The position numbers were made by a program, and so were the translations under genes. A stretch of 64,000 bases of DNA, from positions 71,503 through 135,502 of the IMG/VR virus record IMGVR_UViG_3300028423_000356; one strand, written 5' to 3'. Below, in pieces: positions 1-64,000 of the stretch. The DNA comes from a virus. The notes below the pieces were generated by a model. The model saw only the letters and a program-made list of their open reading frames with translations, was not told the DNA's origin and ran no database searches. Every line of letters starts with the position of its first letter. Within the stretch, counting starts at the first letter, position 1.

Positions 1-1
1 T

Positions 2-1063
2 TCTAACACAAAACATGGTCTTAATGATATAATAAATGATTCTTCTAACCCTAATGGTGCTGTAGAATTCCCCAATCAGTTTTATATAGATGGTATTAAT
101 GTAACCGCTCAACAATATGTTAATGAAGGACCAGTTGTTGTACCACCTAATGATGCAACAGTATCGGAAAATACTTTAGTAACATTATCTGCAGCAGAAT
201 CTTATGATCCAGAAGGTGACGAATTAACATATAGTTGGACACAAGTTAGTGGACCAAGTGTTATTATAAATGACGCCAATACAAGTATCGCAAACTTCAC
301 AACTCGTTCATTACATCATTCTGATCCAGAAGATGTATATGAATTTACTGTAACAGTTTCTGATGGTATAAATGAACCCGTAACATCACCAATAATTAAA
401 GTGACTTCAACACCAAATCCAAATCAGGCACCTATGACACCAACTTTAACAACTTTATCAGTAAAAGGTGGTGAAACAATTACTATAAATGATACAACAA
501 CATACGATCCTGATGGTGATGAATTAACTTTTACATCAACACAAATATCAGGTCCAACTGTGACAATAACAGATATGAACTCTCGTGATATTGAGGTATC
601 TTTCCCAACTCTACCTTATGGAACATCAGATAACGTTGCTATTATAGACACTATTGTGTCTGATGGTTTGTTATCTTCAACAAGAAGATATTCAATAGCA
701 ATATCAACAGAACCAAACACTTCACCTATCGCAAATGCTGGATTAGATAAAGTTGTAAGTTCAGGTAGTGAGGTTATTTTATCAGGAATTGGTTCATCCG
801 ATCCAGAAGGTGTTCAACTAAGTTATAATTGGATTTTAAAATCAACAACTGGACAAACAGTTACTATAGTGGATTCAAATACAGTTTCACCATCCTTTGT
901 TGCACCAACTTTAAATCAAGGCGATTCAGATACTGTGTTAATATTCACATTAACTGTGTCAGATGGTGAATTAACCTCATCTGATGATGTGAAAGTTACC
1001 GTAAGAACACCCTTTAATGGGGTTTATAATTATTGTCCAAGTAACTGCAACTTATTCACATAA
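2..1063 (+). CDS. PKD/Ig-like repeat virion protein (5' partial)
   Basis: Frame is open from base 2 into the listed 401..1063 ORF; three PKD-like repeats (SYDPEGDELTYSW, YDPDGDELTF, PIANAGLD..SSDPEG..LSYNW..VSDG). Confidence 0.75.
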   Translation, partial: SNTKHGLNDIINDSSNPNGAVEFPNQFYIDGINVTAQQYVNEGPVVVPPNDATVSENTLVTLSAAESYDPEGDELTYSWTQVSGPSVIINDANTSIANFTTRSLHHSDPEDVYEFTVTVSDGINEPVTSPIIKVTSTPNPNQAPMTPTLTTLSVKGGETITINDTTTYDPDGDELTFTSTQISGPTVTITDMNSRDIEVSFPTLPYGTSDNVAIIDTIVSDGLLSSTRRYSIAISTEPNTSPIANAGLDKVVSSGSEVILSGIGSSDPEGVQLSYNWILKSTTGQTVTIVDSNTVSPSFVAPTLNQGDSDTVLIFTLTVSDGELTSSDDVKVTVRTPFNGVYNYCPSNCNLFT

Positions 1064-1083
1064 ATATCACAAAGGAAAATAAC

Positions 1084-2319
1084 ATGGATTTATTAAACTA
1101 TCAAAATACAAACGATTTAAGTTATTATGAAGGTGGTAAAATGACTATAACTATGGATAGTATTTTACTAAAACCGTATTATCAAGAATATGTTGATGAA
1201 AGTGATGGAACAAGAACTTATAGTAACCCCAAAGGTAATTACCCAGTAACAACAGCTGTTGTTTTTATCGATTCGGATGGAGAAGTTATGAAAGATGTGT
1301 TAGTTGATCCTTCCAACACATCTCCATCAACTTCACCGAATGAAGGTAACTGGACTTCAGGTGAATACTATAACGGTATTATACTTGAACCATTTCTATC
1401 AGTACCAGAATCTATAAATCTTTCTGTTTTTGACGGTAAAGTAGAAGTTAATTCTAGTCTTACTTATGAAATAGATGTTCCATTAGGTGCAAAAGGTTAC
1501 CATTGGGTTATTATAGAAAATATGGGTTCAGCAATTGACATTGACCCTTCACCCAATCCTAATGGTATACTTGGTTCCATTTTATTACAGAATGATTATT
1601 CAAATTCAGAAGATTTGGGATTACAACAATATGATAAATTATTATTTAGACAAAACTTAGTTGAAAATTTGAATTCTAATACTTTAAACATAACTAAGAT
1701 ATATTCTACGAAGACTTACACAGGTAGTTCGGTGGCAGTTGTACCAGGAGAAGAATTTTACTATTATGATTACCAAGGTAATTATAATCGTGGATACGTT
1801 GATTCAACTGGAGGTACCCCATACGGAAATGTTTTAGGTATAAGTTCATCAACTTCTTTCACAGAAACTTCACCTAAAGATTACACATCAACATACAATG
1901 CTGAATATGGTATGGTTGTTGAATATATAGATACTTTAGTATATGTTACTCAATCAACAAATGATAACATACCGATTGCTGTTGTTGTTTCAGATACTCT
2001 TTCTGGGTATACAAGAGGTGGTTATAAAGTAACATTAAACGCAGGATTTTCAAGTGATGCTGATGGTGATTCACTATCATATTCTTGGGAAGTTGTTTCA
2101 ACAAGCGGACCATCTGTTACACTAAGTAACTCAACAGAATCTACAACATCATTCGTTGCACCAGAATTACAAGGTGGTGATACAAATAACGAAATGGTAT
2201 TCAGAGTAACTGTAAATGATGGTAAATATACTGATAGTGCTGAAATAACAATAATTACTATGGCACCATTTGACCCAAATAAAAATTATTGTCCAAGTAA
2301 TTGCACATTTTTTCAATAA
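1084..2319 (+). CDS. virion-type protein with C-terminal PKD/Ig-like domain
   Basis: SSDADGDSLSYSW..FVAP..FRVTVNDG repeat; ends NYCPSNC like the upstream gene. Confidence 0.7.
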   Translation: MDLLNYQNTNDLSYYEGGKMTITMDSILLKPYYQEYVDESDGTRTYSNPKGNYPVTTAVVFIDSDGEVMKDVLVDPSNTSPSTSPNEGNWTSGEYYNGIILEPFLSVPESINLSVFDGKVEVNSSLTYEIDVPLGAKGYHWVIIENMGSAIDIDPSPNPNGILGSILLQNDYSNSEDLGLQQYDKLLFRQNLVENLNSNTLNITKIYSTKTYTGSSVAVVPGEEFYYYDYQGNYNRGYVDSTGGTPYGNVLGISSSTSFTETSPKDYTSTYNAEYGMVVEYIDTLVYVTQSTNDNIPIAVVVSDTLSGYTRGGYKVTLNAGFSSDADGDSLSYSWEVVSTSGPSVTLSNSTESTTSFVAPELQGGDTNNEMVFRVTVNDGKYTDSAEITIITMAPFDPNKNYCPSNCTFFQ

Positions 2320-2345
2320 TCAATAATAATATATATTAAAACTTC

Positions 2346-2372
2346 AGAACTCCTTAGGGAGTTCTTTTTTTT
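2346..2372 (+). terminator. rho-independent terminator
   Basis: agaactcc-ttag-ggagttct stem followed by T run. Confidence 0.85.
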
Positions 2373-2374
2373 AT

Positions 2375-2382
2375 TATAAATA
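2375..2382 (+). promoter_or_regulatory. T4-type late promoter
   Basis: TATAAATA upstream of 2409; gp55 encoded in window. Confidence 0.7.
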
Positions 2383-2408
2383 TATAAAAACACTGAATTA
2401 GGTTTAAA

Positions 2409-3908
2409 ATGATATATTACGATTCTATAAATGATGAAATAGTTATTGATAACGAACAAAGAGAGATAAATTTTTCAGATATAAGAACGTCTGTATTATC
2501 TCAAGGATATGGTATACATATAATCAATATTGGTAATATGTATTACATCGATTGTGATGTTAGAATAAAAAATAATTCTATAGTTAAAGACAGTAATATA
2601 TCAGTTACTGTTTTAGGTAAATATTTTCAGGTTGAAAAGGGTTCAAGTTTTCAATTAGGCGATTTGGGAGATAACGATACAACTTCTGGTGGTTGTTATT
2701 TTTCAATGCCTAACGTGGAAGTTGCTTATGGATTTGGTGAAAACACCATTATAAATGAATCAACTAATTCGGGTAATTTATATCTTTATAATTCTCGCAT
2801 AGACGTATACGGATTTTGGGGATTTTTTAGTGGTCCAAATCAAGAAGTTCATATTATTGATTGTGTTGTTAACGGATTTGGACGTGTTGAAGGTGAAACA
2901 TCAAGAGTTGAAAATGTAATTTTTGAAAAATCTCATCCTAGATATGGTATAATTGGACCTAAAGGAGAATTACTACAATATGAAAATTTGGTATCAAATA
3001 AAGGTGAAGATTGTAGTTTTTATTTTAATCCCGATTTGATTGGTGACACGTTAATTGTTAAAAATGCTGAATTGAATAACTATAATAGGTTGGTTTATTG
3101 TGAACCATCTGACACAGAAAAAGTTTGTAGATTTGTTGACGCTAAATTATCTGGAAACACACAAATAAGAAAAGATATAAACACAGTAATAGAAATTGCA
3201 TATACCTTTAATCCAATTTTTATTGATAATGATAATATTCCATTTTCAAATTCTTTAATTGAAATATATGATGAATATAATGAAATGGTTTTTAGTGGTT
3301 TAACAGATACTAATGGTAAAATAAATACACAATTAGTATTAAGAAGAATATATTGGGATACAAATGAAGATTATACCTCAACTCTTTTTAATGTGAGGAT
3401 AATAAAAGAAAATGAATATGTTGATTATCTTTATGAACACGATAGTCAACCTTGGTATAATAAACCATTCTTCATAAGAGATCCTTTAAAAGATATTGGG
3501 TTGATTGATAGTTCTAATGATAATATTATTGACAGTGATTTAACCGTTATTCCAGATAGTGATAATACGGGTAATATAATAGATTATGATATATCTGATA
3601 GTGCAAACATTGCAATATATATTTGTGAACATTTTGAAGAAGATATGATAAAACAAAAAGAATATGTGATTAGTAAGATATCAGAAACTGATTTATTAGA
3701 AAATATTAACATATACACAGATAGAGCAAGACATGCATATGATTTAAGACCATCATACGAATCTTTAATAATGAATGTGTTAAATGGTAATATAAAAAGA
3801 ATATATACATATAACCCAGAAACTTTTGGACCAACAAGAAAGAATCTTACAAATAAAATATTCAATTTGGTTGGAACTGAAGTAATTTACACAGCACCCA
3901 CTTTGTAA
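2409..3908 (+). CDS. hypothetical late protein, beta-rich (possible structural)
   Basis: 499 aa ORF behind a late promoter; beta-helix-like N-half, GLTDTNG motif. Confidence 0.5.
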   Translation: MIYYDSINDEIVIDNEQREINFSDIRTSVLSQGYGIHIINIGNMYYIDCDVRIKNNSIVKDSNISVTVLGKYFQVEKGSSFQLGDLGDNDTTSGGCYFSMPNVEVAYGFGENTIINESTNSGNLYLYNSRIDVYGFWGFFSGPNQEVHIIDCVVNGFGRVEGETSRVENVIFEKSHPRYGIIGPKGELLQYENLVSNKGEDCSFYFNPDLIGDTLIVKNAELNNYNRLVYCEPSDTEKVCRFVDAKLSGNTQIRKDINTVIEIAYTFNPIFIDNDNIPFSNSLIEIYDEYNEMVFSGLTDTNGKINTQLVLRRIYWDTNEDYTSTLFNVRIIKENEYVDYLYEHDSQPWYNKPFFIRDPLKDIGLIDSSNDNIIDSDLTVIPDSDNTGNIIDYDISDSANIAIYICEHFEEDMIKQKEYVISKISETDLLENINIYTDRARHAYDLRPSYESLIMNVLNGNIKRIYTYNPETFGPTRKNLTNKIFNLVGTEVIYTAPTL

Positions 3909-3916
3909 TATAAATA
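3909..3916 (+). promoter_or_regulatory. T4-type late promoter
   Basis: TATAAATA upstream of 3939. Confidence 0.65.
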
Positions 3917-3938
3917 AAAATAAAATTGAGAATATATA

Positions 3939-5147
3939 ATGTCTTACACCTTCGATGGAACAAATAAAAAAATCTTTATAGATTCATTAACACCTAATGT
4001 TAATGTCCAAGATTTATATTCCCGTTGGAAAGATTGGACATTAGAGAACGATAATTTAAAATATTTACCAGCATTTAGAACCTTTGGTGGTGATATTACA
4101 ATTGAAGGTCAAACTGCACCTCAATATTATTTTTTAATAAATGGTTGGAGAGTTGTTGTTGATGCATTTGACGCTACTTTTGAAACAAACTTATACACTG
4201 ATGAAGGTGATTCACCAGTAATAACTTTAAATAACGGAACAGCACAGATAAAAAATTCAGATGCCCCAATAATAGAATATGTTCAAGGGGAAACAACATT
4301 GGGTTTATCTGCTGAATACATATATGTGTCGGGTGTTAACGGTTCAGATGAATTTGGTGATGGTTCCTTCAACAACCCATTTTCAACACTCAATAGTGCT
4401 AAACCTATTGCAATCGAAAATAATATAAACAAACTATTTGTTTTAGATGGAACACATACATTAAATAACACCTTTGACAACTTCACAATATTATCTTATC
4501 TCCCATCCACTGAAATCATATTAACATCAACTGGTTCTTATATCAATACGAAATTTGTTAATGTTAAATTGTCAGGAACTATAACAAGTGGACCAATATC
4601 TGCTGATGGATGTGATATAAACAACCTTAACAATTTTAATGGTTACTTAACTAACTGTGGTATAAATTCTGGTGGAATTCAATTTAAAACAAATAGTATA
4701 AATTACTTGATAGATTGTTACACATCTTCAGTCACATCAAATCCTTTAATTAATATGACAGTGGATGGTCAGGTTAAGACCATAGTGAGGAATTATACTG
4801 GTGGTTTAGAAATATCAAATATGATTAACCCAGAAGATTACTTGAATATGAATTTTAGTAATGGAAATTTAAATATAAATAATAGTAATACAAATGGTAA
4901 TATTTTTGTAGGTGGAACTGTAAATTTAACAAATGATGGTAATGGTGTGAATGTGAATAAAAGTGACACTATAAATGAGATATTAGGAATTGATGCTAAT
5001 AACTTAACAGTATCTGTTGATGAGTTGGCGATTGCTAATGCTGTTTGGAATAAAGAAGTATCACAACTAACAAGTTCAAATGGAACAATAGGACAACATG
5101 TTTCTAAGGATTTGTTATCCGTGATTAAATATTTGGCATTGAAATAA
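3939..5147 (+). CDS. putative structural protein (beta-helix-like)
   Basis: YVSGVNGSDEFGDGSFNNPFSTL motif typical of beta-helix starts; IANAVW near C-terminus. Confidence 0.5.
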   Translation: MSYTFDGTNKKIFIDSLTPNVNVQDLYSRWKDWTLENDNLKYLPAFRTFGGDITIEGQTAPQYYFLINGWRVVVDAFDATFETNLYTDEGDSPVITLNNGTAQIKNSDAPIIEYVQGETTLGLSAEYIYVSGVNGSDEFGDGSFNNPFSTLNSAKPIAIENNINKLFVLDGTHTLNNTFDNFTILSYLPSTEIILTSTGSYINTKFVNVKLSGTITSGPISADGCDINNLNNFNGYLTNCGINSGGIQFKTNSINYLIDCYTSSVTSNPLINMTVDGQVKTIVRNYTGGLEISNMINPEDYLNMNFSNGNLNINNSNTNGNIFVGGTVNLTNDGNGVNVNKSDTINEILGIDANNLTVSVDELAIANAVWNKEVSQLTSSNGTIGQHVSKDLLSVIKYLALK

Positions 5148-5154
5148 GGAGAAT

Positions 5155-5385
5155 ATGATGTCTGAAGTAAGTGATTTTATTGATAAAATCTTAAATAAAG
5201 ATTATAACCAAGCAAACGATATTTTTAGTGATTTAATGTCTTCTCGTGTGAATGACTTATTAGATCAAGAAAAAGTTTCTGTTGCTTCAAACATGTTTAA
5301 TGATATCGAAACTCAAACTGAAACCGATGAAGATGCAGAAGACATTGACATTGATGATGAAGATTTGGGATTAGAAGACGAATAA
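5155..5385 (+). CDS. acidic prohead core protein (gp67-like)
   Basis: Small, very acidic C-terminus, upstream of gp21 as in T4-like phages. Confidence 0.55.
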   Translation: MMSEVSDFIDKILNKDYNQANDIFSDLMSSRVNDLLDQEKVSVASNMFNDIETQTETDEDAEDIDIDDEDLGLEDE

Positions 5386-5405
5386 TTAATGGAAAAATTA
5401 TTTAA

Positions 5406-5413
5406 TATAAATA
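5406..5413 (+). promoter_or_regulatory. T4-type late promoter
   Basis: TATAAATA upstream of head genes. Confidence 0.7.
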
Positions 5414-5442
5414 TAATTAAATAAAAATAAAAGAGTTGCATT

Positions 5443-5655
5443 ATGAAAAGATTCTCTGATATTAGACAACTAAATGAAAATAAAACAAATGTTGTTTTTG
5501 ATAAGAAAATAAACAATATACCAGTTGTGATATCTAAATCTAATGATAGTTACAAAACTCTAATCGACGGTGATGTGTTAGACGAATATAGTTCTCAAGC
5601 TGAAGCAGAAATGGCAGCAAAGGAATTTATAAAACAATATAAAGGTAAAAAATAA
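5443..5655 (+). CDS. small head-module protein
   Basis: 70 aa, coupled to gp21; N-terminus MKRFSDIRQLNE resembles a capsid-targeting sequence. Confidence 0.55.
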   Translation: MKRFSDIRQLNENKTNVVFDKKINNIPVVISKSNDSYKTLIDGDVLDEYSSQAEAEMAAKEFIKQYKGKK

Positions 5656-6320
5656 TGAAGCTTATTGCTGAATATGTTGACCAAGAAATAGAAGTATTAA
5701 AGGAATCAAAGGATGATGGTTCCAGTGAATACTTCATTGAAGGTATTTTTGCACAATCAGAACAAAAAAACCGTAATGGTCGTATTTACCCTAAACAAAT
5801 AATGGAAAATGCTGTCGATAAGTATATAAATGAACAAGTAAAGTCAAAGAGATCAGTTGGTGAGTTAAATCATCCAGATGGTCCGACTATTAACTTGGAT
5901 AAAGTTTCACATCTTATTACTAATCTTGAATGGAATAATAATGATGTGATTGGAAAGGCACAAATACTAGAAACTCCTATGGGTAAAATTGTAAAAGGTT
6001 TACTTGATGGTGGTGTTCAGTTGGGTGTCTCAACTCGTGGTATGGGAAGTCTTGAACAACGTAATGGTCTCATGTATGTAAAGGATGATTTCATTTTAAA
6101 CACTGTAGATATAGTCCAAGATCCGTCTGCACCAACAGCTTTTGTTAATGGAATTATGGAAGGTGTTGACTGGGTATGGAATAACGGTGTCGTTGAACCA
6201 AGAAGTGTGGAAAAAATGGAGACTGAAATTAAAAAGGCTCCACGTGCTGATCTCTATGAGGTTCAGGTTCGTGAGTTCAAAAATTTCCTCTCTTTATTAA
6301 AAAAAGAACATTTTAAATAA
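5655..6320 (+). CDS. gp21: prohead protease
   Basis: IEGIF..NRNGRIYP, GELNHP, LGVSTRGMGSL, DIVQDPSAP motifs. Confidence 0.95.
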   Translation: MKLIAEYVDQEIEVLKESKDDGSSEYFIEGIFAQSEQKNRNGRIYPKQIMENAVDKYINEQVKSKRSVGELNHPDGPTINLDKVSHLITNLEWNNNDVIGKAQILETPMGKIVKGLLDGGVQLGVSTRGMGSLEQRNGLMYVKDDFILNTVDIVQDPSAPTAFVNGIMEGVDWVWNNGVVEPRSVEKMETEIKKAPRADLYEVQVREFKNFLSLLKKEHFK

Positions 6321-6332
6321 GGAGTCGTTGAT

Positions 6333-7277
6333 ATGACAAAAGAAAACCAAAATATTGGTGATGAGCAGGAAATTAATGAAATGGAAGCTCAGGACCAACC
6401 AAAAGAAGAAGAGAAGTCAATAGATTCTGTGAAGAAGGGTGAAGAAAAAACCTCTTCTGCAAAAAAGCGTAAAGGTGACAACACCAAACAAGATCAAATA
6501 GAAACACCCCCAAAGGATGTTACTAAGCAAGGTGAAGTTAAAAAAGAAGACACAAATTCTTTTAGTGATGAACTTAACGCTATCATGGAATCAGAAGCAA
6601 CTCTATCAGAAGAGTTCAAAGAGAAAACAGCAATCATTTTTGAAACAGCTGTAAATTCAGCAATTGCTGATGAAATTACACGTTTAGAAGAGCGATATAA
6701 TAATCAACTAGAAGAAGAAGTTACAACAATTCGTAACGATTTAGTTGAAAATGTTAACTCTTATCTTAACTACGTTGTTGAGAATTGGATGGAACAAAAT
6801 GAACTTGCAATTCAGTCTGGACTACGTTCAGAAATTGCAGAAGATTTTATGGGTAAATTAAAAGATTTATTTGTTGAATCATATATTGATGTTCCTGATT
6901 CAAAAGTTGATTTAGTTGATGAACTTGCAGAAGAAGTTCAAGAACTAGAAACAAAACTAAATGAAACAACAGAAACTAATATTTCTCTAATTGAAGAAAA
7001 CAAACTACTACAAGCAGAAGCAATTCTTGCAGAAGCATCAAGTGATTTGGCTGAAACTCAAGCAGAGAAGTTAGCAAACCTAGCAGAAAGTATTGAATTC
7101 GATTCAGTGGAAGATTTTGCGTATAAAGTAAAAACTATCAAAGAATCTTATTTCTCAAATACTACATCTACTCAAGTCCTTGAAGATACAGATAATGATG
7201 ATGATGAAACTGAAATTGTAGAAACATCAGATACAATGGAGTCTTATCTTCAGGCAATTCGTAAAATTAATAAATAA
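6333..7277 (+). CDS. gp22: prohead scaffolding protein
   Basis: LSEEFKEKTAIIFE, YLNYVVENWM, acidic coiled coil between gp21 and gp23. Confidence 0.92.
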   Translation: MTKENQNIGDEQEINEMEAQDQPKEEEKSIDSVKKGEEKTSSAKKRKGDNTKQDQIETPPKDVTKQGEVKKEDTNSFSDELNAIMESEATLSEEFKEKTAIIFETAVNSAIADEITRLEERYNNQLEEEVTTIRNDLVENVNSYLNYVVENWMEQNELAIQSGLRSEIAEDFMGKLKDLFVESYIDVPDSKVDLVDELAEEVQELETKLNETTETNISLIEENKLLQAEAILAEASSDLAETQAEKLANLAESIEFDSVEDFAYKVKTIKESYFSNTTSTQVLEDTDNDDDETEIVETSDTMESYLQAIRKINK

Positions 7278-7306
7278 TAGATAAATTATCTTTAGGAGAA
7301 ATAAAT

Positions 7307-7507
7307 ATGCAACAATCATATGATAAATTAGTTCAAAAGTGGGCACCAGTTCTGAATGAAGAATCCGCTGGTAAAATCACTGACAATCACAGAAAAGCAG
7401 TTACAGCTGCTGTTCTAGAAAACCAAGAACAAGCAATGCGTGAAGAAGGTGCGGCACAAAACTTCTTAAATGAAGCAGCACCAGCAAACGCAGCTGCACT
7501 CTGGTGA
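7307..7507 (+). CDS. gp23: major capsid protein, N-terminal fragment (frameshifted)
   Basis: KWAPVL..RKAVTAAVLENQE; RBS aggag; stops after 66 aa. Confidence 0.85.
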   Translation: MQQSYDKLVQKWAPVLNEESAGKITDNHRKAVTAAVLENQEQAMREEGAAQNFLNEAAPANAAALW

Positions 7508-8456
7508 TAGTCACGGTGAACTTTCACAAAGTGAAGATCCTTCAGGTCTTGCTGGTCTTGATTCAACAAATAATAGTGATGGAACTGCATCCGATATTAC
7601 ACCTGAAATTGGTCGTGGTATGCAAACAGGTATCGGTGAAGCACTAGGTGATTCAGCAAATAATGCAATCGCTGAAATGGGTTTCACAATTGAGAAATCA
7701 ACTGTTACTGCAAAAACACGTGCACTAAAAGCAGAATACACAATGGAATTAGCACAAGACCTTAAAGCAATTCATGGTTTAGATGCTGAAACTGAATTGG
7801 CAAACATTCTTTCAACTGAAATTCTTGCGGAAATGAACCGTGAAGTTGTAAGAACAATCAATTCACAAGCAAAACTAGGTGCACAAACAAATCAAGTTAA
7901 TCTACCTGGTGCATTTGACCTTGCTACAGACGCAGACGGTCGTTGGTCAGTAGAAAAGTTCAAAGGACTTATTGTTCAGATTGAACGTGAAGCGAACCAG
8001 ATTGCAAAAGAAACACGTAGAGGTAAAGGTAACTTCGTTATCTGTTCTTCTGATGTTGCTTCTGCTCTTGCATCTTCAGGTATGTTAGACTATGCTCCAG
8101 CAATGTCAACAAACCTACAGGTAGACGATACAGGTAATACATTCGCAGGTGTTCTTAATGGTCGTACTCGTGTATACATCGATCCATATGCAACAGGTGA
8201 TTATGTAACTGTTGGATACAAAGGAACAAATACTTACGACGCTGGTCTATTCTATTGCCCATACGTTCCATTAACAATGGTTCGTGCAATTGGTGAGAAT
8301 AACTTCCAACCACGTATCGGGTTCAAAACACGTTATGGTATGGCAGTTAACCCATTTGTTCTTTCTCACGATCCTGAAAATCAGAATCTTGCTGCTTCAG
8401 CAAAGAGAAACCAATACTACAGAATTTTCCGTGTAGATAATATTCTTGCATCATAA
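7470..8456 (+). CDS. gp23: major capsid protein, C-terminal fragment (+1 frame)
   Basis: EMGFTIEK, RALKAEYTMELAQDLKAIHGLDAE, DGRWSVEKFKG, YCPYVPL, GFKTRYG motifs. Confidence 0.95.
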   Translation: MKQHQQTQLHSGDSHGELSQSEDPSGLAGLDSTNNSDGTASDITPEIGRGMQTGIGEALGDSANNAIAEMGFTIEKSTVTAKTRALKAEYTMELAQDLKAIHGLDAETELANILSTEILAEMNREVVRTINSQAKLGAQTNQVNLPGAFDLATDADGRWSVEKFKGLIVQIEREANQIAKETRRGKGNFVICSSDVASALASSGMLDYAPAMSTNLQVDDTGNTFAGVLNGRTRVYIDPYATGDYVTVGYKGTNTYDAGLFYCPYVPLTMVRAIGENNFQPRIGFKTRYGMAVNPFVLSHDPENQNLAASAKRNQYYRIFRVDNILAS

Positions 8457-8481
8457 TTTGGTGTAAATATTAAATAAAAAT

Positions 8482-8511
8482 AAGGAGTCCTAAATTTAGG
8501 GCTCCTTTTTC
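8482..8511 (+). terminator. rho-independent terminator after gp23
   Basis: aaggagtcctaa-at-ttagggctcctt stem plus T run. Confidence 0.85.
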
Positions 8512-8548
8512 TTTTATAAATAAAATAAATGATGATTAAGTGTTTTTT

Positions 8549-8612
8549 AGATATTATATCCCGGACTATAACAGGATTTAAGATATTATATCCCCCAGTA
8601 TAGAGGACTTAT
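8549..8612. repeat. 32-bp period imperfect tandem repeat
   Basis: agatattatatccc at 8549 and 8581, each followed by tata..agga(t/c)tta. Confidence 0.7.
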
Positions 8613-8810
8613 AGAATCAATAGATTAACTTAATCAACTCTATATTTTCTTTAAAGCTTATCTATACTAATAATTATAAGACTTTTTCCCCGTTTTTTTA
8701 CAAGTAGGATAAAAAAAAATAATTTAGATAATAGTGTGACATAAAAACAACAATATATGTGAATGGTTAATAAAATATTAAAGAAATATAAAAAAACATA
8801 CAACAGACTA

Positions 8811-8838
8811 TTGACATTTCTTATACTATATACTATAT
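8811..8838 (+). promoter_or_regulatory. sigma70-type promoter
   Basis: TTGAC-N17-CTATAT. Confidence 0.75.
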
Positions 8839-8861
8839 TATAACTAAATGAGGAATTTATT

Positions 8862-9362
8862 ATGAATGATAACAATATCAATACAAATTTAAATCTAATG
8901 CAACCAAATACATTTCAGGTTATATTAGATAGAAAAAAATTTGGTGTGTCAACATATATGGCACAAACTTTCAACCACCCATCTGTATCTCTTGGGTATG
9001 CCATTCAACCTTATGGTAAATTAAATATAGCACAACCAGGTGATAAATTTGAGATTGATTCATTGGAAATTAATTTTCTAATCGACGAAGATATGAAAGT
9101 TTATGAAGAATTATATAATTTGATGGTTTATACAAGAGATGTAAATATGAATAACATACCCTTTACTGATATGGATGAGTATGACCATCATTTTCAAATA
9201 TCAATAAACCTTTTATCTAATAAAAACAATATTTTAAAGACTATAAAATACTATGACTGTGTAATTACAGATTTGGGTAATATTCAGTTTGAAGCAACTG
9301 AAGGAGAAGATTATTTAACTTTACCTTCAACCTTTCAATTTAATAGTTTTGAGGTATTATAA
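8862..9362 (+). CDS. gp3: tail completion / tube terminator protein
   Basis: NLMQPNTF..PSVSL..PGDK..FLIDEDMKVYEE; synteny after gp23. Confidence 0.8.
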   Translation: MNDNNINTNLNLMQPNTFQVILDRKKFGVSTYMAQTFNHPSVSLGYAIQPYGKLNIAQPGDKFEIDSLEINFLIDEDMKVYEELYNLMVYTRDVNMNNIPFTDMDEYDHHFQISINLLSNKNNILKTIKYYDCVITDLGNIQFEATEGEDYLTLPSTFQFNSFEVL

Positions 9363-10579
9363 TGAAATCTATTCAATATATGGGAAGTAAAAAATATCTA
9401 TTATATTTTATAGAATATTGTATATGTAATTATATTGGAATACCATATTTTTCTAATGAAAAAGATATTTTGAACTACATTGAAGATAAAAATATTGAAG
9501 TGGATTCATACAGAAATGATTCTATGTCTATTAGTTCTTTTTTCGAAATGAGTAATGTATCTTTTTTTGATGTTTTTAGTGGTAGTGGTGTAGTTGCAAA
9601 TCATTTTAGTGATTATTGTAAAGTTATTACAAATGATAAACAGGAATTTACTGATATTGTAATAAAATCATATATGATTAACACTAAATCTGAAGAATAC
9701 TATAAACCATTTATTTCTGAATTGAATAAATTAGATGAGGATTATTATCAAAAAACAGACAAGTGGTATACTAAAAATTATGGCAGTGATGATATAACAC
9801 CAGTTAGAAAAGATGGTAGTCGTGCCATATGGCAATATAAAAACTCTAAGAAAATTGATGCAATTCGTCACAAAATATCCGAATGGAAAAATAATAATGT
9901 TATAAATGATATAGAAGAATGTGTGTTGTTATTTTATGTGATAATGTCTGTAAATAAGATATCAAACACATTGGGTCATCAAAATGGTTATTTAAAAGAA
10001 TGGTCTGAAAAATCTTATAAAGATTTGATAATAGAAACATTTCCCTTAAAAACTAATCACAATTATAAACACGAATCATTCATAGGTGATATCTTTGATA
10101 ACCTAAGTAATATCAATTCTCTTGGTATCGATATTGCATATATTGATCCACCTTACGGAACAGATAATAAAAGACTTAAAGTTGCAACAAGGTATTCATC
10201 CTTTTATCATTTATGGAATACATTAGTAACTAATGATAGACCTAAGTTGTTTGGTAAGGCAAATAAACCATTAAAAACAAAAGGTTTCACAGAACCATTA
10301 GAAAAAAATGTTATCGAAACTGTAAAACCTAAATTTAAAGAATTAGTTTCTAATATTGATTGTAAATTAGTTGTCATATCATACTCAAATAAAGGGTTAA
10401 TGAAAAAAGAAGATTTTAATGACATCTTAACAGAGTGTGGTTATAAGGACATAGTTTTCTATTCAACAAACCATAAAGTTAACGTTCAATCAAAATCTGC
10501 TAAAAAAGATGGTAAATATATTAACAGAGAAAAAACTGAACCACTGAAAGAATTAATAATTATAGCAAACAAAATATAA
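9362..10579 (+). CDS. N6-adenine DNA methyltransferase (D12/FokI-like)
   Basis: QYMGSK, DVFSGSGVV SAM motif, YIDPPY, SYS. Confidence 0.85.
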   Translation: MKSIQYMGSKKYLLYFIEYCICNYIGIPYFSNEKDILNYIEDKNIEVDSYRNDSMSISSFFEMSNVSFFDVFSGSGVVANHFSDYCKVITNDKQEFTDIVIKSYMINTKSEEYYKPFISELNKLDEDYYQKTDKWYTKNYGSDDITPVRKDGSRAIWQYKNSKKIDAIRHKISEWKNNNVINDIEECVLLFYVIMSVNKISNTLGHQNGYLKEWSEKSYKDLIIETFPLKTNHNYKHESFIGDIFDNLSNINSLGIDIAYIDPPYGTDNKRLKVATRYSSFYHLWNTLVTNDRPKLFGKANKPLKTKGFTEPLEKNVIETVKPKFKELVSNIDCKLVVISYSNKGLMKKEDFNDILTECGYKDIVFYSTNHKVNVQSKSAKKDGKYINREKTEPLKELIIIANKI

Positions 10580-10584
10580 AAAAT

Positions 10585-11043
10585 ATGGGGTATATTATGA
10601 GGTTAGATGACGTGTTAAATGAATGGGAAATTGATTCTCAAATTGATAAAAGTGATTTGACTGAAGCATCAAGAGAAACACCTAAATTACATGCTAAGTA
10701 TTTAAAAGTCTTATCACAAACAAAATTAAGATTAAAACAATCTGAAATGGACCAAAAGTCTCTATTGAAAAATAAATGGTTGTATTACAATGGTAAAATG
10801 ACTAAGGAACAAATGGATGAACTTGGATGGTCTTATGAGGATCCTTTAAATGGATTAAAAGTTTTAAAAGGTGATATGGACTATTACTATGATTCTGACA
10901 AAGAAATTCAAGAGTCCGAATTAAAAATACAATATTATAAAAATATGGTAGAAACTCTTCAAGAAATAGTTGATAATTTAAAATGGAGACACCAAACAAT
11001 TAAAAATATGATTGAGTGGAAAAAGTTTGAAACTGGATATTAA
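10585..11043 (+). CDS. uvsY: recombination mediator
   Basis: PKLHAKYL, KWLYYNGK, RHQTIKNMIEWKKF. Confidence 0.9.
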   Translation: MGYIMRLDDVLNEWEIDSQIDKSDLTEASRETPKLHAKYLKVLSQTKLRLKQSEMDQKSLLKNKWLYYNGKMTKEQMDELGWSYEDPLNGLKVLKGDMDYYYDSDKEIQESELKIQYYKNMVETLQEIVDNLKWRHQTIKNMIEWKKFETGY

Positions 11044-11071
11044 TATTTTTAACACATATAAATAATTCCAT

Positions 11072-12589
11072 ATGACAAAAAAATATGGAAAAAATATGTG
11101 TGATATTAAAGTATATTTAAAAGATTATTCTATGTTATACGTAGATTGTGAACCAGGTATAGGTGCTGAATTAAGTGATTATTTTAGTTTCTATGTTCCT
11201 GGATATAAATTTATGCCCGCATACAAAAATAAGGTGTGGGATGGAAAAATACGTCTATTTAATAGAATGACGGGTGAACTTAATGCTGGTTTATTTGTAT
11301 ATCTTTTGAAATATGCTAAATCTCGTAGTTATAAATTAGAACAAGTTAAAACTGAATATGGTTACCCTATTGTAAATGAACAAATTGATACAGAAGACTT
11401 TAATGAATTCTTATATGAATTAAATTTACCATTTATGCCTTATGAATATCAGTATAATTCTATTATAAGGGGTATTAATCAAAATAGAGCAATATTACTT
11501 TCACCAACAGGTTCAGGTAAATCTTTTATAATATATCTTTTATCACAATATTACTTAAGAAGAATAAAGGAACACAACGAAAAAGTTTTAATTGTTGTTC
11601 CAACAACATCTTTAGTTGAACAATTATCTTCTGACTTTATTAATGATTATAAAATGAATGATTATGATGAAAAGGTTCATAAAATTTATTCTGGTAAAGA
11701 TAAAAATACAGATAAAGATATAGTTATTTCAACTTGGCAATCGATATATAAATTAGGTCCTAAGTGGTTTAAACAATTTGGTATGGTTATTGGTGATGAG
11801 TGTCATGGTTTTAAATCAAAATCTTTATCATCAATAATGAATAAATCAAATGAAGCAAAATATAGATTCGGATTAACAGGAACATTAGATGGAACACAAA
11901 CCCACCAATTAGTTTTGGAAGGTTTGTTTGGTCCAGTATATGAAGTAACGAGAACAAAGGACTTACAGGAAGAAGGGACATTAGCACCTTTAGATATTAA
12001 AATTCCAGTTCTACAATATTCAAAAGAATTGAAAGATGAACTGAAAGGTTCTACCTATCAAAATGAAATAGATTTTTTATGTAAAAATGATAAACGTAAT
12101 AACTTTATTGCCAATCTAGCAGAATCAATGAATGGTAACACACTTGTCTTGTATAATTTTGTAGAAAAACATGGTAAACCTTTATATGACCTTATAAATA
12201 GTAAAGTAAAGGAAGGTAGAAAAGTCTTTTTTGTATCAGGTGATGTTAATGTTGATGATAGAGAAACAATACGAAAAATAGTTGAAAAACAAAAAGATGC
12301 CATTGTGGTTGCTTCCTTAGGAACATTTAGTACGGGTATCAACATCAAAAATCTTCACAATATTATTTTTGCTTCACCATCTAAATCACAGATTAAAGTT
12401 TTACAATCCATTGGTCGTGGTTTGAGACAATCGGAAAATGGGGCAACTACTGTTTTATATGATATAGTTGATGATTTATCAATGGGTAAACATAAAAACT
12501 TTGCTTTAAAACACTCTGTGGAGAGGATTAAGATATACGAAAAACAAGAATTTAAATATAAAATGATAAAGGTTGACTTATATGAATAA
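11072..12589 (+). CDS. uvsW: SF2 DNA helicase
   Basis: SPTGSGKS, DECH, TGT, QSIGRGLR; late promoter at 11057. Confidence 0.95.
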   Translation: MTKKYGKNMCDIKVYLKDYSMLYVDCEPGIGAELSDYFSFYVPGYKFMPAYKNKVWDGKIRLFNRMTGELNAGLFVYLLKYAKSRSYKLEQVKTEYGYPIVNEQIDTEDFNEFLYELNLPFMPYEYQYNSIIRGINQNRAILLSPTGSGKSFIIYLLSQYYLRRIKEHNEKVLIVVPTTSLVEQLSSDFINDYKMNDYDEKVHKIYSGKDKNTDKDIVISTWQSIYKLGPKWFKQFGMVIGDECHGFKSKSLSSIMNKSNEAKYRFGLTGTLDGTQTHQLVLEGLFGPVYEVTRTKDLQEEGTLAPLDIKIPVLQYSKELKDELKGSTYQNEIDFLCKNDKRNNFIANLAESMNGNTLVLYNFVEKHGKPLYDLINSKVKEGRKVFFVSGDVNVDDRETIRKIVEKQKDAIVVASLGTFSTGINIKNLHNIIFASPSKSQIKVLQSIGRGLRQSENGATTVLYDIVDDLSMGKHKNFALKHSVERIKIYEKQEFKYKMIKVDLYE

Positions 12590-13004
12590 TAAAATTGTTT
12601 ACTTAACACAACTAAAACTTGTGACTGGTGAGGAGATTATATGTGAAATAGTAAAAAGAAACTATTTAAAAAATGAGATATGTATTAAATCTGCTATGTG
12701 TCTTATAAAGAAAGTGAACGAAGAAGGATTTCCATATTACGTATTTGTTCCATTTATGGTTCATCAATGTTCTAAAAATTCAATTGTTCATTTGAAAAGA
12801 AATGCTATTATATCCCAATCAAGTCCAACAAAAATTATGATGGAAACATATAAAAGATATGTTTTTCAAGAGTATCAACAATCTGAATTACGTGAAGCAA
12901 TGACAGATGATATAATAGAACAGATTAAAAATACTGTTGATAAAAAAAATAATGATAAATATGATTTAGAAAATTATGACTTTGGAAATCAGAAAAAAAA
13001 TTAA
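12573..13004 (+). CDS. conserved T4-like hypothetical (Sm-like N-terminus)
   Basis: LKLVTGEEIICE; usual position between uvsW and gp55. Confidence 0.55.
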   Translation: MTYMNNKIVYLTQLKLVTGEEIICEIVKRNYLKNEICIKSAMCLIKKVNEEGFPYYVFVPFMVHQCSKNSIVHLKRNAIISQSSPTKIMMETYKRYVFQEYQQSELREAMTDDIIEQIKNTVDKKNNDKYDLENYDFGNQKKN

Positions 13005-13075
13005 ATTCATCAAAATGCCTTGAATATCGATTCAAATAACACTATAATACAGTGTATAATATTAAAGGAGAAACG

Positions 13076-13264
13076 ATGTACACTTTGAATGAATTTGCAC
13101 ATATGGTATCTTTATCACTAGATAAATCTTTAGATAGATACAAACAAATACATAAAATAAAACAAATAATAAATAAAACTTCACAAAAATCACTATCAAA
13201 TGATAGAGATACAATTGATGAAATTTTAAATATTCTTTATGAAAAATATAACTTTAGGGGTTGA
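13076..13264 (+). CDS. hypothetical protein
   Basis: aaggag RBS before ATG 13076. Confidence 0.5.
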   Translation: MYTLNEFAHMVSLSLDKSLDRYKQIHKIKQIINKTSQKSLSNDRDTIDEILNILYEKYNFRG

Positions 13265-13288
13265 CAAATGGTATTTTTCAGCCTATAT
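13261..13288 (+). promoter_or_regulatory. sigma70-type promoter
   Basis: TTGAC-N17-CTATAT upstream of gp55. Confidence 0.75.
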
Positions 13289-13321
13289 TATTAATACGAT
13301 ATATACACAAGGAATTTTATA

Positions 13322-13942
13322 ATGGGTAGAAAATCTAATAGAGCAGAAATACATTACGTTAATAACAAACAATTTTCACAAGCTGTTATGGATTATGTTA
13401 TAGAATGTAACAAATGTAAGGAAGATGGTAAAGAAATACCAGTAGTTACAAATTATATTGCGGATTGTTTTCTAAGAATTGCTGAAGGTCTTTCACATAG
13501 ACCGAATTTTATTAGATACACATATCGTGAAGAAATGGTTATGGACGCAGTAGAAAATTGTTTAAAGGCGATTAAAAACTATAACATAGAAGCAGCAACA
13601 AGAACTGGAAATCCAAATGCTTTTGCATATTTTACACAAATTACACACTTTGCTTTTTTAAGAAGAATTGAGAAAGAAAAGAAACAAGCAGATGTGAAAG
13701 ATAGGTATCTTTCCCAAGCAGGTATTGAATCATTTATTTCAACAACAGACACAACTGACAATAACGTAGTTCAACATTTTGTAGATGAATTGAGAGATAG
13801 AATTGATAAAGTTAAAGAAAGAGATGAAGAAGTAAAAGAATATGTAAAAGAAGAAAAAAAGGTTAATAAATCCAATAAAAACAAAAAAAAGAAAAAGATT
13901 TTAACTAATAGTGATTCTGATTTAGATGATTTTATTAGTTGA
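13322..13942 (+). CDS. gp55: late transcription sigma factor
   Basis: HYVNNKQF, IAEGLSHRPNF, EMVMDAVENC, NAFAYFTQI. Confidence 0.95.
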   Translation: MGRKSNRAEIHYVNNKQFSQAVMDYVIECNKCKEDGKEIPVVTNYIADCFLRIAEGLSHRPNFIRYTYREEMVMDAVENCLKAIKNYNIEAATRTGNPNAFAYFTQITHFAFLRRIEKEKKQADVKDRYLSQAGIESFISTTDTTDNNVVQHFVDELRDRIDKVKERDEEVKEYVKEEKKVNKSNKNKKKKKILTNSDSDLDDFIS

Positions 13943-13956
13943 TAATGAGGTGAATA

Positions 13957-15018
13957 ATGAAAATTGCAATAATTAATGATACACATTGTGGTATACGTAA
14001 TTCTTCTGATATTTTTATAGATAATGCTGAAGAGTTTTACGAAAAAATATTTTTTCCTTATTTAAAAGAAAATAATATTAAACATATATTACATCTTGGT
14101 GATTATTTTGATAATAGAAAGTATATAAACTTTAAAGCACTTAACCGTAACAGACATCACTTCTTAAATGTTTTGAGGAGTGAAAATATCACTATGGATA
14201 TTATATGTGGTAATCATGATACATTTTATAAGAATACTAATGATTTGAATAGTTTGAAAGAATTATTGGGACATTATATGAATGAAGTTAATATTATTCA
14301 TAAACCCACTGTTATGGAATATGGTTCATTGAAAATGGGGTTAATCCCTTGGATAAATAAAGAAAATGAAGAAGAGTCTATGAACTTCATAAAGAAAGCG
14401 AAATGTACTCATATAGGTGGACATTTTGATATAACAGGTTCATTGATGATGAAAGGTGTTACTTGTGACCATGGGTTAGATCCTGAAATCTTTAAAAGAT
14501 ATGAAATGGTATTGTCAGGTCATTTTCATACTAAATCAACAAATAACAACATTTATTATTTGGGTTCACAATTTGAATTTTATTGGAATGATGCACACGA
14601 TAATAAATACTTTCATATTTTAGACACAGAAACTGGTGAATTAGAAGAAGTTAGAAACACTATAACACTATTTCATAAAATATATTATGATGATTCTAAA
14701 AATAATTATTTGGAGTATGACTTATCACAATTAGATAACAAATTTGTTAAAATACAAGTTATTAATAAAAGTGACCAGTTTACTTTTGATAGATTTGTTG
14801 ATTTAGTTCAATCAAGAAGTATTTTAGAACTTAAAATAGCAGAAAACTTTCAAGAGTTTATTGGAGAAAATGTGGGTGATTCAGATATATCGGTTGAAGA
14901 CACATCAGATTTGTTGAATACATATATTGAATCAGTTGATACACCTTTAGATAAGGAACGTATTAAAAAACAAATGAATGAATTAATGATTGAAGCTCAA
15001 AGTGTGGAAATATTATGA
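13957..15018 (+). CDS. gp47: recombination endonuclease (Mre11-like)
   Basis: DTH, GDYFD, GNHD, SGHFH phosphoesterase motifs. Confidence 0.95.
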   Translation: MKIAIINDTHCGIRNSSDIFIDNAEEFYEKIFFPYLKENNIKHILHLGDYFDNRKYINFKALNRNRHHFLNVLRSENITMDIICGNHDTFYKNTNDLNSLKELLGHYMNEVNIIHKPTVMEYGSLKMGLIPWINKENEEESMNFIKKAKCTHIGGHFDITGSLMMKGVTCDHGLDPEIFKRYEMVLSGHFHTKSTNNNIYYLGSQFEFYWNDAHDNKYFHILDTETGELEEVRNTITLFHKIYYDDSKNNYLEYDLSQLDNKFVKIQVINKSDQFTFDRFVDLVQSRSILELKIAENFQEFIGENVGDSDISVEDTSDLLNTYIESVDTPLDKERIKKQMNELMIEAQSVEIL

Positions 15019-16727
15019 TTAAATTTACAAAATTAAGATACAAAAACTTTTTAAGTTCTGGAAACAGTTTTACTGAAATAGATTTCTCAAAATCACCCAC
15101 TACTTTAGTTGTGGGACATAACGGTTCAGGTAAATCAACTTTATTGGATGCTATTGCCTTTGGATTATTTGGAAAGGCGTATCGTTCAATAAGTAAAAAT
15201 CAATTGGTTAATAGTATAAACAAAAAAGATACTGTTGTTGAAATATCATTTAGCGTTTCAGGTTCTGATTATACGGTTAGACGTGGTATAAAACCAAATA
15301 TATTTGAAATATATCGTAACGGTGAAATGATGAATCAATCATCACATTCTAAAGAATATCAAAAAATACTTGAACAGAATATCCTTAAATTAAACCATAA
15401 AAGTTTTCATCAAATAGTGGTGTTGGGTTCATCTTCTTTCATACCATTTATGCAGTTGAATAACAATCATAGAAGAGAAGTTATTGAAGATCTTTTAGAC
15501 ATAAATGTTTTTTCTAAAATGAATAATATAATGAAAGAAAAACAAAGTATGTTGAAAGAAGATATAAAAGAATTGAATAATAATATATCTCTATATGATA
15601 CTAAGATAATGAGTCAGAAAAAGTATATTAATGACATTAAATCTATAAATGCTACTGAAAAGGATAAAAAATATTCACTTATTGAAGAATATAATATAGA
15701 AATAGAGAAATTACAAAATAGAAATATAGAACTAAGTGAGTATATTAGAAATAATCAACCAGATGTTGAAAAAAATAAAGAGATTAAGGAAAAGAGACTA
15801 AAAGATTTAAATAACTTTAAGACTAAATTTAATAGTGATGTTAAAAGAGTTGTTAAAGATGTTGAATTCTTTAATAAGAATGAATCTTGTCCTTCTTGTA
15901 AACAAAATATATCTGAAGACTTGAGAGATAATAAGATAAATGAATATAAAGATAAATCTAAAGAACTCAAAAAAGCAATAGACGATGTTGAAGTCGAAAT
16001 AAACAAAACTGATGTTGATTTGAAAGAGATATTATTAAATATTGAAGAGATACGTAAATGTCAAAATGAAATCAATACAAATAATGTTTCAATAAAACAA
16101 TATCAAGATTCTATTGATAGGACACAACAAGATATTGATAAGTTATCTGAAGCGACGGACTTAAATTCATCCATTGAAGAACTTGAAGAATTAGAAAACA
16201 ACAAAGATTCTATGACAGAGAAGAAGTTAACTTTAAATGAACAATTCAATTATAATATGGTTATTGGTGAAATGTTAAAAGACACTGGTATAAAAACTAA
16301 AATAGTAAAACAATATATACCTGTAATTAACAATTTTGTTAACAATTATTTACAAACTTTAGATTTCTTTGTTCAGTTTCATTTGGATGAGAATTTTCAA
16401 GAGACTATTAAATCAAGATATAGAGATACATTTTCATATGCATCTTTTTCTGAAGGTGAAAAACAAAGAATAGATTTGGCGTTATTATTCACTTGGAGAC
16501 ATATTGCAAAAATGAAAAATTCAGTTGCAACTAATCTTCTTATATTAGATGAGACATTTGATTCATCGTTAGATGATGAAGGTATAGATAATCTATTGAA
16601 AATAGTTCAATCTCTTGGGGATGATACTAATGTCTTTATAATATCACATAAAGGTGATATATTAGACAATAAGTTTACAAGTAAGATTGAATTTTACAAA
16701 GATAAAAACTTCTCAAAAATGAGATAA
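15015..16727 (+). CDS. gp46: recombination ATPase (Rad50-like)
   Basis: GHNGSGKST, CPSC hook, FSEGEK, LILDE. Confidence 0.95.
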   Translation: MIKFTKLRYKNFLSSGNSFTEIDFSKSPTTLVVGHNGSGKSTLLDAIAFGLFGKAYRSISKNQLVNSINKKDTVVEISFSVSGSDYTVRRGIKPNIFEIYRNGEMMNQSSHSKEYQKILEQNILKLNHKSFHQIVVLGSSSFIPFMQLNNNHRREVIEDLLDINVFSKMNNIMKEKQSMLKEDIKELNNNISLYDTKIMSQKKYINDIKSINATEKDKKYSLIEEYNIEIEKLQNRNIELSEYIRNNQPDVEKNKEIKEKRLKDLNNFKTKFNSDVKRVVKDVEFFNKNESCPSCKQNISEDLRDNKINEYKDKSKELKKAIDDVEVEINKTDVDLKEILLNIEEIRKCQNEINTNNVSIKQYQDSIDRTQQDIDKLSEATDLNSSIEELEELENNKDSMTEKKLTLNEQFNYNMVIGEMLKDTGIKTKIVKQYIPVINNFVNNYLQTLDFFVQFHLDENFQETIKSRYRDTFSYASFSEGEKQRIDLALLFTWRHIAKMKNSVATNLLILDETFDSSLDDEGIDNLLKIVQSLGDDTNVFIISHKGDILDNKFTSKIEFYKDKNFSKMR

Positions 16728-16743
16728 ATTTTTACATTTACTA

Positions 16744-16771
16744 TTGACAATAGTAATGTGACATACTATAT
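16744..16771 (+). promoter_or_regulatory. sigma70-type promoter
   Basis: TTGAC-N17-CTATAT. Confidence 0.75.
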
Positions 16772-16802
16772 TAATATTATAAACTTAATTATGAGGTAAA
16801 TT

Positions 16803-17465
16803 ATGGAATTAAATAACACAGTTTTAAATATATTAAAGAACTTTGCTAGTATAAATTCAAGCATTGTTTTTAATGAGGGTAATGAAATTAAAACAATTTC
16901 AGAAGCAAGAAATATACTTGCATCTGCTCAAATTGAGCAAGAATTCCCACAACAGTTTGGTATATATGACTTAAATGAGTTTTTAAGTGTATTGAGTTTG
17001 GTTGATAGACCAAGACTTAAATTTGAAGAAAACTATTTATTGATAGGTGATCAATCAGGTCGTTCTAAGATTAAATACTTTTTTACAGATGTTGATATGT
17101 TAGTAAACCCACCATCAAGTATGAATATGCCTGAACCTGATTTAACATTTGAATTATCAAGTGAAACAATGGGAAAAATTAAAAAGGCTGCATCAGCTCT
17201 AGGTCATAGTGATTTAGTTATAAGACCAGGTATTTCATTATCAGTGTGTGACATTGAAAATAACACATCAAACACCTTTTCTATTGATATTGATGGTGAA
17301 TCATCTATTGATAATTTCACTGCAGTTATATCAATTGAAAACCTTAAACTAATTTCTTCAAACTATACAGTGGAGATATCATCTAAAAATATTGCAAAGT
17401 TTACAGACAATGATAATAATCTTGTTTACTACATAGCATTAGAAAAAACATCAATATGGAGTTAA
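16803..17465 (+). CDS. gp45: sliding clamp
   Basis: ILKNFASIN, FGIYDLNEFL, YYIALE. Confidence 0.93.
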   Translation: MELNNTVLNILKNFASINSSIVFNEGNEIKTISEARNILASAQIEQEFPQQFGIYDLNEFLSVLSLVDRPRLKFEENYLLIGDQSGRSKIKYFFTDVDMLVNPPSSMNMPEPDLTFELSSETMGKIKKAASALGHSDLVIRPGISLSVCDIENNTSNTFSIDIDGESSIDNFTAVISIENLKLISSNYTVEISSKNIAKFTDNDNNLVYYIALEKTSIWS

Positions 17466-17468
17466 ATT

Positions 17469-17735
17469 ATGAATAAAGAATTTTTAGACACATCAAATAA
17501 AGTATTTCGTCAAACAATTATGATTATAGATGCACTCACACAAAGAGGATCATTTAAAGGTGAAGAGTTATCAACTATTGGTAATCTTAGAGACGCTTGT
17601 AATCAGTTATCTCAAGCAATTGATAATTATGAAGCAGAAGTTGCATCACAAGTATCAGACGAACAATTAAGTGAACTAGAAAGTGAGAATATTACAGAAA
17701 ATGTAAAGGGTAATACTTCTTCATCACTATCTTAA
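17469..17735 (+). CDS. hypothetical protein
   Basis: IDALTQRGSFKGEEL motif; follows gp45. Confidence 0.6.
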   Translation: MNKEFLDTSNKVFRQTIMIIDALTQRGSFKGEELSTIGNLRDACNQLSQAIDNYEAEVASQVSDEQLSELESENITENVKGNTSSSLS

Positions 17736-17750
17736 TTGATATAACATTAA

Positions 17751-17780
17751 ATAGAATAGTGGGAAAACCTACTATTCTAT
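17751..17780 (+). terminator. hairpin / probable terminator
   Basis: atagaatagt...actattctat inverted repeat; weak T tail. Confidence 0.5.
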
Positions 17781-17848
17781 TATAACAACTATTGATTTTA
17801 TACAAAATAAAGACTATATTATAATTATATTATGAAAAGGAACACAAT

Positions 17849-18784
17849 ATGAGTAATGACTTTCTATGGGTTGAAAAATACAGACCTACCAAAGTTGAAG
17901 AAACAATTTTACCAAAAAGATTGAAATCTGTATTCACAAAAATGATTAAGGATGGTGAAATACCAAACATGATGTTTTCTGGTTCCGCTGGAACAGGTAA
18001 AACCACTGTCGCTAAAGCATTATGTAATGAATTACAATTGGATTATATAGTAATAAATGCTTCCGAATCAGGAAACATTGACACTCTTAGAGGTAAGATA
18101 AAACAGTTTGCTTCATCTGTTTCTTTGTCAGGTGGTATTAAAGTTGTTATACTTGATGAGGCTGATTATCTAAATCCCCAATCAACACAACCAGCATTAC
18201 GTGGGTTTATAGAAGAATTTGCCAACAATTGTAGATTTATTATGACCTGTAACTTTAAAAATAGGATAATAGAACCACTTCATTCAAGATGTTCAGTATA
18301 TGATTTTTCTTTAACTAAGAAAGAGAAGGCTGAAATGGCAGCTGAATTCTTTAAAAGATTCACTAAAATATTGGATAATGAGGAAGTTGAATACAATCAA
18401 CAAAGTATTGTCAATCTCGTTATGAAACACGCACCAGATTGGAGACGTGTTTTAAATGAAGGTCAAAGACTCTCTAACGGTGAACACGGTATACATGATT
18501 CTGATTCAGGTTTTATAACTAATTTTGACACATTATCAAAATCATTAAAGGAAAAGAACTTTAAAGATATGCGTTCTTGGGTTGCTCAAAATGTTGATTT
18601 GGATGCAACTGCTATATTCCGTGGGATATATGATAATATGAATAAATATGTTCAACCTAATTCTATTCCACAATTAGTTCTAATACTTGCTGATTATCAA
18701 TACAAAGATGTATTTGTTGCAGACAAAGAACTAAACACGGTGGCTTGTTTAACAGAAATTATGGCACAAATACAATTTAAGTGA
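17849..18784 (+). CDS. gp44: clamp loader large subunit
   Basis: WVEKYRP, GTGKTT, ILDEAD, SRC. Confidence 0.95.
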   Translation: MSNDFLWVEKYRPTKVEETILPKRLKSVFTKMIKDGEIPNMMFSGSAGTGKTTVAKALCNELQLDYIVINASESGNIDTLRGKIKQFASSVSLSGGIKVVILDEADYLNPQSTQPALRGFIEEFANNCRFIMTCNFKNRIIEPLHSRCSVYDFSLTKKEKAEMAAEFFKRFTKILDNEEVEYNQQSIVNLVMKHAPDWRRVLNEGQRLSNGEHGIHDSDSGFITNFDTLSKSLKEKNFKDMRSWVAQNVDLDATAIFRGIYDNMNKYVQPNSIPQLVLILADYQYKDVFVADKELNTVACLTEIMAQIQFK

Positions 18785-18792
18785 GGTTATAG

Positions 18793-19398
18793 ATGAAAAA
18801 TGAATGTTTAATATATGATTTTGAAACACTCGGTGAATCAAAAAATTGTGCTGTAGTTTGTTTGGCAATGTATAAGTTTAGTGAAGAAAACTATATAAAA
18901 AATCCATATAACTTTAAAGATGTTGTTAGTGATACTATTATGGTGAAATTCAATATTGAAGAACAAGTTGAAAAATATAATAGAGTTATTGAAAAAGGAA
19001 CATTAGAATGGTGGGGTAAATTACCAAAAGATGTAAAAAAACTTTTAAACCCAAATTATGATGATATCAGTATAAGTTGGTTATGGGATATTGTATCTAA
19101 TTACATTTCGGATATGGATATTAAAAAAGTTTATACGAGAGGTAATGCTTATGATCCAATTATAATGGAAAATATATTTTATCAAACTGGATATGGTGTC
19201 CCTTACCCTTGGTGGTGTATTAGGGATACTCGTTCTACATTAGACGGTTTATTGTGGAATACTGGAATTAAAAATACATTTATTGTTGAAGAATGTAAAG
19301 ATGAATTTATTCCACACAATCCTAAACATGATATTGCAATGGATGTTATGAGAATACAAAAGGTTGTTCAAGAATTATATGGAGATAGTTATGACTAA
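18793..19398 (+). CDS. dexA: 3'-5' exonuclease (DexA-like)
   Basis: DFETLG, RGNAYD, RDTRS, HNPKHD DEDDh-type motifs. Confidence 0.75.
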   Translation: MKNECLIYDFETLGESKNCAVVCLAMYKFSEENYIKNPYNFKDVVSDTIMVKFNIEEQVEKYNRVIEKGTLEWWGKLPKDVKKLLNPNYDDISISWLWDIVSNYISDMDIKKVYTRGNAYDPIIMENIFYQTGYGVPYPWWCIRDTRSTLDGLLWNTGIKNTFIVEECKDEFIPHNPKHDIAMDVMRIQKVVQELYGDSYD

Positions 19399-19777
19399 AT
19401 ATACTCCCTTCGATTTTTTAAAAGATATAAACTATGATAAGAAAAACCTAATAGTTGATGATATTACTGAAAAACAATATAATAGTTTTATGATTAATCG
19501 TGCTCTATCGTATTTTAGAGACACAGTTGAATGCGCAAATTTAATAAACCAATATAGTCATTTAGATAATAAATTGCAAAATGATTTTCTTATAAATATT
19601 ATAAGAAGACGGAAGAGATTCTCCAAGTGGGAAAAACAGAAGTTGGATAATGATATTGAAGTTGTGAAAGAATATTATGGCTATAGTAATGATAAGGCTA
19701 AACAAATTCTGGATCTGCTTTCTGAAGAACAAATAAAAACAATAAAGAAGAAGGTTGATAAAGGTGGAAGAAGATAA
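19391..19777 (+). CDS. gp62: clamp loader small subunit
   Basis: PFDFL, YNSFMINRALS, RKRFSKW, VKEYYGYS. Confidence 0.92.
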   Translation: MTKYTPFDFLKDINYDKKNLIVDDITEKQYNSFMINRALSYFRDTVECANLINQYSHLDNKLQNDFLINIIRRRKRFSKWEKQKLDNDIEVVKEYYGYSNDKAKQILDLLSEEQIKTIKKKVDKGGRR

Positions 19778-20171
19778 TATAATAAAATGGTCTCCAGAAA
19801 CTATGTTAGAAATAAGATTAAATGAACCTGATGATTTCTTGAAGGTTCGTGAAACTCTAACACGTATTGGTGTAGCTTCTCGTAAAGACAATAAATTATT
19901 TCAATCTTGTCATATTTTACATAAACAGGGTAGATATTTTATTGTTCATTTTAAAGAGTTATTTTTACTTGATGGTAAAAAGTCAAATTTGGAAATGAAT
20001 GATGTTGCAAGACGTAACACTATTGCTACGTTATTAAGTGATTGGGGTTTATTTGATATTGTTTCTAGTAACGTATCTCCAACTGCGGAGATTAGACAAA
20101 TAAAAATTATACCATTTAAAGAAAAGAAAAATTGGGAATTAATACCTAAATATAACATAGGTAATAATTAA
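19755..20171 (+). CDS. regA: translational repressor
   Basis: PDDFLKVRETLTRIG, QSCHILHKQG.YFIVHFKELF. Confidence 0.95.
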   Translation: MIKVEEDNIIKWSPETMLEIRLNEPDDFLKVRETLTRIGVASRKDNKLFQSCHILHKQGRYFIVHFKELFLLDGKKSNLEMNDVARRNTIATLLSDWGLFDIVSSNVSPTAEIRQIKIIPFKEKKNWELIPKYNIGNN

Positions 20172-20207
20172 TAATAAAAACTTTATGGGCATATTTTGCC
20201 CATAATA

Positions 20208-20282
20208 GGGGACATAGTGCTAATGGGAACACGCTGCCTTTGCACGGCAGAGTTCGGGGTTCGACTCCCCGTGTCTCCACCA
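20208..20282 (+). tRNA. tRNA-Ala(TGC)
   Basis: cloverleaf, ctgcc-tttgcac-ggcag, G3-U70, CCA. Confidence 0.92.
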
Positions 20283-20283
20283 T

Positions 20284-20359
<76 letters not shown>

Positions 20360-20361
20360 AA

Positions 20362-20436
20362 GGTCTGTTAGTGAAGGGGTTATCACGCTTGACTGTCTAT
20401 CAGGAATCACGGGTTCGAATCCCGTACAGACCGCCA
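20362..20436 (+). tRNA. tRNA-Asp(GTC)
   Basis: cttga-ctgtcta-tcagg, TTCGAA, CCA. Confidence 0.9.
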
Positions 20437-20466
20437 ATTACGTAAAAAAATAATTTAATATTCTAT

Positions 20467-20543
20467 ACTCCCGTAGCTCAACTGGATAGAGTGTCTGACT
20501 ACGAATCAGAAGGTTGTGGGTTCAAGTCCTACCGGGAGTGCCA
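20467..20543 (+). tRNA. tRNA-Arg(ACG)
   Basis: tctga-ctacgaa-tcaga, CCA. Confidence 0.92.
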
Positions 20544-20571
20544 TTCCATATAAATAATAAAAAAATGTATT

Positions 20572-20646
20572 GTCCCCATCGTCTAGTGGTTAGGACACCA
20601 CCCTTTCAAGGTGAAAACACGGGTTCGAATCCCGTTGGGGATACCA
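20572..20646 (+). tRNA. tRNA-Glu(TTC)
   Basis: cacc-ctttcaa-ggtg, TTCGAA, CCA. Confidence 0.9.
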
Positions 20647-20664
20647 TAAATAAAGGAATATTAA

Positions 20665-21225
20665 ATGGAAAATGGACTTTTAAAACATGGTGGCACAGGA
20701 CACCAACATATATCAGATAAAACTATTTCATCTTGGAAAGATGTTTATGAAATAACAAAATTTAAAAGAGTTATGGAAATAGGTTTTAATGTTGGACATA
20801 GTTCATATTTAATTTTAGATAGTTTTGAAGATGTATATGTTCATTCATTTGATATCTGTAAGTTTGATAGGCAATTGACTATTGAGACATCCAATAAATT
20901 CAAAAATTATTTCAAAGAAAGATTTGATTTTACAGAGTGTGATTCTAAAAAACTATCAATAGATGATTTGAAAAAATATGAATTTGATTTTGTTTTCATT
21001 GACGGTGACCATTCTTATGATGGTGTTAAAAATGATTATGAGATTGCTAAATCCCTTGGTGTTGAATATTGTTTAATAGATGATTATAATGAAGATTTTC
21101 CCGGTATACTAAAATTCATTGAAGATGTGGATGCAAATATTGTAAAAGTTTATAATATAGATTCAATGAATAAATTAGGTGAAAAAGTTAAAAATAAAGC
21201 AATTTTAGTTAAAATTAATTCATAA
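20665..21225 (+). CDS. class I SAM-dependent methyltransferase (Methyltransf_24-like)
   Basis: MEIGFNVGHSS, FVFIDGDHSYDGVKND, IDD. Confidence 0.8.
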   Translation: MENGLLKHGGTGHQHISDKTISSWKDVYEITKFKRVMEIGFNVGHSSYLILDSFEDVYVHSFDICKFDRQLTIETSNKFKNYFKERFDFTECDSKKLSIDDLKKYEFDFVFIDGDHSYDGVKNDYEIAKSLGVEYCLIDDYNEDFPGILKFIEDVDANIVKVYNIDSMNKLGEKVKNKAILVKINS

Positions 21226-21279
21226 TACTATTGACTTTTGATATTTTATATACTACTTATATAAAAGAAGGAGATTGTT

Positions 21280-21543
21280 ATGGAATTAATTTTAAATATT
21301 TTTGTATATGGTGTTATATTAATATCCTTTTGGATTTTAACACTTGTAATTATTAATATGATTGAAAGATATTTTATTGCAGATGGTAGTGAATACTTAT
21401 CTAACATATTCGTTTACGTGACTATAATACTACCAATAAACATAATATCGTTTTTTGTGATATTTATAATTGGGTTTATTGGATTAATAATAATGATTTT
21501 AATATTATTATATGACATTATTAAAGAAAAAGTATATAAATAA
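21280..21543 (+). CDS. small membrane protein
   Basis: Hydrophobic helices; promoter-like 21231..21258 and aggag RBS. Confidence 0.6.
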   Translation: MELILNIFVYGVILISFWILTLVIINMIERYFIADGSEYLSNIFVYVTIILPINIISFFVIFIIGFIGLIIMILILLYDIIKEKVYK

Positions 21544-21561
21544 AAGACATTTAAATAAAAT

Positions 21562-21637
21562 GCTCCTATAGCTCAGTTGGTAGAGCGACTGATTTGTAAT
21601 CAGTAGGTCTGTGGTTCGAACCCGCATGGGAGCACCA
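21562..21637 (+). tRNA. tRNA-Thr(TGT)
   Basis: actga-tttgtaa-tcagt, CCA. Confidence 0.92.
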
Positions 21638-21641
21638 AATT

Positions 21642-21734
21642 GGAAAGGTGGCAGAGTCTGGCTTATTGCAACGGTCTTGAAAACCGTCGAACGTTAATAG
21701 CGTTCCGTGGGTTCAAATCCCACCCTTTCCGCCA
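21642..21734 (+). tRNA. tRNA-Ser(TGA)
   Basis: acggt-cttgaaa-accgt, long variable arm, CCA. Confidence 0.92.
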
Positions 21735-21758
21735 CAAAATAATTTAAGGAATTCAGAT

Positions 21759-21878
21759 ATGGATAAAAATAATTGGGTTAAGGAACATATTCGCAACCAA
21801 AGTTCTTTTAAGGGTTTCTTAATTGTATATGTAATAATTATGGGTGTATTTTTATTATCAGCACTCACTATAACTTAA
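21759..21878 (+). CDS. 39 aa single-TM peptide
   Basis: MDKNNWVKEHIRNQSSFKGFLIVYVIIMGVFLLSALTIT; aagg RBS. Confidence 0.4.
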   Translation: MDKNNWVKEHIRNQSSFKGFLIVYVIIMGVFLLSALTIT

Positions 21879-21901
21879 TATAAAAAAACGGAGAATATAT
21901 T

Positions 21902-22033
21902 ATGAAATTTACAGAATTGTTTTTTAATTCATTATTAAAATATTTCAATAGAAATGAAAAAAACGAAACATATTATTCTGAATGTGATTTAGGGGGTATG
22001 TCTAGTCCTAGTGACAAAGATTATGAAATATAG
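21902..22033 (+). CDS. 43 aa hypothetical peptide
   Basis: ggag RBS; MKFTELFFNSLLKYF... Confidence 0.4.
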   Translation: MKFTELFFNSLLKYFNRNEKNETYYSECDLGGMSSPSDKDYEI

Positions 22034-22106
22034 GGGTGTAGCTCAGTGGTAGAGCAGGAGTCTCCAAAACTTCGTGTCGGGGGTTCGATTCCCTCCACCC
22101 CTGCCA
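22032..22106 (+). tRNA. tRNA-Trp(CCA)
   Basis: ggagt-ctccaaa-acttc, CCA. Confidence 0.9.
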
Positions 22107-22111
22107 ATCAT

Positions 22112-22188
22112 CTTGGTGTAGCTTAGTCTGGTAAAGCACTTGGTTTGGGACCAAGGGACCGTAGGTTCGAATCCTACCACCAAGACCA
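22112..22188 (+). tRNA. tRNA-Pro(TGG)
   Basis: cttgg-tttggga-ccaag, CCA. Confidence 0.92.
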
Positions 22189-22224
22189 ATTTAAATTGTA
22201 TATATAATTAAAAATGGATTTTAA

Positions 22225-22701
22225 ATGTTTACAAATAATCAAATTAATGAAATTGTTGAACTATTAATACAATGTGATAAAAACACTAAGGTTTATTTGG
22301 GATGTGATTCTATAAGGTATTTTGTAAATAATGAAACTTGGGCAAGATATGCAACAGTTGCTATCATACATAAAAATGGTAAAAACGGTTGTAGAATATT
22401 TTCTAATATATCAAAACAAAGAGATTTTGACCCGAAACCAAATAAACCACGTATGAGAATGTTAAATGAAGTTCAAAATGTTTGTAATCTTTATTTGCAA
22501 CTAAAACCATTTATTTCTGAATTTAATATAGAAATTCACTTAGACATTAATACTGACCCTAAACATGGTTCATCTTGTGTTGTTAATGAAGCAGCGGGAT
22601 ACGTATTGGGTATGACAGGTGTTGAACCAAAATATAAACCCGATAGTTGGGCAGCAAGTTTTGGTGCTGATGGTGTTGTGCATGGTAGAATGGGAAAATG
22701 A
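22225..22701 (+). CDS. RNase H-like YkuK/DUF458 protein
   Basis: VYLGCDS, RMLNEV, EIHLDIN, KPDSWAASFGAD. Confidence 0.75.
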   Translation: MFTNNQINEIVELLIQCDKNTKVYLGCDSIRYFVNNETWARYATVAIIHKNGKNGCRIFSNISKQRDFDPKPNKPRMRMLNEVQNVCNLYLQLKPFISEFNIEIHLDINTDPKHGSSCVVNEAAGYVLGMTGVEPKYKPDSWAASFGADGVVHGRMGK

Positions 22702-22716
22702 AGTGAAATTAATAGG

Positions 22717-23607
22717 ATGTGTATTATGAATGATAAATTTAAATCAATTAAAACACCTTTAAGATATCCTGGTGGAAAATCTAGGGCAACAGAAAAAATG
22801 TCAAAGTTTCTACCTAATATGAACGATTATGTTTCATATAATGAAGCATTTTTGGGTGGTGGTTCATTTGCAATTTGGATGACTAAAAAATACCCTCATT
22901 TAAAAATAAATGTGAATGACTTATATGAACCCCTATATAACTTTTGGGTTCAATTACGTGATAACGGGAATGATATGTCTGAAGAACTTTTAAGACTTAA
23001 AAATAAAAATCCTGAACCCACATCTGCTAAAAAATTATTTTTAGAATCAAAAGAATATGTTAATGATACTACTCTTGATGATTTTCAGAGAGCGGTGAGA
23101 TTTTATATTGTTAATAAATGTTCATTTTCTGGATTAACTGAATCTTCTTCATTTAGTAAAGGTGCAAGTGAAAGTAATTTTTCTATTAGGGGTATAGAAA
23201 ATTTAAAGTTATATTCTGTGTTAATAAAGGATTGGAATATAACTAATAATTCTTATGAAACTATGTTGAGTAATTACACCGAAACATTTGTTTATCTTGA
23301 TCCTCCATATGATATAAAAGATAATTTGTATGGTAAAAAGGGTAATATGCATAATGGATTTAGTCACGATGAATTTGCAAAAACGTGTGATATATTCAAA
23401 TGTCATCAAATGATTTCATATAATAATTCACAACTTGTTAAAGATAGATTTAAAGGTTGGAATACTGGACTTTTTGATTTAACGTATACTATGCGTTCAG
23501 TCGGTGATTATATGAATAATCAGAAAGACAGGAAAGAATTATTATTATTAAATTATAATACTAATAATCAAAATGGAAACTCTCTTGAATCTTTTTTTGG
23601 TGATTGA
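22717..23607 (+). CDS. Dam-like N6-adenine methyltransferase (D12)
   Basis: TPLRYPGGKS, EAFLGGGS, YLDPPY, MISYN. Confidence 0.9.
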   Translation: MCIMNDKFKSIKTPLRYPGGKSRATEKMSKFLPNMNDYVSYNEAFLGGGSFAIWMTKKYPHLKINVNDLYEPLYNFWVQLRDNGNDMSEELLRLKNKNPEPTSAKKLFLESKEYVNDTTLDDFQRAVRFYIVNKCSFSGLTESSSFSKGASESNFSIRGIENLKLYSVLIKDWNITNNSYETMLSNYTETFVYLDPPYDIKDNLYGKKGNMHNGFSHDEFAKTCDIFKCHQMISYNNSQLVKDRFKGWNTGLFDLTYTMRSVGDYMNNQKDRKELLLLNYNTNNQNGNSLESFFGD

Positions 23608-23608
23608 T

Positions 23609-23890
23609 ATGAATATTATGAAAATTAGTGACATACACAAATATAGAAATTATAGAAGTGTTATAGATTTACATGGGTATACTATTCATCAAGGATGGGA
23701 AAAATTTAATGAAACAATTAACAATTGTTATTTAAATGGACAGAATAAAATAGTAGTTATTACAGGACAAGGTTTAATGATGAGAGAATTTCCTGTTTGG
23801 TGTGATAATCATTATTATGTTAAAAGTTGTAATCAAAGTAAAAATAATCCAGGTAGTTTCACTTTGAAATTAAAAAAGAAAAAAATATAA
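23609..23890 (+). CDS. stand-alone Smr domain nuclease
   Basis: IDLHG, VVITGQG, NPGSF motifs. Confidence 0.8.
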   Translation: MNIMKISDIHKYRNYRSVIDLHGYTIHQGWEKFNETINNCYLNGQNKIVVITGQGLMMREFPVWCDNHYYVKSCNQSKNNPGSFTLKLKKKKI

Positions 23891-23901
23891 ATAGATATGA
23901 T

Positions 23902-23984
23902 GCGTCTGTGATGGAATTGGTAGACATGCTAGATTTAGATTCTAGTGCTTCGGCGTGAGAGTTCGAGTCTCTCCAGACGCACCA
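23902..23984 (+). tRNA. tRNA-Leu(TAG)
   Basis: ctaga-tttagat-tctag, variable arm, CCA; late promoter at 23886. Confidence 0.9.
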
Positions 23985-24000
23985 AATCAATATAAAATAA

Positions 24001-24075
24001 GGACAGGTGGCGGAGTGGTGACGCAACGGATTGCAAATCCGTATTACATGGGTTCGAATCCCATTCTGTCCTCCA
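24001..24075 (+). tRNA. tRNA-Cys(GCA)
   Basis: acgga-ttgcaaa-tccgt, U73 CCA. Confidence 0.9.
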
Positions 24076-24149
24076 ATAATCAACAAAAAATAAAAAAAAA
24101 AACTATTGACTTTTTTTTCAAGTCAATCTATATCAATTTATAATACAAT

Positions 24150-25034
24150 ATGGAGAATGTGATGATAAAATTAAAAGCAACAGATTATGAAACTTTAATA
24201 GTTATGGGTTGGTATTTAATAAATGACTTGGAAATAGATTTTGATAAATCAAATATAAAGAAAAGTTTATATGATGTTTTAATTCAAGATGATGATGTTT
24301 TACAGATTGGTAAAAACATTGCATATAAAATAAAAACAGAATTAAATATGAATGGTGATGAGGATGCTAAACTTTTAAGTAGAAATAATAAATCACCCCT
24401 GACTGAATTTTGGATTTCATATGGTGCAGTAAATACAACTTCTAAAACTGATGTGCTTATTGGTGATAAAAGAATATCTGTTAAAATGGGTGATTCTCAA
24501 CTTATGTCTGGTGGTAAAAATGAATCCATTGCAACTTTTCATGCTGCAGTGAATAAGTCAAATACTATTCTAACACCACAATATTATAAAACATTAGACA
24601 TCATGAATAGATTTGTGACGAGTAATCTTGCACCCACAAAAGTAAATGTTATATTAAAAAAAGGTGATGATGATATTATTAATGATGCTGAAAAAGCACA
24701 TAAAGAAATTATGTTTGAATTAGGTAAAATATTTGATGACAATGAGAAATTTAGAATAGAATTTGCTCGTGAAGCAATGTCTGGATTAATGAAATATGGA
24801 GAAGAATCTAATTCAACAGCAGAGTATATATTAGTATCAGATTATGTTGGTGAACATATACAGATAAATTCAATATATGATAATGATTTTTGTAATAAAG
24901 TGTCAAAAAATATGAAATTACAATGTAGATTTAAATCGTCTGGTAGAGTAATTAAAAAGAAAAAGACTGGTGAATATAACTATTGGTCTGTAATATCATT
25001 AATTACACAACATAAATTAGAAGAAATAATATAA
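24150..25034 (+). CDS. putative PD-(D/E)XK-like endonuclease
   Basis: SKTDVLIG..RISVKMG..QLMSG motif. Confidence 0.45.
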   Translation: MENVMIKLKATDYETLIVMGWYLINDLEIDFDKSNIKKSLYDVLIQDDDVLQIGKNIAYKIKTELNMNGDEDAKLLSRNNKSPLTEFWISYGAVNTTSKTDVLIGDKRISVKMGDSQLMSGGKNESIATFHAAVNKSNTILTPQYYKTLDIMNRFVTSNLAPTKVNVILKKGDDDIINDAEKAHKEIMFELGKIFDDNEKFRIEFAREAMSGLMKYGEESNSTAEYILVSDYVGEHIQINSIYDNDFCNKVSKNMKLQCRFKSSGRVIKKKKTGEYNYWSVISLITQHKLEEII

Positions 25035-25076
25035 ATAAAATAAAATAATGGATAAAGGAATATAAAAAATGAAAAT

Positions 25077-25152
25077 GCGAGATTAGCTCAGTTGGTAGAG
25101 CAGGTCGTTTACACCGATCAGGTCGGGGGTTCAAATCCTCCATCTCGCACCA
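25077..25152 (+). tRNA. tRNA-Val(TAC)
   Basis: ggtcg-tttacac-cgatc, CCA. Confidence 0.9.
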
Positions 25153-25156
25153 TAAA

Positions 25157-25232
25157 GGGACTATAGCTCAGTTGGTAGAGCACTCCCCTGATAAGGGAAA
25201 GGTCAGTGGTTCAAGTCCACTTAGTCCCACCA
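25157..25232 (+). tRNA. tRNA-Ile(GAT)
   Basis: tccc-ctgataa-ggga, CCA. Confidence 0.9.
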
Positions 25233-25255
25233 TCAAAAAAATAAAAGGAAATATT

Positions 25256-25636
25256 ATGAGTATAATGAGAGTGATAGAAATGATTATTGCATGTGCAATT
25301 ATGGTAGTGTTTGGTAGTGCAATTTTGGCATTCTTCGTGGGTCTTGGGACACACAACGGGATGGTAGGATTGGATACTACAATATCTAATCTTTTCTGGA
25401 AGTACCTTACTATCGCTGGATGGGGTCTTGGGGGTGCACTTTTTGTCGGCATAATGCGTGAAGTAACCGCGGGCATTGCACCCATATTCAGAAAAGAACG
25501 AGTATATGGTATGACATGTGAAGAACTTGAAGAAGAAGTAAGAGAAAAAGAAGAAGAACAAAAAAACAAGGTAAGAGAACCATCCAAATATGAAAAAATT
25601 ATTATGGAATATAATGAAAAAAATAATTTAAAATAA
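25256..25636 (+). CDS. two-TM membrane protein
   Basis: aagga RBS before ATG 25256; two hydrophobic helices, charged tail. Confidence 0.6.
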   Translation: MSIMRVIEMIIACAIMVVFGSAILAFFVGLGTHNGMVGLDTTISNLFWKYLTIAGWGLGGALFVGIMREVTAGIAPIFRKERVYGMTCEELEEEVREKEEEQKNKVREPSKYEKIIMEYNEKNNLK

Positions 25637-25650
25637 TAGTGATTAAACTA

Positions 25651-25678
25651 TTGACAAAGTGTATGATATATACTATAT
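25651..25678 (+). promoter_or_regulatory. sigma70-type promoter
   Basis: TTGAC-N17-CTATAT. Confidence 0.75.
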
Positions 25679-25709
25679 AATACATATAACATTATAAAGT
25701 GAAAGGAAT

Positions 25710-25922
25710 ATGATGAATAATAATGTAAAAATATACTGTGAAGATTTTGATAAACCAATGAATGGTAAAGTAGTATCTGAAAGTAACCATAGATTGGAAG
25801 TGAGTTTAAATGATGGTGGAGAACCAATTTTATTTTATAAAGTTGGTAAAAACACTTTTCTATGTAATAAAGGTGGATATGACTTCACAATTAGAAGAAA
25901 GGTTTTAACTAATGTTAAATGA
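25710..25922 (+). CDS. hypothetical protein (paralog of next gene)
   Basis: VKIYC..PILFYK..NTFLCNK. Confidence 0.6.
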   Translation: MMNNNVKIYCEDFDKPMNGKVVSESNHRLEVSLNDGGEPILFYKVGKNTFLCNKGGYDFTIRRKVLTNVK

Positions 25923-26115
25923 AATTTATAACCCTATAGTTAAAGTTTATTGCACTCAATGGGGTTCTTCTGTAGAAGGTCAGTTAGTTCATGATGAAGG
26001 TGATAGACTTTTTGTTAAAATAGATGAATTTAGACGACCTATTGTGTTTTATAAAACAAAAACAAACACATTTGTATGTAATAAGGCAATGATGGAATTA
26101 GTCATTACATTATAA
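25912..26115 (+). CDS. hypothetical protein (paralog of previous gene)
   Basis: VKVYC..PIVFYK..NTFVCNK. Confidence 0.6.
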   Translation: MLNEIYNPIVKVYCTQWGSSVEGQLVHDEGDRLFVKIDEFRRPIVFYKTKTNTFVCNKAMMELVITL

Positions 26116-26123
26116 TAATAATT

Positions 26124-26199
26124 GCGGGTGTAGCTCAGTTGGTAGAGCATCTGATTGCCATTCAGAAGGTCGGGAGTTCGAACCTCCTTGCCCGCTCCA
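26124..26199 (+). tRNA. tRNA-Gly(GCC)
   Basis: tctga-ttgccat-tcaga, U73 CCA. Confidence 0.9.
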
Positions 26200-26219
26200 T
26201 AATATAAAGGAATAATAAT

Positions 26220-26897
26220 ATGGTAATTTGTGACAAATACAATTTTACTTTTTTACGTCTTCCAAAAAATGCAAGTTCTTCACTTTCTGAATTTTTTATA
26301 AAGAATTTTTGTAGTAAAGAAGATGTATGGACAGAGGTTAATGATTGTGGTATAAAGTCTAACAACGTTGACCCCAAAATAATTCAAAAATATAGAGAGG
26401 AGTATAGGTTTATACACCTTACTTTAGAAGAATTAGTTAACAATAATTTATTAACAGTTGAACAAGCACACAATAAAAACAATATTGCCGTTTTAAGAAA
26501 TCCAATTGAAAGACAACTTAGTTTGTTTTTCTTCTTAAATAAAAGACCTAAACATAGAAAAGGAACTTCAGTAGAAGAATTTAGAGAAACTTTTAAATAT
26601 GGTCATCATATAACTGATCCATCAAATAAAATACTTCAAACTGATTATGTAAAAGTTAACAATCAAGATTTAGGTAATTGGTGGTTATATGAAAATCTTA
26701 ATAATCATATTAATGATTTTGTGAATAATAATAATGTTGAAATAAAAAGTGATTTAAAGAGATTTAAATCAATAAACAAAGCAAACAAATCAGACATTAT
26801 TGATGAATATTATGATAAGAAAACAATGGATGCTGTTTTGAAGTATTATGAAAAAGACTTTGAAAAGTATTATGAACTTAAAAGTAAATATGAATAA
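26220..26897 (+). CDS. sulfotransferase family 2 protein
   Basis: FLRLPKNASSS (5'-PSB), VLRNPIERQLS (3'-PB), YEKDF. Confidence 0.75.
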   Translation: MVICDKYNFTFLRLPKNASSSLSEFFIKNFCSKEDVWTEVNDCGIKSNNVDPKIIQKYREEYRFIHLTLEELVNNNLLTVEQAHNKNNIAVLRNPIERQLSLFFFLNKRPKHRKGTSVEEFRETFKYGHHITDPSNKILQTDYVKVNNQDLGNWWLYENLNNHINDFVNNNNVEIKSDLKRFKSINKANKSDIIDEYYDKKTMDAVLKYYEKDFEKYYELKSKYE

Positions 26898-26957
26898 TAA
26901 TCATATCAGGTATACATAAAATACATAAAAAAATGTTTATTATGTATACCATAATGT

Positions 26958-27030
26958 TATAAATAAAAGTTGTAATGCGGATAATCCGGTTACATAAAAT
27001 TAATCTTGCTAAATTAAGGAGATAAAAATG
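26958..27030 (+). promoter_or_regulatory. late promoter plus ROSE-like RNA thermometer leader
   Basis: TATAAATA 26958; hairpin 26971..26994; cUUGCU pairs with AGGAG SD leaving a bulged G. Confidence 0.6.
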
Positions 27031-27489
27031 ACAGGCATTAATAAACTATTCCCACGTGCATCATTCGTAGGATTTGACCATTTACTAAATGAATTAGACT
27101 ATGTGGCAAAACATGCAAATGATCAATACCCACCACACAATATCATAAAAACCGATGAAGACAAGTATCTTATAGAACTTGCTGTTGCTGGTTTTTCTGA
27201 AAATGAATTAGATATTGAAGTAAATGATAGAACACTTACGATTACTGGTGAACACGTATCTAAAGGTAGAGAATATATTCACAAAGGTATTTCTACCAAA
27301 AAGTTTAAAAGAACATTTAGGTTGTCAGAACACGTAAAAGTAAACGGAGCTGACTTCAAAGACGGATTATTGTCAATTGAATTGAAATACGTTGTCCCAG
27401 AAGAAATGCGTCCTCGTAAAATTAAAATTAACAAAAACGAGGATAACACAAATGAATACAATCCAACATATCTTAGAGAAGATATCTAA
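27028..27489 (+). CDS. hsp20: small heat shock protein (IbpA/Hsp20)
   Basis: YPPHNII, IELAVAGF, KFKRTFRL, DGLLSIEL, RPRKIKI. Confidence 0.95.
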   Translation: MTGINKLFPRASFVGFDHLLNELDYVAKHANDQYPPHNIIKTDEDKYLIELAVAGFSENELDIEVNDRTLTITGEHVSKGREYIHKGISTKKFKRTFRLSEHVKVNGADFKDGLLSIELKYVVPEEMRPRKIKINKNEDNTNEYNPTYLREDI

Positions 27490-27649
27490 AAATACTAAGT
27501 CTTTTTTCAATAGAGTTATTGAGGGTAGACAAAGAAAAGCAAATTTAATAATTGCTGAAATGTTACAACGTTCTGAATATAAAAACGAATCAGTTTATTA
27601 TATTCTTCGTATGATAGAAGAAGGTAGAGTGGGAGAATTGAGAAAATGA
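27452..27649 (+). CDS. small hypothetical protein
   Basis: gagga RBS; RQRKANLIIAEML.RSEYKNES. Confidence 0.55.
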   Translation: MNTIQHILEKISKNTKSFFNRVIEGRQRKANLIIAEMLQRSEYKNESVYYILRMIEEGRVGELRK

Positions 27650-27783
27650 TTTTAAGATTAATAAAATATATTTTCGAACCACTTGAAAATAAACGCCGTA
27701 GAGAAGAAGAAGAATATTTAGCAAAATCTACTGATTTAGTTGATTTGGAACAACGTCAAAGAAAATTAAATAAATATATTTAA
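27646..27783 (+). CDS. DUF3563-like small protein
   Basis: MILRLIKYIFEPLENKRRREEEEYLAKSTDLVDLEQRQRKLNKYI; not in ORF track. Confidence 0.6.
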   Translation: MILRLIKYIFEPLENKRRREEEEYLAKSTDLVDLEQRQRKLNKYI

Positions 27784-27790
27784 ACTATAA

Positions 27791-27818
27791 AATGGGGTAG
27801 ATTCTATCCCATTTTTTT
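27791..27818 (+). terminator. rho-independent terminator
   Basis: aatgggg..tcccatt stem plus T run. Confidence 0.7.
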
Positions 27819-27885
27819 ATAATTACTATTGACATTCACTATATTTTAGCCTATTATATAATTATCACAAACAAGGAGATATTAT

Positions 27886-28128
27886 ATGAGTGAATTACTA
27901 ATAACACAACATTTTTATTATGAATTTGATACTTTGGGAGAATGTTATTTTGGAAAATTTAGAGATAGTAAAACAGATGAAATGATTGTCACAATTTTTA
28001 GAACACGTGGTAAATATTTTGTTTTTGACAAGTATGAAAATGATATGGGTAATTATGATATTCTGGAAGATGCGATACATTTCACAACAGAAGAAATAAT
28101 GAAAAATTATATTAAAGAAAACACATAA
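27886..28128 (+). CDS. hypothetical protein
   Basis: Promoter at 27829 and aaggag RBS. Confidence 0.6.
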   Translation: MSELLITQHFYYEFDTLGECYFGKFRDSKTDEMIVTIFRTRGKYFVFDKYENDMGNYDILEDAIHFTTEEIMKNYIKENT

Positions 28129-28150
28129 TTAATACATAATGGAGATATGA

Positions 28151-30649
28151 ATGAAAACATTTTACACATCAGTTAATCGTTACGGAAAAACTATTTTTTA
28201 TCGTGGATTTGAAAACGGTAAAAGAGTTAACAGAAGGATTGAATACACACCAACCTTTTATGTAAATTGTGACGAAGAAACAGGATGGAAAAACCTTCAA
28301 GGTGGTAACGTAATGCCTAAAATGTTTGATGGTATTAAAGAAGCAAATGAATTCGTAAAAGATTACAGTGAAGTTAATGGATATCCAATATATGGACAAC
28401 AAAATTTTGTTTTTCAAATGATAGCAGACTATTTTCCAGGTGATATTGAATTTGATAGAGATATCATTAACGTCGCTTCAATAGATATTGAGGTTACTTC
28501 TGATGATGGTTTCCCATTTGTGGAACATGCAGCACACCCAGTTACTGCAATAACTGTTAAAAATAATATAAGTAATGTTTACTATGTTTGGGGGTTAGAT
28601 GAATACGATCCAAATAAATGTGATGTTGAAGGTATAGAAGCAATAAATTATAATCATTGTAAAGATGAAATTGATTTGTTACTCAAGTTTCTACAGTGGT
28701 GGAGTAATATGAATAACACTCCTGATGTCATCACTGGTTGGAATAGTCGTTTATTCGATATGCCATACTTGATTAGAAGGGTTCAAAATATTATTGGTGG
28801 TGATGTTTATAAGAAGTTTTCCCCTTGGGGATTAGTAAATGAACGTGTTATCAATATTGGTGGACGTGAAAATTATGTTTATGAAATTACTGGTATACAA
28901 CAACTTGATTATTATGATTTATTTAAAAAGTTTGATTATACTTATGGAACACAAGAATCATATAAATTAGACCATATCGCTCATGTTGTTTTGGGTGAAA
29001 ATAAATTATCATATGATGAGTATGGTAATCTTCATACACTTTACAAGGAAAATCATCAAAAATTCATTGATTATAATATAAGAGATGTTCAACTTATTGA
29101 AAGGTTGGAGGAAACAATGGGGTTAATCACATTGGCTTTAACAATGGCGTTTAGATCTGGTGTAAACTTCTCTGACACTTTAGGTACAACTGCTATATGG
29201 GATGCTATAATCTATCGTAGATTGAATAAACGTAAAGTTGTTATACCACAAACAAAGGTGAAACAAAAAACATCGTATCCTGGTGGGTATGTCAAAGATC
29301 CTGATGTTGGTGTTCATGACTGGGTTGTATCATTTGACTTAAATTCTTTGTATCCAAATATCATTGTTCAGTACAATATGTCACCAGAGACACTGATACC
29401 GGGTAAACAATTAGGAGTAAATGTTGATTCTATATTAAAAGAAACAACATCTCTTGAACATATTGATACACCATTATCTGCAACAGGTCAACAATTCACA
29501 AATAGTTTTCAAGGGATAATTCCAGAAATTATTACATCTTATTATAATGAGAGAAAAAACGTAAAAAAGAGTATGTTAGAACTGAAGAGAGATTATGAAA
29601 ATAATCCATCTAAGAATCTTAAAGACAAAATTAATAAACTTGAAAACACACAAATGTCAATTAAAATTCTTATGAATTCATTGTATGGTGCTCTTGGTAA
29701 TGCTTACTTTCGTTATTTTGACCAACAAATGGCAGAAGCAATCACAACAACTGCACAATTATCCATTAAATGGGCTGAAAGAGCAATGAATAATGAAATG
29801 AATAAGATACTTGATACTAATGATGATTATGTCATAGCAATTGATACGGACTCATTATATGTGAATATGTCTAAACTTGTTGATAAATTTGAACCAAATA
29901 ATCCTGTAGATTTCTTGGATAAGATATGTTCAACACATTTTGAAGGTGTTTTAAATAAAGCATATGAAAAAATGGCGAAAATTACACACGCTTATGAAAA
30001 TCGTATGGAAATGTCTCGTGAAGTTATTGCTGATAAAGGTATATGGGTTGCTAAAAAGAGATATTTTTTGAATGTCTATGATAACGAAGGTGTCCGTTAT
30101 ACTGAACCTAAATTAAAAATAATGGGTATCGAAGCGGTTAAATCTTCAACACCACAAGTTTGTCGTGACGCATTTAAAGATATATTTAAAATAATTATAA
30201 CTGGATCTGAAACAAAAACTCAAGACTTTATTAAACAGTTTAAAAGAGAGTTCAGAAATCTACCAGTTGAAGATGTATCTTTTCCACGTTCAGTGAATGA
30301 TATATTTAAATGGCAAGATAAAAATAAGATTTATAGTAAAGGAACACCTATTCACGTTCGTGGTTCTTTATTATATAATCACTATCTGAATGAATATGGG
30401 TTATCGAATAGATACGATCCTATTAATAATGGTGAGAAGATAAAGTTTGTGTATCTTAAAACACCTAATCCTATTAGAGAAAATGTTGTATCATATTCAA
30501 TTACATTACCTAGAGAAATGGGGATACATAATTATATTGATTATGATAAAATGTATGAAAAAACATTTGTTGAACCAATTAGAATAATATTGAATTCTAT
30601 TGGTTGGACTGTAGAACCACAAAGTAACTTAGAGGACTTTTTTGGATGA
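28151..30649 (+). CDS. gp43: family B DNA polymerase
   Basis: DIEV exo I, SFDLNSLYP, KILMNSLYG, IDTDS; uninterrupted. Confidence 0.97.
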   Translation: MKTFYTSVNRYGKTIFYRGFENGKRVNRRIEYTPTFYVNCDEETGWKNLQGGNVMPKMFDGIKEANEFVKDYSEVNGYPIYGQQNFVFQMIADYFPGDIEFDRDIINVASIDIEVTSDDGFPFVEHAAHPVTAITVKNNISNVYYVWGLDEYDPNKCDVEGIEAINYNHCKDEIDLLLKFLQWWSNMNNTPDVITGWNSRLFDMPYLIRRVQNIIGGDVYKKFSPWGLVNERVINIGGRENYVYEITGIQQLDYYDLFKKFDYTYGTQESYKLDHIAHVVLGENKLSYDEYGNLHTLYKENHQKFIDYNIRDVQLIERLEETMGLITLALTMAFRSGVNFSDTLGTTAIWDAIIYRRLNKRKVVIPQTKVKQKTSYPGGYVKDPDVGVHDWVVSFDLNSLYPNIIVQYNMSPETLIPGKQLGVNVDSILKETTSLEHIDTPLSATGQQFTNSFQGIIPEIITSYYNERKNVKKSMLELKRDYENNPSKNLKDKINKLENTQMSIKILMNSLYGALGNAYFRYFDQQMAEAITTTAQLSIKWAERAMNNEMNKILDTNDDYVIAIDTDSLYVNMSKLVDKFEPNNPVDFLDKICSTHFEGVLNKAYEKMAKITHAYENRMEMSREVIADKGIWVAKKRYFLNVYDNEGVRYTEPKLKIMGIEAVKSSTPQVCRDAFKDIFKIIITGSETKTQDFIKQFKREFRNLPVEDVSFPRSVNDIFKWQDKNKIYSKGTPIHVRGSLLYNHYLNEYGLSNRYDPINNGEKIKFVYLKTPNPIRENVVSYSITLPREMGIHNYIDYDKMYEKTFVEPIRIILNSIGWTVEPQSNLEDFFG

Positions 30650-31584
30650 AATATTCTTTGACTTTATTCAAATCTATATTTGATAATAAAACAAAAAAAC
30701 GTCTTGATATAAATAATTGGGAGCAGTTTACATCATTTTTATTTGATCTTTCAGAAATAAGAAGAAGTGGTAAAAATGATGCCCAATTATTTACACCAGC
30801 TATATTTAAAGTTAATACAACTAGATCCAATAAAAATGTATTGGGTTGGGCAGGTTGGTGTGCTGTTGACGTTGATAATTGGAAAGTTACCAATGATTTT
30901 AAATCTGAACTCATATCTCGCTTTGGTGACTATGAGTTTATTTGTTATAGTACTGCGAGTAGTACAAAAGAACATCCTAAATTTCGACTCGTTTTCAGAC
31001 TTGAACGTTACATTACAAATGATGAAATTAAGCATTTTTGGTGGGCGCTCAACTCTTACCTTGGAGGGTTGGGAGATAAGCAGACTAAAGACCTTGCGAG
31101 AATGTATTATATCCCAGCGAAATACGATAATGCTTTTAATTTTATTTTTATTAATCACGGTGATTCCATTAATCCTGATAGTCTTATGGAACAGTATCCA
31201 TATGATAGAACAAGAGATAGTAAAAGTTTCCTTGATAGACTTCCAGAAGAATTTAAATCAAAGGTTTTGGAGTATAGAAAAAGTTCATTAGAGAACACTA
31301 ATTACAGTTGGACATCTTATAAAGATTGTCCTTTCTGGCCAAAAAAACTTGGTAGAGAATACATAATGATAACTGGTGAAGGTTGGTATAGACAAATGTT
31401 TAAAATAATGGTTTCAATTGCGATAAAAGCTGCAGATAAAGGATATCCTATAACATCAAATGAAATTGTTGATTTGTGTCGTGAGTTTGATATGGAAACA
31501 GGAAATTGGTATGAAAATAGACCAATGGATGTTGAAGCAAATAATGCACTAGAGTATGCCTATAAAAATGTTATGGTGTCATAA
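30646..31584 (+). CDS. primase-polymerase / VirE-N-like protein
   Basis: AVDVD, YSTASST.EHPKFRLVF, DKQTKDLARMYYIP. Confidence 0.6.
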   Translation: MKYSLTLFKSIFDNKTKKRLDINNWEQFTSFLFDLSEIRRSGKNDAQLFTPAIFKVNTTRSNKNVLGWAGWCAVDVDNWKVTNDFKSELISRFGDYEFICYSTASSTKEHPKFRLVFRLERYITNDEIKHFWWALNSYLGGLGDKQTKDLARMYYIPAKYDNAFNFIFINHGDSINPDSLMEQYPYDRTRDSKSFLDRLPEEFKSKVLEYRKSSLENTNYSWTSYKDCPFWPKKLGREYIMITGEGWYRQMFKIMVSIAIKAADKGYPITSNEIVDLCREFDMETGNWYENRPMDVEANNALEYAYKNVMVS

Positions 31585-31599
31585 CAAAAAGGTAAAGAA

Positions 31600-31989
31600 A
31601 TGAAAAAATTTATATTCGACTTAGAAGGAACATTAACACCTTTAGATGGTAGAATGAATAAAGATTTTGAAAACACAATTTTTAATGCTTTAAAATATTA
31701 TGATGGGTATTTAGTTACTAATTTAAACATAGATGGGGTAATAAATAAAATTGATATAGAAACATATAAAGTATTTAAAACTGTTTATGATAACGTGTAT
31801 GATAAAAGTTTAATACTGAAAGATTTTGATTTATCAAATGACAACATATACTTTTTTGGGGATTCGATATTTCCAAATGGTGATGATTTTTCAATAGTAA
31901 AACAACTATATATTCATACCAATAATATATACAGAGTTAGAAGTTGGAAAGATACTGAAATAATATTCAGAGAGTTGATAGATATATAA
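31600..31989 (+). CDS. short HAD / phosphomannomutase-like protein
   Basis: FIFDLEGTLTP, FFGD..FPNGDDF. Confidence 0.6.
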   Translation: MKKFIFDLEGTLTPLDGRMNKDFENTIFNALKYYDGYLVTNLNIDGVINKIDIETYKVFKTVYDNVYDKSLILKDFDLSNDNIYFFGDSIFPNGDDFSIVKQLYIHTNNIYRVRSWKDTEIIFRELIDI

Positions 31990-32006
31990 TAGAAAGGAAT
32001 AATATA

Positions 32007-32357
32007 ATGAAAGCGGGAAAAGTTTGGGGACAAACAGAATTATTAGAAGCGAATGGTGTTCTTGAATTTCATAGAATTGAAATGAAAAGTGGTGGTGTTT
32101 GTTCAAAACATTTACATGAATATAAATGGAATGGATTTTTTGTTGAATCGGGTAAAATGTTGATACGTGTATGGCAAAAAGACTATGACTTGGTTGATGA
32201 AACAATTCTTGGTCCAGGTGATTATACAAAAGTTAAACCAGGTGTATATCATCAATTTGAATGTTTAGAAGATGGTGTGGCATTTGAACTTTATTGGGCA
32301 GAATTTAATCATAATGATATTAAAAGAGAAACTGTTGGATATAACGGAAATAATTGA
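32007..32357 (+). CDS. cupin protein
   Basis: KVWG, CSKHLH, VKPGVYHQF. Confidence 0.8.
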   Translation: MKAGKVWGQTELLEANGVLEFHRIEMKSGGVCSKHLHEYKWNGFFVESGKMLIRVWQKDYDLVDETILGPGDYTKVKPGVYHQFECLEDGVAFELYWAEFNHNDIKRETVGYNGNN

Positions 32358-32797
32358 TAAAGGATTATATGATGAAGATAGGTTTCACGTGTTCAACATT
32401 CGATTTGTTACATTCAGGCCACATTCAGATGTTACGTGAGTCTAAAACTCAATGTGACTATCTGATTTGTGGATTACAGGTAGATCCAAGTTTGGATAGA
32501 CCTGAAAAAAATAAACCAATTCAGACATTAGTAGAAAGACATATTCAATTATCAGCTGTTGAGTATGTTGATGAAATAATTCCTTATCAGTCTGAAGAAG
32601 ATTTGGAAGACATTTTAAATATGTTTAATGTGGATGTTCGAATCATTGGTGAGGAATACAAAGATAAACCTTTTACTGGTAGAGATATATGTAATAAAAA
32701 GGGTATTGATATTTACTACAATAAAAGAAGTCATAGATTTAGTTCATCAGGATTGAGAAAAAAAATCTATGATATAGAAAAAATAATTAAAAAATAA
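32354..32797 (+). CDS. glycerol-3-phosphate cytidylyltransferase-like (TagD family)
   Basis: TFDLLHSGH, YVDEIIPY, RSHRFSSS. Confidence 0.85.
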   Translation: MIKDYMMKIGFTCSTFDLLHSGHIQMLRESKTQCDYLICGLQVDPSLDRPEKNKPIQTLVERHIQLSAVEYVDEIIPYQSEEDLEDILNMFNVDVRIIGEEYKDKPFTGRDICNKKGIDIYYNKRSHRFSSSGLRKKIYDIEKIIKK

Positions 32798-32879
32798 AAA
32801 ATACATCTTTACAAATTGTATTTCACATACTATATTAATAGTATGGTAATAAAACTATTATATTAAAAGGAAATGAAAT

Positions 32880-33944
32880 ATGGGAATAATGGATAAGTTA
32901 AAAAAGAACTCTAAGATTAAAACAACAGAAGTTCTTTCAGAATCGAAATTTTTCAATGAAAAGGATATGGTTCAAACAGATGTTCCAATGGTTAATGCGG
33001 CACTATCAGGTTCTTTAGATGGTGGTCTCACTCCTGGTCTAACTGTTCTTGCTGGACCATCAAAACATTTTAAGACATCTTTTGCTCTATTAATGGCGGG
33101 TGCTTATCTTAAGAAATATGAGGATGCTGTTATATTATTTTATGACAGTGAATTCGGTTCTCCACAAGCATACTTTGACCAATTTGGTATTGATCCCGAA
33201 CGTGTTTTACATACACCCATCACTAATGTTGAAGAACTTAAATTTGACTTAATTTCACAATTAGAAGAATTAGACCGTAATGATAATGTTATTGTTGTTA
33301 TTGACTCTATTGGTAATTTGGCATCAAAAAAAGAATTAGAAGATGCTATGAATGAAAAATCTGTGGCCGATATGTCACGTGCTAAGGCACTTAAGGGTCT
33401 TTTTCGTATGGCAACACCTTACTTAACTATGAAAAATATTCCAATGCTTGCGATTAACCACACATATCAAGAGATTGGTTTATTTCCAAAGTCAGTAGTA
33501 TCAGGTGGAACTGGTATATATTATTCAGCAGATAACATCTGGATTATTGGTCGTCAACAAGAGAAAAAGGGAACCGAGGTTACAGGTTATAACTTTGTTA
33601 TTAATGTTGAAAAGTCTCGTTATGTTAAAGAGAAATCTAAGATACCTATCACAGTTTCTTGGGAAGGTGGAGTTGAAAGATACTCTGGTCTATTAGATGT
33701 AGCAATTGCTGGTGGATATGTTCGTAAACCTTCTAATGGTTGGTATGAATCTGTTAACCCTTCCACAGGAGAAATATTATCAGGTAGTAAAGTTCGTGTC
33801 GCTGATACTTTAAAAGAAGAGTTTTGGTTACCTTTATTTAACACAACTAATTTTAAAGATTTTGTTAAGGAACAATATACAATTGGTTACAAAGACCAAG
33901 TATCTATGGACTCAATTGTTGAAGAAGTAGATGAAAAGGAGTGA
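32880..33944 (+). CDS. uvsX: RecA-like recombinase
   Basis: AGPSKHFKT, YDSEFG, DSIGNLASKKE. Confidence 0.95.
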   Translation: MGIMDKLKKNSKIKTTEVLSESKFFNEKDMVQTDVPMVNAALSGSLDGGLTPGLTVLAGPSKHFKTSFALLMAGAYLKKYEDAVILFYDSEFGSPQAYFDQFGIDPERVLHTPITNVEELKFDLISQLEELDRNDNVIVVIDSIGNLASKKELEDAMNEKSVADMSRAKALKGLFRMATPYLTMKNIPMLAINHTYQEIGLFPKSVVSGGTGIYYSADNIWIIGRQQEKKGTEVTGYNFVINVEKSRYVKEKSKIPITVSWEGGVERYSGLLDVAIAGGYVRKPSNGWYESVNPSTGEILSGSKVRVADTLKEEFWLPLFNTTNFKDFVKEQYTIGYKDQVSMDSIVEEVDEKE

Positions 33945-34207
33945 ATATGAAATCTATTAAGGAAAATGAAGACTATGAATTGATTATTGGTGAAGATGAT
34001 TTTTGGAATATTCGTATTCTTAGTGGACCTTATACCGAAACAGTGTATCAGTATAATCATCTTAAATTAGATGAAAAAACTGATACACTTAGATTTAACG
34101 CTAGTATAATTTCCACACCAGATGATGATTTAAGTGAAAATGATGTAGAATTTCAAAAATATATTGGTGAAATATTATTTGACATACTTGAAAATGAAAA
34201 TGGTTAA
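33941..34207 (+). CDS. gp40-like head vertex assembly chaperone
   Basis: Acidic 88 aa between uvsX and gp41, as in T4. Confidence 0.55.
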   Translation: MNMKSIKENEDYELIIGEDDFWNIRILSGPYTETVYQYNHLKLDEKTDTLRFNASIISTPDDDLSENDVEFQKYIGEILFDILENENG

Positions 34208-34261
34208 TGATATATTAATTATTAAATACTATACTATAATTATAATTAAAGGAACAACATA

Positions 34262-35626
34262 ATGAATGTGAATATTGAGCAAATAATATTAAGAAATCTT
34301 TTACATGATGATAAGTTTATGAGAAGAGTTATACCTTTTATTGAACCTGATTATTTCGTTGGACCTGAAAAGTTATTATTTAAAGAGTTTGTGAAATATG
34401 TGGTAAAATATGGTAAAAGACCTTCATCAGAGGCACTAAAAATAGTATTAGATAATTCCACCAACTTAAATGAAAATAGTTACGCAGAAGTGATGGAAAT
34501 ACTTCCTAATATATTTTCAAAAGAATCTTGTGATGAAGATTGGTTAATGGAAACCACTGAAAAATGGTGTAGAGATAAGGCAATTTATAATGCAATTATG
34601 GAATCGATTTCTATAATTGATGGTAAACACAAAACCTTAACAACCAACGCTCTACCAGATTTATTGTCAAAGGCAATTGGTGTAACTTTTGATAATAATA
34701 TCGGTCACGACTACATAGAAAATGTTGAAGAGAGATATGACTTTTATCATCAAGAACACGAAAGATTACCTTTTGATTTATCATTCTTCAATGATATAAC
34801 AAAGGGTGGTCTCGTGAATAAAAGTCTTAATATCGCTCTTGCTGGGACAGGTGTTGGTAAATCATTATTAATGTGTCATATGGCTGCATCAGCACTTTCT
34901 ATGGGGAAAAATGTTTTATATATTACTATGGAAATGGCAGAAGAGAGAATTGCTGAACGTATAGATGCAAATTTACTTAACACACCTATTGACCAAATAC
35001 CCAATTTATCTAAAGATGAATTGAAATCCAAAGTTAGTGGTGTGTCACATAAAACTAATGGTAAACTAATAATAAAAGAATATCCAACTGGTGCGGCACA
35101 TGCAGGACATTTTCGTGCCCTTTTAAATGAATTAAAACTTAAAAGGTCATTTGAAGCAGACATTATATTTGTTGATTATTTGAATATATGTGCTTCTTCA
35201 AGAATGAAAAGTATGGGTGGATCTATAAATTCATACACATACATCAAAGCAATTGCTGAAGAACTTAGGGGTTTAGCAGTTGAATTTAATGTTCCTTTAT
35301 TCTCTGCAACACAGACTACAAGAAATGGTTATAACAATTCAGATATTGGTTTAGAGGATACTTCAGAATCATTTGGATTACCCGCTACTGCTGATTTGAT
35401 GTTTGCTTTGATAAGTTCAGAAGAATTGGAATCAGAGAATAAGATTATGGTTAAACAGTTAAAGAATAGATATAATGATTTGAATTATAAGAAAAGATTT
35501 GTTATTGGTGTAGACCGTTCAAGAATGAAACTATATGATGTTGATGATGAGACACAATTGGTGGAAACATCACCTGTTTTTGATAACAGTAAATCACACG
35601 AAAAGTTTCAAGATTTTAAAGTTTAA
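34262..35626 (+). CDS. gp41: replicative DNA helicase
   Basis: AGTGVGKS, MEMAEERIAERID, VDYLNI, SESFGLPATAD. Confidence 0.96.
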   Translation: MNVNIEQIILRNLLHDDKFMRRVIPFIEPDYFVGPEKLLFKEFVKYVVKYGKRPSSEALKIVLDNSTNLNENSYAEVMEILPNIFSKESCDEDWLMETTEKWCRDKAIYNAIMESISIIDGKHKTLTTNALPDLLSKAIGVTFDNNIGHDYIENVEERYDFYHQEHERLPFDLSFFNDITKGGLVNKSLNIALAGTGVGKSLLMCHMAASALSMGKNVLYITMEMAEERIAERIDANLLNTPIDQIPNLSKDELKSKVSGVSHKTNGKLIIKEYPTGAAHAGHFRALLNELKLKRSFEADIIFVDYLNICASSRMKSMGGSINSYTYIKAIAEELRGLAVEFNVPLFSATQTTRNGYNNSDIGLEDTSESFGLPATADLMFALISSEELESENKIMVKQLKNRYNDLNYKKRFVIGVDRSRMKLYDVDDETQLVETSPVFDNSKSHEKFQDFKV

Positions 35627-35628
35627 TA

Positions 35629-36804
35629 ATGGAAGTTAAAATGAATAAAAGTATTAAATACATTGAGTTGTTTGCTGGTTGTGGTGGTTTTAGAGTTGGT
35701 TTAGAGAGAGCATCGAATCTATTTGATTCTGTGTGGTCTAATCAATGGGAACCAAATAAGAAAAAACAATTCGTTTGGGAATGCTATGAAAACAATTATG
35801 GTGAAGGTATCTGTGTTAACGAAGATATTCACAATGTGTCTTCTAATAATATCCCTGACTTTGACCTATTGACCGCTGGTTTTCCTTGTCAGGATTATTC
35901 AGTTGCCAAATCATTAAAGTATTCTGGTGGTATCGAAGGTAAGAAGGGTGTTTTGTGGTGGCAGATTGATAGAATTATTAAAGATAAGAAACCGAAGTAT
36001 GTATTACTTGAAAATGTTGATAGGTTGATTAAATCACCAGCAAATCAACGTGGACGAGATTTTTCTATTATTCTTAGTTGTCTTATGAATTCTGGATACT
36101 CTGTTGAGTGGAAAATTATTAATGCTGCGAATTACGGTATGCCTCAAAAGCGTAAAAGGTTATTCATCTTCGCAAGAAAGGATAATAAACAAAATAAAAT
36201 TCTTAAAGACACCTTTCCTCACGAAGAGTTAAATAACATCACCTTTGAAATTGGTAATGATATTTTAGAATTATCAGAAAATTTCGTTATTAATAAAAAC
36301 AAACAATTTTTTGAATATGGTAGTGCAAGTAATTTCAATATTACTACAAGTAAAGTAAATGATACTTATGATGGTGATTATACTTTACTTGGTGATATAG
36401 TTGAGGATATTGATAATGTTGATGATACATTTTTTATCAATAATCTCGAAAAGTGGCAAGAGTTGAAAGGTGGTAGAAAGATTAATAGAGTATCAAAGAG
36501 TGGTCACGCATATGTTTATAGTGAGGGTAAAATGTCCTTTCCTGATAGTTTAGAAAAACCTGGAAGAACTATTATTACGGGAGAGGGTGGTAAATCACCA
36601 TCAAGATTTAAGCATGTAATTGAACAGAATAACATACTAAGGCGTTTAACTCCCGTTGAATTGGAAAGACTTCAAATGTTTCCTGATAATCACACAGAGG
36701 GTTTTACTGACACACAAAGAGCATTTATGATGGGTAATGCTTTAGTTACAGGTGTTGTTGAAAAAATTGGTGTAGAATTAATTAAACAAGAAAATAATTA
36801 TTAA
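35629..36804 (+). CDS. C5-cytosine DNA methyltransferase (M.Sau3AI-like)
   Basis: ELFAGCGG, GFPCQDYSVA, ENVDRL..SP..QRGRDF, QKRKR, MGNA. Confidence 0.9.
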   Translation: MEVKMNKSIKYIELFAGCGGFRVGLERASNLFDSVWSNQWEPNKKKQFVWECYENNYGEGICVNEDIHNVSSNNIPDFDLLTAGFPCQDYSVAKSLKYSGGIEGKKGVLWWQIDRIIKDKKPKYVLLENVDRLIKSPANQRGRDFSIILSCLMNSGYSVEWKIINAANYGMPQKRKRLFIFARKDNKQNKILKDTFPHEELNNITFEIGNDILELSENFVINKNKQFFEYGSASNFNITTSKVNDTYDGDYTLLGDIVEDIDNVDDTFFINNLEKWQELKGGRKINRVSKSGHAYVYSEGKMSFPDSLEKPGRTIITGEGGKSPSRFKHVIEQNNILRRLTPVELERLQMFPDNHTEGFTDTQRAFMMGNALVTGVVEKIGVELIKQENNY

Positions 36805-36815
36805 GGAGATATGTT

Positions 36816-36989
36816 ATGAATGATAAAATTGAGACAGATGCGTTCATTTTGAATGTTGATAAGAATGAAGATGGGTTAAACATTATAATACCCCCAAAAA
36901 TAGAAAAACTGTTGGGAATAAAAGAAAATGATAAACTACTCTTTGTTAAAAATGATAATAGTTGGTGTTTTTATATAAAGGAAGACTAG
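36816..36989 (+). CDS. AbrB/MazE-like small protein
   Basis: IIIPPKIEKLLGIKENDKL; aggag RBS; not in ORF track. Confidence 0.55.
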   Translation: MNDKIETDAFILNVDKNEDGLNIIIPPKIEKLLGIKENDKLLFVKNDNSWCFYIKED

Positions 36990-37008
36990 AGTTAAATTGT
37001 TATACATA

Positions 37009-37084
37009 TCCTTTTTGTGATTATTTGAATTTATAAATAATTACAGTGATTTATATATGATAATTAACCAATCACAAAAAAGGA
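37009..37084 (+). promoter_or_regulatory. RBS-occluding hairpin with internal late promoter
   Basis: tcctttttgtgatt / aatcacaaaaaagga arms flank TATAAATA at 37032. Confidence 0.55.
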
Positions 37085-37091
37085 CATATAT

Positions 37092-37316
37092 ATGTTTACT
37101 GTAGAAATGGATGAAGAAAAAACAGTAATTGTGGTCCTAGATAATGAGGGTAATCATCCCGAATCTTGGATATATATTTACGACGATGTAGTATATATCA
37201 GACAATATGATGAAGACATTGAAGAAGTGAATATAATAACACTTTCACCAGAGCAGTTTTATGGTCTGATGAAAGCGATGAAAAAAAATCCTGGTGTTTA
37301 TAACATACGAGATTGA
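37092..37316 (+). CDS. hypothetical protein
   Basis: 74 aa acidic ORF with RBS. Confidence 0.6.
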   Translation: MFTVEMDEEKTVIVVLDNEGNHPESWIYIYDDVVYIRQYDEDIEEVNIITLSPEQFYGLMKAMKKNPGVYNIRD

Positions 37317-37458
37317 AATAATTGGAATAATTATGATACTGTTAGATAATAAAAATATAATAAAAACTGTTATACATAAATTTAACAGTAAAATTTTGTA
37401 TACTTAATAGATAAGACTAACACCTCTGCACTCGAATTCATTCTTTAACATGTGTTAG

Positions 37459-37755
37459 TCATTTATTTTTATTATTCATATATGCTTTAGCACCAAAAAA
37501 GAAACCAACAATAGATGCTAATGCTAAAAATAAAGTTCCACTCATAGAAGACACTATTACAAGTCTTGACTCATCTATAAAGGGTAGAACAGGTAATATT
37601 GCATACCCTATCATTGATAATAAAGACACCCAAGCCATTTTTTCTTGGGAATCAGATTTTCCATCCTTGTTTTGAATGTCGAGCATTTTTTCTTTTTTAA
37701 TTAATTCATCTTCTGTGATTTTACCATCACCATCTAAATCAAAATCATTTTTCAT
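37459..37755 (-). CDS. EF-hand-like loop plus two-TM protein (holin-like)
   Basis: DLDGDGKITEDE, two TMs, IVGFFFG. Confidence 0.55.
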   Translation of the reverse strand: MKNDFDLDGDGKITEDELIKKEKMLDIQNKDGKSDSQEKMAWVSLLSMIGYAILPVLPFIDESRLVIVSSMSGTLFLALASIVGFFFGAKAYMNNKNK

Positions 37756-38191
37756 TTTTACTTGCCTCATTAACCTTTGTTGAATCAACTTTTTCTTCCA
37801 TCATAAGAGTATTTCTATTCATCATATGTTTAAGTCTTATTTCATCTTTGTCTTTACCAATGTATTTCACTGCATATGATTCTTGAACTAAAATTTCACA
37901 AATATTATTACCATCTTCTGTGAAAGGTTCCCCCAATATTCTTCCAAATTTTCCCATTTCATCTTTATGTGTTCTTATAATACAATCTTTTTTTATAAGT
38001 TCAGATAATCTCTCTTTAGCAGCAATACCAAAAATCTTTTCAACTTTATCAGATGTTCTTGATTCTGGTGTGTCTATACCATATAATCTTATCTGTTGTT
38101 TTTTCCAAACTATGCCAAATCCTAAATGTAAATCACCTTCTATAGTATCACCATCAATAATTCTAATATTTTTTAATTTATACTCATACAT
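37745..38191 (-). CDS. thermonuclease (SNase) family protein
   Basis: IIDGDT, RLYGIDTPESRT, GKFGRILG. Confidence 0.88.
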   Translation of the reverse strand: MYEYKLKNIRIIDGDTIEGDLHLGFGIVWKKQQIRLYGIDTPESRTSDKVEKIFGIAAKERLSELIKKDCIIRTHKDEMGKFGRILGEPFTEDGNNICEILVQESYAVKYIGKDKDEIRLKHMMNRNTLMMEEKVDSTKVNEASKNEK

Positions 38192-38216
38192 TTTCTTACT
38201 TTCTTCTGAATTTCTA

Positions 38217-38244
38217 TTGACATTATCAATTGTTTATACTATAT
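38217..38244 (+). promoter_or_regulatory. sigma70-type promoter
   Basis: TTGAC-N17-CTATAT. Confidence 0.75.
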
Positions 38245-38270
38245 ATTATAATAAGATATTAGAGGTATTT

Positions 38271-38882
38271 ATGGAAGATAAAGATGTATGGAAAAAATAT
38301 CCTGATTCACATAGATGGTTTAATAAACTTTATATATCTGAATTAATGGGATATGAGTGTGGACCTTGTGGAGTTGCTCCAGAAAGGTCAGATTACTACA
38401 TCGTTAGACCCATTTATAACCTTTCAGGTATGAGTGCTGGTGCTTCAAAAATGTTTATATCATCTGGTGATATGACAAAGGTTCAACCTGGTTATTTTTG
38501 GTGTGAGTGGTTTGAGGGTAAACATTATTCTGTTACATATGAATTGAATAATGGTGAATATAAAGTAAAAAGTTGTTGGGTTGGAGAGAAAAAAGATTTG
38601 AAGTTTTTAAAATGGATTAGAAGTGATTATTCACCTACATTCCCAAGTGATATAAAAATTGAATATCCAATAGTTAACATTGAATTTATAGGTGATAATT
38701 TGATTGAAATACATTTAAGAGACACACCTGACCCAGATTATGATGAAATAATTCCTATATGGGAAAATGATTCAACTTCAAAAATGAGTTATTATGAGTT
38801 AATGGGATATAAATTCATAAAAAGTTATGATAATGCTGATGGTTTTATTAAAACAGCGAGAAAAGGATTTATGGTAAAATGA
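38271..38882 (+). CDS. ATP-grasp-like hypothetical protein
   Basis: YIVRPIYNLSGMS, FWCEWFEG.HYSV, VNIEFIG..LIEIHLR; gagg RBS before 38271. Confidence 0.5.
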   Translation: MEDKDVWKKYPDSHRWFNKLYISELMGYECGPCGVAPERSDYYIVRPIYNLSGMSAGASKMFISSGDMTKVQPGYFWCEWFEGKHYSVTYELNNGEYKVKSCWVGEKKDLKFLKWIRSDYSPTFPSDIKIEYPIVNIEFIGDNLIEIHLRDTPDPDYDEIIPIWENDSTSKMSYYELMGYKFIKSYDNADGFIKTARKGFMVK

Positions 38883-38894
38883 AATTGTTTTTAC

Positions 38895-38902
38895 TATAAA
38901 TA
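38895..38902 (+). promoter_or_regulatory. T4-type late promoter for tmRNA
   Basis: TATAAATA directly upstream of tmRNA acceptor piece. Confidence 0.65.
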
Positions 38903-38907
38903 TAATT

Positions 38908-39242
38908 GTTAACGTTGAAACAACGTGGACACATTCTGGACCTGGGGGCGGTACCCAGCGACTCCACCATAGATACATTGTCTTGAACTAGAAGTGGCAA
39001 AAGCAACGAAAAAACTAAGTTACCCAGACTACTGGGTTACATGGGGGAGGATCCCATAGACAGTGTATCTTTGATGGGGTCGAAATAGGATCGACAGGTG
39101 TGAAAGTGAAGTGGAGTTAACCGTGGTGACTTACGATATTCGGTCAAACTTTATAACTGCAAACACAAACGCAGCGCCAGAAATGGCATTTGCTGCCTAA
39201 TTAGGTAAGCAGGGCGGGTACTGCCTGGTAACAGAAGTGCCT
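38908..39242 (+). ncRNA. ssrA: circularly permuted two-piece tmRNA, tag ANTNAAPEMAFAA
   Basis: 3' acceptor piece ..GGCGGTACCC..CGACTCCACCA ends at 38969, before 5' piece GGGGTCGAAATAGGATCGAC at 39076; G3-U70 pair; tag ORF 39159..39200; outer ends approximate. Confidence 0.9.
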
Positions 39243-39245
39243 TTT

Positions 39246-39253
39246 TATAAATA
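39246..39253 (+). promoter_or_regulatory. T4-type late promoter
   Basis: TATAAATA upstream of the membrane gene cluster. Confidence 0.6.
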
Positions 39254-39329
39254 GATTTATATAGAATCTGATAATTTATTTTAGATACGTCTTCTTTGGG
39301 TTTACAGATTCAAAACTAAGGAGATACTA

Positions 39330-39983
39330 ATGTTTAAATTCTTATTAATATCATTTTTTCTTATTTTACCTATTTCTGTTAATGCTGGAGAAATAGAGGT
39401 TAGAGGAGATTATATACTCTTCGAAGGTCAATTTAAAAAAGGTTCAGCACTTGCTTTAATGATGAAAATAGATGAAACAGGAATAAAAAAGGTTCACTTA
39501 AATTCACCTGGTGGTTTATCTAATGAAGGTTATTTGATGGGAAATGGTTTTAGAAATAAAAATATAACCGTTGTGGTTAAAGAAAATCACTCTTGTATAT
39601 CAGCTTGTGCAATCGCATTTCTTGGTTCTAAAAATCAAAAATTGGAAGGACTAATTGCATTTCACGTTGCTCATATACCCAAACAATTCCAGAAAAAGGT
39701 AAATCCAAGTGACGCACTAAAAAATGGTCAAATGATTGGAACTATGACAACGGAGTATTTTTATAGAATGGGTTACAATTTACAATTACAATATTTTATA
39801 ACACATTTTACAACAGCAGACACATTTTTGGTGTTTAAAAATTTAGAAGAACTACATACATTTAAATTTAATGAAGATAAACCATATAACATATTCAACG
39901 AATATAGTAATAAATGGATGGCAGAAAGAATATCGGGTTTAATGAGATTGAATTTTTTAAAGAAAATTGAAGGAGATATATAA
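39330..39983 (+). CDS. exported ClpP/crotonase-fold protein (COG3904-like)
   Basis: Signal peptide ending VNA; VHLNSPGG, CISACAIAFLG, IAFH. Confidence 0.7.
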   Translation: MFKFLLISFFLILPISVNAGEIEVRGDYILFEGQFKKGSALALMMKIDETGIKKVHLNSPGGLSNEGYLMGNGFRNKNITVVVKENHSCISACAIAFLGSKNQKLEGLIAFHVAHIPKQFQKKVNPSDALKNGQMIGTMTTEYFYRMGYNLQLQYFITHFTTADTFLVFKNLEELHTFKFNEDKPYNIFNEYSNKWMAERISGLMRLNFLKKIEGDI

Positions 39984-40453
39984 TGATATTTTGGAAGTGG
40001 TGGACTATTAATGTTTTATTTACAGTAGGGTTTGTATTTTCAGAATATAAATTCAATTCAATTTCTTATCTAATAGAAAATGACATTAGTTATCTTAGTT
40101 TAGTTATAATAACTATATTTGTCATAACAAACATTCAAATAGGTATAAAATGTTATAACTTACAATTCAATAATCAATATTTATATGAAGAAGATTTAAA
40201 TCCTAATTGGTTCAATTCTGATTTAGTTATGAGTATTGGTATGGTTGGAACTCTCTTGGGTTTTATATTAGTTCTTAACTCTGCATTTACAGATATGAAT
40301 CCTGAAAATACTGATAAGATGAAAGAAATTATTGCACAGGTTGCACAAGGTATGGGTGTTGCAATATTAACAACATTAACTGGATTGATTTCTTCTATTA
40401 TTTTAAAGTTTAATTTGGTTATGTTGGAGAAAGAAAATGCAAAAAAGATATAA
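39983..40453 (+). CDS. MotA/TolQ/ExbB proton-channel family protein
   Basis: Four TMs; IGMVGTLLGF..GMGVAILTTLTGL signature. Confidence 0.85.
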   Translation: MIFWKWWTINVLFTVGFVFSEYKFNSISYLIENDISYLSLVIITIFVITNIQIGIKCYNLQFNNQYLYEEDLNPNWFNSDLVMSIGMVGTLLGFILVLNSAFTDMNPENTDKMKEIIAQVAQGMGVAILTTLTGLISSIILKFNLVMLEKENAKKI

Positions 40454-41069
40454 CTCAAATCAAACATTTATGGATTTCATTCAAATAGTTGGTTTGGGAT
40501 TTATTGTATTGTTTTTAATCGCCTTTATGTTAATAAATCCCGTAGCAAAACAAGGTAAAATTGATCCAGTAACACAAATAATGATAAATGCGACTTGGGA
40601 TGAGAATGTTAATAAAGATATAGATTTGTGGGTTAGGGGTCCAGATGGTAGAACTATTGGTTTCAATAGAAAAGATGGTGAGTTTATAGTTCTGGACCGT
40701 GATGATTTGGGTAAAAACAATGATACTTATGAAGTTAATGGTGAACAGAAAGTGGTAAAAAGAAACATTGAAACTACAACTATTAATGCAATTGTTCCTG
40801 GAGAATATGTTATTAATATACACTATTTTGGATCTGGTTTCACATTAAAAAAGGATGGTTCTAGAGAAAAAGATGAATCACCAGAAAAGGTTAAAATAGA
40901 TATTATTGATATACATCCATTTAAAATTGTTTTATCCAGAGAAGTTACAGTTTCATATAGACAAGAAGTTACTGTTGCAACATTCATAGTAAATGAAGAA
41001 GGTAACATAGAAGACTTGAGAACGGATGTTAATATTAAAATATATAGAGCAGACGGTAGCAGACACTAG
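40437..41069 (+). CDS. ExbD/MotB-like TM plus YfaP-like periplasmic domain
   Basis: TM with Asp (FMDFIQ..LINP); W..DIDLWVRGPDG..LDRDDLG..PGEYVINIHYF. Confidence 0.65.
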   Translation: MQKRYNSNQTFMDFIQIVGLGFIVLFLIAFMLINPVAKQGKIDPVTQIMINATWDENVNKDIDLWVRGPDGRTIGFNRKDGEFIVLDRDDLGKNNDTYEVNGEQKVVKRNIETTTINAIVPGEYVINIHYFGSGFTLKKDGSREKDESPEKVKIDIIDIHPFKIVLSREVTVSYRQEVTVATFIVNEEGNIEDLRTDVNIKIYRADGSRH

Positions 41070-41080
41070 GAGAAAAAGAA

Positions 41081-41533
41081 ATGATGTATCAATTGTTATT
41101 TATATTGTTTTTAACGATTATAACTCTCATCACCATATCAATTATAATATATAAATCAAATGTCAATTTCATATATAAATTGGTTACCTTACCTTTACTA
41201 ATATTATTATTTTTAAATATTGCAGTATACACTTATGAAAATATGGGAAGACCTTTGAATAAATTTCCTGATTCGGAATTTGATTTATACCATTTTGAGA
41301 TAGTTAATGGTGGAGAAAATGTTATAATATGGGTTGATGATGATGGTTCAAGATTGTATAAAATACCATATAACAGAGAACAAGTTAAAAAGTTAAAAGA
41401 AGCAATGGAAAAAAAGAATCAACAAGAAGGTATAAGGGTTAAAGGTAAATTTAAAACAAATGATAAAAATGGCAGTAATTCCTTTGAATATGAAACAACA
41501 TTTAAAGAAGAAGGATACAATGCTGTAAAATAA
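41081..41533 (+). CDS. two-TM membrane protein
   Basis: Two N-terminal TMs, then MGRP..RLYKIPY soluble domain. Confidence 0.65.
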   Translation: MMYQLLFILFLTIITLITISIIIYKSNVNFIYKLVTLPLLILLFLNIAVYTYENMGRPLNKFPDSEFDLYHFEIVNGGENVIIWVDDDGSRLYKIPYNREQVKKLKEAMEKKNQQEGIRVKGKFKTNDKNGSNSFEYETTFKEEGYNAVK

Positions 41534-41555
41534 TATTAAGTGAGAAAGGTATATT

Positions 41556-42530
41556 ATGTGGAGATTCTACACTACTAAAAAATGGTTTTTATGGGCTTAT
41601 GTTGGTTCATTCACAATTCTAAGTTCAATATGGTTACAAGTTCAAATCGATGTCAAAATAAATGAATGGTTTGGTGAATTCTATGATATGATACAAAAGG
41701 CATTAGGTAATCCCAATGCAATTACAATGAATGAATATATAAATGGGTTAGTCTCTTTTGGTAAATTGGCCACACTATGGGTAATTTTGGGATTAATCAC
41801 GAGTTTTTTAACAGCCCATTTTCTTTTCCGTTGGAGAACATCTATGACAGAGTGGTATCATTCTGTTTATGATAGAGCAAGAACAATTGAAGGTGCTTCT
41901 CAACGTGTTCAAGAAGACACTATTAAATTCACTAGAATAATCGAAAATTTAGGAACTAATTTTATAGAATCTGTCATGGTTTTAATAGAGTTTTTCCCAC
42001 TATTACTTGGATTGTCTCTTGGTTTATCAATAATGTGGTTTGGTGACTGGGAGTATGGACTTGTTACAGGTGCTATTTTATGGGCAGTTGGTGGAACATT
42101 TCTAATGATACTTTTAGCTTGGATTTTAAGACTTGTTGGTATTGAATATGATTTGCAAAAAAAGGAAGCAGCATATCGTAAATTACTTGTTATTGCTGAA
42201 GATGATGGTTCTGTTAGACCCAAATCATTAGAAGAGTTATATGATGGTGTTAGAAAAATACATTATAAATCATATTTCCAATATTTGTGGTTTAATGTGG
42301 GTAGATTAGCATATTTACAGACAAATGTATTGGTTGCTTACATATTTTTAGCTCCGTCTATTGTTGCAGGAATTATGACATTAGGTGTTATGCAACAAAT
42401 TATAAGGGCATTTGGTAGAGTTCAAGAATCATTACAATATTTGTTTAAATCTTGGCCTGTTATAATTGAATTAGCTTCTGTATATAAAAGATTAAGAGAG
42501 TTTGAGAAAACTATAAAAAATATAAAATAA
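41556..42530 (+). CDS. SbmA/BacA-like peptide transporter
   Basis: INEWFGEFYDMIQKAL, FRWRTSM, IEGASQRVQEDT, EAAYRK.LV..ED, ELASVYKRLREFE. Confidence 0.9.
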   Translation: MWRFYTTKKWFLWAYVGSFTILSSIWLQVQIDVKINEWFGEFYDMIQKALGNPNAITMNEYINGLVSFGKLATLWVILGLITSFLTAHFLFRWRTSMTEWYHSVYDRARTIEGASQRVQEDTIKFTRIIENLGTNFIESVMVLIEFFPLLLGLSLGLSIMWFGDWEYGLVTGAILWAVGGTFLMILLAWILRLVGIEYDLQKKEAAYRKLLVIAEDDGSVRPKSLEELYDGVRKIHYKSYFQYLWFNVGRLAYLQTNVLVAYIFLAPSIVAGIMTLGVMQQIIRAFGRVQESLQYLFKSWPVIIELASVYKRLREFEKTIKNIK

Positions 42531-42592
42531 CTATTGACAAATAGGTATTAATAACTTATATAACATAATATCATAAAATGGAGAAATAAATT

Positions 42593-43273
42593 ATGAGTAA
42601 AGAATTAAAAAATAAAAAGAAGAATAAAAAGAAGAATAACAAAAAAGTCGAACCCAGTGTTATTCCAACCCCGAAACCACAATCTCCACCAATTCCTGTT
42701 CCTATGCCACCAATGTCAAATCAAAATAAACCAGCAGGTGAATATTTAAGAGAAAATGGGATATTGTTTATGGATAAAGAATTCAATCAAGATAATTGTA
42801 TGCCATTAGTTAAAGCAATTCTGGAATGGAATTTAATGCCAAAGGAAAAACAACCTGAAATTATACACCTTTATATCAACTCACCAGGTGGTTTAGTTGC
42901 TTCTGCTTGGCATTTAATTGATACTATTAAACAATCTAAAATACCAGTTTATACTTATGCAATGGGTATGGCGGCATCTTGTGGATGTTTATTATTGATG
43001 GCAGGTGAAAAAGGTCATCGTTATGTAACACAAAACACACATGTTATGTCACACGTTTATTCTGCTGGATCAGGTGGTAAAGAGTTTGATTTATTTGCAA
43101 GAGTGAAATCATTTGAACAGACTACAAAAAATATGATTAATCATTATAAGAAATGTACTGGTAAATCAGAAGAATACATTAGAAAGCACTTACTACCCGC
43201 TGAAGATGTTTGGTTAACACCAGAAGAAGCAATAGAACACGGTGTTGTTGACCATATTATAGAAACTTATTAA
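42593..43273 (+). CDS. clpP: ClpP protease
   Basis: LYINSPGG, AASCG (Ser), MSH (His), DVWLTPEEA.EHGVVD; promoter-like 42534. Confidence 0.9.
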   Translation: MSKELKNKKKNKKKNNKKVEPSVIPTPKPQSPPIPVPMPPMSNQNKPAGEYLRENGILFMDKEFNQDNCMPLVKAILEWNLMPKEKQPEIIHLYINSPGGLVASAWHLIDTIKQSKIPVYTYAMGMAASCGCLLLMAGEKGHRYVTQNTHVMSHVYSAGSGGKEFDLFARVKSFEQTTKNMINHYKKCTGKSEEYIRKHLLPAEDVWLTPEEAIEHGVVDHIIETY

Positions 43274-43283
43274 GGATAAAAAA

Positions 43284-43502
43284 ATGATTGATGAACACAT
43301 TATGAATGAAATCTTAGAAGAGGTTGAAGATGTTAAATCCAAAATAGATGGTAATGAAGATTTAGATAGAATTGATGCATTCAACCTCCATAAAAGACTT
43401 GAAAACAGTTTAAAATACTATAGTGATTTTTTAAATAGTTATCAATTAAAAATAATTGAATCATATAATAAAATATTATTAGATATTATAAAAAATAAGT
43501 GA
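43284..43502 (+). CDS. hypothetical protein
   Basis: ORF with aagga RBS. Confidence 0.55.
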   Translation: MIDEHIMNEILEEVEDVKSKIDGNEDLDRIDAFNLHKRLENSLKYYSDFLNSYQLKIIESYNKILLDIIKNK

Positions 43503-43512
43503 GGATACACAA

Positions 43513-43830
43513 ATGCTTTTGAATGAATATTACATAGGAATGGTTGAACATAATTCGAAAATGACTTTTCAACATATGTTAAGGTTTAATGAATATAAAA
43601 ATTATGAAGATTATTTAAAAAACTTTGAAATAGAAGATATCTTTAATAATGATTTTATGATGGATACTAAAATTGAAACTCATTCTTTTGTGAGTAAACA
43701 ATATGGTAATGTGAAACCTTTACTTGAAATAGAGTTAATTTATAATATACTAGAAATAATTGAAGATATGAAAAGTGAATTTGATTATCTTGCTAAGTTA
43801 TATTTTGCTATGGAGTTGAAAAATGGATGA
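43513..43830 (+). CDS. hypothetical protein
   Basis: ORF with gagga RBS. Confidence 0.55.
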   Translation: MLLNEYYIGMVEHNSKMTFQHMLRFNEYKNYEDYLKNFEIEDIFNNDFMMDTKIETHSFVSKQYGNVKPLLEIELIYNILEIIEDMKSEFDYLAKLYFAMELKNG

Positions 43831-44086
43831 TGAATTAGTTTTTTATAATAATAAAGACATTCAAACAGTTATTCAAAAAAGAATAGATGTTCTAATAAAT
43901 GATTTAATAGATGTTATGAATCAACAAATTCATTTACATGATTGGGGTCCAAGAGAAGTTGCTAAGAGACTCTATAAATTAGAATTATATTATGATTACA
44001 TAAATGATGAAGATAAAGAGTTACTTGATTTAGTAATAGAGGCAACAAAAAGGGGTTATAAGTGGCATTTTAGTCACACAAAATAA
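43823..44086 (+). CDS. hypothetical protein
   Basis: Overlapping start, ggag RBS. Confidence 0.55.
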   Translation: MDDELVFYNNKDIQTVIQKRIDVLINDLIDVMNQQIHLHDWGPREVAKRLYKLELYYDYINDEDKELLDLVIEATKRGYKWHFSHTK

Positions 44087-44159
44087 TTTTTTGTTACATA
44101 TTGATTTATGCATTTAAATTTATTATATATTATTATATAAGAATTAAGGAGTGTATAAC

Positions 44160-44339
44160 ATGCAATTTGTAAATGATAAAAATAACCCAGAATTATTGGC
44201 ATTAAATGTGAATGAAGAGGATGTAACCAATCTTCAAACCTGGATTAATAATATTAATAAAGATTTGAAAGAATGTGGTTACACCCATAAGTTTGAACTT
44301 AGCATAAACTCCAATGCTGTCTATCTAAATCACTATTAA
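44160..44339 (+). CDS. hypothetical protein
   Basis: aaggag RBS before ATG 44160. Confidence 0.5.
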   Translation: MQFVNDKNNPELLALNVNEEDVTNLQTWINNINKDLKECGYTHKFELSINSNAVYLNHY

Positions 44340-44347
44340 GAACAATC

Positions 44348-44686
44348 TTATGGATGTTCTCTAGCTTTAATTTTAAGACGAGCATTTTCTGATTCTAGAA
44401 ATTCTAGTCGAGTTTTATACTCGGCTACTTCTTCTTTTAAATCTGATACTAATTTACGAAGTTGATCGTTGGTGCTGCGTTCATCTAATAATTTTGATTC
44501 TAAAACTGCGACACGTTCACGTAAATCATCACGGTATAATTGAAACTCCTCATTTCTTTCTTTTTCTTTTTTTGCCTTTAATTCAGACCTTTTAGAAAGA
44601 AAGTTCCATATACCAGCAGAACCAAGAATACCAGCAATCGCCATTATTAAAGTATCTATGCCAATTGTAACTACTTGGTCCATCAT
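44348..44686 (-). CDS. single-TM coiled-coil protein (possible holin)
   Basis: ILGSAGIWNFL TM then coiled coil; aggag RBS. Confidence 0.55.
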   Translation of the reverse strand: MMDQVVTIGIDTLIMAIAGILGSAGIWNFLSKRSELKAKKEKERNEEFQLYRDDLRERVAVLESKLLDERSTNDQLRKLVSDLKEEVAEYKTRLEFLESENARLKIKAREHP

Positions 44687-44735
44687 GGTTTTCTCCTATT
44701 TTTTAGGTTAAGGTCAAAAACACATAATATACCTA

Positions 44736-44747
44736 TATTTATAAATA
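44736..44747. promoter_or_regulatory. overlapping divergent late promoters
   Basis: Palindrome TATTTATAAATA gives TATAAATA on both strands. Confidence 0.55.
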
Positions 44748-44779
44748 AAAGAAAATCTATAATTTAGGAGAAAGAACGA

Positions 44780-45502
44780 ATGGCGTTTTCTAGTTACTTA
44801 AATAATCATGGAATAGATATTGCTTCTGGACGTGTATTAAATACTTCATATAACCACATATTTGGTGCAGTTCCGAATATGAAAAATGACAAATCTGGTA
44901 CTGTGTGGGATGTGAGTGACACGTTTTACCCTTGGACAAATTTTGATAACCCGAATGTTTTAACTATACCACCAGTTAATTCATTAGATGTGAATGGTAA
45001 ATTGGTGGTTTATGGATTAGATGAAGATTATAATGAAATAAGTGAAGAATTTACTTTGTCTGATACAACATCTTCCGTTGGTCAAAAAGTATTCAAAAGA
45101 GTTTTTAAAGCGTTTTACAGTAATGGTTTTGCCGCTAACGTTGATGATATTGATATTGATATGAATAATATTACAGTTGCCAGAATTAAATCTGGTAAAG
45201 GTCAAACTTTGATGTGTGTTTATACTATTCCTGCAGGATATACAGGATATTTGACACAAGGTTCAACCACTGTTAAATATGGTGCTGATGCAACAATAGA
45301 TATGTTTATTAGATATAATAATGAAAATTCATTTAGAATAGGTCACACAGCCGAAGTTGCGGGAACAGGTATGCCTTATAATTATACATTTTCTATTCCA
45401 ATAATTATTCCAGAAAAAAGTGACATTGATATACATACATCAGTTAGAACAAACAATGCAAGAGTTACCGCCGCATTTGATTTAATAATGATAAAAAGGT
45501 GA
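44780..45502 (+). CDS. phage late protein (probable structural)
   Basis: TVWD, VYGLDEDY, GQTLMCVYTIPAG, PEKSDI. Confidence 0.55.
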   Translation: MAFSSYLNNHGIDIASGRVLNTSYNHIFGAVPNMKNDKSGTVWDVSDTFYPWTNFDNPNVLTIPPVNSLDVNGKLVVYGLDEDYNEISEEFTLSDTTSSVGQKVFKRVFKAFYSNGFAANVDDIDIDMNNITVARIKSGKGQTLMCVYTIPAGYTGYLTQGSTTVKYGADATIDMFIRYNNENSFRIGHTAEVAGTGMPYNYTFSIPIIIPEKSDIDIHTSVRTNNARVTAAFDLIMIKR

Positions 45503-45511
45503 TGTAAGGGG

Positions 45512-45539
45512 TTGACATAGGTAAGTTTTTATACTATAT
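45512..45539 (+). promoter_or_regulatory. sigma70-type promoter
   Basis: TTGAC-N17-CTATAT. Confidence 0.75.
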
Positions 45540-45564
45540 TATTAATATACAATGGGAGAAAATA

Positions 45565-46761
45565 ATGGTAAATAAAAACTTACATATGACACATATAGAA
45601 GATAATATCATTTACAATGGTGTTAATGGTATAACCACTACTATTAACCACATAAAAAACATTAGAGAAATGTTTGTGAATAATAATAAATTAAATATAA
45701 CCCAAAAATGGGATGGTTCACCTTCAATATTTGCTGGTGTCGATCCCAGTGATGGAAAATTCTTTGTTGCTAAAAAATCAATTTTCAATAAAAATCCTAA
45801 AGTCTATAAAACATTTTCTGAAATTGAAAATGATACTAAAGGTGATTTATGTGAAAAGTTGAAGATTGCGTTATCGTATCTACCAGAATTAGATATTAAG
45901 GGAGTGTTGCAAGGTGATTTATTATATACAAAATCTGATATTGAAATTGTTAAAATAAATGATATTGAATATGTAACTTTTCATCCTAACACTATTGTGT
46001 ATGGAATTGAGACTAATACTGAAACTGCAAATGATATATTAAAATCAGAAATTGGTATTGTTTGGCATACAGAATATAAAGGTGATTCATTTGAAAATAT
46101 GGAAGCTTCTTATCATATAGACACTTCTAATATTAAATCATCAAAAAATGTGTGGTCAATAAATGCTAAATTTAAATTGCCTAATACTCTTAACATCAGT
46201 TATAAAGATATTGATAAGATTAAATGTGATATAGAGAATGTGGAAGGTTTATTAAGTAAAGAATTATATAAAAAACTTGATAATTTACATAAAAATGATT
46301 CTATCCCTCGTTTAATAGAACAATATAGTAATACATTAGTTAGAAAAGGTGAATTTAATGATGATGTATATTCATATATAAATAAACTAAAAAGTTGGAT
46401 AATTGAAAAATATAATAACGAAATTGATAAGAGAAAAACTGAAAGAGGGAAAAATACCCAAAGGGATAAATTGAATGAAATCATATCCATTTTAGATGAT
46501 GATAATACAAATCTCGCCAATATATTTAAAATTCAAAGAATTGTAGTATCAACAAAGTTAAATCTTATAAATATATTAGATGGTTTAAACCCTTTCAATA
46601 CATTTGTTAAAACACATAAAGGTTATGAATTAACAGGTTCTGAAGGGTATGTAATTTTTAATAATTTAGGTAGTGAAGCAGTTAAATTAGTTAATCGTAT
46701 GGAATTTTCATATAATAATTTTTCTGCAAATATTATAAAAGGATGGGAAAAGACTAAATGA
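45565..46761 (+). CDS. RNA/DNA ligase-like covalent nucleotidyltransferase (DUF6267-like)
   Basis: HMTHIED, KWDG (I), QGDLL (III), EGYV (IV), VKLV (V). Confidence 0.65.
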   Translation: MVNKNLHMTHIEDNIIYNGVNGITTTINHIKNIREMFVNNNKLNITQKWDGSPSIFAGVDPSDGKFFVAKKSIFNKNPKVYKTFSEIENDTKGDLCEKLKIALSYLPELDIKGVLQGDLLYTKSDIEIVKINDIEYVTFHPNTIVYGIETNTETANDILKSEIGIVWHTEYKGDSFENMEASYHIDTSNIKSSKNVWSINAKFKLPNTLNISYKDIDKIKCDIENVEGLLSKELYKKLDNLHKNDSIPRLIEQYSNTLVRKGEFNDDVYSYINKLKSWIIEKYNNEIDKRKTERGKNTQRDKLNEIISILDDDNTNLANIFKIQRIVVSTKLNLINILDGLNPFNTFVKTHKGYELTGSEGYVIFNNLGSEAVKLVNRMEFSYNNFSANIIKGWEKTK

Positions 46762-46771
46762 AGGTAAAAAA

Positions 46772-47239
46772 ATGAAGAATGATATGTTAAGTTTTAAAGA
46801 TATGATGGTTTTACCAGTTGAGAATGGTGAAGATCCGTTTGTGAAATATCGTAGACAAAAATATAGAAAAACAGATACAACATCTGAAAGCGTTGAAAAA
46901 AACGACGAAGTTGAAGAAGAATTGAGTGTATCTGATCGTTTACAAAGATCAAGAAATATGAAGAAAAATAAAGCACGTCTTGCTCTTGCTAGAAAAAAAG
47001 CAATGCGTAGAAGTGCTAACATGAAAAGAATTAAAAATCGTGCCAGTAAATCTGCAAGAAAAGCGATGTTTATGAAACTATCAAAAGGTAAAAAACCATC
47101 TGAACTTCCAATGGCAAGAAGAAAAGAAATTGAAAAAAGGTTAAACCAACCACAATTTCAAAAAAGACTGTCAGTTGTTACTAAGAGAAGTCTACCTAAA
47201 GTTCGTGGACTAGATAGAGAAAGAAAATCTTCTAACTAA
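46772..47239 (+). CDS. basic hypothetical protein
   Basis: Acidic N-half, Arg/Lys-rich C-half. Confidence 0.6.
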   Translation: MKNDMLSFKDMMVLPVENGEDPFVKYRRQKYRKTDTTSESVEKNDEVEEELSVSDRLQRSRNMKKNKARLALARKKAMRRSANMKRIKNRASKSARKAMFMKLSKGKKPSELPMARRKEIEKRLNQPQFQKRLSVVTKRSLPKVRGLDRERKSSN

Positions 47240-47260
47240 ATAATATGAAAGGGTGAACAA

Positions 47261-48673
47261 ATGATTACATCATTTAAAAATTACATTAATGAAGACAATA
47301 AAACAATTTACTTTACATTTGGTAGATTGAATCCGCCTACTATAGGACACGAAAAACTTTTCGACAAACTTGCAGAAAATTCTGGAAAATCATCTTATAG
47401 AATATATCTATCACACACATCAGGTTCAAAAACTAAATCTGGTGTTAATAAAGACCCTTTAGTTTATGAGAGTAAGATAAAATATTCTCGTAAAGCATTT
47501 CCAAAACATGCTCGCTCAATTGTTAAAAGTGAAAATGTGAAAACTCCATTTGACGCTTTAGTTGAGTTATATAATGAAGGATTTACTAATGTTGTGATGA
47601 TGGTTGGTAGTGACCGTTTAGAAGAATTTAATAATCGTTTAAATCTCTATAATGGTAAAGAAGGTCGTCATGGTTTCTATCTTTTTGAAAATGGTATCGA
47701 AGTTATTTCCGCAGGATTTCGTGATATTGACAGTGATGGTGTAGATGGTGCTTCATCCACTAAGTTACGTGAATATGCGAATGATGGTGATTTTAGAACA
47801 TTTTCACAGTATTTACCTGAAGGTTTAAATAACACAGAAGCAAAGAAACTTTTCAATGAAGTTCGTGTTGGACTTGGACTAAAAGAACAAACAGAATTTA
47901 AAAGACATGTTCAATTAGAACCAGTTTCTGAAGAAAGAGAAGAGTTTGTTAAGGGAAATTTGTTTCAAATAGGTGATGAAGTTGTTATTAAAGAAACATC
48001 TGAAATTGGTACAATTGAAGTTCTTGGTGCAAATTATGTTATTGTAGAATCGAATGGTAACAGGTATCGTAAATGGTTAGAGGATGTTGAATTAGTTGAA
48101 GATGGACAACCTGATTGGGGGACACCCGAATCAACTAAGAAAGCAGTTGATATGACACCTGGACAAAAAGATCCAAATAAAATATTAAAGGTATATAAAA
48201 ATTTAAAAAGAAAATCTTTAAAAGATAAAGTTGGTGATGTTGTGAGTGAACAAGAAAAATATCATAGAGGATTATCCAAATCCACAATTTCGAAGAGAAA
48301 AGCACACTTTGAAAAAGGTAAAAAAATGGATGATGATAACCCTAAAGCATATGAGCCAGCACCCGGTGATAAAAGAGCAGAAACAAAACCTTCTAAACAC
48401 ACCTTAAAATATAGAAGAATGTATGGTGAAAAATTAGAAGAGAGTTCCAAAAGTGGTTTGAAGAAAAAGGCGGAAGAATCTGGTATTTCATACTCTATTC
48501 TTAAAGATGTATATGACCGTGGTGTTGCTGCTTGGAGAACTGGTCATAGACCTGGAACAACACCTTCTCAATGGGGTTATGCAAGGGTTAACTCATTTAT
48601 AACAGGTGGTAAAACGAGAAGAACCGCAGATAAGGATTTGTGGAAAAAACATAAAGGAAATAAAAATGACTAA
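47261..48673 (+). CDS. HxGH-type nucleotidyltransferase fused to basic C-terminal domains
   Basis: FTFGRLNPPTIGH, VGSDR, SAG.RD..GASSTKLR; C-terminal YDRGVAAW..WGYARVNSF. Confidence 0.8.
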   Translation: MITSFKNYINEDNKTIYFTFGRLNPPTIGHEKLFDKLAENSGKSSYRIYLSHTSGSKTKSGVNKDPLVYESKIKYSRKAFPKHARSIVKSENVKTPFDALVELYNEGFTNVVMMVGSDRLEEFNNRLNLYNGKEGRHGFYLFENGIEVISAGFRDIDSDGVDGASSTKLREYANDGDFRTFSQYLPEGLNNTEAKKLFNEVRVGLGLKEQTEFKRHVQLEPVSEEREEFVKGNLFQIGDEVVIKETSEIGTIEVLGANYVIVESNGNRYRKWLEDVELVEDGQPDWGTPESTKKAVDMTPGQKDPNKILKVYKNLKRKSLKDKVGDVVSEQEKYHRGLSKSTISKRKAHFEKGKKMDDDNPKAYEPAPGDKRAETKPSKHTLKYRRMYGEKLEESSKSGLKKKAEESGISYSILKDVYDRGVAAWRTGHRPGTTPSQWGYARVNSFITGGKTRRTADKDLWKKHKGNKND

Positions 48674-49352
48674 TTTTGAAGAATTGAGAAATAATATTCT
48701 TAAAGAATCTAAAGAAGATAGAGAACCCGCATCCCCTGATGAAGCGTCTATGGCTTTAAAACAATCAGAATTCATTGAGTATGTTGGTAGAGAAATTGGT
48801 GAACATATCAAAATGGGGAAGGAATTCCCTGAATGGATGCAAAACAAATTAAGTGCGCTACATCAAAAAGCAAAGGATATGCATTCTACTTTAGGTGCAC
48901 ACGGTGGTGAAGATGATGGAGACATGTATGAATCTGTAAAAGATATTTCAGAAGCAGAAACCAAATTCGCTACTGGTGATAAAAAGAAACCTCTTGAAAC
49001 TGATAAAACAGCACTAGCACCTGACCGTTCTGCAGCGAAAAAACCTATCAAATACACAAAACCTGATGGTTCTATTGGTATTAAAATGGTTCCAGTTGAT
49101 CGTGATATTATTAAAAAAATCAATATTCTCAATAAAGTTAGTGATATTAGTTCATCATATGAATATGAAGATGGTGAATATATAAATGAAAAATTGAGTG
49201 TTAAAGATGGAGTTGGTGCTTGGATTTCTGATTTTAAAAATTCTGATGCCCCACAATTTAAAAACAAATCTGATAAAGAAAGACGTGATATGGCATTAGC
49301 GGCTTATCTTGCTGCTAAAAAAGAATCGGAAACACGCAAGAAAAAAATATAA
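48666..49352 (+). CDS. hypothetical (possible internal head protein)
   Basis: aagga RBS; PEWMQNKL and DFKNSDAPQFK modules. Confidence 0.55.
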   Translation: MTNFEELRNNILKESKEDREPASPDEASMALKQSEFIEYVGREIGEHIKMGKEFPEWMQNKLSALHQKAKDMHSTLGAHGGEDDGDMYESVKDISEAETKFATGDKKKPLETDKTALAPDRSAAKKPIKYTKPDGSIGIKMVPVDRDIIKKINILNKVSDISSSYEYEDGEYINEKLSVKDGVGAWISDFKNSDAPQFKNKSDKERRDMALAAYLAAKKESETRKKKI

Positions 49353-49360
49353 GGTATACT

Positions 49361-49927
49361 ATGAAACAATTTAAATCATATTTAATGGAAATGGAATTAA
49401 ATGAAGTTAGACAAGCTGTTGACTTCATGACTGAAAGGGGAATACCATTTACCGAAAATGTGTATAGACCTGGTTCAGAAAAATATTACGGTTTTTTTAA
49501 AGAAGTTAAAAAACTTGTAAATGAAGGTGTAATTGAGGTTGATGATATTAATAAAGATATATTAGAAACTGATATAGGTGAATTTGCTGAATATGAGGGT
49601 AAAATGGTTCCATTGGATATTCCATTGATTTCAGGTATAAATGAAGAAAAGGATGTTGAATTAAATAAACCTAAAAGGGGTGGTCCTAAAAAGTTTTACG
49701 TTTATGTTAAAGACCCTAAAACTAAAAATGTTAAAAAGGTTACCTTTGGTGACACAACAGGTTTAAAGGCAAAAATAAACGATCCTGAAGCAAGAAAATC
49801 ATTTGCGGCAAGACATAACTGTTCATCTAAAAAAGATAAAACAAAAGCGGGTTATTGGTCTTGTAGACTTCCAAGATATGCTAAAGCACTTGGTATGCAA
49901 GTTGATAATCCAGGGGCATTCTGGTAA
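49361..49927 (+). CDS. hypothetical protein
   Basis: KKFYVYV..KKVTFGD..RKSFAARH.C..AGYWSC. Confidence 0.6.
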   Translation: MKQFKSYLMEMELNEVRQAVDFMTERGIPFTENVYRPGSEKYYGFFKEVKKLVNEGVIEVDDINKDILETDIGEFAEYEGKMVPLDIPLISGINEEKDVELNKPKRGGPKKFYVYVKDPKTKNVKKVTFGDTTGLKAKINDPEARKSFAARHNCSSKKDKTKAGYWSCRLPRYAKALGMQVDNPGAFW

Positions 49928-50190
49928 TGAAACCTTATACTGACAAATTTAGAGATGATTGTGTTGTAAGAACTTTTTCAGTGGATAGTATTTCTGAAAA
50001 TGAATTAGAGTGGCACCGTGACGAAAAGGATAGATTTGTTACTATTTTAAATGGAAGTGGATGGTATTTTCAATTTGATAACAGTTTACCTTTTACTATG
50101 AACGTTGGTGACACTATTTTTATTAAAAAAGATTTGTTTCATAGGATACATAAAGGAAATGAAGATTTGGTGATTGAAATAAAAGAATGA
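49927..50190 (+). CDS. small cupin-fold protein
   Basis: WHRDEKDR..FHRIHKG. Confidence 0.65.
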   Translation: MKPYTDKFRDDCVVRTFSVDSISENELEWHRDEKDRFVTILNGSGWYFQFDNSLPFTMNVGDTIFIKKDLFHRIHKGNEDLVIEIKE

Positions 50191-50241
50191 CTATATTATA
50201 AATAATAATAAATAACTTCTATATTTACATGGGGAAAAGAA

Positions 50242-51261
50242 ATGAATAGAACAGATATATTAAATCTTCTTGAAGCTTGGAAAAAATCTACGACCAAAGA
50301 AGAAGAAAGAATACTAGATCCTGTTGGTAAGGATAAAAATGATGATGACATCAATAATGATGGTAAAGTAGATAGTCAAGATAAATACCTAAAAAATAGA
50401 CGTAAGGTTATATCTAAATCTATGAAAAAAGAAAATTCTTCAATTGAAGAATCATCAGATGATGTATCAAAAGACTTAGAAACACACCTAAAAAAAGATG
50501 TGGATGAAGTAGATTTCGATAAAATGGATAAAAAATATGTAAAAAAATACATTGATACTGCTGAAAAGGAAAGTGAAACACATAAAAATAAAACAGCGGA
50601 ATATGAATCAAATGGTGATTTTAAGTCTGCTGAAAAACATAAAAACAATCAAGAAAAGATTTCTAAGTTATTGAGTAAAGCAAAGAACAAGAAAAAAAGT
50701 ATGAAAGAAGATAATGAAATGAATATTAAAGATACTAGAGAAAGACATTACAAAAAAGCGGGTCCACAGGAAACAATGGATGATATGTTAAAAGGTAAAG
50801 GTGCTAAAGATATGGCGTCTGATATGAAATCTTCAGATACAACATATCATGATATTGAACAAAAAGGTGTTGATGATGTGAATAAAGCTAAAGATGCTGC
50901 ACCATCACCAAAATATCGTTCTGCAGATAATGTGAAAAACAAAGACACTTTGAAATCTCTTCGTAATAAAATAAAAGTTAAAGAAGATACACAAATTGAT
51001 GAAATTTCATCAGACTTAGCAAACCGTTACAAAACAAAAGCAGTTGCACAAAGTGGTGAAATAAATCGTAGACATGATAGAGAAGATGCTATGGGTGTAA
51101 AAGTTGATCCTGAAAAAAGAAAGAAAGAGGTTAAAAAATCTCTTAATAGGTCATCAGGGGCAATGAGAGCTTCAATGAAGATGAGAAAAGCACCTGGTGT
51201 TGGTTCTGATGCTAGAGTGGCAACTACGGGTCCAAATAAAGAACGTGGTGATTTAAAATAA
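50242..51261 (+). CDS. highly charged protein (possible internal head protein)
   Basis: DINNDGKVDSQDKYLKNRRK; late promoter 50197. Confidence 0.6.
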   Translation: MNRTDILNLLEAWKKSTTKEEERILDPVGKDKNDDDINNDGKVDSQDKYLKNRRKVISKSMKKENSSIEESSDDVSKDLETHLKKDVDEVDFDKMDKKYVKKYIDTAEKESETHKNKTAEYESNGDFKSAEKHKNNQEKISKLLSKAKNKKKSMKEDNEMNIKDTRERHYKKAGPQETMDDMLKGKGAKDMASDMKSSDTTYHDIEQKGVDDVNKAKDAAPSPKYRSADNVKNKDTLKSLRNKIKVKEDTQIDEISSDLANRYKTKAVAQSGEINRRHDREDAMGVKVDPEKRKKEVKKSLNRSSGAMRASMKMRKAPGVGSDARVATTGPNKERGDLK

Positions 51262-51286
51262 CAATATATAAAAATATTTAGTAATT

Positions 51287-51317
51287 TGGGGGGTTTTATA
51301 CCCCCTTTATTTTTTTA
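51287..51317 (+). terminator. rho-independent terminator
   Basis: ggggg..ccccc stem plus T run. Confidence 0.7.
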
Positions 51318-51351
51318 TATTATATAAATAAAATTAAAAAGGATTACAACT

Positions 51352-51786
51352 ATGATTTCAGGACCAAAGAATAGTAGACCAACATTACGTGGATGGGTTA
51401 ATCTCGCAACAAATCAATTAGTCAAAGAAGAAAGATTGACGAAAGCACAAATTGATGAATGGGAATCATCAAGAAATAAAGACGTGTCAAAAAATGAGAG
51501 AACAGTTAATGACGTAAATATAAATGATCCATTAGGGTTATCATCAATGATAGAAGATGATAAAGAGATTTCTAATGAATATGATATACCAGAAGATTTG
51601 GGACTTGAAACATTAGAAGAGTTATCTGATTCTGATTTTGAAAAAATAGAATCTTATAGGGAAATAGAAGAAAATTATCATAAATCTAAACGTAGACTTG
51701 GTGAGACAAGACTAGAAGTTATGAGAAAATCAGGTGAACTTGATTACTTTAAAAATATACTTGACAAAACACTAAATAAAAAATGA
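51352..51786 (+). CDS. hypothetical protein
   Basis: Late promoter 51323; PTLRGWVN. Confidence 0.55.
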   Translation: MISGPKNSRPTLRGWVNLATNQLVKEERLTKAQIDEWESSRNKDVSKNERTVNDVNINDPLGLSSMIEDDKEISNEYDIPEDLGLETLEELSDSDFEKIESYREIEENYHKSKRRLGETRLEVMRKSGELDYFKNILDKTLNKK

Positions 51787-52157
51787 TTAATACAATGTTT
51801 CAAACTTTAACAGAAGATAATTTAATATTATATGCCGCTAAGAATTACTATAATCCTAAGTGTATTGACATAGATGAATTCTATGAAGATTTAAATAAAT
51901 TTAAATACATTAAGAGATTGTGTAATAAGTATGAGAGAAAGGGTGAATTATCTGAAAGGTTGATATTAAACCATTTAATTGTATTATTCAATGCTTTTGG
52001 TGTAGAACCAACTTTAAGAATGATGGAATTGAAAATGAAGGGAAGTCATTGGAATATATTAAAACCTTTCTTGATATATTTAAACTTCATAAGAAATGAC
52101 CAATATACAAATATTAAAATGGATAAAAAGGTTATAGAACAATTAAGGAAAATATGA
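51783..52157 (+). CDS. conserved T4-like hypothetical
   Basis: YAAKNYYNP.C..EFYEDL..FKYIKRL..ERLILNH. Confidence 0.7.
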   Translation: MINTMFQTLTEDNLILYAAKNYYNPKCIDIDEFYEDLNKFKYIKRLCNKYERKGELSERLILNHLIVLFNAFGVEPTLRMMELKMKGSHWNILKPFLIYLNFIRNDQYTNIKMDKKVIEQLRKI

Positions 52158-52726
52158 TTATGGGAATTATAAAAAGAGCTGCTGATTTAGTTTATACATT
52201 TAGATTTATAAAACTTCTAAATACCAAATGGGAAAATTTAGAAGCATATAAACTTGGTCTCATTGATAAAAATGGTAAGAAATTAAAAAAAGCAAGAACA
52301 CCTGAAGAAAAAAGTGCATACACAATGTTTCATAGATTAGTGTATAATATTAAAAGATTGATTGGGCAGAATAAACTTGTTTCAATACCAGCATCATTTT
52401 GGCTTTTGAAAGATCATTATGGTCTTTCAGATAACCAAATAAATAAAATAATAACAGAATGTAAAATACCTGTTGATAATATTATTAATGAATCAAGTGA
52501 ATGGTTCTTAGTAGATGGTGATAAACTTGCTAAAGGATATTATACACTAAAAAACGATAAATTAATTAGTGAATCATTAGATGATTTAATAAAATCTAAT
52601 GATAGAGTAAGAATAAAAGAACACACATCACCAGTGGGTAATATAATGGGACATAACATATATGTTGTTGAACATGTTAGAACTGGTAAAGAAATATATG
52701 TAAGTATATCGGAGATTGTTAGATGA
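52154..52726 (+). CDS. conserved T4-like hypothetical
   Basis: YTFRFIKLL, AYKLGLID, FHRLVYNIKRL. Confidence 0.7.
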   Translation: MIMGIIKRAADLVYTFRFIKLLNTKWENLEAYKLGLIDKNGKKLKKARTPEEKSAYTMFHRLVYNIKRLIGQNKLVSIPASFWLLKDHYGLSDNQINKIITECKIPVDNIINESSEWFLVDGDKLAKGYYTLKNDKLISESLDDLIKSNDRVRIKEHTSPVGNIMGHNIYVVEHVRTGKEIYVSISEIVR

Positions 52727-52908
52727 AAGAAGAAATGGGAACTTCATCTGTAAGTGGTGGAACTACAACTTCAAGTATTCCAGACCCCAAAGATACTGTT
52801 CAGGGTCCAAGTAAGTTGTATAGGAGATATCGAGTTCTTGATAAAAGATATAAAAAAGACGGAAAACGTTTAAAATTATTAAAGAAATTTAAAGAAATAA
52901 GAGATTGA
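52723..52908 (+). CDS. hypothetical protein
   Basis: Coupled ATGA start. Confidence 0.5.
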   Translation: MKEEMGTSSVSGGTTTSSIPDPKDTVQGPSKLYRRYRVLDKRYKKDGKRLKLLKKFKEIRD

Positions 52909-53321
52909 TTATGAATATTTTTAAATTACTGTTATCTAGAATAACACCTAAAATATATTTAAGGATAGGAGTAACAATATTAATAGTAATATCTTCTTAC
53001 TCTTTGTATAGATATATTGAAAACATTAAAGAAGAAGTTGTGATGTTACAAAAAGATAACACAATATTAAAAAATACAGTAGATGTTCAAGAAGATGTTA
53101 TTGATAGGATAAAAACTGAACGTAAAGAGATAAATAAACTCAATAAGGATTTACAAGAAGACCTTAAAACTGTTGAAAAAGAAAATAACAGATTAAATAA
53201 ACTCTTCAGAGAACACGATTTAACTGATTTAGCAAAAAGAAAACCCGGATTAATTGAAAAAAGGATAAATGATGCAACTGAAAAAGTTTTTGATGATATT
53301 GAGTCCATTACTAATAATTAG
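52905..53321 (+). CDS. i-spanin (Rz-like)
   Basis: N-terminal TM, coiled coil, KPGLIEKRIN; overlaps a lipoprotein gene. Confidence 0.75.
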   Translation: MIMNIFKLLLSRITPKIYLRIGVTILIVISSYSLYRYIENIKEEVVMLQKDNTILKNTVDVQEDVIDRIKTERKEINKLNKDLQEDLKTVEKENNRLNKLFREHDLTDLAKRKPGLIEKRINDATEKVFDDIESITNN

Positions 53322-53616
53322 TGCTTGCACTACACCAGAACCTAAAACAATAACACAAACAAGATATGTTGAAAAGGATATACCAACTGTCTCAAGACCT
53401 CGTTCAGTTGATTTGAATGACGTTGAATTTTTTGTAGTTACAGAAGAAAATTATGAAGAGTTTAAAGAAAAATTCTTAAATAAGAATAAAGATTTAGTTT
53501 TTATTGCCATATCAGTTAAAGATTATGAAAACTTGTCTTTGAATATATCTGAATTAAAAAGATATATAGAACAACAAAAAGAAGTTATTATTTACTATGA
53601 AAAAGCAGTAAAATAA
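53269..53616 (+). CDS. o-spanin (Rz1-like lipoprotein)
   Basis: Lipobox ISAC; YENLSLN..LKRYI.QQ. Confidence 0.75.
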   Translation: MMQLKKFLMILSPLLIISACTTPEPKTITQTRYVEKDIPTVSRPRSVDLNDVEFFVVTEENYEEFKEKFLNKNKDLVFIAISVKDYENLSLNISELKRYIEQQKEVIIYYEKAVK

Positions 53617-53668
53617 CTCCATTCCCATTTAAAATATTATAAACAAACTAAAATGAAAGAGGTAAGAT

Positions 53669-55900
53669 ATGTTTGAATTTCCAAATCAGTCTACTGATGT
53701 AGACACCCGTTCCCTTATGTCAGAAACCAAGTTTTATGAAGGTTATTCACGTTGGAGTGATGAAAACAATCGTTATGAAACATGGGAAGAGTCTGTTGAA
53801 CGTGTTATGAATATGCATCGTTCTTATTACAAAGACATTATGACTGATGAATTAGAAGATTATATTTCAGAGGCAGAAGAACTTTATAAACAAAAATACG
53901 CACTTGGTGCACAAAGAGCACTTCAATTTGGTGGTGACCAACTTTTAAAACATCAAATGCGTTTATACAACTGCACAAGTTCTTATGCAGATAGACCTAG
54001 GTTCTTTTCTGAAATATTTTACATTCTTTTATGTGGAGCAGGTGCAGGATTTTCAGTTCAATATCACCACATTGATAAGTTACCTAACATATCAGAAAGA
54101 AAAAAACAAGCAAAAATATTCGAAGTAGAAGATTCAATTGAGGGGTGGGCAGATGCTCTTGGTATATTGATGTCTTCATACTTTGTTGGTGGTGGACAGT
54201 TTCCTGAATATGAAGGACGTAGAGTATATTTTGATCTATCAAAGGTTCGTCCTAAAGGTTCAATGATTTCAGGTGGATTTAAAGCACCTGGACCAGAACC
54301 ACTAAGACGTGCATTAGATAAAATTGAACATCTCTTACAAGACAGAGTTCTTAAAGGTGAAACAAGATTAAGACCCATTGATGTATATGATATTACTATG
54401 CATGCGGCTGATGCTGTTCTTGCGGGTGGTGTAAGACGTTCCGCAACTATTTGTTTATTTTCACCAGAAGATAAAGAAATGATTAATGCAAAAACAGGTA
54501 ACTGGTTCATTGATAACCCACAACGTGGTCGCTCAAACAATTCTGCAGTTATTGTAAGAGATGAAATAACAAGACCTCAATTTAAAACAATTATGAAGTC
54601 TATTAAGGAGTATGGTGAACCGGGTTTCTATTTTGTTGAAGACAAAGACTTTACAACAAACCCATGTGTTGAAATAGGTATGTTCCCACAGCATGAAGGA
54701 AAATCAGGTTGGCAAGGTTGTAACCTTACTGAAATTAATGGTGGTTTATGTTCAACAAAAGAAGAATTCTATAAAGCATGTCGTGCAGCATCTATTATGG
54801 GAACATTGCAGGCAGGTTATACAAATTTCAAATATCTTGAAGATACATCTCGTAAGATTTTTGAAAGAGAAGCATTGTTGGGTGTTTCTGTTACAGGTTG
54901 GATGAACAATCCGAATATTCTACTTGATGAAAAGACTCAGAGGTACGGAGCTGAAATTGTTAAGGAGCTGAACTCAAAGGTAGCGACGTTAATTAACATA
55001 AACCCTGCCGCACGAACTACATGCGTGAAACCTTCTGGTAATGCATCTGTATTACTTCAAACTGCATCTGGAATTCACGCAGAACACTCTCCAAGATATT
55101 TAAGACACATACAGTTAAACAAAGAAACTGAAGTCGCAAAACTAATTGCTGAAAGTAATCCATATATGGTTGAAGATTCCGTATGGAGTCAGAATAATAC
55201 AGATTATTGTATAGCATTCCCAATTATTTCACCAGAGGGATCTATTTACAGAGAAGAACTGTATTCCACTAATCTATTAGAGAAAGTCAAATTAGTTCAA
55301 CAGAACTGGGTTGAAGCAGGAACTAACAAAGATAGATGTGTTGATGAAAGAGTTCGCCATAATGTTTCAAATACTGTAAGTGTATTGCCAGAACAATGGG
55401 CAGATGTAGAAGACTACGTGTTTGAAAATAGAAAATACTTCGCAGGTATTTCATTCCTTGGAGATTATGGGGATAAAGACTTCAATCAAGCACCTAATAC
55501 TGAAGTGCTTACGCCTAGTCAGATTGTTGAGAAATATGGAACGGCAGCAATGTTTGCTTCTGGAATGATTGTTGATACACTTCGTGCTGGGTTCAGAGAC
55601 CTATGGGAAGCAACATACATTGCTCAAAATAATGATGAGAATATCGTTGGTGAACTTTCAGATATGAGAAAAGATTGGATTCGTCGTTTCAATAAGTTTG
55701 CTGAAAATTATTGTGCTGGTGATTTGAAAATGACTGAATACTGTTTGAAAGATGTGTTTTTACTCCATAAATGGAATAAGATTCAATCTAATCTGAATTC
55801 TATTTCCTTTGAAGACCAATTAAGTGAAAAGATATTCACAGACATTGACACTATGGGTGCAATTGCTTGTTCTGCTGGTGCCTGTGAAATCACATTTTAA
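53669..55900 (+). CDS. nrdJ: ribonucleotide reductase, probably class II monomeric RTPR-type
   Basis: GGVRRSA, TNPCVEI, GCNL, VKPSG, C-terminal CSAGAC; no nrdB adjacent. Confidence 0.8.
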   Translation: MFEFPNQSTDVDTRSLMSETKFYEGYSRWSDENNRYETWEESVERVMNMHRSYYKDIMTDELEDYISEAEELYKQKYALGAQRALQFGGDQLLKHQMRLYNCTSSYADRPRFFSEIFYILLCGAGAGFSVQYHHIDKLPNISERKKQAKIFEVEDSIEGWADALGILMSSYFVGGGQFPEYEGRRVYFDLSKVRPKGSMISGGFKAPGPEPLRRALDKIEHLLQDRVLKGETRLRPIDVYDITMHAADAVLAGGVRRSATICLFSPEDKEMINAKTGNWFIDNPQRGRSNNSAVIVRDEITRPQFKTIMKSIKEYGEPGFYFVEDKDFTTNPCVEIGMFPQHEGKSGWQGCNLTEINGGLCSTKEEFYKACRAASIMGTLQAGYTNFKYLEDTSRKIFEREALLGVSVTGWMNNPNILLDEKTQRYGAEIVKELNSKVATLININPAARTTCVKPSGNASVLLQTASGIHAEHSPRYLRHIQLNKETEVAKLIAESNPYMVEDSVWSQNNTDYCIAFPIISPEGSIYREELYSTNLLEKVKLVQQNWVEAGTNKDRCVDERVRHNVSNTVSVLPEQWADVEDYVFENRKYFAGISFLGDYGDKDFNQAPNTEVLTPSQIVEKYGTAAMFASGMIVDTLRAGFRDLWEATYIAQNNDENIVGELSDMRKDWIRRFNKFAENYCAGDLKMTEYCLKDVFLLHKWNKIQSNLNSISFEDQLSEKIFTDIDTMGAIACSAGACEITF

Positions 55901-55925
55901 ATCTTATATATAAAAGAAGAAAATG

Positions 55926-55951
55926 AAAGGGGATTTATAGTCCCCTTTTTT
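55926..55951 (+). terminator. rho-independent terminator
   Basis: aaagggga..tccccttt plus T run. Confidence 0.8.
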
Positions 55952-55969
55952 ATTAAATGGAGAATAGAA

Positions 55970-56101
55970 ATGGAAAGAAAATACGAAGGTGAATGTGATA
56001 TATGTAATTCTGTTATAGTTATGACAATAGTTACTGATGATGAACCCACAAGTTGCCCTTGCTGTGGTTCAGAAGTTGAGTATGAAGAAATGGAAGATTA
56101 A
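55970..56101 (+). CDS. 43 aa zinc-ribbon protein
   Basis: CDIC..CPCCG; ggag RBS; not in ORF track. Confidence 0.65.
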   Translation: MERKYEGECDICNSVIVMTIVTDDEPTSCPCCGSEVEYEEMED

Positions 56102-56508
56102 TGTGGTATTATAAAGAAGAAGAGTTCAATGAAACTCCAGAAGAATACCAAGGATTTGTTTACTGTATTACTGAAATAGATACAGGAATGAAATACATTG
56201 GTAAGAAATTCTTTTGGAAACCTAAAACACTTCCAAAAACTAAAACACGTAAAAGAAGAATAAAAACAAGAACTGAAAGTGATTGGAAAAAATATTATGG
56301 TTCTTCAAAGGAAGTGAAACAACTGATAGAAGAAAAGGGTATATCAAACTACCACAGAGAAATATTACATCTGTGTGAAACAAAGGGTGACTGTTCTTAT
56401 TATGAAATGAAAGAGCAACTGGAAAGAGATGTGTTACTCAAACCAGATGAATATTATAATGCATATGTAGGTGGTAAGATACACCGTAAACACGTGCTAA
56501 AATCCTAA
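56101..56508 (+). CDS. GIY-YIG endonuclease
   Basis: GFVYCIT..KYIGKK, YYGSS, YYN. Confidence 0.85.
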   Translation: MWYYKEEEFNETPEEYQGFVYCITEIDTGMKYIGKKFFWKPKTLPKTKTRKRRIKTRTESDWKKYYGSSKEVKQLIEEKGISNYHREILHLCETKGDCSYYEMKEQLERDVLLKPDEYYNAYVGGKIHRKHVLKS

Positions 56509-56730
56509 AAAGGTTTTAAGAGCAATTTTTTTGGCGGAAAAAATTTTTTAAATGAACCAATCTGAAAAGTGAAAAGTTTTTGAAGGTGAATTTATAGGTC
56601 GGACCCATGCCCCCCGTATATGGGGTGCCGTCTGCTATATTATTTAGCATAGGGGGGCGGGGTGCTACTACTACATATAAAAAAGGGGGCGTTGCTGCCC
56701 CCTTTTGTCTTGCTTGATATTCCTCGCTTT

Positions 56731-56946
56731 TTATGCTGTTTCTTGGATTTCCTTGACTACTTCGAATACTTCTTTCCAATCTGCATTATTTTCCATGTCA
56801 TCCCAATCTAAATGATTGCTTAGAATTTCAAGAATTTCTTCTTTTCCGATTGTGTCATCATCCCCTTTAATTCTGTTATAAATACCGTCTTCGTTATTCA
56901 TGTAAAGTGACATTTCCCAGGTTATTGTGTTTTTATATCCGTTCAT
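56731..56946 (-). CDS. small early protein
   Basis: gggag RBS; MNGYKNTITWEMSLYMNNE; promoter 57029..57056. Confidence 0.65.
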   Translation of the reverse strand: MNGYKNTITWEMSLYMNNEDGIYNRIKGDDDTIGKEEILEILSNHLDWDDMENNADWKEVFEVVKEIQETA

Positions 56947-57112
56947 AGCATTTCTCCCTTTTTTGCTATATTTTGTTGCTGCTTTCTGCTGCGGTGTGGG
57001 TTGGTGTGTTCCCCTTCCCTTATATAATATATAAGCTTTTATTTTTACTTTTTCAAGTGTTTTAGAAAGTTTTTTTATTTTTTTCCCTTCTTCGTTTTTG
57101 CTGCATCCACCC

Positions 57113-57322
57113 TTATTTTTGTAACTCTTTAACTCGGTCAAATATATCTTGCTCGATTTCTACCAATTCTGCCAAATCTTTTTTGTAGTGTGTTAATTTA
57201 TTTTTTACGCTTCTCAATTCTTCCAAGTTGACCGGAGTCGGATTGCTTTCCAAAAACTTCGCCGCTTCTTCTAAGTTGCTAACCATCTTTTTTATGTTGT
57301 TTATTTTTGCATCTATACTCAT
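57113..57322 (-). CDS. small early coiled-coil protein
   Basis: gggag RBS; promoter 57359..57386. Confidence 0.6.
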   Translation of the reverse strand: MSIDAKINNIKKMVSNLEEAAKFLESNPTPVNLEELRSVKNKLTHYKKDLAELVEIEQDIFDRVKELQK

Positions 57323-57358
57323 TTGGAAAACTCCCTTTTTTTATTTCCTATAATAATA

Positions 57359-57386
57359 ATATAGTATAATATTTTCCCAATGTCAA
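57359..57386 (-). promoter_or_regulatory. sigma70-type promoter (one of five on minus strand)
   Basis: TTGAC-N17-CTATAT; similar at 57029, 58139, 58797, 59343. Confidence 0.75.
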
Positions 57387-57393
57387 TAGTTTT

Positions 57394-57609
57394 TTAAACT
57401 AAAATATTAACTTTTTTTAAATTTCTTTCCGCCATCTTTAAAGCGGTTTCAATTGCTAAAACATCACTTTTAAAACTAATATTTTGCCCGGTATGGTCAC
57501 TAACATTATAACAATTTTTATTTTTTGTTAGTAAAACGCTCGCATATATGAGTCCATTTTCTTCGTTTATTACATTGTAACCGCTTGCGTTCTTCTTAAT
57601 TTTTAACAT
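57394..57609 (-). CDS. small early protein
   Basis: ggggag RBS. Confidence 0.6.
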   Translation of the reverse strand: MLKIKKNASGYNVINEENGLIYASVLLTKNKNCYNVSDHTGQNISFKSDVLAIETALKMAERNLKKVNILV

Positions 57610-57612
57610 TGT

Positions 57613-57786
57613 TCACTCCCCTAAATTGTTTTCTTCTATTATTTCTTTTAAATCTTCTATTGCTTCCGCTTCCGTTTCGCCGTATCCATAATATTCCGAA
57701 TTTTCTACGTAATCATCTAGATAGGCTACCCAATCGAGTGACCTTGTTGGAATTGGTGGCATTTGGTTAATTGTTATGATTTTCAT
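57613..57786 (-). CDS. small early protein, HicB-like motif
   Basis: gggag RBS before 57786; DWVAY..GYGETEAEAIEDL. Confidence 0.6.
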   Translation of the reverse strand: MKIITINQMPPIPTRSLDWVAYLDDYVENSEYYGYGETEAEAIEDLKEIIEENNLGE

Positions 57787-57838
57787 TTTGTAACTCCCTA
57801 TTTGTTTAGTTGAAAAGTGGGGGGGGTAACCCCCCGTA

Positions 57839-58105
57839 TTAAAATGCTTGAAACCCGTTAACTTCTTCCCTTTTCTTGACTTTTGTTTTAAGATATTCCG
57901 CAAGTTTTGGAAATGTTTCCCCATATCCATTATGGTCATTATATAAGTTTTCGAGGCTTTCCCTACTTTCTGAAATGAAAGTTACCATCTGAAAACCGTG
58001 TTCAATTGCAGCAGATGCAATTTCGCTATTATGTATTTTTGCAAATTCTTCGATTGCTTCTAGTGGCATTTCGTTGTCGATGTGTAGTTTAATTTGATAA
58101 GTCAT
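57839..58105 (-). CDS. small early protein
   Basis: aaggag RBS; promoter 58139..58166. Confidence 0.6.
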   Translation of the reverse strand: MTYQIKLHIDNEMPLEAIEEFAKIHNSEIASAAIEHGFQMVTFISESRESLENLYNDHNGYGETFPKLAEYLKTKVKKREEVNGFQAF

Positions 58106-58298
58106 TTTGCTCTCCTTTTTCTTATCTCTATACTATTAATATAAGCTTTTATTTTACCCTTTTCAAGCCCTAAAATCAATTTTTTCAAAAAAAATATTTC
58201 TTTTTTTCAATGCTTCATATATAGCGAAGTCACTCGCATCATTGTCAATTAATTCTTTTAAATTAAGATTTAATTGCCTTAATTTGTCATGTTGATTT

Positions 58299-58502
58299 TT
58301 ATCCATTAAATAACTCATTCAAATCCCTTTCCCAATCTATCATTATTTTTTTATTTTCGTGTATTTCTTTCACTTGAATATATTCCCTTAATAATTCGGG
58401 AGTCTCTCTCCATCTTTTCCAGGCAATTTTGATTGCTTCCATTCTGTCAAAAGTGAAATCCCACTCGCCTGCATAATCATATATTATAAATCTCATTTCC
58501 AT
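58299..58502 (-). CDS. small early protein
   Basis: gggag RBS. Confidence 0.55.
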   Translation of the reverse strand: MEMRFIIYDYAGEWDFTFDRMEAIKIAWKRWRETPELLREYIQVKEIHENKKIMIDWERDLNELFNG

Positions 58503-58560
58503 ACTCCCTAATATTTTTAAAATGTTTCCTTGAATTATACGGGGGATTTTCCCCGCTTTT

Positions 58561-58761
58561 TTAGATTGTGCCCGCTATACTTTTATTATAGAATATTTCG
58601 TTGCGGATGTCTTGGGATGTTCTTCCATCGCTTAATGTTTGGATGTTTACCCCGTTGCTATCTTTTAGCGTAATACCGTAACCAGGATTCTGACCACTTT
58701 CAATTTTGAAATAGTTGCCAACTTCGATTTTTTCGCCTGTGTTTAATGTGAATGTTTTCAT
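58561..58761 (-). CDS. small early protein
   Basis: gggag RBS; promoter 58797..58824. Confidence 0.6.
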   Translation of the reverse strand: MKTFTLNTGEKIEVGNYFKIESGQNPGYGITLKDSNGVNIQTLSDGRTSQDIRNEIFYNKSIAGTI

Positions 58762-58847
58762 TTTTGTAACTCCCTTTTTTGTTTCCTATAATAATAATAT
58801 AGCGTTAAGTCGGGGGTATTTCAACCCCCTAAACTCATTTTTTTTAA

Positions 58848-59084
58848 TTAAATTTTTAACGCTATTACTGAGTCGACTCTAAATGATCTCCATCCGTTCG
58901 CTTCGGTGTCAAAACATTTGACGACATCCTCACTAATATCTGTTTTTCCCGTTCCCTTAATTTCTGGCAATAATTCATCGATTAAGGTTGCTTTCATAAT
59001 TCTATGATCCCCGTTCTTCTTTGTGAATTCTACGGTTGCTATATTTTTCTTTAAAACTTCTTTTATTTCATTATAATCAAACAT
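58848..59084 (-). CDS. WYL_2/DUF2693-like SH3 beta-barrel protein
   Basis: VEFTKKNG..R.MKATL..FDTEANGWRSFR. Confidence 0.75.
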   Translation of the reverse strand: MFDYNEIKEVLKKNIATVEFTKKNGDHRIMKATLIDELLPEIKGTGKTDISEDVVKCFDTEANGWRSFRVDSVIALKI

Positions 59085-59154
59085 ATTTTTCCCTCCTATT
59101 AATATAATTGTTTGTTTCTTTCTTGGTAGATTTTAAGGGGGTTTTCCCCCTTAA

Positions 59155-59295
59155 TTATTCTTTTACAATTTCCACATTTGGATCGTTGAATGCTAAGCGG
59201 TATTCATCTGCCAAATAAATAGCATCTAAATGCTTTTCAATGCCTGCCTCAATTGTTTCGTTGTTCCAAATTAGTTTAAATGTTTCTTTTTTCAT
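59155..59295 (-). CDS. 46 aa early protein
   Basis: ggaggt RBS; MKKETFKLIWNNETIE..; promoter 59343..59370. Confidence 0.55.
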   Translation of the reverse strand: MKKETFKLIWNNETIEAGIEKHLDAIYLADEYRLAFNDPNVEIVKE

Positions 59296-59399
59296 AGCGT
59301 CACCTCCGTTTTTGTTGCTATATTTTGTTCCCTATAATATATAATTAGGCTTTTATTTTTGTTTTGTCAAGTGTTTTAAAGATTTTCTTTTTATTTTTT

Positions 59400-59415
59400 T
59401 GTTTCACGTGAAACA
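59400..59415. promoter_or_regulatory. parS: parS centromere-like site (ParB binding)
   Basis: TGTTTCACGTGAAACA, exact match to the bacterial chromosomal parS palindrome, intergenic. Confidence 0.8.
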
Positions 59416-59481
59416 TAAATTTAAAGTCACCTTAAAAAGAAAGGGGGCGAAAGCCCCCTACACATTAAAGGGGAAAAAATT

Positions 59482-59697
59482 ATGATAAATGTGAGATATA
59501 ATAAAGAAGGTAAGAAAATATTTGAGTTATATGACTCTATGAGTGGTCGAATCTTATGTGAGTGTTTGTCAACATTATACTCATACGAAATTATTACGGG
59601 TATGGGTGAATCCTATTCGACAAATGATCTTGATGATGCAAAATGGAATGCCTGGGCATTGGCGGAAAAAAGTTTTGTAAAACACTTGACAATGTAA
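59482..59697 (+). CDS. small early protein
   Basis: agggga RBS; 3' end runs into the promoter repeat. Confidence 0.55.
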   Translation: MINVRYNKEGKKIFELYDSMSGRILCECLSTLYSYEIITGMGESYSTNDLDDAKWNAWALAEKSFVKHLTM

Positions 59698-59752
59698 GAA
59701 TTACATACTACATATATTATATACACTTAAAAAGGGAGAAAAATTATGGAAA
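59665..59752 (+). repeat. promoter-RBS-ATG cassette, copy 1 (about 88 bp)
   Basis: Near-identical to 60193..60281; CTTGAC-N17-CTACAT, gggag, ATGGAAAA. Confidence 0.9.
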
Positions 59753-59925
59753 ACTTTAAAATTATAATAAAGCGCGAAATTTCTTACATTCCGGTTAAAT
59801 CATTTGATTGGATTGCTTATATTGACGGGATGGAAGAAGATGGGCGCTTATACGGATTTGGTGAAACAAAAGAAGACGCCCTCCAAGAATTAAAAGATAT
59901 TTTAGAATATGAAGAAATAATCTAA
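59745..59925 (+). pseudogene. frameshifted paralog of 57613..57786
   Basis: ATG frame stops early; +1 frame reads IPVKSFDWIAY..GFGETKEDALQELKDI. Confidence 0.55.
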
Positions 59926-60192
59926 AACCATCCAAAACACCAAACACGAAAGGGGGCAAGTCCCCCTTTCCCTTTGAAATGTGTGATATTTTTATCACAC
60001 ATAGAACACCAACATTCATAAAAAATGTGTGATATTTTTATGTTTTCTTTTAATATATTGCCATCATCTAAAAAAGTTATGCATAATGCTTGGTTATTAG
60101 CAGAAGAAGTGATATCCAAAACCTCAATATCAGCGTGTGGAATTAGAAGATAAACAGTCAACATCTAACAAAAACAAAATTCTTAAATATTA

Positions 60193-60281
60193 GAAAAAAG
60201 TTTTACAAAACACTTGACAATGTAAGAATTACATACTACATATATTATATACACTTAAAAAGGGAGAAAAATTATGGAAAA
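60193..60281 (+). repeat. promoter-RBS-ATG cassette, copy 2
   Basis: Supplies promoter and first codons of hsdM. Confidence 0.9.
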
Positions 60282-62310
60282 ACAAAATATTTTAATTCAT
60301 GCAGAACAGATTTGGAAACTTGCAGATACACTACGCTCAGTAGGGATTGTTGATGGAGATGTTCCTAAATCTATGATGCCCTTTTTTGTATTAATGATGG
60401 TTGATAGCCGAATAATAAGAGAAGTAAACAAAAAACGTGAAAGTCTTGAAAGTAAAGGATATAGTAAAGAAGATATTATTGAAGAACTTGAAGAAGACAT
60501 GGATTATTATAACACCTCTATTATTAAAGAATGTATTAATATTAAAAATATTGTAGAAAATGATACAAACTTTTATCAAAACATTGATGCTTATATCCGA
60601 TCTTTTGATCCAGAAACACGTAAATTACTTGGATATTCAGATGATGAAAATGAATTAGAGTATCTTAATTTGAAGAATGAAATGCAAAAACTTAAAACAA
60701 AAAATATTTTATATTCAATAATAAAGAAATGGTCTGAAATTCCTTTTGAAAAATATGACAATAGTGAAGTTACAACTCTTGAAGAAAATATCAAAAGACG
60801 TTGGGCTGATATATCAGCAGGACAGCACTATACTCCTGCGGATATTATAGATCTTATTCAAAAAATTTGTTTACGTCAATTATCAAATCGTAAAAATTTT
60901 ACTGCTGATACTATTAGTTTCTATGACCCTACTTGTGGGGGTGGAAACATGCTTTTTGGATGTGAAGATAGAACTCGCACAGATTTTCCACATTTAAAAA
61001 TTAAAACAAGAGGACAAGAATTTAGTGATCCACTTTATGCTTTAGCAAAAATTGAAGGTCGTGTAAGAGTTAATTCAGTTATTAAATACGGAAACACTTT
61101 AACAACTGATATGTTTGAAGGTGAGTATTTTGATTTTATAGTTGCTAATCCACCTTATGGTTATTCTTGGAAAGATTACGCAAATGAAGTTCGTGAACGT
61201 GGCGAAAATACAGGTGATTTACTATCCAAATACCCTTCAGAGTCTGATGGTCAATTACTCTTTATGCAACACATTGTCGCAAAAATGAAAGACGATGGTT
61301 TTGCTGTTGTAGTTACAAATGGTTCTCCTTTGTTTGCTGAGGCTGCTGAAAGTGGTGAAAGTGAAGTTAGAAAATGGTTATTAGAAAATAATTATTTAGA
61401 AGCGTTAATTCGACTTCCTAATAATGAATTTTATAACACTGGTATTACAACATATTTATGGATTTTAAACAAAAAATCAGACAAAAATAAACTTAGGTTG
61501 ATCGATGCTTCAAGTGAAATGTTTTTCACAAAAATGACTAAAAGCAAAGGTTATAAAAGAGTTGAAATTAACTCAACACAACAAGATATGATTTGTGATT
61601 TATTGTTTAATGATATTGCTGATATTAATCAAGATTTTGTTAAAGAGTTTGATAAAGATTTCTTTTTCTATAATGATCAAAAAATAGAATTAATTGATTG
61701 TGATGTTAATGGAAATGTTTTTGACTCAAAAACAAAAAATGGCAAATTAAAATTAGATGTTGAAAATATAATATTACCCAAAGGCGAAGCACTATCAGCA
61801 GAAGATGAAGCATTAACAGACCTTAAAGAAAAAGCGAAAGCGTTAAATGCGCTATACACAGCAAACAATGAAAAAATCATTGTTAAAGCAAAAGACGGTG
61901 AATATTCATTTAATGATGAGCGTCAAACGATTGTTAAAACTGTTGATGGTGTGTCAACCGATTTAGGTTGTGGTGTAATTAAAGTTAAAGCGGCATATAA
62001 GAAGGCTACTGTGAAAGCTGATGAATATATTTTGACAACTGTTGAATTAACCACAAAGACCGAAAAAGATAATGAAATTATTGAGTATTCTTCTGATCCT
62101 GCTCAAAATGAAGAATTAATAAAATCGTTCTTGGATAAGTGGGTAGAGCGTGATTACGTTATGTTAGATAACAAAGTGGGCGTAGAAATTAACTTTAATA
62201 AGATTTTCTATAAGCCAGAAGTATTGCGTCCAATTGATGATATCAAAGCAGATTTGGAAGCATCTAATGCAATATTAGTTGGATTAATGGGAGATATTTT
62301 CAATGACTAA
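60274..62310 (+). CDS. hsdM: type I R-M methyltransferase subunit
   Basis: IWKLADTLR, GQHYTP, YDPTCGGGNML, ANPPYG, FYNTGI.TY.W, GVEINFNKIFY. Confidence 0.93.
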   Translation: MEKQNILIHAEQIWKLADTLRSVGIVDGDVPKSMMPFFVLMMVDSRIIREVNKKRESLESKGYSKEDIIEELEEDMDYYNTSIIKECINIKNIVENDTNFYQNIDAYIRSFDPETRKLLGYSDDENELEYLNLKNEMQKLKTKNILYSIIKKWSEIPFEKYDNSEVTTLEENIKRRWADISAGQHYTPADIIDLIQKICLRQLSNRKNFTADTISFYDPTCGGGNMLFGCEDRTRTDFPHLKIKTRGQEFSDPLYALAKIEGRVRVNSVIKYGNTLTTDMFEGEYFDFIVANPPYGYSWKDYANEVRERGENTGDLLSKYPSESDGQLLFMQHIVAKMKDDGFAVVVTNGSPLFAEAAESGESEVRKWLLENNYLEALIRLPNNEFYNTGITTYLWILNKKSDKNKLRLIDASSEMFFTKMTKSKGYKRVEINSTQQDMICDLLFNDIADINQDFVKEFDKDFFFYNDQKIELIDCDVNGNVFDSKTKNGKLKLDVENIILPKGEALSAEDEALTDLKEKAKALNALYTANNEKIIVKAKDGEYSFNDERQTIVKTVDGVSTDLGCGVIKVKAAYKKATVKADEYILTTVELTTKTEKDNEIIEYSSDPAQNEELIKSFLDKWVERDYVMLDNKVGVEINFNKIFYKPEVLRPIDDIKADLEASNAILVGLMGDIFND

Positions 62311-63565
62311 ACGTTATGATGAATATAAAGATAGTGGTATTGAATGGCTTGGTGAGATTCCAAGTCATTGGAATGAAAGTCTTTTTAGAAGAAAAGCATT
62401 GAAAATAACAGATGGTTCTCATCATTCCCCCAAAACGATTGATGAAGGAAAGAATTATGTTTCTGTAAAAGATGTGCTTGAAAATGGAGAAATCAACATA
62501 ATTGATTCAAAAAAAATAAGTAATGAAGATTTTATTGAACTTGAAAAAAATGGATGCAGACCTAAATTAAATGATGTCTTAATAACAAAAGACGGAACAA
62601 TAGGAAGATCGGCAATTGTTAAAGATGATGATTTTGTTATATTGTCATCATTGGGTTTAATTAGGATGGGGTCTAAATTTGATTCAAGATACATAAGATA
62701 TACAACAATATCTAATCATATATTAAATATAATTTATTCAAGTCTTGCAGGAAGTGCTTTAAAGAGGATAACAATTGAAAAAATAAAAAATCTACCTATT
62801 CTTATACCAGAAATTAAAGAACAACAAGCCATCGCAGACTATTTAGATAACAAAACCTCCAAAATAGACAGCGCAGTAGCCGAACTTGAAAAACATAAAT
62901 CTTTACTTATCGAATTAAAGAAATCAACCATTCATCAAGCGGTCACAAAAGGCTTAGATCTTACTTTACCTATGGTTGCTAAAAATAATAGATTAAAAGA
63001 TAGTGTGTATGTTATTTCCTCTGGTTTAAATGAATTTAATGGCGTTAAAAATTATTTATCTACAAAATCAATTGGAGAACAAGGGATTAAACAAATTGAA
63101 GCGGAAGTTTCTTTTGAAAAAAGACCTTCAAGAGCAAATATGCAACCACAAATGAATAGTTTATGGACAGCATACATGCAAGGTTCTAAAAAATTCCTTT
63201 TTGTTGATGATTTTGATATTTGTAAAAATTATATCATATCAACAGGTATGTTTGGATTTAAAGTTAAAAATGGAAATAATCCAGAGTATTTTTCATATTT
63301 ATTACAGAGTAATGTTATTGAGAGTCAAAAAAATAGAAGGGCAAAAGGAACAACCCAAATTTCAGTAAATGATTCTGATTTCAAAAATATGATAGTTAAT
63401 TTACCAGATAAAAATGAACAAGATAAAATTGTTCTCTATCTCAATAAGAAAACAGAACAAATATACAAATCAATTAAGATTATTGATGAGCAAGTAAATA
63501 AGATGAAAGAATACAAAAAAACATTAATCAATGATGTCGTAACAGGAAAAATTAAAGTAGTATAA
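62303..63565 (+). CDS. hsdS: type I R-M specificity subunit
   Basis: YKDSGIEWLGEIPSHW, two TRDs, EQQAIADYLD, AVTKGL, LINDVVTGKIKV. Confidence 0.93.
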   Translation: MTKRYDEYKDSGIEWLGEIPSHWNESLFRRKALKITDGSHHSPKTIDEGKNYVSVKDVLENGEINIIDSKKISNEDFIELEKNGCRPKLNDVLITKDGTIGRSAIVKDDDFVILSSLGLIRMGSKFDSRYIRYTTISNHILNIIYSSLAGSALKRITIEKIKNLPILIPEIKEQQAIADYLDNKTSKIDSAVAELEKHKSLLIELKKSTIHQAVTKGLDLTLPMVAKNNRLKDSVYVISSGLNEFNGVKNYLSTKSIGEQGIKQIEAEVSFEKRPSRANMQPQMNSLWTAYMQGSKKFLFVDDFDICKNYIISTGMFGFKVKNGNNPEYFSYLLQSNVIESQKNRRAKGTTQISVNDSDFKNMIVNLPDKNEQDKIVLYLNKKTEQIYKSIKIIDEQVNKMKEYKKTLINDVVTGKIKVV

Positions 63566-63579
63566 AATTAAGGATAAGT

Positions 63580-63828
63580 ATGAGCTTAACAAATGAATTA
63601 AAAATAGAAAAAAACTCTATTTTGAAATTCTTTACTACTGACTTAGGTGGATTGGGATACGAAAAACGAACACAACATCAAGCTTCAAAAGATCTATTTA
63701 TTAAATCTGACGTAATGAAGCAATTAAAGTCAACGGTAAATATACATAATTTCAAAAAGGTTTTAAAGAAACATTTTAATGGTAATGAAGATGATTTTTA
63801 TGAAAATACACTTGACAATGAAGAATGA
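63580..63828 (+). pseudogene. hsdR: truncated hsdR N-terminus
   Basis: Position after hsdS; GLGY..LFIKSDV HsdR_N-like start; only 82 aa, ending inside a phage promoter. Confidence 0.55.
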
Positions 63829-63839
63829 ATATACTATAT
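63812..63839 (+). promoter_or_regulatory. sigma70-type promoter
   Basis: TTGAC-N17-CTATAT; shares acacttgacaatg with the cassette repeats. Confidence 0.75.
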
Positions 63840-63862
63840 TATATAATAGAAGATGTAATAAT

Positions 63863-63899
63863 GGTTCAACCTCAACCTTATAGGTTCAACCTCAACCTT
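63863..63899. repeat. 17-bp direct repeat, 20-bp period
   Basis: ggttcaacctcaacctt at 63863 and 63883. Confidence 0.8.
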
Positions 63900-63944
63900 G
63901 AGAGTTAAAAATAGAAATAAATAATATTATTAAAGGAGAATGTC

Positions 63945-64000
63945 ATGAATATAGGTGGTGTAAGTGCAGGAATGGGTCCGGTGAACACAGAAACAGTTGC
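63945..64000 (+). CDS. ORF start, 3' partial
   Basis: aaggag RBS; MNIGGVSAGMGPVNTETV. Confidence 0.5.
   Translation, partial: MNIGGVSAGMGPVNTETV

Follow-up and report, generated by a model that had tools for sequence, protein, structure and literature searches.

The proton-driven envelope motors TolQ-TolR-TolA and ExbB-ExbD-TonB are each encoded by three adjacent genes, which specify a channel subunit, a single-TM subunit with an Asp and a third membrane-anchored protein, in that order. In the MotAB and PomAB stators, and in the "generic ion transporters" that PMC12505986 presents as their relatives, a MotA-family A subunit adjoins a B subunit whose TM helix bears an Asp. E. coli SbmA and rhizobial BacA are proton-driven peptide importers of the SLiPT type (PDB 7p34), ClpP proteases (S14) feature Ser-His-Asp, and TerD is a Ca-binding beta-sandwich protein of tellurite resistance. 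Here we describe six genuine, tightly packed genes, A to F, on the + strand (39330-43273) of a 64,000-nt stretch of DNA (the window) from a marine T4-like phage. B-C-D repeat the Tol/Ton gene order and B-C the stator pairing, and the cassette would link a small, motor-like complex in the membrane with an importer of peptides and two proteins resembling proteases, an association that recurs across many phages. In agreement with the original prediction that no characterised system has this composition, we came across no description of such a cassette: a search for papers on SbmA and AMGs gave none, and among the papers listed none combined pelagimyophages or pelagiphages with SbmA. The original prediction as a whole is partly supported.

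Layout of the cassette

The window has a T4-like backbone, with a gp43-type polymerase and a gp21-type protease. Its class II-type RNR gene, at 53669-55900, combines RNR_Alpha with a B12-dependent RNR insertion domain. The features in and around the cassette are as follows.

38868..39246, + strand: two-piece (permuted) alphaproteobacterial-type tmRNA gene, tag ANTNAAPEMAFAA (Rfam RF01849, 115.6 bits; RF04321, 116 bits)
39246..39253, + strand: TATAAATA, T4-late-promoter-like octamer, 77 nt 5' of A
39330..39983, + strand: A, exported putative serine hydrolase with a ClpP-type (COG3904-like) fold, 217 aa
39983..40453, + strand: B, channel subunit of the MotA/ExbB/TolQ type in minimal form, 156 aa, 3-4 TM helices
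40437..41069, + strand: C, one TM helix of the ExbD/TolR/MotB kind, in which Asp13 is conserved, then a TerD/DUF2135-like beta-sandwich, 210 aa
41081..41533, + strand: D, TM hairpin and small alpha/beta domain, 150 aa
41556..42530, + strand: E, SbmA/BacA-family proton-driven importer without the N-terminal TM0 part, 324 aa
about 42536..42564, + strand: sigma-70-like TTGACA-17-TATATA in the E-F gap, read from the sequence
42593..43273, + strand: F, protease of the ClpP family, its N-terminal extension rich in Lys and Pro, 226 aa

A and B overlap by 1 nt and B and C by 17 nt, and the remaining gaps measure 11, 22 and 62 nt; these coordinates bear out the predicted tight packing of five genes followed by ClpP. 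The late promoter predicted upstream of A is represented by a late-promoter-like octamer, but its motif is not clearly enriched, with 27 occurrences in the window against 18.6 ± 4.7 expected and 27 reached in 7 of 100 shuffles, a point against the reading favoured below. The separate promoter-like site predicted for ClpP is found in the E-F gap; our promoter scan missed it because the scan rule demands T at the last position. ARAGORN places the tmRNA, which the original prediction did not mention, at 38875-39291, just upstream of the cassette, so that it abuts or overlaps the start (39246) of the region singled out there.

B-C-D, a putative ion-driven module

B passes the PF01618 MotA_ExbB threshold (27.9 bits; cut-off 22.9), a family that it shares with the Tol/Ton channel subunits together with their TM Gly/Thr motifs, and among 138 sequences it conserves G86/G89/T90/G93/F94 and G123..T130..G134. 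It has three clear hydrophobic segments and a weaker N-terminal one; the family assignment of a predicted four-TM MotA/ExbB protein holds, with 3-4 helices in place of a certain four. Only ~24 residues lie between TM helices where ExbB and TolQ have a large cytoplasmic domain, and B likewise lacks the torque-generating cytoplasmic domain of MotAB/PomAB. Its best match among solved structures is MotA, at E 0.085 only and over TM3.

As predicted, the single TM helix of C contains an Asp. This residue, Asp13, is invariant in 14 phage sequences, and at least 90% of a set of 137 from phages and bacteria retain it. The N-terminal "F-x-D-L-L-F-N..." TM segment seems to resemble the ExbD/TolR anchor; the ExbD model PF02472 did not match C in the window or in four carrier genomes. 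The domain that follows is TerD-like, in contrast to the periplasmic domain of ExbD/TolR and to the OmpA-like peptidoglycan-binding domain of MotAB/PomAB stators. In the AlphaFold model (pLDDT 83.7), residues 45-205 superpose on TerD 2qz7 (Z 9.7, rmsd 4.0, 133 aligned) and match TerD 2kxt (Z 9.0; next row 5.9), Foldseek gives E 1.5e-4 for TerD, and conserved acidic clusters (D61/D63 and D89/D90/D96) recall those of TerD. The beta-sandwich probably binds Ca. The domain had been called YfaP-like; DUF2135, the C-terminal domain of YfaP, is an Atlas lead only, and TerD is the nearest fold. No Pfam match at E≤0.1 backed a YfaP-like domain, and C matched neither TerD nor DUF2135 in Pfam, which counts against either assignment. 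Membrane anchoring through an ExbD-like helix distinguishes C from TerD and DUF2135 proteins, and no description of this architecture was found.

D has the two TM segments predicted (model pLDDT 86.8), and its small domain gave no significant fold match in structure searches. It differs from TonB and TolA in being a 150-aa hairpin protein that matches neither.

B, C and D most likely form an inner-membrane, ion-driven complex of the MotA/ExbB type, because B passes PF01618 and keeps the TM Gly/Thr motifs, C keeps its Asp and the trio is intact in bacteria. B would be the channel and C an axle-like subunit, the Asp of its lone TM helix being protonatable. Where other such subunits have a TolR/ExbD or peptidoglycan-binding domain, C would extend its beta-sandwich into the periplasm. 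D, at the operon position of TolA/TonB, would contribute a TM hairpin and a small, probably periplasmic domain, and the motor would do its work on the periplasmic side. We infer that B-C-D is an undescribed, divergent Tol/Ton-like module; canonical ExbB/ExbD pairs are also present in the bacterial genomes that carry it. The missing cytoplasmic domain of B counts against a motor, as does the domain of D, which has no assignable fold and not the size needed to reach across the periplasm.

A decoy of Zorya motors, as proposed originally, is not supported. B matches ZorA HMMs at best with 9.7e-8 (PADLOC) and 1.1e-4 (NCBIfam, far under its cut-offs), over ~70 residues of profiles 461-780 long that cover the shared TM core, and A, C, D, E and F match no PADLOC model. 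B lacks the ZorA tail, C has no ZorB match and ZorC/D/E-type genes are absent; unlike Zorya, the cassette is phage-borne and its bacterial copies lie among housekeeping genes.

A, E and F

E is an SbmA/BacA transporter, as predicted (PF05992, 425 bits), and aligns with E. coli SbmA residues 75-393 (E 5e-82). It keeps all five ladder glutamates (positions E193, E203, E276, E287 and E378) and most gate residues (Y116, R190, R280, K281, D288 and Y368), and differs from SbmA/BacA in being phage-encoded, in having Ile for Y285 and in starting without the ~74 residues of TM0. IMG/VR contigs contain at least 190 relatives, but among INPHARED records only four match, from Acinetobacter, Salmonella and Escherichia phages and none of them marine.

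F matches PF00574 CLP_protease at 124.9 bits, in agreement with the predicted ClpP, and is a regular member of that family with S129, H154 and D205 invariant in 17 homologues. It adds to ClpP a charged, Pro-rich N-terminal extension of 40-60 residues, found in 17/17 homologues. A role as head protease is ruled out, that gene being the T4 gp21-type protease (PF03420, 146 bits) at 5706-6152 of the window.

A begins with a signal-like hydrophobic segment (residues 1-19), and the nearest structural neighbours of its Atlas model are COG3904 periplasmic ClpP-fold proteins and ClpP, consistent with the exported ClpP-fold protein predicted. The sequence similarity to ClpP/NfeD, which includes the SPGG motif and the surroundings of the Ser, is weak: A matches phrog_26024 "protease" at 2.7e-6, PDB ClpP chains at E 0.02-0.2 and the profile of F at E 8e-4 (hhalign, probability 24%). 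Its 22 homologues share an invariant GG (in SPGG), C89-x-S91-x-C93 and H112; no invariant Asp was found among them. Export, the Cys residues around the Ser and the lack of a conserved Asp set A apart from ClpP; the last of these and the weak similarity count against a ClpP-like hydrolase.

A-E-F may constitute a phage-specific line of an exported ClpP-fold Ser/His hydrolase, an SbmA importer and a cytoplasmic ClpP, most likely breaking down protein of the periplasm or envelope during infection, with import of the resulting peptides and their conversion to amino acids; host envelope protein would perhaps be recycled in this way. This proposal rests on the ladder glutamates of E, the Ser-His-Asp of F, the Ser, His and export signal of A, and a Glu/Leu/Phe/Val-dehydrogenase gene that in 7/43 lineages adjoins F or separates it from E (Pfam run on one cluster member).

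Conserved linkage and rival explanations

A search of IMG/VR with C returned 506 relatives, from which 80 viral loci were kept, partners being counted within 7 kb; dereplication of C at 90% gave 43 phage lineages. Of the 80 loci, 78 have B, 79 have D, 57 have E, 50 have A and 46 have F. Linkage in other genomes, on which the original prediction was staked, is found for phages: all six genes occur together in 18 of the 43 lineages (GC 0.36-0.49), in the order ABCDEF in 13. Median pairwise identity in these 18 is 30% for A, 45% for B, 49% for C, 35% for D, 64% for E and 54% for F, and their junctions mostly measure -4 to +2 nt; operon-like spacing outlasts deep divergence. Phage arrangements include ABCDEF, AEBCDF and EAF...BCD, as well as A-E-F without B-C-D at one locus (L056). 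Replication modules of two or more kinds occur among the six-gene lineages, and a fused Toprim-DnaB primase-helicase lies nearby in 5/43 lineages (Pfam run on one cluster member).

In bacteria, where ~13% of the alpha- and gammaproteobacterial species sampled have C, B-C-D are linked in 79 of 80 loci, D accompanies C in 79, and the order is B-C-D in 78. None of the 80 has A, SbmA or ClpP adjoining the trio, which implies that the native job of B-C-D needs none of them. A quick tree of C gives the phage/bacteria split a support of 26. B-C-D stands alone in 11/43 phage lineages and in cultured Rhizobium phages, where C is annotated merely as hypothetical; of 80 phage loci retrieved with SbmA, 65 lack the trio. 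The predicted single system thus keeps its linkage in phages but needs revision, since B-C-D, SbmA and A-E-F are each separable. We tentatively favour a conserved phage operon of two separable sub-modules, B-C-D and A-E-F, which together would most likely serve peptide salvage, because of this linkage, the differing phage backbones and the variable placement of B-C-D relative to A/E/F; the bacterial loci, the lone trios and the SbmA genes without B-C-D count against a joint operon.

These same exceptions are what would be expected if independent auxiliary genes, each acting by itself on host physiology, shared a variable region, their adjacency reflecting insertion hot spots and common descent with no joint mechanism, an explanation that we find doubtful but take seriously. 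Phage auxiliary genes tend to cluster in few variable regions, so the linkage may be inflated, and PhoH, MazG and class II RNR genes, typical marine-phage auxiliary genes, directly adjoin the cassette. Such an origin fits poorly with overlap-level spacing in 18 lineages whose A and D have diverged so far, with the different replication modules of the carriers, or with insertion of B-C-D at differing points in the A/E/F set. It is unlikely that the cassette instead remodels the envelope or excludes competitors by re-energising, replacing or jamming host Tol/Ton and altering inner-membrane uptake, with a block of superinfection or bacteriocins or a change in lysis timing as the outcome. A to E are all membrane or periplasmic proteins, the trio is alone in many phages, and C has a TerD-like domain, the ter operon having been associated with resistance to phages and colicins. 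Both of these also enter cells by way of Tol/Ton motors; fd phage pIII and TolQ-TolR are the subject of PMC10424213. Nevertheless, PADLOC defence models were matched only via the shared MotA/ExbB core, the bacterial trio lies outside defence islands, and neither a cytoplasmic ClpP nor the amino-acid dehydrogenase has a role in such a scheme.

Import of cobalamin or another hydrophilic compound by SbmA for the class II RNR, with B-C-D acting like ExbBD-TonB, appears quite improbable. The family of SbmA includes a mycobacterial vitamin B12 transporter, PMC3603451 is entitled "A vitamin B12 transporter in Mycobacterium tuberculosis", E matches the Rv1819c-type chain 6tqe at 8.9e-5, and beyond the RNR of the window itself a class II RNR lies directly upstream of the cassette in 15/43 lineages (Pfam run on one cluster member). 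Yet 0/5 large SbmA-bearing phage records have a match to this RNR, including a complete 328-kb genome with B-C-D and F, the cassette has no outer-membrane receptor gene, the short D protein resembles no TonB in our searches, and A and F are left unexplained. More improbable still is that F partners with tmRNA and not with A-E, phage ClpP degrading stalled or host proteins that phage tmRNA has tagged. F has its own promoter-like site, the tmRNA gene ends ~3.3 kb 5' of it, and the Melnitz paper (PMC9004378) proposes that phage tmRNA could mark proteins for recycling. However, tmRNA occurs near the cassette in 1/80 loci found through C (L179), against 46/80 for F, and in 0/83 loci of a first set; it is context and not a conserved cassette member, and the conserved neighbours of F are E and D.

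Linkage of the cassette in phages and bacteria

Six plus-strand ORFs lie between 39330 and 43273, and neighbouring ORFs either overlap or stand no more than 62 nt apart, which bears out the tight packing of the original prediction, in which they formed one proton-powered envelope machine:

39330-39983, + strand: A, putative exported ClpP-fold protein
39983-40453, + strand: B, MotA/ExbB protein
40437-41069, + strand: C, single-TM protein with an Asp
41081-41533, + strand: D, 2-TM hairpin protein
41556-42530, + strand: E, SbmA/BacA transporter
42593-43273, + strand: F, ClpP

A scan of phages started from C, which presupposes none of the other genes, returned 506 relatives in viral contig stretches; B was present in 78 of the 80 loci kept, D in 79, E in 57, A in 50 and F in 46. 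Dereplication of C at 90% identity gave 43 phage lineages, and all six genes occur together in 18 of these, so the neighbourhood conservation expected of a real cassette was found in phage genomes.

Gene arrangements in the 43 phage lineages (several of the shorter ones stop at contig edges)
ABCDEF: 13 of 43
A inverted, then BCDEF: 2 of 43
AEBCDF: 2 of 43
E-A-F on the other strand, 3.7 kb from BCD: 1 of 43
BCDE: 6 of 43
ABCDE: 3 of 43
BCDEF: 2 of 43
ABCDF: 1 of 43
ABCD: 1 of 43
A inverted, then BC, contig ending after C: 1 of 43
BCD only: 11 of 43

Across the 18 six-gene lineages, the median pairwise identity is 30% for A, 45% for B, 49% for C, 35% for D, 64% for E and 54% for F, and most junctions measure -4 to +2 nt. 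GC content is 0.36-0.49, as against 0.29 in the window, and the surroundings of the cassette also differ from those in the window: Pfam analysis of one member per cluster revealed a class II-type ribonucleotide reductase (RNR) just upstream of the cassette, with PhoH and often MazG, in 15 of the 43 lineages, and a fused Toprim-DnaB primase-helicase in 5 of the 43. Content and spacing have thus been kept at considerable divergence and in different phage backbones, and the cassette is therefore more than a chance neighbourhood. A gene for a Glu/Leu/Phe/Val dehydrogenase lies beside F or between E and F in 7 of the 43 lineages (L208:5981-7033, and in loci L168, L210, L212, L214, L235 and L236); the record to which the window belongs (79% complete) yielded no homologue.

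The C-started scan of bacterial genomes (457 relatives, 80 loci kept) recovered B, C and D in 79 of 80 loci, in the order B-C-D within 2.5 kb in 78, while SbmA, ClpP or A was near the trio in none of the 80; conservation in bacteria is thus confined to the trio. The flanking genes are lineage-specific housekeeping genes, such as those for TilS, AccA, a histidine kinase, trehalose-phosphate synthase and aspartate dehydrogenase, and many gammaproteobacteria encode a YkuD transpeptidase and a DUF302 protein upstream of the trio and a vWA-FHA protein downstream. In 23 of the 80 bacterial loci the vWA-FHA gene comes after B-C-D in the same orientation (for example L110:7159-8676), and Rhizobium phage RHph_I1_18 has a vWA-domain gene 1.8 kb downstream of its trio. 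Of the species genomes sampled, 42 of 301 from alphaproteobacteria and 36 of 300 from gammaproteobacteria carry C. One carrier is a small-genome MAG labelled Pelagibacteraceae, in whose order SbmA was detected in 1 of 11 genomes, as a fragment at a contig end.

A separate scan of viral contigs started from SbmA (at least 190 relatives, 80 loci kept) found B-C-D in 15 loci, F in 7 and A in 2. As most of these loci lack the other genes, SbmA is a widespread phage gene in its own right. The contigs that bear it often come from very large phages, with records of 112-328 kb judged to be 30-100% complete. Large marine phage contigs commonly carry SbmA/BacA; these relatives, at 69-79% identity, mostly stand apart from B-C-D. 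One such record, among G613-G617, is a complete 328-kb genome with terminal repeats. A, E and F occur without B-C-D in phage locus L056, and B-C-D is inserted at differing places within A-E-F in other lineages. The proposed system therefore splits into two sub-modules, B-C-D and a phage-specific A-E-F that is able to stand without the trio: six-gene linkage in phages holds, but the bacterial trio and L056 speak against a single unit.

The B-C-D trio and related ion-driven motors

B (156 aa) matches the MotA_ExbB model PF01618 at 27.9 bits (Pfam cut-off 22.9), and bacterial homologues reach 36.3 and 30.9 bits. This upholds the predicted family; of the four predicted TM segments, three are clear and one is weaker. 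In the Gly/Thr-rich last two TM helices, at least 90% of 138 sequences retain each of G86, G89, T90, G93, F94, G123, A127, T130, G134 and L135, which are presumably equivalent to ion-path residues of TolQ/ExbB. The best hit of a PDB sequence search was MotA (E 0.085). In one alphaproteobacterial locus (L113:3279-6014) the B-like ORF is 911 aa long, which could reflect an N-terminal fusion or an over-long call in GC-rich DNA. Four carrier genomes also encode canonical ExbB/ExbD pairs that score above 100 bits, and the B gene is their weakest PF01618 match.

C (210 aa) adjoins B in nearly all loci (phage, 78 of 80; bacterial, 79 of 80). Its N-terminus is positively charged and leads into a single TM helix with Asp13, followed by a beta-sandwich that, by the positive-inside rule, would lie on the periplasmic side. 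Asp13 shows no variation among 14 phage sequences, and at least 90% of 137 sequences from phages and bacteria retain it, in agreement with the predicted MotB/ExbD-type partner. C had no Pfam match at E≤0.1, and the ExbD model PF02472 did not match at the C gene in the four carrier genomes. Instead of an ExbD/TolR fold or a peptidoglycan-binding OmpA-like domain, C is predicted to feature a TerD-like beta-sandwich: its AlphaFold model (pLDDT 83.7) matches TerD structures at Z 9.7 and 9.0, with the next entry at 5.9, although the TerD profile (PF02342) gave no Pfam match. A PDB sequence search returned a subtilisin beta-jelly-roll alone (E 0.44). The original prediction of a YfaP-like rather than OmpA domain was thus right about OmpA, while the YfaP domain DUF2135 (PF09906) turned up solely as a lead in the Atlas, with a feature score of 0.84 and a single structure row. 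Acidic clusters are conserved in C (D61, D63, D89, D90, D96), and the title of PDB entry 2kxt names calcium binding by TerD; together with the modelled TerD likeness, the clusters suggest that the sandwich may bind a metal, probably calcium.

D (150 aa) consists of a TM hairpin and a small alpha/beta domain of about 95 residues (model pLDDT 86.8). It had no Pfam match, its best Foldseek hit (E 0.15) was not significant, and a wide structural search gave helical-hairpin matches to residues 1-57 only. A Lys in the loop between the two helices is kept in at least 90% of sequences, which by the positive-inside rule would place the domain in the periplasm. Complex prediction for B, C and D, with D as partner, gave a score of 0.01 and a mark of 0.32, which weighs neither for nor against assembly. 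A search for fused or longer forms of C and D gave no scoring match, which is weak evidence. In metagenomes, C accounts for over 4,500 clusters (90% identity), which carry no Pfam domain and are named 'hypothetical protein' or by gene-call coordinates. A quick tree of C has many long branches and leaves the relationship between phages and bacteria open, and no donor is therefore proposed.

The trio shares its gene order, PF01618 subunit and single-TM Asp partner with TolQ-TolR-TolA and ExbB-ExbD-TonB. However, B is minimal and lacks the cytoplasmic domain of ExbB/TolQ, the domain of C is neither TolR/ExbD-like nor OmpA-like, and D is a short hairpin protein, whereas TonB and TolA have an N-terminal TM anchor, a long periplasm-spanning linker and a TonB_C/TolA C-terminal domain. 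B-C-D stands on its own as a divergent relative of both gene trios, and it appears to be a very small, undescribed branch within the MotA/ExbB family of ion-driven motors. Zorya systems combine a long ZorA that ends in a C-terminal tail and a ZorB that bears a peptidoglycan-binding domain with either ZorC/D or ZorE. Zorya membership was rejected, and the suggested decoy of Zorya finds no support: the 156-aa B matches the ZorA TM core only, at 15-21 bits against Zorya NCBIfam cut-offs of 100-500, and none of the PADLOC models matches any of the other five proteins.

The literature searched contained no description of the cassette or trio, no paper on a phage SbmA, and no report of SbmA together with auxiliary metabolic genes or with a pelagimyophage or pelagiphage; COG3904 appeared in unrelated contexts only. 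The available text of a survey of SbmA/BacA distribution mentions neither phages nor viruses (PMC12003926), and an excerpt of a MotAB evolution study groups non-flagellar relatives as heterogeneous 'generic ion transporters' (PMC12505986). Ion-driven MotA/ExbB-type modules are a known kind, here set in a new phage operon context.

A, E and F and possible functions of the cassette

A (217 aa) starts with a signal-like segment. Across 22 homologues the GG of an SPGG motif, a Cys-x-Ser-x-Cys motif and a His are kept, with Ser91 and His112 invariant. Sequence searches gave weak but consistent similarity to ClpP and NfeD, and the Atlas model is nearest to COG3904 'periplasmic protein' clusters and ClpP (TM 0.63-0.73). 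F matches PF00574 at 124.9 bits, with S129, H154 and D205 invariant in 17 sequences and a Lys/Pro-rich N-terminal extension, which by sequence makes it a ClpP-family (peptidase S14) protein. Two ClpP-fold proteins had been predicted; the assignment is firm for F and tentative for A. The exported protein upstream of B in RHph_I1_18 was rejected as A-like (hhalign E 0.49).

E contains a full SbmA_BacA domain (PF05992, 425 bits, profile positions 2-314 of 315) and aligns with residues 75-393 of E. coli SbmA, the N-terminal TM0 part being absent. Equivalents of E193, E203, E276, E287 and E378, the glutamate ladder residues named in an excerpt on SbmA (PMC8442886), are all Glu. Proton-coupled transport requires this ladder, and with five of five proton-'ladder' glutamates kept, the predicted assignment to the SbmA/BacA family is confirmed.

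The account that follows is inferred and goes further than the observed genes, their families and conserved residues, and their linkage. A would be an exported Ser/His hydrolase of ClpP fold and the outermost step of a line in which E would import peptides and other hydrophilic cargo by proton drive and F, as a cytoplasmic ClpP, would form the inner end; B-C-D would perform work driven by the proton motive force (PMF) on the periplasmic side. ClpP can cut short peptides even when no unfoldase assists it. In E. coli, microcin J25 first crosses the outer membrane in a step energised by TonB/ExbBD and is then taken up through SbmA, a precedent for a PMF motor and SbmA in one pathway, and the dehydrogenase beside F or between E and F would fit amino-acid use. 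We therefore tentatively favour salvage of peptides and amino acids from the envelope, with B-C-D doing PMF-driven periplasmic work, as a plausible reading that falls short of probable.

The genes could instead be independent auxiliary genes within one variable region, a rather doubtful but serious alternative: in its favour, SbmA is widespread by itself and the trio stands alone in bacteria; against it, content and spacing are kept across divergent lineages. Envelope remodelling or exclusion, the latter also raised in the original prediction, is unlikely. Import of a cofactor, for example B12 for the class II RNR found upstream of the cassette in many lineages, is very improbable, as that RNR was matched in none of five large SbmA-bearing phage records, one of them complete. 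A pairing of F with the tmRNA that precedes the cassette is the least likely of all, since only 1 of the 80 loci found through C, and none of the 83 loci of the first set, has a tmRNA close to the cassette.

There is also a slim chance that the salvage outlined here takes the form of a proton-powered periplasmic proteolysis line, in which the B-C-D motor would feed or activate A, SbmA would import the peptides and the phage ClpP would finish them. B-C-D would then act mechanically on A in the ATP-free periplasm, as ClpX does for cytoplasmic ClpP, and the dehydrogenase would join the phage ClpP in some phages. If so, the phage would turn host envelope protein into building blocks, and bacterial B-C-D would be a new minimal ion-driven motor class with its own periplasmic client.

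Varied marine phages repeatedly package the trio with a peptide importer and two confirmed or putative ClpP-fold proteins, which points to a phage-run route from envelope to cytoplasm. We know of nothing comparable among phage auxiliary genes, and such a route would bear on how phages feed in nutrient-poor seas. C is found in 29 records of cultured phages, all of Rhizobium or Sinorhizobium; RHph_I1_18 and RHph_N3_19 carry the trio, labelled as hypothetical proteins and with SbmA and ClpP not beside it. The presence of the trio in cultured phages makes it testable at the bench.

Phage background and transcription signals

The window, with a GC content of about 0.29, is the final 64 kb of the 135.5-kb IMG/VR record (completeness estimate, 79%), and its source is a T4-like marine myophage. 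The gp43-type DNA polymerase is 55.6% identical to that of 'Phage C48C1' and 47-48% to those of T4-like cyanophages, and the phage also encodes a DnaB-like helicase and an SbcC-like nuclease subunit. A DNA comparison of the cassette region with INPHARED phages gave no match. Further features in the window are:

5706-6152: T4 gp21-type prohead protease
20208-26199: cluster of 14 tRNAs (Ala, Asn, Asp, Arg, Glu, Thr, Ser, Trp, Pro, Leu, Cys, Val, Ile, Gly) with small ORFs interspersed
38868-39246 (Rfam; 38875-39291 by ARAGORN): two-piece (permuted) alphaproteobacterial-type tmRNA, tag ANTNAAPEMAFAA

Two-piece tmRNAs are known from pelagimyophages and the related methylophage Melnitz, according to the available text of PMC9004378. 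The tmRNA type and the base composition suggest a low-GC alphaproteobacterial host. The start coordinate first assigned to the cassette falls on the 3' end of the tmRNA.

The predicted late promoter has a candidate counterpart in a TATAAATA octamer 77 nt 5' of A, but the octamer is not clearly enriched within the window; a second copy lies at 38895, ahead of the tmRNA. The promoter-like site predicted for F is present as TTGACA-17-TATATA, and a terminator scan found no clear terminator between the tmRNA and A.

Just upstream of the tmRNA, at 37459-38191 on the minus strand, are a staphylococcal-nuclease-like gene and a gene for a small EF-hand/TM protein. A 391-aa ORF at 35629-36804 contains FAGCGG and PCQDYS motifs, presumably those typical of DNA cytosine-5 methyltransferases. 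A class II-type (B12-dependent) RNR at 53669-55900 occupies a locally GC-richer segment (0.357) and shares 66% identity with the RNR of RHph_I1_18, another B-C-D carrier. GC skew and AT skew are negative at 56000-60000, unlike in the remaining window, which suggests opposite-strand genes or foreign DNA.
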